The translations under genes and the position numbers were made by a program. DNA of 61,546 nt, the filler included, from Nemertoderma westbladi (taxonomy: Eukaryota; Animalia; Xenacoelomorpha), in NCBI GenBank assembly GCA_032718475.1. It is 3 parts of 3 records of this genome, joined end to end, with 100 filler letters (N's around TTAATTAATTAA, not from the genome) between each part and the next. Parts side by side here need not be neighbours in the genome. Positions count along the whole stretch, not along the records: positions 1 to 31,323 come from JAUCBJ010002677.1; 2 more parts are not named here. The stretch is one strand, 5' to 3'. Below the pieces are notes generated by a model. That model made no database searches. It saw only the letters and a list, made by a program, of their open reading frames with translations, and had not been told where the DNA came from. The first letter of the stretch is position 1. Every line of letters starts with the position of its first letter. Positions 1 through 61,546 of this stretch are shown piece after piece.

Positions 1-170
1 CTTGCCTGTTTTTGCTAGTATATAAATATACCTTGCCTGTTTTGGCAAGTATGTAAATATGCCTTGCCTGTTTTGGCAAGTATATAAATACACCTTGCCT
101 GTTTTGGCAAGTATATAAATACACCTTGCCTGTTTTGGCAAGTATTTAAATATGTATTGTCTGTTCTGGT
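1..170. repeat. 31-bp minisatellite, about 5 copies, cut by the window start
   Basis: CTTGCCTGTTTTGGCAAGTATATAAATA.. recurs at 1, 32, 63 and 94 (period 31), with further decaying copies. Confidence 0.9.
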
Positions 171-529
171 AAGTATTTGAATTTGATAGAGTATATTATA
201 AATATGATGGAAACTTCCTGTAAGTTTCACGTGTAAGACAAATGTTGAATAAATTATAAAACAAAATATTATTTTATGGCTTTTTCCCTGGAGCAAAGAG
301 TAGTAACGCATGAGGAGTAAACGAACAAATGTAATATGTCCTCTACTTAAAGTAATTGAATTGCCGTACTACTGTAATGAGAATTTCAAAGATTTTTGAG
401 TCAAATTTTAATAATATCTCGAAACAGGAAATGTCTACAAAGTAGGCCTACATCCTAAATTTGCATAGAGGATAAAACAAGCAGGAAACGAGCTGTATCA
501 ACAAATCAGGGTGATAATATAACAAGTAT

Positions 530-750
530 TATCAAGTCAAGTCAAGTTTGTCAAGTCAAGTGATGTCAAGTCAGTATGCCAAGTCGTATGGCGCCAAGTC
601 AAACTACTATCAAGTCACGTGATGTCAATCAAGGCATTAATTATGAAGTGATGTCGAGTCCAATGATGTCAAGTCAAGTGTCATAAAACCAAGTGATATC
701 AAGTCAAATAATTTAAATTGTTAAAAAGTGTTGTAAAGTCAAGTGAAGTC
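530..750. repeat. Degenerate (CAAGT)n low-complexity tract
   Basis: Many GTCAA/CAAGT pentamers interleaved with GATGT. Confidence 0.7.
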
Positions 751-1179
751 ATATACCATCATGATAAATGACCATGATGTCTGTCACGGTTTTCTAATTA
801 TTGAAATGGCTTCCGTCAATTTGTTTCACCCACTGCATCGTACCCATCTTGTGAAATTCCACCATAAGAGGCAGGCAAAGAATCGCAAGTTTTCTTTGTT
901 TTAGCTTTTCCAAGGCTCGTCATTGTTAAAATTGATTTCTAATATTAAGGGGACCATTATCTGATATTCATGATTCTGTATATAAAACAAGATTTTTTCA
1001 CAATTTCTCAATTTTGACATTTTCCACTGTCAATTTTTTTATTTTTGTCCAAAAAGTTTGAGTCTACTCTATATATAGCATCTCTATATATATATATATA
1101 GCTGCAAACTCAAAATATTATAAGTAAAAAATGTCAAACTGAAAAATGTTGTGTTTGGTTTGATAATTCTGAAGGTATA

Positions 1180-1740
1180 CGGGTTTTCGATGTCGCTGAA
1201 CAGGATGACACTAGTTATAAATATTTCTGGTATGTGCATGTGCAAATCCCATTTTGGTGCCATTCAAGTGCCCCAAAACGAAAACTACAAGTAGCACAAA
1301 ATTATAAAGTGTTAAATTTTGACTTTGGTTATAAATATCCACAGTATACTGGTTTTCAAAGTCGCTGATTACTACGATATAACTCGTAAAAAATCATTCG
1401 TGTTAACGCAACTATCATTTTTGCTGCTTGTCCGGTGGGACGGATAAATACAAATGGCGTACAATTTCAAACGCCAAAAATCGAATTTAGTTCGATAATC
1501 CTATATTTTTGAGTGTCATATTCGTGGTCAGCGTCCCAGAAAACCCACAATGTCATAAAATCAGGTTGATTTGATAATCATTTTTGTATTATCCAATTAG
1601 TGCTACTTGTATTTTTCATGCCGCACATTGACACGTACATATCCATAAATTCCCTAATCAATAATGTACGATATATTTCAGTGTTATATTCGTGATCAGC
1701 ATCCCAAAAAACCTATATGGTCATAAAATCAATTTGATTT
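1180..1740. mobile_element. Relic of a foldback-type DNA element with mirror-arranged ~170-bp subunits
   Basis: GGTTTTC..GTCGCTGA motif forward at ~1181 and ~1351, and its reverse complement (TCAGC.TCCC..AAAACC) inside units starting at ~1512 and ~1680. Confidence 0.45.
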
Positions 1741-2730
1741 AATTAAGGATAAATAAATCTTGTTTGTAATGCAAAACATGATTCACAATCGAAATACGGC
1801 CATCGCACAGCACAATATATAATATGTATATGAGATCATCCTCTGTGTTCATCCGTGGGAGTTAGTGTGGAGTCCAGTCCCCCTTGCCTTGTACGTAAAT
1901 ACAAGAAAAGGAAGCAAGTGAAAGAGTACCCTTAATATTGCCTCCAGTAGTGTCTTCATATTCACAGATAAATTTACATTACCCCGAATTATTATGAACC
2001 CGAATTTGTGGGGCAAAGGGCCTTCCTATTTACATCACAAATCAATATCGCCGCAGGCTGGCTTCCCCATCCATTGCATTAGCTACACTACTGTCTGGCC
2101 AGCAGACATATATTCGCCTTCAAGCTCGATATATTGCCTTCTCTAACAATGGCATCGCCGTTCACTCCATGTAAATAATTAAATGTTCTAGAATATTTTA
2201 TAGACAGCACGAATTCGCTGCCTAACTGCAGAGGAGAAATGTTCCTACAACTGGTGTTATAAATTCCATGAGATAATTTTAATCAATATTGATGGTGTCA
2301 TTTGTTTGATGTTAGCACAACTATTACATGTTAGCAGAACTCTAGTCAATGATTTTTGAATGTTCAAGAAGAGGACGCTAAAGGGATACACGATTTTTTT
2401 CCCTCACATTTCAGGTATTGCAAAGTGGCACTTGTGCTAACATTACAAAGAGTACATGGGGACCCGATCAAAACGTCGGACACATGTCCCTGATCAAATG
2501 TCAGCTCAACTTGTTACCACTATTTTTTTGTCACCACAACTGCCATTTTTGATAGCCAAATGTTAGCACAACTGCCAGTTGGATATTCCTCTCTCTCTCT
2601 CTATAGCTCTATGCTCTATAGGGTCTAGCCAGGCACGGTGAGGTCATCTCTGCATTTCATTCTCCAATGTTGGTCTTATTGTGGGGCGAGTCAGAATTTC
2701 GAGCCATCAGCTAACTGTTATAATTATACT

Positions 2731-2956
2731 ATGAGCGTTTTAGGAAGGGGGAGTTGTGTCTGTCATCAGATGTGTGTGACGGAAGTCAATATCAGGTTAT
2801 ATAAGTAGCCATAGTATAATTATAATTGTTCATTGACTCGCATGAACTGTGTATGAGCGTTTTAGGAAGGGGGAGTTGTGTCTGTCATCAGATGTGTGTG
2901 ACGGAAGTCAATATCAGGTTATATAAGTAGCCATAGTATAATTATAATTGTTCATG
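2731..2956. repeat. Tandem duplication, period 122 bp
   Basis: ATGAGCGTTTTAGGAAGGGGGAG... at 2731 and 2853, about 100 bp identical. Confidence 0.9.
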
Positions 2957-3164
2957 AACTCGCAGCTTCTGCTACACGAAGGCCCCACTACTCGTGTTAA
3001 TTCTGTAGGAACAAGTCTAAATTCCTCACCGGCAGTTAATCAATAGAAAAAAAAAACTTCTCTGAATAGGTCTGTAGTTTGTAGTATGTTGATGAATTCT
3101 GCGACCTGAATCATAGTTAACGAGTTCGACAGAAAACTTTAGCATCCGCAATGAAGAAGAAAGA

Positions 3165-3564
3165 TCTGCCATTAACTAGTTGTCTAGGTAAAGTAAATCA
3201 GATCATTTTAAATCAACCCTTCTTGCTTGACTTTGAACAAAACGAATTATTGCTTTTCATCCCCCCTGGTTTGAACAGGCAGGGTATCCAGTAAGTCTCT
3301 GCCATTAACTAGTTGTCTAGGTACTGTAAATCAGATCATTTTAAATCAACCCTTCTTGCTTGACTTTGAACAAAACGAATTATTGCTTTTCATCCCCCCT
3401 GGTTTGAACAGGCAGGGTATCCAGTAAGTCTCTGCCATTAACTAGTTGTCTAGGTACTGTAAATCAGATCATTTTAAATCAACCCTTCTTGCTTGACTTT
3501 GAACAAAACGAATTATTGCTTTTCATCCCCCCTGGTTTGAACAGGCAGGGTATCCAGTAAGTCT
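3165..3564. repeat. Tandem repeat, 3 x 133 bp
   Basis: TCTGCCATTAACTAGTTGTCTAGG starts at 3165, 3298 and 3431; the units are almost identical. Confidence 0.95.
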
Positions 3565-4298
3565 TTATAACTTTGCTGAATTTAGGAATTAAGTTTTCTT
3601 ACAAAACAGTTTTCCATTATTATATAAATTTACTTGCCGAATAAAAAGTTAAAACCTTTCTAGTAGATATGAAAGACTGACTACGAGAAGATTCCACCCA
3701 TCAACGATAAGCACACGGTTGATGCTGACCAGAAGGTTTGCCCAACATGGGAGGGGGGGGGGGGGGGGGGGGGGGTTAAGTGATACAGGGTGTATGTGGA
3801 GATGAGCACCGAATGGAGACAAGTACGATATGAAAGTGAGAGCTCGTGAAATTTTGATTCACGTCGTTGCACGAAATGACGTCCCCACGACCTGTGCTGT
3901 TGGTCCGCAACCACTCGAAGGAAGTGTTTCGCTTGTATTATTTTGCTTTCAAGTAATGGGATATTATTTTTAATAACCATTTCCCTTCAACTACTTCAAC
4001 TTGGTACGTATGTAGTCCGGCAAAAGTTTAGAAAGAATCGGAAGCTTGGTAAAAAAACGAACGAATGTAACAAGTTTACATTGGATACGAGTATCCATCT
4101 GCCATAAAAAAGCAGTTACTCTCACAGTTTCGAGACTTTGAATAGTTATAAAGGTCATTAGTGTCTATGTAGGAATATTATTTCAAGACAAAACAGGACG
4201 AGCGCAACGAGGCTAATGTAGGATAAGTTAGGTCATACATGTAGGTCATATTGTAGGTCTAATGTAGGTCTAATGTAGGTCATACATAACTTAAATAG

Positions 4299-4942
4299 TG
4301 TAAACAGATTCAATTCCCTGCACTACCCAGCGGAAAATGGAGAAAGTGGCTTTTTACTAATTATAGTTGGCCAGGTGACATTAGTAATATAATGTCACCT
4401 AATAGCCAAAACAGGCAATACACATTGCCAGCCACAAGCAGAGATGAGAGGCCATAAACCATCTCAAGGGGACAAAGGGGCTAGCACATAGGGATAATGG
4501 TACCACCATATGAAGAGATTATAGGTTAGCCAATGATGGGTCAGAAAACCATCTATCTGATTATTACTTTAAAACTATTAAAACTATCTGATTATTGGCT
4601 AGGCCACCTAATAGTAGGAATATTCAATATGTGTTAGTAATATGTTACACTTATTACTTGTTATTCAGTTGGTCTGTGTAAAGTTGGGAAGCAAGACGGT
4701 TTTAACTGTTGTCCTCGTCTTTAATCGTGCTAATTATTATGTTCTGATTGTGCTATTATTATATTCTGACATTACGAACAACTGCCACTAAAACTCACTT
4801 GGCTATTATTCAACCGGCCTTCAGCCTTACAGACTCAGATATTGCTAAGCCTTTCAGCAGCCCACGGACGCAGCGACGCGTATAGCCCGAAAATGAACAC
4901 ATCCGGTCGGGATTCCCTCGCCAACTCAGGAATTCATCCACA
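4299..4942 (+). repeat. 5' LTR of BEL element A (644 bp, TGT...ACA)
   Basis: Starts TGTAAACAGATTCAATTCCCTGCACTACCC and ends TCCACA; homologous to the LTRs at 37388-38055, 44507-44929 and 53731-54341, which lie on the minus strand. Confidence 0.9.
4665..4698 (+). promoter_or_regulatory. Possible Inr (TCAGTT) + DPE (AGACG at +28) core promoter in LTR A
   Basis: TCAGTT at 4665-4670 and AGACG at 4694-4698; the Inr is kept in the solo LTR but the DPE is not. Confidence 0.3.
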
Positions 4943-4952
4943 GTTAAAACCG
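4943..4952 (+). promoter_or_regulatory. Non-tRNA primer-binding site of element A, complementary to LTR 4697-4706
   Basis: GTTAAAACCG directly follows the LTR end with no TGG; its reverse complement CGGTTTTAAC is at 4697-4706, and pairing extends to 13 bp (4940-4952 with 4697-4709). Confidence 0.7.
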
Positions 4953-5004
4953 CTTAGCGAAACTTCAAACTCAAAGAAACTGTGACGAAAACACGCCAAT
5001 GACA

Positions 5005-6980
5005 ATGAGCGAACAACAGCCCCAAGGTCCAGAGGGAAAAGGAAGACCACTGCACACCCCGAGCGATAGAGACCAAACGATTTGGGAGGCAGTGACGAGG
5101 CGGTACCGGCCCACCACACCAGATTCGCCGAGGAGAGAGGGTTTGGTGGTTGAAGAGGACAGCGGCCGAGTACGAGGGGAAGAGGGATACGAGTCGGCGC
5201 GAGATCAGAGTGACGAACAAAGTACCGGAGTCATATGGCCTACCAGTGGCCGAGGGCGGCGAGCGGCCCACTGGAATGGCAATGGTGGGGCTGACGGTAC
5301 GACCCTGGACGAGGAGAGAAGGTCAAGTTCAGGGGGAAGACATCGGGACGAGCGATCGCCTACGACGAGGGTACAATGCCATGAGGAAGCTAATAAAGGA
5401 TGCTAAGACCGGAGGAAAGGTAGACCAGCCCAAGTTGTACCGGAGACTCGGTGAGTGTAATAAACATTTCCACTACCTAGTCTGGTTTGTGCAGGGGGAA
5501 TTAGCAAGTGAGAGGGTGACGGGGGTCGTCTCAGAACTGTTCGAATTGTGCCGATCCGAGATAATACCACCTGGTATAGTATACGTAGGGCCTTATCTAG
5601 TGGATGCACGGGAATTAAGTTAGTGGGATGGGCGGATTCGCACGACGCTGAACCCGAGGTTAACCCTGAAGATTCGGTGTCGTCAGTTAGTAGAAATGCT
5701 AGCAAGCATGGCAAAATTAGTAGAACGAACAGGCGATGGGAGTCCGTCGCAACCGAAATGTCCGCTACATCCTCCGCGAAAGCAAGAAAGATGTTAGAGA
5801 TAGATCTGGCGTGTCAGATAGACATAGTTGCGTTGGACCAAAATGAGTTAGAGAGACAGTTGGATGATGGGACTGCATTGTTAGAAAGGAAAAGGGAGTT
5901 AGCGAGAGAATGTAAATAGAGGCCCGAGAAAGTGGCTAGAGAGTATAGAGAGAGGGCTGCGAGGGAAGCAAACGAGTATAGAGAAAGGGTTGAGAGGGAA
6001 GTGAGTGAGTTTAAAGAACGGGAGGTGAGAGAAGTGAACGAGCGTAAAGAGCGAGAAGCGAGAGAAACAGAGTTAGCCGACCAGAGTATTAGAGAGGACA
6101 GAGAGAGAGAAAGGGCCGGCAAAAGAATGCGGGTTAAAATGCATACCTGGTTGAGGGGGTTAATGCAGGATCAGGCGAAACAAAAGCACCGATTAGAACT
6201 GGCAAAACTGGGTTTATCAGCGAGTAACGCTGGTTCGATAAGTATTTATGAGGAACCAGGGGTCATGGAAAACTTTGTTAATACTCCACTTACAGGGACT
6301 GGACGGCAAACGATGGAGGAGAATAGAGGGTCAGCAAATATCTACGAGGCCGTACAACCGGGTAGGGGAAGAAGCATTCACACCGTAAATGGCCAAACGA
6401 GAGAATGTTGAACCCATTCGGAAGATGGAAGGAAAAGAGTAGGGTTCATCCGGGAGGTCGATACGAGATCTCATGAATGTAGATATAACGCCGGAAGTAA
6501 AGGATGTGAGGGGGTCGATAGGGATAAGCAAGGAAATGTTGCTACGGGCAACCAGAGGTGTTGAGATAGGATGGACAGTGAACCGTCGATAGTTGAAGTG
6601 GAGGGAGAGAACCGGTGGGGTTGCACTTCGGGAGATTACCATAGCCCCGAAGGAACACAGCCTGGCGATGTATATTACACACTGGGAGAGGGGTATAGAA
6701 TATACCGAGATGAAGTAGATGAGAGAAGAAGGGATTGAAGGACAACTTCCCGTTGGAATGTGACTGCTGATCAACGATATGGTGGTCGCGGGGAGGAGTT
6801 CTCGGAATATTCGAGAAGATTCAAACTTTGGTCTGGAGGACCACATTCAGACTGCAGGACATACTGTAGGTCTTACTGAACATACTATAGGCTATGCTGA
6901 GAGAGATAGTGTAGGTGATAGGGTAACGCGAATGCCAGGATTGGACCCAGAAGTCGCGGCTTACATACCGGTGAGTTTAT
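5005..6980 (+). pseudogene. gag N-terminal part of element A, frameshifted, with an E/R-rich coiled coil
   Basis: ORF pieces 4999-5406, 5150-5623, 5548-5919, 5932-6411 and 6779-; collinear homology with element B gag (EVNPEDSVSSVSRN, LEIDLACQ). Confidence 0.75.
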
Positions 6981-6982
6981 AT

Positions 6983-8076
6983 CATATCCACACCACTATG
7001 TCTAAATGGTGGATCATGATGTCTCACTCTAGTGGTTGACAATGGTGCCATTTCCTATATGGCCCTCTCCTTATTCATCCGCTGACATGTCTGGCACTGC
7101 CTCACTACTGCCTTTACCATCTTTCTAAGTTGAGTTACCTAGTACTTCCTCCTGATCTTGTTTAAGGTCGCATTAGTACCACCATGAATTATGGTCTTAT
7201 GGGCGTCCCATATAATCTGGTGAATTATTGGTAACTTGTTAGGAATTATTACTGGTTTCGGTGGAACCAAGGCATTGGTGTTATTGGCCACTCTGGAATT
7301 CATTACCAGGATTGCATCCTCATCCAGTTGCGGCGACAGTGTGTGGATCCTGCTGTCTTGTCGAAGACGTTGTTGGTTCTTAATATGTTTAGTATTGTCT
7401 CCGAATGCCTTACCTTGCTCGTATCATATTACGACTTTGGCAGCTCCTTCAAGATCAATGGTAGGTTTGGATTTCCCAACATACCAGCTCTCCCAAGGAA
7501 TTCTCTGTAAGCTCTCAGATATGCCACTAGCTTCTTAGTCTTATACCAGCTAGAGGTGTAACTGCGTAACCTATCCTTTGGATTATCGTTTGATTCTATC
7601 GTCTTAGATTGTGATGGCGTTTCCTTAATCTCCCTCACTAACTGGCTGAATATCTCTTCTCCCTCCGATTCGTTTCCCTCATCCTCCACTATTACTTCCT
7701 CTCCCTTTGGATCTACCTTCCTCATTGGTGGCCACTTCGACCTATCGTTGAGGAAGTGTGGACCATGCTGCCACAACACTTGCTTTCCCGAGAAAGCATG
7801 ATGTTGTATGCCTCTCGATAGCAAGTCCGCCGGATTGTCGTCAGTCGGGCAGCAGTCCGTCATCGCTCTTATCTCATCCAGTCAATTCATCATGAATATG
7901 GGATAGCGCATCTTCTCATTATGCAGCCATCCTAATACCACCATGGAATCCATCCAATAGTGTGTTTCCACTATACTTGGTATCGAATCCACCAAATATG
8001 CTGTCGCTCTCGCTCCCAACCTCGCAACTGTTAAAGTTCAAGTTTCTATACTGATGCTGAATTTGGTGGTGTCGAC
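6983..8076 (-). repeat. Inverted copy of element A pol segment 19020-20117 (end of RNase H to start of integrase)
   Basis: The reverse complement matches 19020-20117 almost base for base; ORF 7429-7863(-) is nearly the same as 19270-19581(+). Confidence 0.92.
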
Positions 8077-8320
8077 TACAAACTATCTTCGGCGACGACA
8101 GGGAGTGAGACCCAGTGGCTATCTTAGCGCCATTTGGATGGACGCTCAGTGGCCCAATAAAGACGAAGATCCCATTTAGTGTATCCGAATCCTCAGTGTG
8201 CATGTTCACTGGGATGATGAGAAGTGTGGAAGATGAAGGAGCAGAAGAACAGCTGAAGAGGCTGCTATGGCAGGATTTTGAGGATTAAATGAGGTTGGAG
8301 TAGGAACCTCAGTGGAGGAT
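8073..8320 (+). pseudogene. Element A pol: protease-RT linker piece
   Basis: RLQTIFGDDRE*DPVAILAPFGWTLSGP matches element B RLQTIFGEDRERDPMAILTPFGWTLTGP. Confidence 0.8.
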
Positions 8321-11045
8321 ATATATATAATTTATTGACGACTTGGATTATATAAACAGTATCAATAATTAAATACTCATCACAAAATAAACCGAGGTTG
8401 TCCATATTTAAGCAATTAGAAAATAATCACGAAATCACAAAATATTCTAGAACTTATAAATACGGTAGACACATAGAAGGAAGGGCTTTTAATACGTTAC
8501 ATAAATGATACAATTATTCTAGATCAACAAAGGCTGACGGAACGACTTATAAGAGGATAACTTTAATACCTTTAATACGGAACTAAAAACTATTCACCAT
8601 GACGTTGTAATACTTTTTACTAAGAAAAACGGTAAATTCATAAAGGGAAACGTTTAGCAACCAAAAACACAACAATATAAGGTATAGATATAATTATTTA
8701 TGTGCACAGATAAAAAATTGAATATTCTACTTGACATAGAGATTCTGAAATGTAGTACCAGTTAATTGGCCAAATAAAACAGGAAATACGAACCGATACC
8801 AAAGATCTGGGTGGGCTTAATTATTTTCTTCCGCCAACAGTAGGATCAAGTGGACAGCCTCCATTACCTTGGCTTCATCCTTGTTGTTCATGAAATAGGA
8901 AATTGAACACCATGATAGGTTGGGATCTCGTGGGATACGACTACAAGTGGTTATCAGATGAGCTTCATCTTGTATCGACCCACAAAGGCAGATACGGCGA
9001 TCAGGTGGGATCTTTTTCCAGCGACCTAATTCAACGGCTAGGCGGGTAGAGCCGAGCCTTAAGCGGGTCCAAGCGATGCGATCAGGTTCGTTAAACGTTT
9101 TGCGGGAAATGTAACAAATGTGAGGTGATAAATTGGGGTTATATAACTGGTATAATTTTTTCTTTGTTGAGTCGACCTCGGCGCGAACATTTAATTTTAG
9201 TTTTTCCATGGCATCCATCACGAAGTCTTTCTTTGAAGAAAGAATATATTCAATCTGGCGCGCCATAGGCGTTCGATGCAACATACATTGGTCTAGTACC
9301 ATCATCAGAGGTTTGTGAATCTCTTCATGTTCGATCATGTTACACAAAAAGTCGTATTGCTGTTTCAATATAAGTGGTTTAGGCTTGGGAACATTGGATT
9401 CAATATGGAGAATTAGTCTACACACATTGGGGCGTACGCCCATTATTAAGCATAGCATTTCCGTATACTGTTTGGATAATGGGGCTAAGTCGCCAGTTAT
9501 CCACGTCTCGCAACCATATAGAATGGCGGATGAAGCAGCCGCGCGAAATACCTGCAGCTTTAACCACAATGGGATGTAGTAATTCTTGGCTATGAAAGCA
9601 CGGAACTTTGAAACTTGTTTCAGCTTTTCTTCGGCGTGTAACACGATGGCGGTTTTCGAACCACCGGTTTGAGTGATAGGTGAGCCTAAATACAAATAGG
9701 AGTCTGTATTCTTTATAGCAACTGTATCGCAACTATAGGACGGGACTGTTAAAACCAACTCTGTTTTATTGTTTGCTTCCGATGCAGGACCAACTACGAT
9801 AAATTTTGTCTTTTTGGTGTTTAATATCATACCGTACTCGCCGCAATATTCTAGAACCTTTTCCATCTTGGCTAGACATAAAGAACGGGAAGAAGCGAGA
9901 ACAACAAAATCATCCATAAGGAGGAGAATATGTAGCCAATTTAAGAAACTATCGGGGGTGAAACATCGTAGAGCGGATGAAAGCGGGTTTAGAAACATAG
10001 TAAATAGGTATCCACTGCTGGGACCTCCTTGGAGAACCCCCACGCAGGAATTTATTTTAGATTTTCCTAGGATACTGACCGTTTTAGAGTACATTAACTG
10101 GAGCATGATCAGCATTCTTGAGCTGCATCCCATCGATTTGAGTAGTTCAAACAACTTTCCACGAGGGACTTTATCGTAGGCTGTTCGGAAATCTATGAAT
10201 ACAATGTATAGCTGATGCTTTTTGGACTCTGCAAAATCAATGAGGAGGCGAAGAGTAAGGATTTGTTCTAAACAACCACGGCCTTTAACGGCTCCCGCTT
10301 GCTCGCAGCTTGGAAGTCTCCACGAAATTAGGCGGTGAAAAAAAATAGTGTCCAGTATTTTGTAAATGGTATTTAACACGCTAATTCCTTGGTAGTTTGA
10401 GTATTGTGACTTAACGCCACGTTTGAAGACAGTGATTAATCTAGTGAAACCCCACAGCACAGGGTATGTACCGGTCAGGAATACTAGATTCAACAGAGAG
10501 AGCAGCTGCAATATCCAGGTGAATGGCAAAAGTTTAAAGAAACCCGGTGAGATACCATCGGGGCCAGGAGCTTTCCCAGGTTTAATGTCGTTAATTAATT
10601 TTAATTTAATAATTAGTTTAATAATCATTCCGATGTTTAAATCGTCAACATTAACTAACGATTTATTTAGGATGGCATGAAACTTTGTAGTATCAACGCA
10701 TGAGGTATCGAAATATAGTTTCTTAGCACATATAGGTTTACATGGATTTTACAATAGGTGACAGTAAGAGCCCAAAAGGTCAGCTCGTTCAAGAAGACAG
10801 GCAGACGAGATGAAACAAAATTTAGTAATATACAGGCTAAACTCTACCCTGGCGTGGTTTGATGGCCAATCGAAGTCCAACAGAGTGTTGAAATCCGTGA
10901 ATCCGGATATCAGGTCTCCAGAGCAAAGTACACGGTCCAATTCAGAGATATATCCAGACCTGCGTTTAAATGTTAGATTTCCACTGAAATACGACCCATT
11001 CAATGTCTCGAGGTAGCTCAAATTAACTAAGCAGGCGCAAGAGAG
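8319..11045 (-). mobile_element. 5'-truncated RTEX-like non-LTR retrotransposon inserted in element A pol
   Basis: APE C-terminal remnant (ISELDRVL..PSNHARV, 10749-11048), RT ORF, AT-rich 3' UTR, AATAAA and (TA)n tail at 8319-8336. Confidence 0.8.
8817..10628 (-). CDS. Reverse transcriptase with C-terminal Cys/His finger (truncated LINE ORF2)
   Basis: KAPGPDG, YQGISV, EQAGAVKGRG, FIDFRTAYDKV, GVLQGGPSS, LMDD, YLYLGS, RICLCGSIQDEAHLITTC. Confidence 0.88.
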   Translation of the reverse strand: MIIKLIIKLKLINDIKPGKAPGPDGISPGFFKLLPFTWILQLLSLLNLVFLTGTYPVLWGFTRLITVFKRGVKSQYSNYQGISVLNTIYKILDTIFFHRLISWRLPSCEQAGAVKGRGCLEQILTLRLLIDFAESKKHQLYIVFIDFRTAYDKVPRGKLFELLKSMGCSSRMLIMLQLMYSKTVSILGKSKINSCVGVLQGGPSSGYLFTMFLNPLSSALRCFTPDSFLNWLHILLLMDDFVVLASSRSLCLAKMEKVLEYCGEYGMILNTKKTKFIVVGPASEANNKTELVLTVPSYSCDTVAIKNTDSYLYLGSPITQTGGSKTAIVLHAEEKLKQVSKFRAFIAKNYYIPLWLKLQVFRAAASSAILYGCETWITGDLAPLSKQYTEMLCLIMGVRPNVCRLILHIESNVPKPKPLILKQQYDFLCNMIEHEEIHKPLMMVLDQCMLHRTPMARQIEYILSSKKDFVMDAMEKLKLNVRAEVDSTKKKLYQLYNPNLSPHICYISRKTFNEPDRIAWTRLRLGSTRLAVELGRWKKIPPDRRICLCGSIQDEAHLITTCSRIPRDPNLSWCSISYFMNNKDEAKVMEAVHLILLLAEENN

Positions 11046-11823
11046 CATCAGGAGGTCGATGAAGAGTGAGGGGTGCGGTACTCCATAGGCATGGTGTGGA
11101 AGGAACCAAAGTTGCCCCTGCCAAACAACAGGAGGATGGTCGAGACAAGACTTCAGAAACTAAAGCAAACGCTTAAATGGAGTCCGGAGAAAAATGACTA
11201 TATACATAAAACAATAAAGAAGTATGTAGATCAGGGGTGGGCCGTGGAACTACCAGTGGACGAACCGGACACCTACAGAACTTATTATCAACCACTTCAT
11301 GTGGCCCTAGATCCCAAGAATTGTAAGCTAGGATGGTGGTTAATGCTTCTGCCAAGACCAACGGGAAGTGTCTCAACGATTACCGGTTAGAAGGCCCCAA
11401 TATCTACAACTCGGGGATTTAGGTTCTGTTAAGATTCAGGAGAGGGAAACATGCCTTCACATGCGACTTAAAAGGGATGTTTAACCAAGTTCATGTGACA
11501 GAGGATGATAGCGATAGTCAATGCTTCCTATGGTACGATGGTGATGACAAACCGTCAACCATACCAATTTACAAGATGGTGGTGCAGAACATGGGGGCCA
11601 AGTCATCTCCATTCACCACAACCACGACGGTGAGAGAGACGGTTAAGGATAAAGAGGCAGAGTATGGTAAGTAAGCGATCGATATGATTCGACACTGATT
11701 CTACGTGGATGATGGGATGGGTTCAGGGAACTTTGTTAAGTAGATCGTCGAGATGGGCCGCGAAGTTTGTGACATCCTGAATAAATCCGGATTCAACTTG
11801 ACAAAGTTCCAGTCGAACTCTAA
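11041..11823 (+). pseudogene. Element A reverse transcriptase, disrupted
   Basis: LPNNRRMVETRL, YYQPLH, DLKGMFNQV, MGAKSSPF, FYVDDG and SGFNLTKFQSNS, the Pao-type RT motif series. Confidence 0.88.
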
Positions 11824-11924
11824 CAACTGTGAGAGAGGAATTGGAATTTCACCGTTTTCCTACCGGTACCATAATAATACTGTAATAATAAAATACTACA
11901 ATTTATAAATAATTTCTGCAATAT

Positions 11925-13991
11925 ATGCAGGACTATTGGCCAACTACACTAATGGCCAGCTTACCGGAGACACCCAACCATGACACCTCATCCGATTACA
12001 CGCCTAAACAACCGGAGCGCCCGTTAGAATACGAACTCTGGTCGATACCAGACCTTAAAGCAGAACTTCTATCCCTGAACAAGTTAACAAATGGAACTAA
12101 AGCTGAGCTAATTTTAAGGCTCAAACAGGGGTCACGCAACCGCACTAGGACCCCTAACCGAGAGAAACCGCGGCTATTAGCGGCTCCTTACCCAGCAACC
12201 GAAGGCAGGCCCATCGATTCGATAACCCTCGCGTCCGATACCGGTACTACTGGTGGGCTTATCCGGTCATCAGATAAATCCACCGGAAAGCGTACTGGAC
12301 TGGGACGAACTCCAAAAAAATCCGCAGAAACATACCCCACAGATGTAAATATGACAGAGAACCCAGTAATGCCCTTCCAGGGCAACGACATCCCAATCCC
12401 AACCAACACCATCATTAGCCGCAACCCTAACTTGGACGATACTGTTTATTGGGACCCGGAGATTGTTGGAAACATCTCCACTGGAGACGGTACCGGTAAT
12501 ATGGCAACGACCACGATGGATGAAACTACGGTGTTTCGTCGCGGCATAGATAAATCCCACTGTAATACGATCGGGATGCTGCATCAACAAGTAACGGAGC
12601 TTTTAGCACGGACTAACACGCTGGAGACTCAACTGCACCAAATGCACACAAATCGAATAAACGACAACAAACATTATACAAAACAGATCGCTGAACTCGA
12701 AACCGTGATATCGGAACTTAAACATAGGCTTACCGGTGGTAGTTCGGTTGCCGACCACAGTGACCCTATTATAGAGTTACCACTACCCACTGCCACCCTA
12801 AATTCTAATCATCTCGTACAAGATTGTGGAACCCAAGTACAAGATACAGATATCATATCGAAGGATGATACAGTTGGTAATATCAATGTTTATCAACTCC
12901 CGGATGAAGCACATGGAGGTGAAACTTCGTCCAGGGATCGGGATCATCCACAAACCGTAGACAAGGAACATCAATTTACGCTTATCGAGAATAATAAATT
13001 AACTAAAGTCCAAAACCTCCTGTTTATGGACAGCAACCGCGCCAACTTGGTCTCAGCACAGTTGAAAATGGGGACTCGAATGGTACCGACATCAACTTCC
13101 ATATCGTTACTTCGGAATGTAAAGACAGCAGCAACACAGTTTCCGAACGTATCAACCATCTTCATTATGGTTGGAACAAATGATACTACCGGTCGAGATA
13201 CGAACGAAGACATAAACTTAATATTGCATAACTATACGGAGGCCATTAACCTTGCTATGAAGACTTGGCCTGGATGCAGAATTACTATCTCGGAATTATT
13301 GGTACGCAAAGATTACCCAGTTAGTAATATAAACTTTCGCATCCATAAACTCGCTAAACAACTTGGTGTGACCATTGCCTCTTTTAGTCATATCACTCAT
13401 GCGCACTTAAGGGATAATAAACACGTCCACACGAAGCATACCGGTTTACTGGCGCGGACGATAAAAAGACACCTATTTAACACCCAGGAGAATCACAATC
13501 CTTTGGGTTCTCAACCGCGTAATAATCGGTCGCCGACAAACATATCCATGCGATTTACCCAACCGATTAATGCAACGAACCCTCAACTCCCAACAGAGGG
13601 AGTTACGCATCGCGGTATAGCGACACTTCCACCACAACACTACTACGCAATCAAACCACGGGATTATAGCGCTGTGGCTACCCCGCAGTCGAATAATACA
13701 GGAATTGTGCCGACAAACCAATCCACAACACTGGATCGAACAACACTTCTTCCTCGCCCCTACCAATCCCCACCCAGTGCTGCGTCCTTTAATGTGGACC
13801 CCCCTGGTACACAGACGAGCAGGTCCTATGGAACGGATCCATCCGTACCATATGCAGGGGCAGCCCCATATTATTATCCTACAAACGCACCACATAACGG
13901 GCAATTTCGGGACAGTAGGAACCACGTAATGTCGGCAGTTAGCAACCTTCTTTTCTGCCTTGGTCAACAAATAGAACCTCAGCAGTATTAA
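11925..13991 (+). CDS. LINE ORF1p: SAP domain, coiled coil and SGNH/GDSL esterase-like domain
   Basis: SIPDLKAELLSLNKLTNGTKAELILRL (SAP pattern); LLFMDS, IMVGTND and RDNKH (esterase blocks); intact 688-aa ORF. Confidence 0.85.
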   Translation: MQDYWPTTLMASLPETPNHDTSSDYTPKQPERPLEYELWSIPDLKAELLSLNKLTNGTKAELILRLKQGSRNRTRTPNREKPRLLAAPYPATEGRPIDSITLASDTGTTGGLIRSSDKSTGKRTGLGRTPKKSAETYPTDVNMTENPVMPFQGNDIPIPTNTIISRNPNLDDTVYWDPEIVGNISTGDGTGNMATTTMDETTVFRRGIDKSHCNTIGMLHQQVTELLARTNTLETQLHQMHTNRINDNKHYTKQIAELETVISELKHRLTGGSSVADHSDPIIELPLPTATLNSNHLVQDCGTQVQDTDIISKDDTVGNINVYQLPDEAHGGETSSRDRDHPQTVDKEHQFTLIENNKLTKVQNLLFMDSNRANLVSAQLKMGTRMVPTSTSISLLRNVKTAATQFPNVSTIFIMVGTNDTTGRDTNEDINLILHNYTEAINLAMKTWPGCRITISELLVRKDYPVSNINFRIHKLAKQLGVTIASFSHITHAHLRDNKHVHTKHTGLLARTIKRHLFNTQENHNPLGSQPRNNRSPTNISMRFTQPINATNPQLPTEGVTHRGIATLPPQHYYAIKPRDYSAVATPQSNNTGIVPTNQSTTLDRTTLLPRPYQSPPSAASFNVDPPGTQTSRSYGTDPSVPYAGAAPYYYPTNAPHNGQFRDSRNHVMSAVSNLLFCLGQQIEPQQY

Positions 13992-14103
13992 TTTCTTCAT
14001 GCAAGCTTAACTTTTACCATATTGTTTATCATTATATACCCGAAATTGCTTTAAATTCAATTTTCTAATTTTTTTAGATATAATAACTACAATCCATTTA
14101 TTT

Positions 14104-16593
14104 TTGGAAGTCCATATAATTGCATCTACAAGTTTAATTTTACATACCGTAACAATTTTTACGCAAATAGCGATAGCCTCAAACCTTTATTGGCTAACAC
14201 TTTCGCGCAATAGGGATATACCATGGCAGAATCCAAGCCAATGGATAGCAGTGTTATTTTCAGTTACAATTAATATAATTTATCTAAAGTGCTGTACTGG
14301 CGCATACATAATAAATGGAGTTTTTCATAACCTCGATGTTTTTATAGCTGCTGCTATATTTTACTCACTAATAAATTTATTATCTTACTATATACAGAAA
14401 ATATATTTAATAGTTTTAATTTTGTGCATTTATGTTATATATATATGTAGGGCGGCAGCCAGAAGGGTAGAGTACCAGTCCCTCGCAGCCTTGGTATGGT
14501 CGATCCTTTTTATCAACACCCGATATGCTAGTTTTGCTAATCTTTGTGCAATTATTGTGTTCAACTACACTATGATCCAAACTTCCCAGAATATATATGC
14601 AAATATGTACAAAATATGTGTGCTCATACGCTTTAATTATAATGGCCCTACCAGGAGCAAACAGCACGGGGGTGTCCCCCATATCAAACCCAATCGCACT
14701 ACGTTTTTTAAAAAGAAAATTCATCTACGTTTGTATGGAACTTTTTCTTTAACTTGTTCATTATTACAATTACTATCAGCCTTATCCCGCACTAATGTAA
14801 CGTATATGATTCCAGTTGGGTTGGTATTTTTAACACTTAATATACTCTCAATTATTTTAAGCTATTCTTTATTAATACATACAAAAATAAAGTATAAAAA
14901 TAATCACAAAGCTAAAACCCACTGCTCAAAACTAATAATATTAACTATAGCTATGCTACCATGGCAACCGGCCATAACAATAACAATAATTACTAACAAT
15001 TATTTCCCCACTTATCTATCTAATAGAAAAATAAATCGCGCCCTAAATGAATTAAATTACAAACAATTAATTATATTTTTTATCAAATTAATATGGCACT
15101 GTTTTCATATTTATATGATATCTGGTATTGACCTCTTAATCTCTGCTTTAATTATTTCTGAACTTCTATATCGAGCAGGAGACATTGAACTTAATCCAGG
15201 GCCTAGTGGGAAAAACAATCCCCATCAAATTAAAAACGTACAAACATCAGTTGACCTTAGGAAATACTTACTACAAAATAATAAAGAACTAAAATTCCTC
15301 CACATCAATAGTTCCAGCCTAGTAAAGCACTACACCGAATTAAAATATGTCTTACACGGTATTGATAGCAATATTATAATTGGAATAACAGAATCATGGT
15401 TAAAAAGCAAAATATCTACAAGATCCATAAAATTACCAGGATTCACTCCTTACAGGGATGATAGGAAACGGCGCACAGGGGGTGGTGTAGTACTGTACAT
15501 ACCAAACTCATTACCACACAAATTACGAACTGATATCAAACCTAATCGCAAACAAAATCAATATGAATCAATATGGGTGGAAGTAAATGCGGAAGTTCTA
15601 TTTGGAGTTGTTTACAACAACTTAAAGAAGAATGCACCGACATTTATTTCTAACTTTTCACAAGAAGTCGAAAATGCAGTTAGCAATGCAAACTTAAAAA
15701 CGGTAATAATGGGTGATTTAAATATAGATCTAATCAACGGTGACTCAAATACTGATAAACTTGAAGAAATGATTAAATTATATAACCTTGACATCACTGA
15801 CAGATCTAAGCCTACACGTTACAGTACCACACCTAGCCTTATAGACATATTTATAACGACACCTAATTACTTAAGAGACCATCAGACAATGAGCTGCGAC
15901 TTCTCCGACCATGAATTTATAATCGCAAAAGCAAACACAATTAAAGCACCTACACAGCCAAATAATATATGGACATACAGCAGGGATTTCAAGAAATTCA
16001 ATGAAAAGCACTTTCAACATGATATATGTAGCTTAAATTGGGCGGATATATACAACAACACTAGTATTGACACTAAGTACAATTATTTCGAAGAACAACT
16101 AGAATATGTAATAAACAAACACGCACCAATGCAACGAAAATTAACATCAAGCATTGATAGGAAAATTAATAATAAAAAAAGTGAAAAACTACAGGGAATA
16201 AAAGAACAAAAACTAATCAAGTGGCGAAACTCAAAAATCAAGAAGGACTTCAACATATTTAAGAAAGCCCGTAATGAATTTAATACACTAAATAGAACAC
16301 TTAAAAACAATTATATCAAAGCTAAATTTAAGCAGACTGATACAAGTAAAAATAAATGGACAATCATAAATAAAATTATAAATAAAGATAAAAAAACATG
16401 CACTATTACTGAGCTTTACGACAATCATAAAATACGCACAAACAATAAAAAACGTATTGCAACAATATTTAATGCCGCTTATATAGCAATGGGCACATTC
16501 ACAGGGACAAGCAGCACGGCTAACAGATTACATTCATATCTCAATATCCCCGACAGCCAATCTAAGCACTGCAGAGACTTAAGGTTTCACTAA
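14104..16593 (+). CDS. LINE ORF2, 5' part: hydrophobic leader, 2A-like motif, APE endonuclease
   Basis: GDIELNPGP at 15178-15204, then HIN, GITESW, GGGV, MGDLN, SLID and SDH endonuclease motifs; ends at a frameshift; start codon uncertain (TTG at 14104, first ATG ~14572). Confidence 0.85.
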   Translation: MEVHIIASTSLILHTVTIFTQIAIASNLYWLTLSRNRDIPWQNPSQWIAVLFSVTINIIYLKCCTGAYIINGVFHNLDVFIAAAIFYSLINLLSYYIQKIYLIVLILCIYVIYICRAAARRVEYQSLAALVWSILFINTRYASFANLCAIIVFNYTMIQTSQNIYANMYKICVLIRFNYNGPTRSKQHGGVPHIKPNRTTFFKKKIHLRLYGTFSLTCSLLQLLSALSRTNVTYMIPVGLVFLTLNILSIILSYSLLIHTKIKYKNNHKAKTHCSKLIILTIAMLPWQPAITITIITNNYFPTYLSNRKINRALNELNYKQLIIFFIKLIWHCFHIYMISGIDLLISALIISELLYRAGDIELNPGPSGKNNPHQIKNVQTSVDLRKYLLQNNKELKFLHINSSSLVKHYTELKYVLHGIDSNIIIGITESWLKSKISTRSIKLPGFTPYRDDRKRRTGGGVVLYIPNSLPHKLRTDIKPNRKQNQYESIWVEVNAEVLFGVVYNNLKKNAPTFISNFSQEVENAVSNANLKTVIMGDLNIDLINGDSNTDKLEEMIKLYNLDITDRSKPTRYSTTPSLIDIFITTPNYLRDHQTMSCDFSDHEFIIAKANTIKAPTQPNNIWTYSRDFKKFNEKHFQHDICSLNWADIYNNTSIDTKYNYFEEQLEYVINKHAPMQRKLTSSIDRKINNKKSEKLQGIKEQKLIKWRNSKIKKDFNIFKKARNEFNTLNRTLKNNYIKAKFKQTDTSKNKWTIINKIINKDKKTCTITELYDNHKIRTNNKKRIATIFNAAYIAMGTFTGTSSTANRLHSYLNIPDSQSKHCRDLRFH

Positions 16594-18178
16594 TATCACT
16601 GAACTTAACATACACGACATATTAAATAAAATAAACTCTAACAAATCACCTGGCCCTTCACCCATATCTCCAAAAATAATTAAACTTATCTCCCCGTACA
16701 TCATTAAACCACTAACCTACTTAATAAATGAATCTATCACCCGTTCAACATTTCCAATGAAACTAAAATATGCTGAAATAACACCTGTTTTTAAAAAAGG
16801 CGATCCCCTGGAAGCTGATAACTATAGACCAATTTCAATTACATCAGTCCTGGAAAAAATATTTGAGAAAGTATTATACATACAAATCACGCAATACCTA
16901 GTAAACAATAAATTAATTAACAGTAAACAATTCGGTTTCAGAAAATCATTCTCCACACGGGATGCTATAATCTATGGAACTGAAACATGGAGGAGTTACC
17001 TAAATGAAGATAACTACGTAGCCATAGGCGCACTTGATCTCAGCAAGGCCTTCAATTCTCTCAATCACAAGATTCTCCTGGAAAAACTAAAAGAACTAGG
17101 TTTTCACAATACTGCCATCACAATGGTACAAAGTTTCGTAGTAAATAGGTTTCAAAGAGTAAAAATAAAGGGAGTCTGTTCTGATTGGGGAAAAATAGAT
17201 CATGGTATTCCACAGGGTACATTACTAGGGCCAATTCTATTCTTAATCTATGTAAACTCACTAACAAATAAAACCGATCTCCAACTAATACAATATGCTG
17301 ACGATACACTTGTTTACTGTTACGATAAAAATCCTGAAGCAGCTGCAACTAAACTATCGAAACATATCCATGAACTTTATAACATATTCGCTCTCCTACA
17401 TCTCCAACTGAACAATGATAAAACTGAATTTATGCTTCTTTCCCCTAACTCTAGAACAGATCATATTGCAAATATAGAATTAGATATATCTAAACCGAAT
17501 GGTACCAAACAAACAATCATACCACAATCGAGTTACATTAAATACTTAGGAATTTTTATAGACAACAAACTACAATGGCGTAAACATATCGATACTATAT
17601 CAACCAAAATGACTCATGCAATTTCGGTACTACGACAAGTAAAGGGTCAGTTATCAGTAAAAACAAAATTATATATCTACAAGACTACAGTACTACCACA
17701 TCATACATATTGCTGTGAAATACTTGTAGCATTACATAATATACATGGTTTTAAAACACTTATAAACGATTTAGAAAAAATTCAGAACTATGGCCTACGT
17801 GTTGTCTACAGTAAAAAAATACGCGATTTAACAGGTACAGAATTGAGAACTTTGTCTAAGCAACCAACTCTATTCGCATTCCGAGAGTATATGGCTATGA
17901 AATTCTTTTTCAAATATCTATTCCAGATTAGCAAACCATTTCAAGAGCAACCTTTGCCATTCATTCTAAATAACACTACACAACTGAATAAACGTACTAA
18001 TAAAATAAAACTTCCCAAAACTAATAATAATGTAGCCTATAACAGCTTCATCCTAAATTGTGCTCGCTTGTGGAATAAACTTGATCGCAACTTCAGCGAA
18101 AAAAGAAATTTTAACGCATTTAACGCAGCCATTAAGCAACTCTACTACACTTCTTTTGAAAGAGATAGTATCACATAA
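16586..18178 (+). CDS. LINE ORF2, 3' part: reverse transcriptase, continuing after one frameshift near 16560-16590
   Basis: KSPGP, NYRPIS, QFGFR, LDLSKAFN, GIPQGTLLGP, YADD, KYLGI; the frame is open upstream of the listed ATG at 16757. Confidence 0.9.
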   Translation, partial: FTNITELNIHDILNKINSNKSPGPSPISPKIIKLISPYIIKPLTYLINESITRSTFPMKLKYAEITPVFKKGDPLEADNYRPISITSVLEKIFEKVLYIQITQYLVNNKLINSKQFGFRKSFSTRDAIIYGTETWRSYLNEDNYVAIGALDLSKAFNSLNHKILLEKLKELGFHNTAITMVQSFVVNRFQRVKIKGVCSDWGKIDHGIPQGTLLGPILFLIYVNSLTNKTDLQLIQYADDTLVYCYDKNPEAAATKLSKHIHELYNIFALLHLQLNNDKTEFMLLSPNSRTDHIANIELDISKPNGTKQTIIPQSSYIKYLGIFIDNKLQWRKHIDTISTKMTHAISVLRQVKGQLSVKTKLYIYKTTVLPHHTYCCEILVALHNIHGFKTLINDLEKIQNYGLRVVYSKKIRDLTGTELRTLSKQPTLFAFREYMAMKFFFKYLFQISKPFQEQPLPFILNNTTQLNKRTNKIKLPKTNNNVAYNSFILNCARLWNKLDRNFSEKRNFNAFNAAIKQLYYTSFERDSIT

Positions 18179-18488
18179 ACTTACCCCCCCCCCCCCCCCT
18201 CCCCCCTCCCCCACCCACCCACCCACCCACCCCCAAACTGCTTGCTCCTGTAAGGGAATACTGTATTTCTGTATTGATTATTGTGCTCTATTTCTTAGGT
18301 AATTTTTTTGTATACATAGGTCTACAGTAAGTACGATTATGCAGTAGAACTAGCATAAGGTAGTTGACGCTTATTCTCTACCAATTAACAGCTGTGTCTG
18401 GACTCTCCCGACTGAGCTGCCTCCATTTTTATTATTTTATAAAAGGGAGTTTAAGAGAATAAAAGATAAATAATAATAATAATAATAA

Positions 18489-21030
18489 AGAATTCATGGA
18501 AGCCATAGAGGACAAACAACCTGAAGTAAAATTGGATAAACCAATGACAGCGAAAGAGCTGATTATGGTGGATAAAAGAGTAGAATCACAGCAGAAAGCT
18601 CTAGGGATCGTATGGAATCGGGAGACAGACGAGTTGGAAAACCAGCTAAGTCAGGAGGGTGCTGGGTTCCATACAAAGATGTCATACATAGTGAAGATCT
18701 ACGATCCGCTAGGACTAGCATCTCCTTTACTAGTTACGGGGAAGCAAATACTCAAGAAGGTTTACAAGATTTAGGATGATTTGAACGTGGAGGTTCCGAT
18801 AGAATTAAGTAAACAATGGGAAAAATGGACGGTGAGCTTATAAGATATGGTATGATATGGTACTTATAGTATGCCATGGGTATACTTCCCGGATGGAGAC
18901 GTGAGTGATTTAGAACTACATATTTTCTCCGATGAATCCCTGGAAGCATTTGGTGCGGTGCTTTATTTGGTACAGCGAAAGGAGAGTCATAAGCCCAGAC
19001 TAGCGTTTAGTAAAGCGAGGTCAACACCACCAAATTCAGCATCAGTACAGAAACTTGAACTTTAACAGCTGCGAGGTTGGGAGCGAGAGCGACAGCATAA
19101 TTGGTGGATACGATACCAAGTATAGTGGAAACACACTATTGGATGGATTCCATGGTGGTATTAGGATGGCTGCAAAATGAGAAGATGCGCTATCCCATAT
19201 TCATGATGAACTGAGTGGATGAGATAAGAGCAATGACGGACCTGCCCAACTGATGACAATCCGGCGGACTTGCTATCGAGAGGCATACAACACCATGCTT
19301 TCTCGGGAAAGCAAGAGTTATGGCAGCATGGTCCACACTTCCTCAATGATAGGTCGAAGTGGCCACCAATGAGGAAGGTAGATCCAAAGGGAGAGGAAGT
19401 AATAGTGGAGGATGAGGGAAACGAATCGGAGGGAGAAGATATATTCAGCCAGTTAGCGAGGGAGATTAAGGAAATGCCATCACAATCTAAGACGATAGAA
19501 TCAAACGATAATCCAAAGGATAGGTTACGCAGTTACACCTCTAGCTGGTATAAGACTAAGAAGCTAGTGGCATATATCTGAGAGCTTACGGAGAATTCCT
19601 TAGGGGAGCTGGTACGTTGGGAAATCCAAACCTACCATTGATCTTGAAGGAGCTGCCAAAGTCGTAATATGATACAAGCAAGGTAAGGCATTCAGAGACA
19701 AAACTAAACATATTAAGAACCAACAACGTCTTCGACAAGACAGCAGGATCCACACACTGTCGCCGCAACTGGATGAGGATGGAATCCTGGTAATGAATTA
19801 CAGAGTGGCCAATAACACCAATGCCTTGGTTCCACCGAAACCAGTAATAATTCCTAACAAGTTACCAATAGTTCACCAGATTATATGGGACGCCCATAAG
19901 ACCATACATAATTCATGGTGGTACTAATGCGACCTTAAACGAGATCCGGAGGAAGTACTAGGTAACTCAACTTAGAAAGATGGTAAAGGCGGTAGTGAGG
20001 CAGTGCCAGACATGTCAGCGGATGAATAAGGAGAGGGCCATATAGGAAATGGCACCATTGTCAACCACTAGAGTGAGACATCATGATCCGCCGTTTAGAC
20101 ATAGTGGTGTGGACATGTTTGGGCTGATAAAGATCAAGGTGATGCGGCATACCGAGAAACGCTATGGTATAATCTTCGAATGCAAAAACACGAGGGCCGT
20201 GGCGATAGAGTTGTCACAGGATGCAACAGCGTTGGCATTTATTAATGCACTTGAACAATTCGTGACCCATCAAGGAGGAACAGTTGAAGTGCTTTATTCC
20301 AATAATGGCACAAATTTCATTGGAGCGGAGAATGAGTTGGTGGAGGCCTTCGATATTTTGGAGGGAGAAGATGTTAAAGGGGCAATCAGGAGGCACCTGA
20401 TTAGATGGCAAAGGGGGACACCATACGCACCACATACACTGGGTTGCGTAGAATATCTAGTCGGAAGCTCGAAACAGCTAATGACGAAGCTCCTGAATAA
20501 TCATATGGTGACAGAGTGTATGAAGATGGATGTATTCAGGATGTATTGAGAATGGTGCTGGCAAAGTGTGAGGGGATAATCAACAGCTGACCGCTGTATC
20601 CCGAGAATGATGATCCAGAGATGCTGGGTGTTCTGACACCAGTACATATTTTGATGGAGAGGCCAGCAAAGATAGATATGCGAAATATCGACACAGATGT
20701 TATAAACTACCAACAGAGCTGGAAGGTAGCTAAGGCGAAAGGAGCAGAGTATTGGAAAAGGTGGATTCAAGAGTACCTATCAACGATGTACAAAAGAAGC
20801 AAGTGGAGAAATAATCAGAGGAATATAATCAGAGGATTTAATAATTGTGACATGATATGATCATCAACAATCACTGGAGGCTGGCCAGGGTAGTTCAATG
20901 TTACTCTGGTGGCGACGGAAAGATTAGATCCGTGGAGGTCAGGATCGGAGGAAAGATTGGGGCAAAGGATAGGAAGACCTACAGGAGGGCAGTAGGAAAG
21001 TCCATAAATTGTCCAATCGTCCAATAAATT
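18489..21030 (+). pseudogene. Element A RT end, RNase H and integrase, disrupted
   Basis: KALGIVW, IYDPLG, LHIFSD, NPADLLSRG, HGG..ATL..IRRKY, CQTC, GVDMFG, NGTNFIG, WKRWIQEYL, DGKIRSVEV. Confidence 0.88.
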
Positions 21031-21114
21031 GAACTGAGGAGTGGGAATGAGGGTGAAACCCCTTCCCACACAAATGAAGCATAAAAATAATAAAATAAAA
21101 ATATAATTATGTAC

Positions 21115-21790
21115 GTACATCCGATGAGTACAAACATACTAACGTATATACATACATCAGATGAGTACACCTGTACTAAGGTACATACTATTTAGGTTTA
21201 GAGGAACATTACGTATGTCTGATGGGTACAAACGTACTAACGTACATGCATACGTCTAATGGGTACACCTGTACTAACATACATACTATTTAGGTTTAGA
21301 GGAACATTACATACGTCCGATGATGGGTACAAATGTACTAACGTACATACATACGTCTGATGAGGTCACCTGTACTAACGTACATATTATTTAGGTTTAG
21401 ATGAACATTACATACATCCGATAATTACAAACGTAGTAACATACATAGAAGGTACATCCAATGAGTACACCTGTACTAACATATATAATATATAGGAATA
21501 GATGGACATAATTACATACGCTCAATGAGTACAACCGTACTGACATACACACGTACGTCTGATGAGTACACATGTACTAATGTACATAATTACATAAGCA
21601 CTAATGCCAGGTCAATGGGACCAATAGTAGTACATAATACATACTATATTTAGGATTAGATGAGTACACATTACGTACGTCTGATGAGCACTAAGTGCTA
21701 ACGTACATAATATGCACTAACGCCGGGTCAATGGGACCATATATGCAATAAGGCCGGGTCAATGGGACCAATAATAGTACATAATATGTA
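21115..21790 (+). repeat. Composite GTAC-rich tandem repeats (~98-bp unit) in the post-integrase region of element A
   Basis: ATGAGTACACCTGTACTAA..TATTTAGGTTTAGA recurs at about 98-bp spacing; GGTCAATGGGACCA occurs three times. Confidence 0.75.
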
Positions 21791-22334
21791 CTATAGTGGG
21801 CACTGAGGGCGCCACGTGACGAGTTGAGCGGGATATGTAGGCGTGGTAGGATAGATAGTGTAGGCCGCACAAATTAGACTACTACTGTATAGCGCATAGC
21901 CCAGAGTGCAGACTTAGAGTATTGTTACAGACCCAGAAAGCTGTCTGGTGGAAAGTTAGCATAACAATAAGAAAATTGTACTGTAGCTAGTAAACATACA
22001 ATGAGTAGTGATGAATTACTTATGAAGTAATTAACTGATGAGGTGCTACTTAATAAGTAGCAAAGATGTATAGGTAAATAATTACAGCAAGGTGAAGAAA
22101 TCGTATTAACTGAAAATTAAAAATTCTAGAAACATAATAAAAAGTAATGGACAAAATTGCGAAAGTAGGAAAAAATTGATACGTAAGTCAAAAATTAATT
22201 GTAAAAAGGGAGATAAAAGTAGATAAAAGGTAAGCCATCGCTGATTTAATGCTGATTGAAACTGAAATTAGTTATCTCTTGCCCTACTGAGCCTTTGCAA
22301 TGCACCACCAGTTCGGTGAGAGAGAGAAATCGGG

Positions 22335-23249
22335 ATGGCGGAGAAGTTAGTCAAGATGTGGAAGTCGGAAAAGAGTGAGAGTGAGCTATTAGTCGATTTC
22401 ATGCGGAGACATCTGGAGAATAAGACGAGGAAGTATTACAATCGACTCCCTAAGAGTCAGAAAGCATACGTGTTACAAGATCAGTACCGAGGTATGCACG
22501 AACACGATTAGTTCGAACCTACGGAACACCGTCATTGGATGATGCGATTGACAAACATCTTTGTTATGTCATAAAGGGGGAGGAGAATTCCTTTGGGATT
22601 CCAAGGTATGCGAGGGAACCAGCTATGAAGGAATGGACGAAGTTTGTCGAATCGGTAGATGGTTTACATGGTTTTGGGTGACGAGGGTACTGTAGAGGAT
22701 GACGACGAGATGAGTATGGGGTCCAAGGGGTTGGGTAGAACTATATTGCTGCATCTAGCGGCACCGAACGGAGATATTTTTCTGTTCGACCCGGTGACCT
22801 ACGGGAAAAAAGATGGACCAAAGCTGAACCGTTTACCGGATGCGGTGCAGATGCTGGTGAGAATGAAGACTATGATAAAGATTGGATCAGTGATACGCGA
22901 GGAAACGGAGAGTATTAATGAACCAAACACCCTGCGTCTTCTGGATATACAGGTAGTCTATATGGATATGACGAAACCAGATGGATTAGGACTGGTGAAT
23001 AACACGGAACAATACGGAGCCGTGGCAATGGGCCAGCTTATGGGACTCATATGCCATAAGCCGAAGGAGTGGAAGAAGTTCCGAGAGGAGTACAGAGCGG
23101 AACTGACAGAATCACTCGGCGCGAGGCCAGATGGAGAGGAGTTGTATCATTTCCAAAAGGGGACAATTAAGACATACCCGAAGAGGTATATCTTGCAGGA
23201 AGACTGGATAATGATTGGGTTAGTGAACTTGTTCATGACGGTGATGTAG
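22335..23249 (+). pseudogene. Extra 3' ORF of element A: DEDDy (WRN/EXD/RNase D-like) 3'-5' exonuclease-like, disrupted
   Basis: VLGDEG, LLHLAAPNGDIFLFD, LPDAVQMLV..IKIG..IREE, LLDIQVVY and YILQED follow the motif order of the family; the ATG context at 22335 is conserved in element B. Confidence 0.55.
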
Positions 23250-23269
23250 GTAAGCAGCAGGGAACACTA

Positions 23270-23770
23270 GTAGCAATTGTTTAGCTCAAATTACTGTGGT
23301 CTCTATGAATCCATGCTATTTCATAACCCCTAACGTACCGGAGCTGAATTTCTCCCTATATGTGAGTAAAATTGGTGGCAGTCGGCAAATTCGCGTATTT
23401 CAGCATTATTATCACTGTGTGAGTGTGAATGATTAATAATACATTCCTAAAGAATGAAAACATTTGCGTTATAATTGTAATTAGTATAAGTCATAACTCT
23501 GCGTGGTATTTAAAGCGCAGCACCTGAAAGGAACTGTTGGTATTTCCCTGAAAATAAATATAGCTTTTGGAGATTATATAGTAGAGATCAATCGAATAAT
23601 ACAAAATAGCCTACCCCTCTCTCTGGCCATAGAATTCAGTCTCCCATTTCCGGTGGGTCATATGCCGTGCTAGACTGACTTCGGCTGTGTTCATATTTCG
23701 TATGGGCTGTCAGACATCATAAGACATATGAATTAACAAGTTAAACTGTTAAAGGTCTAAAAGCTCAAAC
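23270..23770 (+). repeat. Dispersed repeat, copy 1; marks the end of recognisable element A
   Basis: Homologous to ~50690-51200 (TTCTCCCTATATG..AGTAAAATTGGTGGC ... GTTAAACTGTTAAAGGTCTAAAAGC). Confidence 0.8.
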
Positions 23771-25212
23771 AGCTAATGAGTATGCAGTTTTGGGTTAGGG
23801 TAACGGTTGACTGGACCGGTTCCTTCAACCTTACCCCTTCAGGCTGTACCATCCTTGTAACACACCAGTTGACCAGTACACTGCCTGCTGATGCTGAATT
23901 GATTCATCCAAGCCGTTATTGATCAACACCCAACAATCAACCAGCAGACAGTATTTGGTATTAAATTACGAAAATGGGGCGAAGTTATCGGATTTTACTA
24001 ATTAAAAACTTAAAAGTGTTATTTGTATATACACTTGTGTTTTTAATGGCTGCATTTAAATTTTACCACGCCTGGGGGTGTATCTTAATTATTATTAATT
24101 AAAAAATGTAAAGTGTGCCTTCTAATTATACCAAACTTATTGGAAAGCGTAGATTGTTTTTATAATTTCGATAGTTTTGTTGATAATGTCGTCATTTTCT
24201 TTATTTTCGGGTTTTATAACTATCCCGAATTAATAAAGTTGCAAAGCATTAAAATAATCATTAATAATTGTATAAATAATTTGATTAGGCCTACTGTGAA
24301 GTTTATCCAAAAATAATAAATAAATTCGTGTAATTGTATTGTATAATACAGATTTATGATAGATAGATTTGATGTCGTCCTATAATACTGTAAGTTTCCT
24401 CCTATTATTCCCAAATCAACACTAAGAATTGAATGACAAATCAATTAAAACTTGAAGTGTTGAAGCAACTATGTCTGAAGTGATATTGAACAAATTTATA
24501 ATTAATTGTTGACAGTTTCCATGGCAATGAAACAGGTGGACAAAATCATTGTTATGCAAGCATACATACATACAAACATACATCAGCAAACAAACATACA
24601 GTACTATTATAAATCATAACGTGGAATATAAGAATAATAAGTTTACACAATACAACTACTGTACTAATGGTCTAAGCGCTTTATATAGGGTAGATCGCGG
24701 AGAGATAGGAGTGATAATTACTTGATATGGAGAGATTGCGATCGATCAAACAATCAATCTTGGTCGATCGGTTGCTTACAGAAAGTGCGGAGGCAGTCAT
24801 TGCAGAGGCGACTGAAACGATCGATGATTTTTGCGCAGTTTATATGAAAGCTGCGGTCTGCGGAAACCTGTGCTCCATCCACGTAGAGTTGTGCTCATGA
24901 TGAACGATATTAGAGTTTGACATCATGGTTGAATAGATGGGACTAATTGAAATGTAACAATAAGGTTGTCGAGTACAGTCCGATATAATTGGGATACCTT
25001 ACAGACGATTCAAAAATCGTATTTCACGAAAAAATTAATTAATTTTAACTGGTTTAATTAACTTTAAACAGGGGCCAATTTCAGATAGTGGGTAAGTGAT
25101 TGAATAAGTTTAATTAGGAATTTACTGTGGTCTTTTTCATTATATTATGAGCACAAAAACAAATTTTCCAAAATTAAATATTTAAGAGGTATACTTCCAT
25201 ACTTACATCGAG

Positions 25213-25720
25213 CACTACTACTACTACTAGGATCGGCATGCTGCATTGCAGCTGCATTTTTAAGAATGCTGTGCCGGCTTGTCAACAAAATTGCACCGCC
25301 ACAACTCCCTATCACCCATGACATTTGCTAGATCATCCGCATCTTTAAGGCCAGTGTCCTTTAAGATGCGTCTCAAGAAAGTCATGGGCTGTCCACCATG
25401 CTTATTCACTCCATGAGGCTGCCAAAGTACAAGATTATGCACTGGCTGGTCCTCACGGCGAAAGCAATGTCCTGCAAAGCGGAGGCGATTTTGTTCTAGT
25501 GTCAAGCTTGGGGGAACCAATGAGACAACTCCAATGTTATATAGTGTCTGGTTGGAGATGTGTGCATTGTACTTGACACAATGAACCCGGCGTAGCATTC
25601 TTGTGAATGTGCCATCCAGAGATTTGGTGTCCTCAGCAGTTAGAGCCCAGCATGGACTCCCATAGAGGAGTACTGGAACTACTGCTGCTCTAAATAATCG
25701 GACCTTAAGTTTCCGATTAG
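25213..25720 (-). mobile_element. 3' end fragment of an RTE-clade LINE (family RTE-a)
   Basis: LLYGSPCWALT, RLRFAGHCFRR, stop codon, short UTR and (TAG)n tail. Confidence 0.88.
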
Positions 25721-26185
25721 TACAGTAGGCCTTGGTCCATGCCCTTGCCCTAATCTCCCCTATCACCTGACTGCCTGATCACCTATCAGCCTATTAGGCC
25801 TATTACAGTATTACGGTAGGCTTATATAAGAGATGTATCTGTAGGCCAAGGCAGCAAGGCTGTCTGGCTGTAGCACTGTGTGTAGCCTGCCTACTTGCCT
25901 AGTCAGTCTGATAGTGTCAGAGTGTAGAACTACCAGTACTTAATTATGTTATTAGGTCTACTGATGCCAGATGCTGCAGCTGCGGCTGGATTAGCTGATT
26001 AGCTACCGGTAACGTACGTACGGCCTGCAGTGCTGCAGACCTGACTCTGTCTGCCTACGCCAGTAGGCTGCTGCATGCTGTGATAAGGACTGAAGGATCA
26101 GACGGCACTGTGGTCAGCTGGTCAATCTGTCAATTAGGTATTGGTACCGGCATGTTTCTCATTCAGGCCTAAAAATTATCTGATT

Positions 26186-26455
26186 ATGGCAAAGACAACC
26201 AAATATGAATATCAACATCTGATTGGTAGTTTCACAGATTTTGGTTCCCTCTCAAACAGTACCGTTGCTAGTACCGGTACGGGAACTACAACCACCTATG
26301 TTTTCTCACCTCCAGATGAAATCGAGTTGCTCGAACCTCAACCGCGGTCTAGAAAAAAAAGCGACGAAAACAAACAGGAGGCAGATTCCTTCTTGGAGAG
26401 GGAAATCCGTCCTGGTGATACAATTCAGGGATTCTCCTTGCAGTATGGTGTCCAG
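26186..26455 (+). CDS. LYSMD3: LysM-domain transmembrane protein (LYSMD3/4-like), coding exon 1
   Basis: ATG at 26186; 90 codons ending in the first half of LysM, REIRPGDTIQGFSLQYGVQ; phase-0 donor CAG|GT at 26455/26456. Confidence 0.82.
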
Positions 26456-26759
26456 GTTGTTTACTATCTGTAGCCTGTAGGCCTATTATTCTATTAGGCC
26501 TATTAGGCTATGTATCAGATTCAGATCAGCAGATTATATTCATTCAGATACCGGTATTAGTACAGTGCGGCCGGTATTAGCAGATTAGCATTAGGCCTAG
26601 AAAATTACAGTATTATAATACCGGTATTATCAGATTATTATTACAGTATTAGGCCTACAGTATTATCAGATTATACTGCATCTTATATAATTTTAAATTT
26701 TCTGTCGGTTTCCGTATTTACTGAGTGTTGAATTGAGTGTATAATACTACCGGTACCTT

Positions 26760-28169
26760 AGTGTTTAAACGGGATCACACTTTTCGGGATTTCCTGGATC
26801 GCTGGGACCGGGATTTTCACTCTCGGGATCCTGTTTTTCGGCATCGGGATTGCAATTTTGTATTAAATTTCCTTAAAGTTAATAGTACAGTAGTAGGCCT
26901 ATATCAGTATATATGGCGGAATGGCGGGGTTTGGCTAACACTCACTTTATCTTACACTTCTGAAATATTTGTAAGATTAAGTTATATTAAAATTATCTTG
27001 CATTTGATTAGGCCTACTACTACTAGGATCGGCATTGCAGCTGCATTTTTAAGAATGCTGTGCCGGCTTATCGACAAAATTGCACCGCCACAACTCCCTA
27101 TCACCCATGACATTTGCTAGATCATCCGCATCTTCAAGGCCAGTGTCCTTTAAGATGCATCTCAAGAAAGTCATTGGCTGTCCACCATGCTTATTCACTC
27201 CATGACTGCATGAGGCGCCAAAGTACCCGATTATGCACTGGCTGGTGCTCACGGCGAAAGCAATGTCCTGCAAAGGACAGTTTGCTTTGCTTTGCTTTGT
27301 TCTGGTGTCAAGCTTGGGGAAACCATTGAGACACCTCCAATGTTATAGGCCTATAGTGTCTGGTTGGAGATGTGTGAATTGTACTTGACACAATGAACCC
27401 GGCGTAGCATTCTTGTGAATGTACCATCCAAAGATTTGGTGTCCTCAGCAGTTAGAGCCCAGCATGGACTCCCATAGTGGAGTACTGGAACTACTGCTGC
27501 TCTAAATAATCGGACCTTAAGTTTCCGATTATTTATCGGGGACTTCCAAATCCTGGAAAGCCTATTCAAGGCTGCCCGTGTCTTTCCCTTACGTATTCGA
27601 AGGTCCTCCCCTGACTTCCGGATCCATGATCCCAGGTAACATAAGTCATCCACATGCTCAAGCATACCATCTTTTGAGCTTATGCTCATCCGATCAGAGA
27701 CTTGCTGAGGATTTTCAAAGTTAACTGTCAAAATGTTGGTCTTTCTGGAGTTAATAAAAAGACCAACACTAGAAGCAGCATGTTCTAATGAGCTGAGGAG
27801 CCGAGAGTGTTAGGTTGCCCTTCTTGGGAACTGGCATCTGGCACCAACTTATTTGTTTTCATTTCTTGTGGGACTCTTGTTGTTCGGTACATGTCTACTA
27901 TGATGGGATAGATGAGCTTTAAATATATAGATAGATGCATTTGATTACTGGATGTTTTACTGAAATAAAAATTAGATATAATATAATCATGTAGCCTAAT
28001 CAAAACATTTCCGTTCTGCTGGAACTATTTCTCAGATATTCAACAAATTTACTTATAATAAGTCTATATTTACTTCGGGAAACCAGATCCAATAATGTCG
28101 GGATTGGGGCGGGATTGCGTCTTTCGCCGGGATCCCTGTTTTTCTGGATCGGGATCCCGTTTAAACACT
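26760..28169. mobile_element. hAT-like non-autonomous DNA transposon in the LysM gene intron
   Basis: 17-bp TIR AGTGTTTAAACGGGATC / GATCCCGTTTAAACACT; subterminal CGGGAT repeats; 8-bp flanks GGTACCTT / GCTACCTT (7 of 8 match). Confidence 0.75.
27011..27935 (-). mobile_element. Internally deleted RTE-a copy nested in the hAT-like element
   Basis: (TAG)n tail, RT C-terminal motifs, a jump at ~27803 to upstream RT sequence, and 12-bp TSD TGCATTTGATTA at 26999-27010 and 27936-27947. Confidence 0.88.
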
Positions 28170-28228
28170 GCTACCTTTACACCTGTTCTGGTGAGTGAGA
28201 AGTAATTCAACGATTTATTTAATTTTAG

Positions 28229-28759
28229 GTGTCCGAACTGAGGCGTGCGAACGGAATTCTTTCCGATACCGACTTCCGGGGTCTTAGTCGAATCCGGATT
28301 CCGGTACGACCTCACGGCTTATTAACCGACCCGAGGGAGGAACAAAAACGACGGCCCGATGTCGGTTCCTTACAGGCGGACACTCCGTCGGTAACTAAAC
28401 TAGAAACGGACTCGGAACCAACTCGGTTCCACGATATATCTATCGGGGACTCGCACTGCAGTATCACAGACAGACCGACAGACCCTACAGAATTCCTACA
28501 ACGAATGGACTCGGACATACAGAATATCTGTCGGTCGACGGACACACTGAAACCCTCCCTGGAGGAAACAACTCGGTATTTGACCAACAAACGGATTCTC
28601 CCTTTACCCGCCCGCAACCCGCCCACCAACGGCGCCGACTGGGGTGTTAAGTGGTGGGCCTTATTAGGCCTCTCTCTCCTTGTTATCGTACTTATTGTTA
28701 TTTACGGCGTTTGGGCTTATTGTAGTAAACATTCCTGTAGTTTATTCCATTTCAGCTAG
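28229..28759 (+). CDS. LYSMD3: LysM-domain transmembrane protein (LYSMD3/4-like), coding exon 2
   Basis: Acceptor TTTTAG|GTG; VSELRRANGILSDTDFRGLSRIRIPV completes LysM; GADWGVKWW precedes a TM helix as in LYSMD3/4; spliced product 266 aa. Confidence 0.85.
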   Translation: MSELRRANGILSDTDFRGLSRIRIPVRPHGLLTDPREEQKRRPDVGSLQADTPSVTKLETDSEPTRFHDISIGDSHCSITDRPTDPTEFLQRMDSDIQNICRSTDTLKPSLEETTRYLTNKRILPLPARNPPTNGADWGVKWWALLGLSLLVIVLIVIYGVWAYCSKHSCSLFHFS

Positions 28760-31323
28760 GTTTTGGTCGACATTCTTGTAGATTTATTTATTGCATGGGA
28801 TACAATTGGTTTCACAGAGGGTATACCGGGGTTATTTTGATACCGGAACCAATCTGACATTCAAAAATGTTCTTTTTTTCAGAATTATTTAAATCGTTGG
28901 CGTTTCGGATGTACATTTGGTCACTAAAACTATCTAAATACCGAGCACATTACATTTTTTAGGAATTCTTGGTGTCTCTCTCCCCACTAAATCCATTGCA
29001 GATTTAATGTTTTTTTTTTAATTTAGTTTATTTCAGTTTATTTACTATGTTATTCTTTTAGTGAAGGGCTTTATTTACACTGATATATTATTATAGGTTT
29101 AAAACATTGAATCTTTGCTGGGCTGTAATTGGTACGCACAGGATAAAAACATAAAGAAAAGTTTCTTCAGCCTACGCCTACAGGCCAGGGATTACCCACA
29201 AAATCTGACGATTTATTTCCGGTGCGGTCCTCCCAGAACTATACTCCCAAGAGGAAACTCCAGTACTCATTTAGCTACCTTACATTTAGGATTCAAGGCA
29301 GAGATGCGCCCTGGTTAACATTTTAGGCGACATTAAGGAAATTTATATTTGTATAGAAAGAAACATAACTACAAATTAATAAAATTGTTTATATTTATTT
29401 ATTTATTTATTTACCTTTCATGGTTCGGGCATTAATGACCCATCCCGGTACTACTAAATATACAAAATATATATAAATTTATTTCAGATGCAGCTACAAT
29501 TGTTTTATATTTTAGATTCATCACAACAATTAAAATAGAAATTTTATAACTCAAAATCCATCAAATATAATATCCCCGGTATAACCTAGATGCTTGTGAG
29601 AAAATTATTTGTCATGCAATAAAGCAGTTTATTTACTCTTATATCGTACTTTTTATCCTCACCCCCCCCCCCCCCCCCCCCCCCCACCCCCACGGTTCTA
29701 CTACCGGTAACTACGTCCCGTTAACAAAATCACTACGATCACAAATAAGTAAATACCGTTAGTTATACAGCGAGGTCGATAATATAAGGTGAACAACTTT
29801 TTTAATTATTTGCTATTTTCTGTAACCCGATCCGATCAGGATATCGACCTATTTATTTCTTAATAAGCTTAATTCCCCTTCTTTCCTTGTTTAATGGATG
29901 TTTGTTTTCATCATTATTATTGTGTCTGGTTTTTCTTCAACGTTGGGGATGATAATAAAGTACGATCTAAAGAATAAAGTATTATTTGTGTTTGTGCTGG
30001 TGCCGCGGCCTACAAGTTATTTCATTACATTATGTATATAAAATGTTATATTTAAATGTGCATTAGTATTATATTTAATTATGTGGTTTATTTAATTATT
30101 ATTATAAATGCTGATGGATGGATTTCGTACTTTTTTCTATTTAATGAGGGGCAGTTTGTCTCTATGGGTACTCACTCATGATAGCACCTTTTGATATCCG
30201 GGTATCTGATATCCGGTAAACTTACGCCGGATATCCGACCTGCTGTAAATTAAATCTTACTAAACGAGAGTAAAAATTGTTTTCTATTCGCGGGCATTAT
30301 TGAAAGGTGTCAGATTTTACAACAAATTTCAAAGTTAAATATTAACTGTTCTTTTAAACTCTTTAAACTTGTTCTAGACATATTATTAAGGCTTCTTTCA
30401 AGCGTTGTTTTATATTGACTAGGATCTGCTTTACATTATTTACAATCCGCGAATGTTTAATAAAAAATGTTGCAATTTTAGTCATTTTTCAGAGATATTT
30501 TAGAAAAGCTAAAAAACTTTAAAGTGGCCATTGCAGAATCGGTATTTTATGGAAACTGACGTTTTCGATGGTTCTGATTCGGAATTGTGACTCGTTTTGT
30601 TTGTCACTGATCGGAACTATAGTTGTTTTGGTTCTAGTTTTCCCTCGTTCATATCACATTCCGTGCGCAACTTTCTATTTTAGTTTGGTATTGAAGTTTT
30701 GCTGATTATTATCACAACATAGTTAAGAATCAGTTTGGATAACAACGAGAAGTATAATAATCAGTTTTTATTTGAAAAAGGCTCTTTTGCTCACTAAAAA
30801 ACAACAAAAAACAATAATAGTCCTTTTTTCAATTCAATTGGTATCGTTGTGCTGAAAATTTCACGTTCAAAAATATTTCATGCTTAATATACCTGAGATT
30901 TCCGTGCATAAGAGAGTAACCAATAGGCTACCACCGTAGGCCTACGGTGTACATGCACTCTGTACGATTCTTTGTTTTCTAAGTTAATATTGTCTTCATC
31001 CTATAGCTGTTTGGCTATTATTCATCACTGTTACTATTCATCACATTACGAATCGGAATTTTGGATATTTTGAGTTCGAAATCTTTTCCGTCGTTTACTT
31101 TCCGTCAGTAACGTTGTTTGCAATATTAATTTTGCAGTTTTCATTGACTGTTTATGAATTTGCGATACTTTTTTTCGATAAATCTGCAGACTATGAGTGA
31201 ATACATTTTTTATTGTTAAATGGCTTTTTTGGTCATTTTGGTAAACAATTATCTCTATCTTGAACTACCCGAACAATATGCACCAACAGACTTTTGTCAG
31301 TCCGTTCGTAACGAAAGTTTTCA

Positions 31324-31423
31324 NNNNNNNNNNNNNNNNNNNNNNNNNNNNNNNNNNNNNNNNNNNNTTAATTAATTAANNNNNNNNNNNNNNNNNNNNN
31401 NNNNNNNNNNNNNNNNNNNNNNN
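31324..31423. other. Assembly gap with artificial all-frame stop linker
   Basis: N44-TTAATTAATTAA-N44. Confidence 0.97.
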
Positions 31424-33035
31424 ATTTTAGGCGTGGAGGCGACCCCATTTGTAAGAAATATAAACTCACCTTATGCTGATAGTATTGATACTGCCATGCC
31501 TCTACCGGTACGAAATTAGCTATTTCTAAAGAATCACCATTAAATACTCTAGCCAATCATTTTGCGAAATAAACAATAAGCAAGCTGTCTTATTAGTCTG
31601 GCTCCTTATGCTGCCCGTCCTATAGATGTAATCAACCTTTGTTCGAGTTTGTGGTGAGGTGGACTGATTCCCTTGTTCGAGTAGTGTGGTGAGGTGGACT
31701 GATTCCAGGTGGTGAGGTGGACTGATTCCCAGCTAGGCAATAGCAAATGAAATGAGGCAGATGGAAGTACAGTGGGGAGAAGGGGCATTTTAATAAGTTA
31801 ATAATGTTTAGATCAATTAAAGACACATTTCTTAAAGCAAATCACTTGAACTAATTAAAAACTATAATGGAATGGGGTATGGGGATTACAGCTGTATAAT
31901 TTTTAAGTATAATTATTTATATCTTATACTATAAAATAATTAATTCCCATTAAAAATGTTGATCAGCTAAATCCTCATTGCCAAGAATATCCTGCATTAT
32001 GTTTGAATATCCCCCCCCCCCCCCCCCCCCCCTTATCCTTTATTAAATTCTTGAGATATCATCATGCATCGCTATACAGGTCATGCCTAATGATGCTTTG
32101 CAGGGCTTGGCTTGAAACCAAGTTGTTTGAGCCGTTCTCTGTATTTCGCGACGATTCTCTGCATTGCGTCCCCAAGTAAGCCATAAGAACTTTGTAGTGA
32201 AAATTTGGCCAAAATCCCAATTTTATCGTGGGAGGAGCCCTATAATATTCACTTTAAATTTAACCATACAAATTTTATTGCATAATAATATATTTTAATC
32301 AGAATTAAATAAGTAATATAAGTAGACCATAATTACTGTATATCACTGTGACTTTCAAAATTTACAGTGTACAGTCAGTCTGCATAATGTAGGCCTACAT
32401 ACACTTTCACGCTACAGGTGAATGAGGATTTACATACCTGTACAGTATTTGATCGCGAACTGTCGCGGTGTTTGTTAGTGGCACCCATGGATTAAATTAA
32501 AATCATGTAAATCATGTAAATGACACGGCTTGTAATGTACAGTATAACATAGTCATTGAAATCCTAAGATGAAACAGCAATACATTTATATAGTAGTACA
32601 GTACTATTATAGCAGCCAACATAAAATAAATAACTTATTTATTTATTATGTAATAATAAGTAATTAATTTACTAGGCAACGTAATATAATTCACAGTACA
32701 ATATAAGACTGCCACAATTGATATAATGAAGGAACTACCAAAATATGTTATAGAGTATTGGTGTATTAAGTAGCAATCAGTAGAGCCCCCATTGAGTATA
32801 ATATATTGCGATGATACGTCGAAATATTTGGTATATTCAGTCTACACCCAAACAAACGTTTCCTTACCCTCAGGCTAAGTATATCGCAAAGATACAGGCG
32901 TTTACGATATCCCCGTACCTATAGAGAAAAATATTTATCATTATTATTACAGTCGGACTAATTACAGTCGGAGTAGACTAATAATATTTTATTTTAAGAA
33001 TTATTATCTTATATTAAGGAATGTTTTATAGTAAC

Positions 33036-33872
33036 AAGGTCCGCGTCTACTAACGCATGAACTGTCTCCTTGAATGGCTTACTACCAAAGGTCCGCGTCT
33101 ACTAACGCATGAACTGTCTCCTTGAATGGCTTACTACCAAAGGTCCGCGTCTACTAATGCATGAACTGTCTCCTTGAATAGCTTACTACCAAAGGTCCGC
33201 GTCTACTAACGCATAAACTGTCTCCTTCAATGGCTTACTACCAAAGGTCCGCGTCTACTAACGCATGAACTGTCTCCTTAAATGGCTTACTGCCAAAGGT
33301 CCGCGTCTACTAAAGCATCAACTGTCTCCTTGAATGGCTTACTACCAAAGGTCCGCATCTACTAACGCATGAACTGTCTCCTTGAATGGCTAACTACCAA
33401 AGGTCCGCGTCTACTAACGCATGAACTGTCTCCTTAAATGGCTTACTACCAAAGGTCCGCGTATACTAACGCATAAACTGTCTCCTTGAATGGCTTACTG
33501 TACTACCAAAGGTCCGCGTCTACTAACGCACGAACTGTCTCCTTGAATGGCTTACTACCAAAGGTCCGCGTCTACTAACGCATAAACTGTCTCCTTGAAT
33601 GGCTTACTACCAAAGGTCCACGTCTATTAACGCATGAACTGTCTCCTTAAATGGCTTACTACCAAAGGTCCGCGTCTACTAAAGCATCAACTGTCTCCTT
33701 GAATGGCTTACTACCAAAGGTCCGCATCTACTAACTCATGAACTGTCTTCTTGAATGGCTTACTACCAAAGGTCCGCGTCTACTAACGCATGAACTGTAT
33801 CCTTGAATGGCTTACTACCAGAGGTCCGCGTCTACTAACGCATGAAATGTCTCCTTGAATGGCTTACTTCCA
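33036..33872. repeat. 52-bp minisatellite, about 16 copies
   Basis: AAGGTCCGCGTCTACTAACGCATGAACTGTCTCCTTGAATGGCTTACTACCA head to tail, with no spacers. Confidence 0.97.
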
Positions 33873-33892
33873 ATCTTACAACAAAAATAATT

Positions 33893-33965
33893 CACCGGAA
33901 TGGGGGATTGAATTCGGTACCTAGAGATTCCAATTCCCACGCTCTGCCAACTGAGCCACTGTGGC
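33893..33965 (-). pseudogene. tRNA-derived segment (pseudo-tRNA or SINE head; TGG at the anticodon position)
   Basis: Minus strand GCCACAGTGGCTCAGTTGGCAGAGCG...GAATTCAATCCC gives an A box and a degenerate B box, with T5 shortly downstream; acceptor stem is poor. Confidence 0.6.
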
Positions 33966-34131
33966 AGTATCAATCCATAATACCAAAAACCTAACGAGAA
34001 ATTAACAACAACAACAACAACAATGGAGTGAACACTAGAGGTCTCGCAACGCGGACCTAAAAATCAATGATTACAGTACAGATTGTTTGTATAGCCAAAA
34101 TATACGAATAACAATATATAGTACCAGTGAT

Positions 34132-34796
34132 AACCAAAACAATAAACGTTAGGCTATCATTACCAATTGAGAAGTATATCAGGTTATTCAGGACGACTTT
34201 TCTAACAAAAACAATAAACGTTAGGCTATCATTACCAATTGAGAAGGATATCAGGTTATTCAGGACGACTTTTCTTACCAAAACAATAAACGTTAGGCTA
34301 TTATTACCAATTGAGAAGGATATCAGGTTATTCAGGACGACTTTTCTAACCAAAACAATAAACGTTAGGCTATCATTACCAATTGAGAAGGATATCAGGT
34401 TATTCAGGACGACTTTTCTAACCAAAACAATAAACGTTAGGCTATCATTACCAATTGAGAAGGATATCAGGTTATTCAGGACGACTTTTCTAACAAAAAC
34501 AATAATCGTTAGGCTATCATTACGAATTGAGAAGGATATCAGGTTATTCAGGACGACTTTTCTAACCAAGACAATAAACGTTAGGCTATCATTACCAATT
34601 GAGAAGGATATCAGGTTATTCAGGACGACTTTTCTAACCAAAACAATAAACGTTAGGCTATCATTACCAATTGAGAAGGATATCAGGTTATTCAGGACGA
34701 CTTTTCTAACAAAAACAATAATCGTTAGGCTATCATTACGAATTGAGAAGGATATCAGGTTATTCAGGACGACTTTTCTAACCAGAACAATAAACG
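34132..34796. repeat. 72-bp minisatellite, about 9 copies
   Basis: AATAAACGTTAGGCTATCATTACCAATTGAGAAGGATATCAGG.. at 72-bp period. Confidence 0.97.
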
Positions 34797-35479
34797 GACC
34801 TATGCAGTGAGCCTGAGCAGTGCTCTTTCATTCACATTATAAGAAATGCAAACGGAACAGTAGTGTTTGAGTTTCTACGCATGTCCTTAGTAGTAGTAGT
34901 AGTAGTAGTGTTTGAATGAATTCTAATAACAACAACATTAGGGGTGGGGGGACCAAATTCGGGATAGAGGACTTAATCCGTTAGCAGAGGACCGATTCTG
35001 TGAGGGACAAACTCCGCTGGTAGGGCCTACACCAGTAACATGCTTCCCATATTCCCATTATGGCTAACCTATATAAAGACATCTCAGAAGAGACACGATA
35101 TCGTTGACGGGTGTCTATCACAAATTTACTTGATAATATAAAAAAATTTCCTACTATACTGCACTTTAATGCCACGACAAACCACCTGGTACCTCCATCC
35201 ATCGACACGAGTCCAGAGTAAATCGACCAATTTCGCGAATCGCGTTGGAATTTGTATTGATCACTGCCAATAACTACAGTATTGAGCCATCGCCTTTCTC
35301 CTATACGTTTCATCTGTCAAATAGAACGTAAAAACGCAGATGGTTAACGACGTGTCACATGATGTATTTTAAATTCTGCGCATTTGCATGGGTGATGGTT
35401 GGCTATATGTAATATATACACACGTTCGTGGGGACTTCGCGCAGCACGATACTCAATTATGAGATACAAATTATATATT

Positions 35480-36935
35480 CTAGGCGTGGAGGCGACCCAA
35501 TTTGTAAGAAATATTAAAACTTACCTTATGCTGATAGTATTGATACTGATGAAATATTAAACATTAACTTACCACCTATTTCTTAACTATTAATCCGTTC
35601 AAGCGGTAACTTGACAGATATGTATGGCGGATGTGTCTTACAAAGGTGGCTAATCCGTCTGCAGTTCTCTAGTCTGCCGTTAGAGCCTAGAGGACGAAAT
35701 GTCTGAAAGCGAAATTTGTAAGCTGAGTCTTGTCAAATATGTACTACACGAAGTGGGGCCTTCGCGCAGCACGTGACTTAAATTTAATTTAAGTACTAAT
35801 TCGAAAGTATTACTGTATTAGCAAATTTTAAGCAGATTTCGCCTAATCACTTTTTACCTCTTTCATTTCTATTCAGACATTTCTGACTCTAGCGGTATAG
35901 TGAGAACTGAAGATGGATTAGGGTCTCCAGCCCCACAAAGACACAGCCTATGGATGAATAGTACATACGTACATCGGCCAAGTTTCATCTTGAATAACGG
36001 ATAACGAAATGAGAGACGGATCTCACTTTCAGAAATTTCGTCGTATAGCGGCAGACCGATTAAATCTCCCCCCCCCCCCCCCCCCACAAAGACGCAGCAT
36101 GTGGTCCAGAATATATGGCAAGATTCAGCTTAAACTGATTAAAATCAATGAGACGGGAGAATCTATTCACTTTCAGGCATAAAGTAGTCCTATAGCGGGT
36201 GACTGTTGAACTGATTTTCAACAAAACAAATTTTCAACTTGGCAGCTTTAAATTCGACAAAGTTATAAGCATGTCAATATCATAACGACGACAACGATTT
36301 CACTTTCAGACATTTGGCCCTCTAGCGGCAGACTGGAGAACTGCAGATGGATTCGCCTCCTTTGAAAGTCACAGCTAATGGTCTAATACATATCTGCCAA
36401 GTTTCAGCTTAAACGGATTAAAAGCAAAGAAATGGGAGGGCATTTAATGTTTAGACATGTGTCCCTCTAGCGGGAGACCATTGCACTGATGGTGTCTGAA
36501 AGTCTCTCAAAAATCTCATCTTTAGCTCATATTGATACCTACAAATTTTCAACTTGGCAGCTTTAAATCCGACAAAGTTATTAGCATGTCAAAATCGTAA
36601 CGACGACAACGATTTCACTTTCAGACCTTTGGCCCTCTAGCGGCAGACTGGAGAACTGCAGATGGATTCGCCTCCTTTGAAAGTCACAGCTAATGGTCTA
36701 ATACATATCTGCCAAGTTTCAGCTTAAACGGATTAAAAGCAAAGAAATGGGAGGGCATTTAATGTTTAGACATGTGGCCCTCTAGCGGGAGACCATTGCA
36801 CTGATGGTGTCTGAAAGTCTCTCAAAAATCTCAACTTTTGCTCATATTGATACCTACAAATTTTCAACTTGGCAGCTTTAAATCCGACTTATTAGTCAAT
36901 TAATTAAGTTATTAGCATGTCAAAATCGTAACGAC

Positions 36936-36967
<32 letters not shown>

Positions 36968-37042
36968 CAACTATTTGCATAAATTGACCCACCCCCTAAC
37001 AGTGTCAATTCGCTAAGGCTCCGCCAACTTCGTGGCTCGCCC
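35480..37042 (-). mobile_element. Probable HINE-like element with 315-bp core repeats and a (GAC)n microsatellite
   Basis: ACAAATTTTCAACTTGGCAGC at 36226, 36541 and 36856; (GAC)n at ~36931-36968; GC-rich hairpin at ~37017-37042; the other end TAGGCGTGGAGGCGACCC also occurs at ~31428. Confidence 0.5.
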
Positions 37043-37387
37043 CACAGAGTAGAACACAGCCTGCATCGCCGCAGCTTTGTGGGAACAATAAATTGGTCCA
37101 GAGTTATCTATTCGGCCACTAGAAGGCGAAATGTATGAAAGTGACAACCATTCCATTTTCCTTGGACACAATCTGTGGGGCAAGTCACGAAGTGTTGGCG
37201 AGCCATGAGCGAACTGATATAATTATACTATGGCCGTTTTCCAAAGGTAGGTATGCACTGGTTAAAGCTACATATTGTGGACGTAAGTGCCATACAATAA
37301 TACCCACGTTCTGGGGACCTTTCGCTAACTGGGGACGTCCCCAGAACGTTCTGACTGGAAATTGATCATTGCAAAATTAGTCTAAAT

Positions 37388-38055
37388 ACGGTATCCACCT
37401 AGAGTTGACAGCAGTGGATACCGACCGGTGTAGGTTGTACGCGTCGTTGCGTCGCTGGGCTGTTGGGCTGACTGGCGGCTGGATAATATCTTTGCCCGAA
37501 GGCCGGTGAAAACAATATAGTTTGTTTGTCAGTATTGATAATCACAGCAATTGTTAATAGCACAGTCTGAATGTAATAATATTCAATGCAAACAGTAACA
37601 GTAATAACGACGTAGTAACGATGGTCAAAACTATTCCGGTCTCACAAATGTAAGGGAATCAACTAACTGATAATCAGTGATTACAATGGTTATATCATTG
37701 ACACATATTGGTTTTAGCCCTACACTACTGGGCGGCCTCTAAGATCCAATGGATGCGCTCTTGTCCTCCCCAATGTGCTTTCCTGCCGCTATTGGCTCAT
37801 ATACTAATTGTCACTTCGCCACTCCCTGTTGGTGTTTCCCCTTGGTGCTAGCCTCACTAGTTGGTTTCTCCCTCTGAGGTGGTTTGACCTCTCACCTCTC
37901 TCTGTGGCTTACGGCGTGTATCCCCCCCCCCCCCCACCCCCCCAGTTGGTTATGAGGTGAGATTATTATTGGTAATCTCACATCGCCAACTATATTGGTA
38001 AAATGCCACTAGTTCCATTTTAGGTGGGTAGTGCACGGAATTGAATCCGCTTACA
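37388..38055 (-). repeat. 3' LTR of element B, missing its last 4 nt
   Basis: Begins TGTAAGCGGATTCAATTCC on the minus strand right after the polypurine tract; closely similar to 44511-44929. Confidence 0.9.
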
Positions 38056-38064
38056 CTCCCCCCC
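38056..38064 (-). promoter_or_regulatory. Polypurine tract of element B
   Basis: GGGGGGGAG immediately before the TG of the 3' LTR. Confidence 0.8.
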
Positions 38065-40052
38065 ATGCTATCTTCCCGGTGAGAAGATAGCATCAACCTT
38101 AAGTGCGCTTCAATTCCGCTGGAATCCAATCTAATATTGGATATGGGGTGGAATTTTCTTCTCGGGGTCGGCTTTCCAGGCCGGCCCCCAAGGGTCTGTT
38201 ATCACTACCCATCCTTGGTACATCTGCGAGCTACGTTGTACCAAGGTATCTGGCGTCTCTGTTTAAGATCATTGCCCTCATTCCTCACACAATTTTCCTC
38301 AAATTTTCCTGAAATTTTCCTCATGGACCTTGCTGTCCCTTCCTCTCTCACCAGTCCCTTGGGACTAATCCTCCTCCATGCTCGCCCCCCACACTTGAAT
38401 CTCGCACTTGTTTAACTTCCTCACACCCTAACACCCCCTCCCCATACTTCACCCATCCCCCCATTCTCGTTCTCACTCTCCACACTCCTATCAGGTCCCA
38501 TGCATGTGTACACCATGTCAGTGGGATCCGTCTAAGTCTCATCCTGCTGTTCTAGTCAATTAGTCTCCAGTCCCAGTAGCTAATTGGAGAAAGGGCGTAC
38601 TTGACTATACTATGTATATAATATATTATACATTCGTCCACATGACGTGTCTTAACCCCCCCCCCCCCCCCCCCCCTCTCGGAGGTGATAAGACTCGTCA
38701 CTCCCGGTCTCGCCCGTTTCATGCTTTCTCCGCCATCACGATTCTCCTCTCTCACCAGACTGGTGGTGCCTTAGAAAGGCTCAGGATGGTAAGAGATAAC
38801 TAAGTATGGTCTTAATTAGTTTAAATCAGTGATGGCCTTCCTCCTATCTTCTTCTTTCTATTTGTACAAATATTCCCCTTTACCTGTGCTATTGTTAAAA
38901 TATCCAAAATGGCAGAATGGTCGCAGTTGCAGTTGTTCGGTCAAGTATCCCTCATATTATTGCTATATAATATATATAGGCTAATAAGTACAAAAAGCTT
39001 ACTTGAGACTGGTACACAGCTCAATACAGCAGTATACCACTGCATACATCAATGCATCACCCAACACCGAAATACTAAGTATCAAGAAAAAGTAAGGGAA
39101 CTTAGATCATACTATCAGTTTGAACTCGTAATAGTACAATATTTACAACAGCTATTATCCTATCTGCCATCTGATATTCCCCCTCATCCCTATTCCCCCT
39201 CATCTGATATTCCACTTCTACTACGGTATGCGTACATACCCCCCCCCCCCCCCTCAGTTCCTCACGTGGCGCCCTCAGTGCCCGCAGGTTCTATGGTACT
39301 GTGTACCCTTCTACTACGGTATGCGTACATACCCCCCAATTCCTCACGTGGCGCCCTCAGTGCCCACAAGTTCTACGGTACGTAAATTAGGTACATTGGT
39401 ACATTATTGTACCCTTCCGACGTACATAATTGTAACTACCTACTAATATCTACTTTCTACATAGAGCATACCTTGGTACTAAGTACTTATTTTATTATTT
39501 GCTTATTATTTTTTGCTTTATTTTGTGTGTGGGAAGGGCGTCTCGCCCTCATTCTCACCCCCCTCAGTCAAATGTATTGGACGACTCAACTCTAAGGTGA
39601 CCCTTCCAATAGGCAACACTTTCCTACCACCCTCCTGTAGGTCTTCCTATCTTTGGCCCTATCTTTCCTCCGATCCTCACTTCCACAGAACTAATCCTCC
39701 CATCCTTGTCCCCCCTCAGTCCAAATTATTGGACGAAACAACAACCTAAGGGCGATTCTTCCAGCAGGCAACTCTCCCACTGCGCCCCTGTAGGTCCTCT
39801 TAATCTTCGAACCACTCTCCTTCTCAATTCCAACTCTCTTGGAATTGACCTTCCCTTTTCCTCCACCCTTAAATCGGGGCTTTCCGTCATCTCACTGATC
39901 TCCTCGAGGTCCCCTGGCAGCAAAATGCCACCCTCCATCTTGTAGTCACTTGGCGGTAGGATGATACCCCTCATGCAATCCTCACTGGTACATGCCACCT
40001 CTGCTGGACTCCCCCTCAATACGTGCGCCGGCATTAAAGCCCCCGATGACCC

Positions 40053-41207
40053 TCAGTCATCCTGCAATACGCATAATGGCTTACCATTTAATGCCCCCTC
40101 GCACTCTGCCAGCCCAGTGTGCATGTACAACATGTCTCCTCCAACTTCCCTGCCTCCTTTGTCACGCTTCATCATCGGCTTCTCCGCCTCTGGTTTAATC
40201 TTCCCACATCCTCTCCCTTTCCACCTTGTCTTCTTATTCGACCTCTTCCCCATCGGTATGCTTCTCAACTGGACCGGCGTCTGCTCCGGACATCTCTCCG
40301 GATATCTTGGCGTCCACTCTTCTCCGTCCTCATACCAATACTTGCCAGGAACATCTATGTTCCATCCCATCGCCTCTAGGTCCTCTGCATCGAACCCCTT
40401 CTCCTCCGCCCACTCTCTTGCTGTTGCTTCTCCTCCTGACTCAACTATCAGCGGTATTTCTCTGGACTTATCCTCCACCCTTTCACCATGCTCCACTATG
40501 CGTGGTTCCAGATCCATACCCATCCCCAATTCCTGGTATCCTTCCCCGGGCCGCTCCTCACGTGGGATTTCCCCATCACCCGTCTTTGATTTCTCCTCTA
40601 TGTCCTCAACAGTACCAGACAGCATGCATCCTGATGTCTCAGATACACCAAACGGTGTCCTAGTCTTAATTGGGCCAGTGAGCGTCCATCCAAATGGCGT
40701 GAGAATAGCCATCGGGTCTCGCTCCCTATCCTCGCCGAAAATGGTCTGTAGTCTCTCGTGGGCTGTCGGACAATCCATGCCGACTATGAGAGATACTTTC
40801 GGGAAATCCAGCTCTGGCACGGAGAAATCGATGTTGTCCAGGTAACGGTATTGCTCGACCTCGATCTTTGTGGGTCGCCTGGCATTAAAATTGATCGATT
40901 CTATTATCTGAATGGGTTCGATGGTAGCCCCATAATCGCCTGGTGTTATCGCTGCTATTTCGCAACGTCCCGTTCTCATTCTCATGACCTCGTCCTTACT
41001 GGAGATAGTGGCTACTGCCATCTTGCTAGGCCTCGTCCGTAACCCTATCTTTTCGGCCACCCAACTCTCTGTTAGCGTGAATACTGCTCCGCTATCGACC
41101 AACATTAGTGTCGTAACCGATAGCCCATCCTCTCCTATTATTCTCACTGGTACAACCCCGAGTAGTACCGTCCTCTTCCTCCTTGCTCCCATCGTGCTCG
41201 TTGCCAT
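40053..41207 (-). CDS. BEL/Pao aspartic protease region of element B
   Basis: VLLGVVPVRI..TLMLVDSGAVFT..KIGL, VSLIVGMD, TPFGWTLTGP. Confidence 0.82.
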   Translation of the reverse strand: MATSTMGARRKRTVLLGVVPVRIIGEDGLSVTTLMLVDSGAVFTLTESWVAEKIGLRTRPSKMAVATISSKDEVMRMRTGRCEIAAITPGDYGATIEPIQIIESINFNARRPTKIEVEQYRYLDNIDFSVPELDFPKVSLIVGMDCPTAHERLQTIFGEDRERDPMAILTPFGWTLTGPIKTRTPFGVSETSGCMLSGTVEDIEEKSKTGDGEIPREERPGEGYQELGMGMDLEPRIVEHGERVEDKSREIPLIVESGGEATAREWAEEKGFDAEDLEAMGWNIDVPGKYWYEDGEEWTPRYPERCPEQTPVQLRSIPMGKRSNKKTRWKGRGCGKIKPEAEKPMMKRDKGGREVGGDMLYMHTGLAECEGALNGKPLCVLQDD

Positions 41208-41209
41208 GG

Positions 41210-44200
41210 TTTAGCCTCCAGTCTCATCAGTCTCCTCATGTTTTGTCGGTGGTTCCTGGTATTCATCATTCCAGTGTCCTCCTACCGCTCATCGATGACA
41301 TAGTCCATTCTTATCAGCGTAGGCTATCCGATCTTGTTTGAGTAACGCCTGCCAATGCTTACAGTCTATGGTCTTATGGGTCCCATCGCTATGCAATTTA
41401 CATTTGTATCCAGGATTGTAGCGTTCCTTGTATAGCCCTTCACGTATCGCGCGTAGATTCATATCTAGCGGTTTAGTGTTTTGGTTATTTGGACTCGGCC
41501 TACTGGGGATATTGGGATTGTATTTGTTTGTGTTGTTATTTTGTTTCTGTCCCTGCCACGGTGTGGCCCTACTCCCAGCTGCTTGTGGACTACAAGTCCC
41601 CAGTGTAGCCGCATACGGTATTGATTGTCTTATTTTTGGAAGTGCATTCGCCGCACTGTATCGGGTTTAGGCCTGTTGTATTCAGCTTTTGGCGCCTTCC
41701 CCAAACTGTCCTCGCTGTACACTGGGTCCGTGATCAATTCTGCTTCATAGTTAAGGAAGTTCGACATCTCCTCCAGCCCTGGCTCCGCACCTTTCTTCTC
41801 CCAAGTGGAGAAAGCGATCTTTCTCCACTTGTTTCTCAGCCAGATTGGTAGTGCCTGCGCTATTGTAGTGATGTTGTTTGATGCATTGAGTTCGTAAGGT
41901 GCATCCAGAGTCTTTAATACTATTAGCGCCTTTTCTACTTTGTTCTTCTAGGTTTTTCATTAAGATTTCATTGCTGTACATGTGCCTGAATTGCAGATAT
42001 TCCTCCAGCTAACTACCATCGAATTTGAAGGGCTCCACTGGCGGCAGCTCAATCCTAGTCTTCAGCGCATCGATGAGTGTTGCCATTCCCATCGCTTGTA
42101 CTTCCAATGCGCTCGATGGTAGGGATACAGACTCCCTTGCTGTTGGGTGCGGTTCACCCGTCGGGCCCATCGACTTTCCTTGCGTTGGATATATCATTGG
42201 GGGTAACAGTCCCCTCCATATCTCCAAGTCGCATGATTTATTTGGGTCTGAGGGGTTTGGGGTTCTTGTTCTTGGCTGCGTGTATTGCTGATACTGTAAT
42301 GGGGGAATGTCACCCTCCCCCCCCCCCCCCCCCCCACCCCACCAGTGTTATGTTTCGTACTGGGGTTGATGTTATCATGTTGGGACCCATACACCTATCG
42401 GCAATACCTCCCCCCTACCCTGGGTATATATTATATCCCTGCATTTTATAGTCATACTGGTGTGCAGGTACCAGTATAGGCCTATCGGCTTCTTGCCTTC
42501 CGACCGGCATGTACACCGCAACCTCCGGGTTTAATCCCGTCATTCGTGCTACCCTATCGCCTACACTATCTCTCCCAGCATAGCCTATAGTATGTGCAGT
42601 AAGGCCTACAGTTTGTCCTGCAGTCTGCCTGTGTCCTTCCGGACAGAAGTTTAATCTTCTCAAGTATTCTGAGAAGTTCTCCCCGTGACTACCATATTCT
42701 CGATCGGCAGCTACGTTCCGACGGGAAGTTTCTCTCCGATCCCCTCTCCTGTCTTCATCCTCGTAATGGTACACTCTGTACCCCTCTCCCGGTGTGTGGT
42801 AGATTTCACCAAGTTGTGTTTCTCCGGGGGGATGGCAATCTCCCGGAGTACGACCCCATCAGCTCTCTGTCTCCATCTCGACTACTGATGGTTAACTGTC
42901 CGTCCTTCCCCTCTGGTTGCTCGTAGCAACGCTTCCTCGCTTCTCCCTGCCTCGTCCGATTCCAGTGCAGTGTTCTCCCTGGTGAGATCTCGCTTCGACC
43001 TCCCGGATAAAATCCACTGTCCTTCTTCCATTCTTCCGACTGGGCTCGATGTTTCCCTGTTCGCCCGCTCACGGCACCAATGTCCCTCCCTCTGCCCAGT
43101 TGGACTGTCCAGGGGATATTCGCAGTCCCCCTACTATCCTCTGTCGTCGGGTGCCACGGTCCACTTAACTCACTGCAAGCATTGTCCGCCGATGCTTGTG
43201 GGACATTCTCTGCCCCCCCCCCCCCCATCTCGCCCGCTGTTAGGTGCCACGGTTCACTCAACTCACCGCGCACATTGTCCATCGACGCTCATTGGACATT
43301 CTCTGCCGTCCCCCCCCCCCCCCCCCCACCCCCCTCTCGCCCGCCATTGGGTGCCAAGGTTCACTCAACTCACTGCGCACATTACCCGTCGAAGCTCATG
43401 GGACATTCTCTGCCCCCCTCGTTTTCCACGCTCGTTTTCTACGCTCGTTCTTTTCCCTCGCCTGTCGCTCTTTGCGCTCACTCATTTCTCTCTCCTCCCG
43501 TTCCCTATAGTTTCTCGCCACCCTCTCGGCCCTCTCTTTACACTCTCTCGCTAATTCCCTCTCCCTCTCTAGTAACGCAGTTCCCTGATCCAACTGCCTT
43601 TCTAGCTCCTTTTGATCCAGCACAATAATGTCTAATTGACACGCCAGATCTATCTCTAACACCCATCTTGCTTTCACGGAGGATGTAGCGGACTTTTCGG
43701 TTGCGACGGACTCCCGTCGCCTGTCTGTCCTACTAATTTCCCCCGTTTGCTGGGATTCCTACTAACCGATGACACCGAATCTTCGGGGTTAACCTCGGAT
43801 TCGCTGCCATGCGGATCCGCCCATCCCACTAACTTAATCCGCCTCGCATCCACCAGATAAGGCCCTACGTACACAATGTCTGCCTCCTCCACCTCGGATC
43901 GCTACAATTCAAACAGTTCTGTGGCTACCCCCCTCGCCCTCTCACTCGCCAATTCCCCCTGTCCAAATCGGACTAAATAGCGGAAGTGTTTGTTGCACTC
44001 ACCTAGTCTTTGAAATAGTTTGGGCTGGTCTACCTTTCTCCCCTCCCTAGCGTCCTTCAACAACCTCTTCGTGGTGTTGTATGCCTCTCGCAGGCGATTA
44101 CTCATCCCGACGTCCTCCTCGTTGACTTTACCTTCCCTCCTCGTCCGGCGCCATACCGTCGGCCCCACCGTCGCCGTTCCGGTGGGCCATTCGTCGCCCT

Positions 44201-44453
44201 CGGCCTGTGGTTGGCCGGCGATTTCGGTACCTCGACCGCTGTTGGGATCTTGCGTCGACTCGTCGTCCTTCCCTCCTCATTGTCGGCCGCCCTCCGCTCG
44301 GGTGTCTGGATCGTCCCTCGCTGGTGAGTCCGGGGTGGCGGGCTGGTACCGCCTCGTCGCGGCCTCTCGAATCGTTTGGTCTGTATCGCTCGGGGTCCGC
44401 GGCGGCATTCTTCCTCCTTCTGAGATCTGGGGCGTATCCCGTTGTTCGCTCAT
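41210..44453 (-). pseudogene. gag of element B, with many stops and frameshifts
   Basis: MSEQ start homologous to A, coiled coil, LPPVEPFKFDGS, and CKLH..THKTIDC knuckle at ~41360-41400. Confidence 0.75.
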
Positions 44454-44496
44454 CTTGGCTTCTCGAGTTGTTTGTGGTCACAGTTTGTTGTTTGGT

Positions 44497-44506
44497 AGTT
44501 TTTGAC
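44497..44506 (-). promoter_or_regulatory. Non-tRNA primer-binding site of element B, complementary to LTR 44733-44742
   Basis: Minus strand GTCAAAAACT directly after the LTR end CCGTCACA; its exact complement AGTTTTTGAC lies inside the LTR. Confidence 0.7.
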
Positions 44507-44929
44507 TGTGACGGTATCCACCTAGAGTTGACAGCAGTGGATACCGACCATTGTAGGTTGTACGCGTTGTTGCGTCACTGGGCTGTTCTGCTGACTGATG
44601 GCTGGATAATATGCTTGCCCGAAGGCCGGTGAAAACAATATAGTTTGTTTGTCAGTATTGATAATCACAGCAATTGATAATAGCACAGTCTGAATATGAT
44701 AATATGCAATGTAAACTGTAACAGTAACGAGGGTCAAAAACTTTTCCGGTCTCACAACCGTAAGGGAATCAACGAACTAATAATCAGTGATTACAAGAGT
44801 TATATCATTGACACATATTGGTTTTAGCCCTACAATACTGGGTGGCCTCTAATACCCAATGGATGCGCTCTTGTCCTCCCCAATGTGCTTTCCTGCCCGC
44901 TATTGGCTTATATACTAATTGTCACTTCG
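44507..44929 (-). repeat. 5' LTR of element B, upstream part lost
   Basis: Matches 37388-37818; similarity stops at 44930. Confidence 0.88.
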
Positions 44930-45619
44930 GTGTGTATTTGTGTTCGGTGTGTATGGGGTGTAAATATTGATGTCCCCACTATAACAGTGATAAGTATACA
45001 CACATTATCTACGTCATTTTGTGACGTCACAATGTCCCCAGTGAGCTTAATTTTCAACGACCCCGGTTTGTGGTTGAAATTAAGTATGTTATGAGTTATG
45101 TTCAATTATTTATGGATTAGTTAGTCAGGTCTGTCTTTGAGACAATGCAGCTCAGGCAATCCCTAGATAATGTTTTTTTATTGTTTTTATACACTCTTGA
45201 ATAATTGTAAAAGTTAATATTTCCTTATGAGTTACCTATGCACCCCTTGTGGTGCAACTTTCCTCAGTTACTATAACAATGGATTTTATCTTAGTCGATA
45301 GTGCTAAACAATCCCGCATGCACTATGCATACAAGCATGTAGCAATTTTTTTTAAAAATATGTGGACAAATATCGTCTTACGGCCACTGCTACTTTTTAT
45401 TCTGTGGGGGCACTAATTAAATTCATGTTTAAAATAAATACAAATAAGGTGGAGCCAAACGATATTTTATAATTTTATATAATTATACATTATAATAATT
45501 ATACAATTTTATATATTGACGAAAACACACCATTCTAAATACTGTCCCTTGCGCACACCTGGGGGCTTTTTTAGTGCTGGGAGTATTATAATAGGCCCTA
45601 CGTATAGTTGCAATGAATG

Positions 45620-46165
45620 TTACTACTACTACTACTACTACTAGGTCGAGCGAACTCGGACAGTGGAAATGAGATCCTTCCAGGCTTCCCGATTCTCCAT
45701 AGTTGTCGCAATTTCGTTTCTCCCAAGTTCAGTATCCCTTTCAAGTTGATCTATATATGTTATGGCCGGTCGTCCATGACTAAGCTTTCCACGAGTTGGT
45801 TGCCAGAAAAGTAGATCTGGTCTGTACTCGTCTTTACTTCGCCAGCAGTGCCCACTGAATCTTAATCTGCGTTCACGGATGGTGGTTGATACATGTGGTA
45901 TTGTACCATTTGGTTTGTCATGTGTTGTCTCTAGCTGATGTTTAGGGCTGCCCTTACAACCATCAAATCGTTGTTCAAGTCAGTGTCCAGATCTCACCCC
46001 GTATAAAAATACACTTTCCACTGTGGCTCGAAAGAACTTAGTCTTCAGGTGCCTGGAGAGATCTGATTTCCAGATGGTATCCATTTTTGATATAGCTACC
46101 CAAGCCTTTGCTTTCCTAACTTCTATGTCATTTTTGCTACTCTCTATCCACTGCTCGGAAATTAT
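45620..46165 (-). mobile_element. 3' fragment of a second RTE family (RTE-b)
   Basis: RKAKAWVAISKMDTIWKS, RRLRFSGHCWRS, GRPAITYIDQL and a (TAG)n tail. Confidence 0.85.
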
Positions 46166-49100
46166 TCTAGATTCCCTTTAGAAAGTACAAATACTCCCTT
46201 AACCAGTAGCCAAATCCCTGTATTGTCGGCTGGAAACCCCCAGAGAGAACGCAAGTCGTTCGGACTAGGGCTGTCTCCCATCGCCCCAATGCGCCATCCC
46301 GCTGCCACTCCGTTGGCGACTCCCGCTCCAGTGGTCGAGTGGATGGAGGAGAGAAGAAGGGAGATAGGAGAACTGCTACGGCAGATGGCCCTGGATAAAG
46401 CCAAATCAGCTGCACAGCTCAGAGATTTGGAGGATACTGTTGGTTCATTAAAGGGAACAGTATGAGGAGAGAATAAAATCGAGTTGCAAGAAGTACAGCA
46501 ACAAATCACTCTAGAAAGCGATAAATTAGTAAACATAAAAAAGGATATACCACCACCCCCTGTAACTATATTTCAACCACTTCGGTCTGAATTGCGAATG
46601 CGCAAGGTGTAGAGCCTATACGCATATATACTGCTAGTGAAGTGGAAACTCCTATAGCAAATCATACCAATAATATTAATAATATTAATAGACCAACTTG
46701 TAATGATATCCCATATGTGCCTGATAACAATCCGAGAAATATATATTCGGATAATTCGATATTGAACAATACGATGGCTCAGGAGAGCTTTACGCACCAA
46801 ATGGTGAGAACCGAGGCCTGTCAAGCAGTGAAGGTGGGAGAAATCGTCAAGTTTAACGGAGATGAGATGAAGTGGTTGCCTTTTAATGAATATTATAAAG
46901 ACAATATACATAACTTGGTCCTATCAAATGGAGGGAAGTTAAGATTCCACATCGAGTGTTTGGAAGGTCCTCCCAAATTGATGGCGTTAAAGTTCATTGG
47001 ACAACCTGATGGACTAAGACAAGTATGGGATACCCTAAATACCAGGTATGGTAATAGGACTAAATTAGCTAGATACTTGTATGCAAAATTAGTGGCGCCC
47101 AGTAAATTCCCCAGCAATGGAATTATAGAGTTATCTGATGAGGTTCAGGAGATCTGTAGACAGTTGGAATGGTAGGTAAATCTCATGAGTACCAAAGTTC
47201 TATGGTGGTAGGAGCTGTAGCGGCATCTTTACCTAAGGGTGGAGTAGGTACTCGTTGGGTCAAAAAGGTGCTTTACTTGGAGGATCAACATATGAGAGAT
47301 CGTACAATGTCGGGCCTTAGGTCTTTCCTGACTGGAGACGGAGAGGTAAGATTACAGCTGATCAAACAGTCTAGAGGAAAAAAACTCCTGAAACCAAGGT
47401 AAGCAAGAAACCAGTAGCTAGGAGAAAGGTAATGCCTGTATGCTACACCGAGTATGAGAGTCAAACCTCCTATGATGAGGACAGTGGACCAAATACTGCC
47501 GACGTCTACTACACAGGTAAGAGCAAAGACGTGGGAAAATCCAAAGATCGGCAGAAGGACCGAAAGCGAGAATAGCATAAGACTCCTCTGACGTCACCCA
47601 AAAGGAATCCTGATAAGAAGCCCGAAGAAAGAACTCGAGTGCAGAACGCTGTACGACCTCAGAGATATATGTAGCGTAACTTGGGATAAGAGATTATGTT
47701 ACAACTGTCTGAGGAGGGGACATCAGTTAGCATTTAGTAGTCCTTTAACCCAGCGAGAGGCAGAATTACCTTGGGAAAGAGTAAGCTGTTATGAACCACC
47801 CTTTACTAACACTGGTGTGGATTTATTTGCCCTATTGAGGTGTATTGCGCTCGAACTATAGTCAAGCGATGGTGAATTATATATGTGTTTGTATGACGTG
47901 TAGAGCAATTCATCTGGACATGGTGAACGATTTATCTACTAATAGTTTCATACTCAGTCTACGCCGACAAATCGCTCACTTTGGGACTAGCAACACCATA
48001 TGATTGGATAAAGGCACCAACTATATCGGAGCCAAAAACGAGATAAAGGGTTACGTCAACGACTGGAACCAGCGACAGGTAAATGATCAGCTGAGAGTGA
48101 TAGCGTCCAGCTGTACTTTCAACCTGCCAATGCTCCATGGTGGGGAGGAAGTTGGGAGAGACTTATACGCAGTGTCAAGACCACATTTCACTTTGTAGTG
48201 CCATGCTGCGTGTATCTCACTGACAAACTCCTACGAACTCTAATGGAGGAAATTGCCTGAATGAGAGACCGCTCATTCCAGTCTCTTCCAGTCCCAATTC
48301 CCTAGAAACACTAACACCCACGCACTTTCTCCTGAAGAAGCCGGTGGCCATGCTTCCAACTTCGGACATAAATGATGGAGACGAGTATTGTAAACAAACT
48401 TGGCAGCTCATGCAGTTGTTGTCCCGCCATTTCGCTGACCATTTCGAGAAGTATTATCTCCCAACACTGCAGCTTAGAACTAAGTGGTTTGCGCAGCAGG
48501 AAAATGTCAGTTCCGGAGACATGGTTTTAACAGTTGATTCAGATCTACCCCGCAAGAGGTGGCAGATAGGTCGTATTATCGAGACCCATATATCCGATGA
48601 CGGTTTAGTGTGATCGGTAGAACTCATTGTAATGAGACGAAACCATAAGAAGAAAGGAATGGTCTTTGAGACACAACAACTGAACCACCCCATTGGTCGT
48701 CTATGTCTACTAGAAAGAGACAGGGAGTTGTCTGGAAATTACGGTAAACAGGAAACTCGACCACCTCCCAGATTAAATGAACAAATAGAGACTAAATGAC
48801 TCTTAGTTAGGGGAGCGGGATCAAGACCATTTATTTATCTGTATATTAGTCTTTATATACGTTTTATTACGTAATTTTATAATCTCGTCAATCTGACGAG
48901 AAGAATCAGCTTGGGGAGAAGCAAACCGAGATACCACTAGAGACTATGACGAACTCTGTTCTTACTTCAAAGACCAACCACAAATGGAGATATATTGTGC
49001 TTATTGTCACATTAATAATAAGCATATCTTTGCTGTCTGCCCACAGTTTATGACACAATGTCATTACTGTCAGTTAAAGGGACACGCTAGTTGGGATTGC

Positions 49101-50086
49101 CCTTTTAGCTCCGACCTGGAAAGTGTAGATGAGTTGATTGTATTGCAACACATACGATCTTGGGAAGCTAGCACAGACCTTCACTGCGATTCGCGCCACC
49201 GTTACTATCCCGGACGTGCTTATGGGGGAGTGTACGCATTTCACCCCTACCTATTTCCCCAAATAGAACAGAAAACTCGTATTCCCAGTTATGAACTACT
49301 CAAATGTGTTGGAGAGTCCATTTCCACCAAATATGGGAGAAAATATTTAAAGAATATCAACCCAAACAACCTGGACTCATATAATCTACTTGGTTGTATC
49401 GGCTGAGACCTGGAATACGGTGAGACATTTATCAATACACATCCCGAGTTGCAAGAGGTCCACCGATGCCACTATGAGTATAAGGAGAGGGAACGTGAAC
49501 TAGTAAGATCTGTAAAACGCCGTAAATTCCTCACGACCCATGGCCTACCAATGGCAGTCATACAGATGACTAAGGAAGGACCAGTCCAAGCTGCTGTCTT
49601 GAAATGAGCGCTAAAGATCATACGACCTCGACCCTTCGATCCTCTGGTAGACATGTCGATACCAAAACACCTTCCCGGGAGAGAAGCGCATCCTCCATGG
49701 ATATCGACCAACCAAGTACCTCGACCGGTGGATACACCGACCGCAACCCCAATCCTGTTGATGCAATTATATTGCACCCTTCCCCAAGGAGTTATAGCCC
49801 TCCGAGTAAAATGGCTCGTAGCATCAGGAAGAAGACAACCACTGCCCAAAGGTTCAAGAAACTCCGTAAACGTCATTCTAGAAAGAAAGATTGACTGTTT
49901 AGAGTAGTTATTATATTAAGAAATTGTGACTCTATGTATATTTTATAGACTTAAGTCCCATTTTCTGGAAGCGGTGTTAAAACACAATGTGCTGGTTACT
50001 CTAAACAATTGGAAAACTCTTAAGAAGTTTGTATTTTATGAACTAGTGTGAACTTACTCCCTCCAGCGTTTATTCTAAGTATAACA
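46165..50086 (+). mobile_element. BEL/Pao element C, a different family: 5'-truncated, gag joined directly to integrase, extra 3' ORF, short LTR-like end
   Basis: gag KFNGDEMKWLPF..LNTRYG; CYNCL..GH knuckle ~47700; integrase PPFTNTGVDLF, RAIHLDMV, DKGTNYIGA, YLPTLQLRTKW; TGTTA...TAACA at 49975-50086 after purine-rich GGAAGCGG. Confidence 0.82.
48984..49894 (+). pseudogene. Extra 3' ORF of element C with two CCHC knuckles and a basic C-terminus
   Basis: CAYC..NKH..VC and CHYCQLKGHASWDC; stop at 49404-49406, frame continues to ~49607, and overlapping ORF 49604-49894 ends in a K/R-rich tail. Confidence 0.55.
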
Positions 50087-50689
50087 CTTTCCCATACATT
50101 CCCACAGAAACTCAGATGCTCAGATTACGAAATCACCAGTCATTGGATACTATTCCCTTTGTTTACGTTTTTCTTTGTTAGTCACCGTCCAATCAGTATA
50201 CTTTCCTCCTGCGTCATCCCAGAGCCTGAATTACTGGATCCATTGGTTATGGGTTGATGGCATGTAAACAGGTCCCTGATTGGGAGTTCTTGCATGTTCC
50301 ATACGTTCTACGGCGTTCAATATGATTCATGCTTTGTGGACTACTTGAGGCAAGAATATTCTTGCAGCCCTCAGTGTGAGTGTTTGAACACTTCCAGACT
50401 CTGTGCCCAGAAACACCAGCGGCTAGAAAGATACAGAACGCAAATCTATTAAAACGTTCATACTAACGTTTACATCTAAAACGTTTACGTACACATTTTG
50501 CACACAACTCACTGCAACACGTCCTGACTGTCTGATATTGCCGCAACACCGCATTTTTATACTGATTTATGCTGTTATAATCTGTTGTAATTCGTAACAT
50601 ATGGATTCATGTTAATAGTTGGAGAATACTTACGAATAACCGGTAGATCTTGGGTTTTCATGAGCATTGAGGTAAGCGGAGGGGTTTAC

Positions 50690-51200
50690 TATTCACAATT
50701 GCATAATTCAATTAACAGTGATTTGTATGAGTTTATGCTGTTTCATAGTCCCCAACGTGCGTTAGTTAAGTTCTCCCTATATGCAAGTAAAATTGGTGGC
50801 TATTGGCAAATTTGCGTGTTTCAGTACTATTGGCCGTCCGTGTGAGAGTGTGAACGTTCAATAAATACATCCCTAAAGGATGTAAACATTTGCGTTATCT
50901 TATGCCCACCCGTTGTAGTTAGTATAAGTCATATCTCTGCGTAGTATTTAGAGCGCAGCACCTGAAAAGGAACTGTCAGTATTTAATGGAAAATAAACAT
51001 AGCTGTTAGAGATTATAGATCAATTGAACAATACAAAGTGTCCTACGGCTCTTTTTGCCATCGAATCCAGTCTCCCACCTCTGGTGGGTCATACGCCGCG
51101 CTAGACTGGCTTCGGCTGTGTTCATCTGTCTTGGGCTGTCAGTTATTAATAGACATATAAATTAACAGGTTAAACTGTTAAAGGTCTAAAAGCACGAACA
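50690..51200 (+). repeat. Dispersed repeat, copy 2
   Basis: Homologous to 23270-23770. Confidence 0.8.
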
Positions 51201-52173
51201 ATCCTACTGTACTTGGGCGTCTTTAACCACACGCTACAATGAATGGACAGTGTATACTTAAGAAAGACAGGTATTTATATATATTATTGGTGTTTTGGGT
51301 GAATGAGTTGCGTGACCAAAACATCGCCACACATTATTGTTACTTACTGTTACTGACTCAGCCGCCCTGCGTCAGTAAGTCCAAATTCTGGATAAAAGTA
51401 AAAGAAATTATCAAATATTGTTCATCTTGCTCGCTTACAGGAGTTTATTACGTTTCGTTTAGTTGTTGTTAGTTGTATTCGTTTATTGTTTTGGTTAGAA
51501 TAACTTGTAATTGTAACGTGTTCCTTTCACTTAATTTAGAATAAGAATTCGCCGAAATTGGATTTGCGTCAAGTTTCCTCAATCTGTTCTGGTGGTCGGA
51601 TGATAAGAGAAAACATGAAGACCATCATTCTATTCCTAACAATATATATTTTCGCAATACAGCTGAATGAGGATTTAGGCCAACGCTACATGGTTGATGA
51701 CGAACTGTGGAGGCGTGTTGCCGAGATTGAGGCAGAGTGGAAGTGTGGGCCGAGTGGTACCCAAATATTAACTAAATAAAATATTAATGTAAATGACACG
51801 GCTTGTAATCTGTAATATAATCATTTCAAACATAGATAAATATATATCAGCAAGTTATAGTTGGAAATGTAAATCCACCAAATATATAATAAATAGTAAT
51901 ATTATAGCAGCATTATTATGATAACTTATTTATTACAAGGTAGACCTAAGCTAATACAATTATACAGTACAATATCATCCTACAATTACAGTTAATATAA
52001 TAAATTTAAATAAACAACTATGTTATTCAGCTACGTAATTTATATAATATATCGTATTTGTGTGAGTGGAATAAGCAGTAATTACTGTAGTTGTGACAAA
52101 GTAATTACTTGTCTACCTATAACTACGTGTACAGATTCTAATAATAAGTAAACCACCAACATAAAACACCTCA

Positions 52174-52273
52174 NNNNNNNNNNNNNNNNNNNNNNNNNNN
52201 NNNNNNNNNNNNNNNNNTTAATTAATTAANNNNNNNNNNNNNNNNNNNNNNNNNNNNNNNNNNNNNNNNNNNN
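52174..52273. other. Assembly gap with artificial all-frame stop linker
   Basis: N44-TTAATTAATTAA-N44. Confidence 0.97.
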
Positions 52274-52759
52274 TATCCCAGAATGAAGGGGGTCCTAGTT
52301 ACAGGACCAGATTTGCCCTAGTAAGAGGGTCTATGCAGCTACAGGTGGCACCTCCTTTATGCTGCATGGAGGTGGCAAGTTTTCTTGATCAATGACCTAG
52401 AATACCTGACCTGACTGTATCAGATTTTTAATATCAGATGGGATCGAATGTCTGGAATAATATTAAAACCTTTCTAATGGGAGAAATAGTTTCTATTTTT
52501 GAATATGCTTCAACATTCAAAAAGACTGTCATAAAACAAAATTGAAAACTGGACAAAAATCTAAAATAACGGTAGGTATGAGTATTCATACATAAGCCAT
52601 ATAAGCCAGCAGAGGGCAGTGGGATAATTGAGCGAGTTCAGTCAGGCTAGGTCACAGGGCGATGCGATAAGGGGGAGGGTTTCAAGGTTTTTGATGGATG
52701 GGGATCATCACACACTCTGTGTTAATACAATGGGATTGAAGAATCGGGTGGGAGCGATG

Positions 52760-53405
52760 CATTGCAGTTGTGGCCAACTCTAGAGCTGGACTCAGAACCC
52801 CTGTAGATGGGAAGAGGCGATTTCAGAGGGTTGAACAGGCGGCTGCAGAAGCCAGGAAGGCAGAGGGTGAGAGCTGAACTGCTGAGAACCTATATCAAGA
52901 CCACAGACCCGAGCAGACCCAATGACTGAGTGGTAGGATTTTCTGTGTCATCAATTAAGTGTGGGCCATCTGTATCACCTTGATGTACTCCCTCATCAGA
53001 CAGTGGGACATGGTCACCATTAAGGAGGGGGGTTTCCTCCCAATAGGCAGCAAGGGTATATAGTTGTTTATCACGGGATGAACAGCATGGATGAGTCTCC
53101 AGCATATTGAGTCACGGTGGATTGAATTAAAAGCATTACTAAAATCGATTTTTAGCAAAATGGAAACTGGCTGATTATCTCAATTGACCAGAGGCCGTAC
53201 TGCCTCCGCACATAACTTGCACCCAATACCTAGTATGACACAGTCTGCTTCTCTTCCGCTAAGGTTCCGGAAAACTTGCCACACAATCAACAAAGGGTCA
53301 CCCCGACAGCTATGGGTCGGATTCCTGCGACACTCTTCTTGAATTGAATGCAAACAAATTTGCCCCCAAAAATATAGGTCTGATAGAATTCGGTACCTCA
53401 CCCTT
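52760..53405 (-). mobile_element. Decayed CRE-clade-like non-LTR retrotransposon RT fragment
   Basis: VPNSIRPIFLGANL, KKSVAGIRPIAVGVTL, LKIDFSNAFNSIHRD and EGVHQGD across frameshifts. Confidence 0.7.
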
Positions 53406-53730
53406 AAAATTTGCTTTGAGTATCAAACTGTATACATTACAAACAATTGTGGCGAGTCACCTACCTAGAAAAGGGTTTAACTGCTCAGCTGGTCGATTAT
53501 GAGTTATACATAAAAAAGTGAATAGAAAATTCATTTACCGTTCCAATAAAATTACCACTCAACATTTTAATTACATTAGCTATTAACAAATGGTTGGCAT
53601 AAAAATATGCACCAGGAATGAATAATATATCTTTTTTCGGAATTAGTGAACCCCACTTTAAACTTCTAAAACTTTAACTGTTTTTTTCTCGAATTGTGAG
53701 TTTGACCAGTTAACCCCTTTTCTATGTGAC

Positions 53731-54341
53731 TGTGACGGGATACAGTTGAGTTGGCAGTTTGAACCCCAACCGGTGTGTTATTTGGGCTATACGCGTCGCC
53801 GCGTCCATAGGCTGCTAAAAGGCTGTAGTCTGAATGTTAAGGCCAAAGGCCGGGCGGAATAACTGAGTTTTAGTGTATGATATTAATAATGTCAGATCGT
53901 AATAATAGCACAATCAGAATAGAATAGCACGGTAGTGACGACGGTTAAAAACCGTTTTGGTCTCACAACTCTACAGATACCAACTGAATCATAATCAACA
54001 AGTACAATGGTTATATTGCTAACACATATTAGTTACTCCTACTATACTGAGTGGCCTTACCAATAGATGCGTTCCAATCACCTGTTTTCCCCTCCCATCA
54101 TTGGCTAACCTAATTAATCTCCATCTCGCCACTCCCTGTTGCCACTGTCCCCAATTGCTAGCCCCTTTGTCCCCTGAGATGGCTTATGGCCTCTCAACTC
54201 TATACATGGCTGGCAGTATGTGTTGCCTGAGTGGTTATTAGGTGACATTATATTGGTAATGTCACCTTCCCAACTATAATTGGTAAAATGCCACTTCGCC
54301 CATCTTCCGCTGGGTAGTGCAGGGAATTGAATCCGCTTACA
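53731..54341 (-). mobile_element. Solo LTR (611 bp) of the A/B BEL lineage with a 5-bp TSD
   Basis: TGT...ACA termini; GTGAC at 53726-53730 and 54342-54346; homologous to LTR A. Confidence 0.93.
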
Positions 54342-55332
54342 GTGACAGTTAAGGCTGTTGACGTTAAACATGCAGGTTAACTCGAGATGATCGCAGCTTA
54401 ATCGCTCAGTTGATTGGAATTTTCCCACTAGCAAATTCCCATTTTCTGGATAAGGCTCTGTCTGACAAAACCTTTTGTGCCGGTCTACTTAAATTGAGAT
54501 CGAATTATACTTTGTATGCATCTGTCCTGCACTGTTGCGAAAAGCCAATAAGTGTTCCATAACTCCTATAGCATCTATGTTCCTTCAGTTATTGTTATTG
54601 TCCTGCAAATAACTACAGATCATTGTGCAAATGTGACGTGAAGAATATGTAAGGTCATAGTCAAATTACGTCACTATGTAAGGTATTGTGTGTATGGGTG
54701 GATAGGTGAATGAATAATACCCAATTAAAAAATTAGAAAATTAAAAAAAGTTAAATCCAATGAGTTCAGGTTAGCTTGTGTTCGAACACTTGAAAAGGTT
54801 TCTGGCAGATTGCAGACCTAGATGAAAGTAGGGTCTCTCTCTACAAATGTGTCAGTTCAGAATCATAGATAATTAAAACACAGAATATAATTATAATGAT
54901 ATTTGTTGATATAATATTTAAAATTATATCAATATTAGTTCAATATATATATTAGTTAAAATTAGTTAAATAAATTTGACACAATTATTAGTTAGCAGTT
55001 ATTTATTTGGATTGTGGATAATGTAAAGACATACAATTTTCGCAATTATACGTATAGAACCATCTCTATCATTACTTTTATTTCCCTAGAATATTTAATT
55101 AAAATCATGCCGAAGAATTGCTTACCTTAAGTTTAATCAAATGAATCATGTCAAAAACCCGGGAATGTTTTATGTTATCTTATGCCGATATACTAAAATG
55201 TAATTACAAATCAGTAATCAGTAATGTTAATTCTGTGTTATGTTTATGTGTATGTGTGTGTTTGCGAATGGAGAAAAGATAATTTAAAATTATATAAATT
55301 TGTGGATGACTTGCTGGCTGATCCATACTGTT

Positions 55333-55540
55333 AGTGCATTTGATCAAAAACGTAATTTCACTAAAATTTGTCCCCAATTTGTAACTGAATCTCAACTTAT
55401 CATGGAAAAGAAATAAGCAAAGTGCGCTAGTTTACCAGTGCATTTGATCAAAAACGTAATTTCACTAAAATTTGTCCCCAATTTGTAACTGAATCTCAAC
55501 TTGTCATGGAAAAGAAATAAGCAAAGTGCGCTAGTTTACC
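55333..55540. repeat. Tandem duplication, 2 x 104 bp
   Basis: AGTGCATTTGATCAAAAACG at 55333 and 55437. Confidence 0.93.
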
Positions 55541-55646
55541 TCCGGAGCTGAAGGGCTGGACAAGTATCTTTTTGAAGGAACCCGTCGTATTCCTGATTCA
55601 CTTGTATGTTTACTTATATCCTGATGACAATAAATTGATAATTTAA

Positions 55647-56746
55647 GGGGGAAAATATTAGTCGAATTTTTGACATATATGCTATCTGATGCAGAATTTC
55701 ATGCTGAATCCAAATATGGAAACCGTTTTACCATATCTTGCTTAGTTTTCGAGATATCTGGGATAGAATATACTGGCTCTGAAATATCGCGATATCGGTA
55801 ATTGCGATGAAGTTTGGGGTTTGCATTCGATTTCTACAAATTTATGTGCTTAGTCGTATCAATTGGATATCTCCACGAGAAAGAGCACAAAATTTTAATT
55901 AAGAAGGTAATTTTTTATGATTATTGGACCTACTTGTCAGTTTATAAGACAACTTCAAGTCTCCAGAACAAAGATGGGACTCGATTAAGCAACTCTGTGG
56001 TCTACAGTATGTGGAATTATACGGAATAGACTTGTCGGTCATCAGAGATCTTCAAAATGTATAATCTCCAGTTCTAGTGGTCGTACGAAGTCGTTATAGG
56101 CTCATTCGAAAGCTCTTTTCTCAAGGACCAAAGTTACCATTTGGTTTGGCAAACTCTTGAAAGCTGCCTGAGCAATCGTAACTTAAACAAAATTTGCAAG
56201 GCATATTTTACTCAAATTAATGTTATGTTGCATCACAACCATTTTATCTTAAATTAAATGTTAATCTTGTTCTCTGAGAAAAGAGCTTTCGAATGAGCCT
56301 AAAACGAACATCGTACGACCACTAGAACTGGATATTATGCATGTAATCCCACATAGTCCACAGAGTCGCTTAATCGAGTCCCATCTTTGTTCCAGAGACT
56401 TGAAGTTGTCTTATAAACTGATCAGTAGGTCCAATAATCATAAAAAAATACCTTATCAATTAAAATTTTGTGCTCTTTCTCGTGGAGACATCCAATTGAC
56501 ACGACTAAGCACAGAAATTTGTTTAAATTGAATGCAAACCCAAACCTCATCGTATTTACCGATAATCGCAATATGTCGGAGCCAGTATCTTCTATCCCAG
56601 ATATTTCGAAAACTAAGCTAGATATGGGAAAACGGTTTCCATATTTGGATTCAGCATGAAATTCTACATCAGATAGGATATGTTTCAAAAATTCGACTTT
56701 TTGGTCAGAAAAATGCGCTACCCCCCCCCCCCCCCCCCCCCTCCCC
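55647..56746. mobile_element. Foldback/MITE-like element with ~450-bp inverted arms
   Basis: 55660-56125 is reverse-complementary to 56275-56698; GGGG...CCCC termini flanked by TTAA and TTAG. Confidence 0.8.
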
Positions 56747-59201
56747 TTAGTATAACTTAGTTCAAATCAGTTCCGCTAAGAGTGTGGCGGAACAGTTAAT
56801 TAGGAAAAAGACTGACTAATTAATTAAGGCGCAGATCTCAAGTCTGGGATGGGTCGGGTCTCTTTGTACTATACTGAATTCAAGTACATCATCATGATAC
56901 TGTTAATGATAAATGATCTGTTTGAAATATAGGTCGCAAATATCGCCATATTGTAATTATTTAATGGTTTAGGGTAGAACGCAAACATTCGAAAGGCTGA
57001 TACGATTGCTTAGTTTCTCATTAACACAAAATTACAGAGAAAACCTAGCTTTAGTAGTTTCAGGAAAGTGGTTGCGTTTATCTTATAAGGCGGCATATTC
57101 TTCCAAATATAAACAAAAACATCAACACAGTACCTAACAATAATGATTATTGAATATTTTATTTTGCATAGAGTAATTAAATACAATTAAATAATTAATA
57201 ATAAATTAATTACTTGAATCCGGTATAATATCCCAGTGCATACGATTGAATCGGGAATTTCACCGTTACACCATGGACTAGATAGGAAATGCGTCCTTAT
57301 AAGGATAAAAGGAGGCTATAATATTCCGGCTCTGTCATTTAGGCGTAACCAAATCAACAGCGGGATGATTTGAACAAACCCCATTCAATAGGCATGCACG
57401 ACACCTAGTGTTGTAATTGAGAATTTATAAGTTTAAGTAAAGTGAATATTGTGAATTTCTGACCAAATAGGACAAGAAGCAGATTTAGCCGGATGAGAAT
57501 ATCTTAGGCCAGAAAACATAAGAATAATTAAATTAAGATGCACAAATTTATGCGTGCATTAACACCTGTACCTAGTGGACTCAATCGTTTCAGAGCTCAG
57601 AAATAAATTCAGCCAACCCGAAAACATACCTAAATCTGTGGTTGTATTGTTTCAAAAAATTTAACTAATTAATTGTAAATTTCATGCTGCACTGTATCCC
57701 GGTAGGAGTCCCTACCAAAGTTTAAACATCGAACTCACCATGCCGGAATACCTAGTATTTGAGATTGTTATCTAACAATACTGATATTTTATCGGTTCAA
57801 AAAATGTGACTACTTGTTTTTTTTTCGTTTCCTAGTGCACCCACTGGAAAAGTCAGATGAAATCATAAGTGGCACCAATGAACTCAACGAATACGAAAAC
57901 CTCTATCCTGAATCTTTTTGGAAAAATACATACATTTTTATTGAATTTCGAGGGGGGAGGGGGGGGGGGGGGGGGATGAAAATGACCCCCAACCCTCACT
58001 GTAGTTTCTGATAAGTAAATTTCCCAATATGGATAGGATAGAGTTAAAGAAAGGCACATAATAGTTTACTTACGAAATCACCAATCACCACACCATGCAT
58101 GATATATAACTAATAAATATTTAATTAACGCAGGCCCCCACTGTATATAATGATAAACTTTATAATAATTAATAGAAAAATATTTTACACTGTACAATGA
58201 CAGATACGGTTTAATATCCGCCATGTGTTGTACAGCTAATTAATTAACCCAACAGGAAGCTTTGAAATCTTACAATCTTCCCTATGTAAATATAGACGTG
58301 ACTATGGCTCTGTTAACTATTTCACAATATCCATATACTAATCCTGAGGCATTAAAAAACATAAGAAAGTGTCGGTTGAGATGAAAATCTAATTTTAATA
58401 ATTAAGTCCAATCAGAATAAGCAAACATAATTTATATTTGGTTTTTACACTTTTACAGGCTCTAATTACATATATCCGTGACAATGTATATCCAAAATCA
58501 TTATGACGTATTGCCATAAAGTAGGTTATACTGAAATAATTATTTTTATGCTGGTGTTACTGGAATATCTAATTACATCATTGTGTGAAAAGTAGCATTT
58601 TCCAGTGTTTGGTCCCGGGTCTATATACATATGTACAGGGAAATGCCAGCGTCGTTAACCAAAATTAATGGTCTATAACAGCTGAATAGTGGTGATTTAA
58701 TACAAAGATTATACGAAATTTTGTTACTTTTTGTCAACAGATCGTTGTCCTGAACGTTTAATAAATAATTATAATTTAATATAACTATATTATAATATAA
58801 CAATTATAATTAATGAATTTATAATTGAAATTCTAATTAATCTTAAAAATTAAATCTCTTAAATAAGGAATTGGAATGAAATGAAATACTAACTGTTATA
58901 AATCTAATTAATTTGATCAAAATTCCTTAGTTAGGAATATGGGGAGGCCCCATAGCCCATAAGGAATTCCGCAGCTTATTGACTTCTAGAATATCAATTT
59001 ATACGAGGACTGGAAACAGGTAGTTATAGGCAAAAAAAAATACCAGTTGAGGCCACTTGAGGGGCGAAGCACCTTAGCATTGTGGAACCATTAGTGAACT
59101 GGCCGTCTATCGAAAATGTTTGAACGCTAATAAGTCGGTAAAATTTTCATGAAATGGAACCAAACTTGGTAGACATGTAGTCTATAAAAGGTTTAGAAAC
59201 C

Positions 59202-60745
59202 GTGAACCCGACGTAGCATTCTTGTGAATGTGCCATCCAGAGATTTGGTGTCCTCAGCTGTTAGAGCCCAGCATGGACTCCCATATAGGAGTACTGGAAC
59301 TACTGCTGCTCTATATAATCGGACCTTAAGTTTCCGATTAATTCTATGTGACTTCCAAATTCTGTAAAGCCCATTCAAGGCTGCCCATGCCTTTCCCTTA
59401 CGTATTCGAAGGTTCTCACCTGACTTCCGGATCCATGATCCCAGGTAACAGAAGTCATCCACATGCTCAAACATACAATCTTTTGAGCTTATGCTCATCC
59501 GATCAGAGACTTGCTGAGGACTTTCAAAGTTAACTGTCAGAATTTTGGTCTTTCTGGAGTTAATAAAAGGACCAACACTAGAAGCAGCTTGTTCTAATGA
59601 GCTGAGGAGCCGTTGGGCTCCCTCTAGTGATTCTGAGAGTATTCCTAAGTCATCAGCAAAGTCTAGATCAGTTAGGTAGTTTGGCAGGATTTCCTCGACG
59701 TCTGGAGCCAGTAGGGGGTGTTATCATCACCCCATCATTATTATGATGATCTAAGGACATGTGTAGTGCATTTCTACCACAATTATGAATAATGAATAAG
59801 AAAGGAGCAAGTGTGTCACCCTGGAGGACTTTCCATAACACTTTGAATGGATTTGTGCCACTATCAGTACAGTAGACAAATGTCGTCCTTCCATTGTATA
59901 CTGATCTGATTGCTGAAATAATTTCATTAGGCATCACATACAATGAAAGTATGCTGAACAGACGTGAACGAGAGACTATATAAAATTGGAGGTGTCTCAT
60001 TGGTTCCCCCAAACTTGACACTAGAACAAAGCCGCCTCCGCTTTGCAGGACATTGCTTTCGCCGTGAGGCCCAGCCAGTGCATAATCTTGTACTTTGGCA
60101 GCCTCATGGAGTGAAAAGGCATGGTGGACAGCCCATGACTTTCTTGAGACGCATTTTAAAGGACACTGGCCTCGAAGATGCGAATGATCTAGCAAATGTC
60201 ATGGGTGATAGGGAGTTGTGGCGGTGCAATTTCGTCGACAAGCCGGCACAGCATTCTTGAAAATGCAGCTGCAGTGCAGCATGCCGATCTTAGTAGTAGT
60301 TGTAGTTGAGCGAGAGACTGAATTGAAGGCCTTGAAGAAGTCAACAAAGATAACTTCCAGATGCCTGTCTATCTTTTATGATAACTCTTCAATTATCCTT
60401 CTAACTGCCAAAATTGGCTCCATGGTCCCACGGCCTTTACGGAACCCATTCTGATTTCCACGGAGCAGTCTCTCAATGGGATCCCTGGTAGATTTAATAG
60501 AATTATATTGTATAGCTTTGCAGCAAACGAGATCAATGAGATTCTCCGAAAAGAACCATAGAGTGTTAGGTTGCCCTTCTTGGGAACTGGCACCAACTTA
60601 TTTGTTTTCATTTCTTGTGGGACTCTTGTTGTTCGGTACATGTCTACTATGATGGGATAGATGAGCTTTAAACACTCAGGTATTTTAAAGACCTCAGGGG
60701 CAAAACCATCTACACCACTGGCACGATTGGTCTTAATGCTCTTAA
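59202..60745 (-). mobile_element. RTE-a RT-domain fragment, lacking both ends
   Basis: ASGVDG, PVPKKG, RRISL, QNGFRKGR, FVDFFKAFNS, VLQGDTLAP, DFADD, YLGSW. Confidence 0.88.
59978..60306 (+). mobile_element. RTE-a 3' end inserted antisense into an RTE-a copy
   Basis: RLRFAGHCFRR..KPAQHS* and a (TAG)n tail; flanks TGAACGAGAGACT (59965-59977) and TGAGCGAGAGACT (60307-60319). Confidence 0.85.
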
Positions 60746-61546
60746 AAGAAAAGTTAGATAAAGCCGCTAATGTAACCTTCTCATTTCCCTCAATTAATCA
60801 ACGTCGTTTATTGTTTTGATTAGAATAATCCTTATTTGTAACCTGCTCCATTCCCTTATTATTTTTTGTCCTTTGAGGCGTATTTTCGACCCATTTTTCA
60901 ACCATTTGACCTGAAATCAGTCAGCAATATAGGACAGGGCAGGGCGCCTTTTAGCCGCAGCAACCAGTCACATAGCGTAGTACTTACCATTGAGTGTATA
61001 ACACTATTATGTTTAAACGCTAGCTTTGATGAGTACCACGGTCCCATAGGGGTAATGCAAAAATGTTCTCTCTTGAAGACGATTTCTACACACAATCCCA
61101 TCCTGCCACATGGTCGCCTCGCAGCCAAGTTAAACAAGGTATGCGTGTGCATGGGGAGGGGGGGGGGGGGGGGGGGGGTAACTGAGATAAAAGGAGGAGG
61201 GCAGGATAGGTTTGAAAAACGTAAAAATCCCGAAAAATGAATAAAATAGAAAACCCGCCCAACCAACTTCTTACAATATTGTTCATAATTATTTCTCAAT
61301 AATGACGATTAGATTATAATATGACTTAAAATGGGAGCAAAATATTAGTAAAGATAATATTTTCTCCAGAGCAGGAATTATTTTTCCTCTCAACTACTGT
61401 ACTGTGTGTACTGAAGCAATCAGTATAGGGTTATTGTTTGGATATACACCAAATGAAAAAAAAAAACGTAATACATTTTTTTAAAATCCAGCGACCCTTT
61501 ATTAAAACTTCGCTGCCCTCGGTAAATAAAATGGCTCGTGAATAGT

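Follow-up and report, generated by a model that had tools for sequence, protein, structure and literature searches.

In the 61,546-nucleotide stretch of Nemertoderma westbladi DNA analysed here (the window), two BEL/Pao elements, A and B, each carry a PBS that pairs with a tract inside the element's own LTR; this pairing is real, lies well above chance and is part of a wider BEL/Pao pattern. We consider it probable, at roughly 0.7, that the LTR tract serves as the primer of reverse transcription and replaces a host tRNA. A self-derived primer was what the original prediction had proposed for this lineage, and the pairing itself, the mirrored changes at the two sites and the behavior of relatives in other animals all argue for it. 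On the best reading, the primer would be cut from inside the leader, at about +40 if the inferred transcription start is right, unlike the +1 to +11 primer of Tf1. To a wider reading we give slightly better than even odds: a large and so far undescribed part of BEL/Pao, in many animal hosts and perhaps with several origins, would use an 11-nt primer cut from within its own capped leader, in many cases put together when the host splices out an LTR intron, with the PBS rewritten from that primer in each cycle, and the family in the window would represent an isolated lineage with the form that lacks an intron.

BEL/Pao replication is poorly understood and is described as tRNA-primed (PMC8742986). 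If the self-priming reading is true, self-priming would occur in all three LTR-retrotransposon superfamilies, and its geometry (an internal primer, splice-dependent in relatives) would go beyond the first-11-bases model of Tf1. It would also connect splicing with the start of reverse transcription in a way open to test, offer a route by which LTR introns are kept or lost, and explain why annotation tools based on tRNAs would miss or misread such elements.

Two BEL/Pao elements and a solo LTR

The elements and LTRs of the family within the window are as follows.

4299..4942, plus strand: 5′ LTR of element A, 644 bp, TG..CA, alignable to the solo LTR and the B LTRs
4999..6972, plus strand: gag of element A, broken, with 72-76% DNA identity to B gag
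18463..20949, plus strand: RNase H region (18463-19578) and integrase (19742-20949) of element A, broken, with Peptidase_A17 and DUF5641
44507..44930, minus strand: surviving 3′ part of the 5′ LTR of element B, with a U5 hairpin (44549-44510) directly ahead of the PBS
37388..38055, minus strand: 3′ LTR of element B, preceded by a purine tract, final 4 bases absent
53731..54341, minus strand: solo LTR of the same family as A and B, with a 5-bp target duplication

We assign both A and B to BEL/Pao, in accordance with the original prediction. A tblastn search with a full BEL polyprotein query gives a BEL-type pol in element A, with the integrase after the RNase H, and the BEL Pfam domains Peptidase_A17 (E 6.8e-5) and DUF5641 (E 2.1e-7) match there. 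The kinship of A and B rests on the DNA identity of gag and LTR, and further BEL/Pao traits are the TG..CA ends and target duplication of the solo LTR and the purine tract before the B 3′ LTR. Element B (44930-37388, minus) retains gag, protease and both LTRs, which are 90-93% alike, while element A is a broken copy carrying several insertions, with no 3′ LTR found within the window; both are decayed, broken copies. The solo LTR (54341-53731) begins and ends TG..CA and is flanked on both sides by GTCAC, and the A and B LTRs align to its end, so that the pairing discussed below plays no part in defining the LTR ends.

Several other sequences were seen in and around these copies. A reverse transcriptase piece of 173 aa at 11330-11848 is not surely part of element A. 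Within A gag, the RNase H-integrase region of A recurs as a 1.1-kb inverted duplicate (96%; 6983-8076 versus 19020-20117), and two non-LTR retrotransposons interrupt A (8817-10748, minus; 11913-18178, plus). One of them combines a near-intact ORF2 in two frames with an ORF1 that holds a SAP domain and matches GDSL-esterase weakly. The window also holds tandem arrays of 52 and 72 bp and a 1-kb fold-back repeat (32924-34934; 55660-56698).

The family's LTR is very abundant in sequencing runs of the host. In searches for close relatives, the A integrase reached at most 41% identity in 102 BEL loci from other animals and at most 44% among the best 150 matches to 1.84 billion proteins, and two further searches returned 0 and 1 matches. 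The LTR-start pattern had 0 matches in metagenome and viral contigs, as did the P0001 search in viral contigs.

Complementarity between the PBS and the LTR tract

The paired sites and the corresponding tract of the solo LTR are as follows.

4943..4952, plus strand: PBS position of A, GTTAAAACCG, no TGG, exact complement of 4697-4706
4697..4706, plus strand: candidate self-primer tract of A, CGGTTTTAAC; bases 4707-4709 also pair with the last three of the LTR
44506-44497, minus strand: PBS position of B, GTCAAAAACT, no TGG, exact complement of 44742-44733
44742-44733, minus strand: candidate self-primer tract of B, AGTTTTTGAC, 10/10 with the B PBS
53954-53944, minus strand: tract of the solo LTR, CGGTTTTTAAC, at the same place in the LTR

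The coordinates previously given for these motifs all hold, and the tract in the B 3′ LTR (37632-37624) is one T shorter. A tRNA-type PBS had been said to be absent, and neither A nor B has a TGG between the LTR end and the gag ATG; a tRNA search of the window found none. The pairing between the PBS and the own LTR tract is 10/10 in each element, and the tract occupies the same LTR position in both. The two sites were also said to change together, and they do: A and B differ at 3 of 10 positions per site, and all three differences are mirrored. The lengths of the homopolymer runs match as well, with four T opposite four A in element A and five opposite five in element B; the solo LTR has five T, and its tract matches the A PBS over 7 contiguous bases only. 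Pairing had been said to halt at the LTR boundary, which is the case for B, while the A helix extends 3 bases further into the LTR and comprises 13 bp (4697-4709 with 4940-4952). When the partners are swapped between A and B, duplex energies are -3.2/-3.3 kcal/mol versus -10.9/-10.0 for the own pairs, and the A PBS finds 4-5 nt at most in the B LTRs, the B PBS 4 nt in the A LTR. Tract variation was also viewed in host contigs, where no substitution of at least 5% falls on the tract among those listed, the three bases 5′ of the tract vary, and no contig was found that spans both tract and PBS.

Since the tracts are T-rich and the window offers only two pairs, chance pairing of A/T-rich sequence has to be weighed; we regard it as very improbable. 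Dinucleotide shuffling of the A LTR produced a complement of at least 10 nt to the PBS start 10 times in 20,000 (p 0.0005), and that of the B LTR 21 times in 20,000 (p 0.001), and such a complement would have to arise at the same LTR position in both elements. As background, 0.42% of 121,296 window positions, repeats counted, have such a complement in the preceding 640 nt.

Related elements in other animals

The second control against chance comes from the 102 BEL loci of other animals, which were fetched with an integrase alignment and narrowed to 61 with a gag match, 43 that were scanned and 28 that entered a pair matrix (19 non-TGG, 9 TGG). In this matrix every PBS was compared with every LTR, contiguous or spliced, at offsets 0-5. 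Near-copies (L050, L074, L075) and the truncated L097 were excluded, and 17 loci with a missing, partial or unclear LTR were left unclassified (L006, L008, L009, L018, L022, L024, L025, L030, L043, L044, L048, L051, L063, L073, L081, L091 and L094); two of these, L030 and L073, have the same GT-type site and lack the upstream part of the LTR.

Other BEL elements with a GT-starting PBS had been named as the place to look for the same complementarity, and it is present in the 19 classified non-TGG relatives, whose PBS begins GT or AT. By script, an own-LTR complement of at least 10 nt is found in 19 of the 21 non-TGG elements (the 19 loci with A and B). The two others are L047, which failed the acceptor filter of the script and has 11 nt across the junction by hand check, and L057, a decayed copy with 9 nt. 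Own pairs measure exactly 11 nt in 13 of 21 elements and 12-13 nt in two more, whereas foreign PBS-LTR pairs reach at least 10 in 7/870 cases and at least 11 in 0/870. Among the nine TGG elements, the own score is 4-6 in eight and 9 in one. As far as the shuffle and foreign-pair controls reach, chance pairing is refuted.

The form of the complement differs among relatives: in 6 of the 19 it is contiguous, as in A and B, and in the other 13 it spans a GT-AG splice junction within the LTR and is otherwise absent. Since in these 13 the complement exists only with the intron removed, the partner of the PBS is an RNA. One locus, L084, has first eight PBS bases identical to those of A (L084:3205-3212), and its 11-nt complement is completed across a 1-kb GT-AG LTR intron. 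In the window, a splice-made extension of the tract was looked for in the A, B 5′ and solo LTRs and found in none of them, and a 12-nt junction in the B 3′ LTR, with a weak donor and no pyrimidine tract, was rejected as probably due to chance.

All 21 PBS 11-mers are distinct, with T as base 2 throughout and G or A as base 1. The duplex, near-constant at 11 nt, starts 0-5 nt from the LTR end in 21/21 elements. For 13 of the 19 relatives the LTR end was placed where the fit appeared, which is circular, and the LTR piece of L003 is only 55 nt long. In the six relatives whose boundary is defined by both LTR copies, the own complements are 10, 12, 11, 11, 11 and 9 nt.

These regularities bear on a different account of the helix, which we hold to be quite unlikely: that it is a structural stem, resembling retroviral U5 stems or acting as a packaging, translation or polyadenylation switch, while a tRNA half or another small RNA of the host is the primer. 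Priming by half-tRNAs is a described mode (excerpts of PMC6317226), and an internal PBS for tRNA-Lys occurs in a fungal Copia group (excerpts of PMC5445492). The solo tract itself can form a 4-bp stem whose T-rich loop of 7 nt resembles an anticodon loop, and a competing stem in the leaders of A and B, described below, would also suit a structural role. Such an account, however, would require as many host RNAs as there are different PBS 11-mers, each matching the LTR by coincidence, and it has to contend with the near-constant length and position of the duplex. Read as a Lys(UUU) loop, moreover, the A tract would place a G at tRNA position 32 and the B tract a G at position 37, and the usual anatomy of tRNAs speaks against both.

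Trees were built from RNase H and integrase columns with BEL rows only, no outgroup and quick runs, with L005 and L096 added as TGG; a second tree was made without two near-copies and element C, a third BEL element in the window (~46300-48715). In these trees a single branch (SH-aLRT 98-99) unites 18 of the 19 non-TGG loci, all except L040, which lies apart. Element A is a long branch outside this self-pairing clade in the free trees, and the AU test does not reject its forced placement inside (p-AU 0.138). Among the loci, L082-L102 are 21 animal BEL elements in records titled bacterial genomes or MAGs, probably reflecting host DNA in the bins.

Promoter, leader folding and polyadenylation context

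Two features of the A leader concern the position of the tract in the transcript and its folding.

4665..4670, plus strand: initiator-like TCAGTT, putative start (A at 4667), read from sequence only
4978..4986, plus strand (44485-44477 in B): leader motif common to A and B, pairing with the LTR end and the first PBS bases

Upstream of the TCAGTT of element A lie CCAAT boxes and a degenerate TATA-like site, and in A only an AGACG follows at +28 to +32 from the inferred start, a spacing that we take to be that of a DPE. All four LTRs of the window have CCAAT boxes, a TATA-like site 66-72 nt before the end of the tract and an initiator-like T(C/T)AGTT 40-46 nt before it; in L066 the tract begins 49 nt past a TATA-like site. 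This spacing suggests an internal position of the tract in the leader rather than one at the first base. The original prediction had put it at about +31 to +40 rather than +1, which agrees with the motif spacing in 4/4 window LTRs, with the start itself a putative one.

The tract-PBS helix appears in the minimum-energy folds of the A and B leaders and also in the centroid of B. Its probability depends on the sequence context, ranging from 0.35 to 1.0 in A and dropping in B from 1.0 to 0.14 when the leader is included. We attribute this variation to the conserved leader motif, which competes for the LTR end through a stem of 7 bp in A and 8 in B and could be a competing or accessory stem, or a switch. 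The Tf1/sushi group has a three-duplex (pretzel) structure around the PBS; here, the U5 hairpin adjoins the PBS in B, and both elements have the LTR-end/leader stem, which competes in nested folding. The whole-leader folds are no better than those of shuffled sequences (z 0.43 and -1.30), and an Rfam search of 4200-5200 returned nothing better than E 2.9.

Of polyadenylation-type hexamers, A and the solo LTR have only ACTAAA past the tract, and B has no listed hexamer there. In 10 of the 18 relatives examined, AATAAA, ATTAAA or AGTAAA lies at most 60 nt past the tract.

Proposed mechanism of self-priming

If the tract is the primer, the cycle could proceed as follows. Transcription would start at the initiator-like site, about 40 nt ahead of the end of the tract, and a fold-back of the capped leader would bring the tract onto the PBS, to which it would anneal. 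The cut just 3′ of the final AC of the tract would be made by a nuclease, which the Tf1 analogy suggests is the element's own RNase H, and reverse transcriptase would extend the cut end through the end of the LTR and back to the cut. Since extension would end at the cut, the repeat used for strand transfer would span the cut to the poly(A) site. Plus-strand synthesis would then continue into the primer for about 11 nt, as with a tRNA primer, and each cycle would rewrite the PBS from the tract.

We base this rewriting on a parallel with the standard cycle, where the plus-strand cDNA terminates in the PBS sequence (excerpts of PMC7175516). It would account for the mirrored substitutions, the mirrored lengths of the T and A runs and the match between the PBS of relatives and the splice junction. 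If the PBS is rewritten from the primer, the covariation would be a copy record of primer use.

Comparison with known systems

The proposed mechanism would work like the self-priming of Tf1, outside the group to which Tf1 belongs and probably with a different primer position. In Tf1 the 11 bases that begin the element's own RNA are the primer, cut by RNase H, and Tf1/Tf2 of Schizosaccharomyces pombe and the Tf1/sushi group share the lack of a tRNA PBS, a PBS that pairs with some 11 nt of their own RNA and the possibility of flanking stems (PMC7175516 and 10.1101/2022.12.06.519325, both in excerpt). Here the complement to the own LTR is 10 nt in A and B and 11 in most relatives. The Tf1/sushi elements are Ty3/gypsy chromoviruses, unlike A and B, whose pol domains are BEL-type, and Tf1 priming has been demonstrated by experiment, whereas self-priming in BEL/Pao is predicted from sequence. 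The tract may also resemble spliced-leader RNAs and the end of the Tf1 primer.

Self-priming has likewise been predicted from PBS-LTR complementarity for Tcn1 (gypsy) and the TAR/Houba/Osr-1 plant lineages (copia), which belong to other superfamilies and hosts; the sections of PMC6317226 consulted mention no splice-made primer for them. In the fungal GalEa copia elements, pairing within the element also stands in place of a PBS, at the Conserved Hairpin Site. Its partner lies outside the LTR and no LTR complement was found, according to excerpts of PMC5445492, while in A and B the partner is within the LTR.

ICTV describes Belpaoviridae as primed by host tRNAs, with a PBS of 18 nt for tRNA-Arg or -Gly of the host (PMC8742986). 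A and B agree with this family in the TG..CA LTRs, the 5-bp duplication, the purine tract, the order of gag followed by protease, RNase H and integrase, and the BEL-specific Pfam domains, and differ from it in that the 18-nt tRNA PBS is absent from both; we treat that PBS as a described trait, not as a defining criterion. A search of the open literature, including parts of PMC3601003 and PMC8220671, found no report of BEL self-priming; most subscription papers and the Repbase and GyDB entries lay outside its scope. The terms primer, PBS, tRNA and intron do not occur in PMC3118150. The nematode BEL element Cer7 has been proposed to encode its own tRNA-like primer, which would be a different device; the literature search found nothing on this proposal.

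Possible priming in trans and an exonuclease-like ORF

Self-priming need not occur within one molecule. In priming in trans, a short transcript of any LTR would pair with a packaged genome at the PBS, and the transcript's 3′ overhang would be trimmed back to the duplex, possibly by a host enzyme or by the product of an extra ORF of element A.

22659..23249, plus strand: extra ORF past the integrase of A, with features of a 3′-5′ exonuclease domain

We consider this route unlikely. In its favor, complementarity alone cannot separate cis from trans, the family's LTR is very abundant in host runs, solo LTRs are abundant, and in many relatives the tract lies ahead of the poly(A) signal. The extra ORF resembles PF01612, which accounts for 25 of its 30 atlas matches (score 0.93), and a segment upstream of it (22196-22345) is common to A and B. 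However, the ORF has no Pfam match, no PDB sequence match and no counterpart in any of the 102 BEL loci, so that the relatives would need a host trimming enzyme, and it runs into the LTR-like repeat of a different family. The sequence of the PBS also favors cis priming, since the A PBS fits the 4-T tract of its own LTR and not the 5-T tract of the solo LTR.

Irrespective of the route of priming, the extra ORF likely belongs to element A; its single-sequence structure model has a pLDDT of 33 and is unusable. The family may, as a rather doubtful addition to the self-priming reading, carry its own 3′-5′ exonuclease that finishes the primer end. Extra exonuclease-like ORFs past pol are also found in rotifer LTR elements, as DEDDy exonuclease ORF3; the sections of PMC5408684 consulted describe ORF3 for rotifer lineages without a demonstrated link to priming. 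Element A may be a chimera or the carrier of a nested insertion. The second LTR-like repeat, into which the ORF runs, occurs in two copies that are 77% alike (23243-23771 and 50665-51200, plus), closing the 3′ region of A and element C, respectively, and the similarity between them begins at a splice-donor-like AG|GTAAGC.
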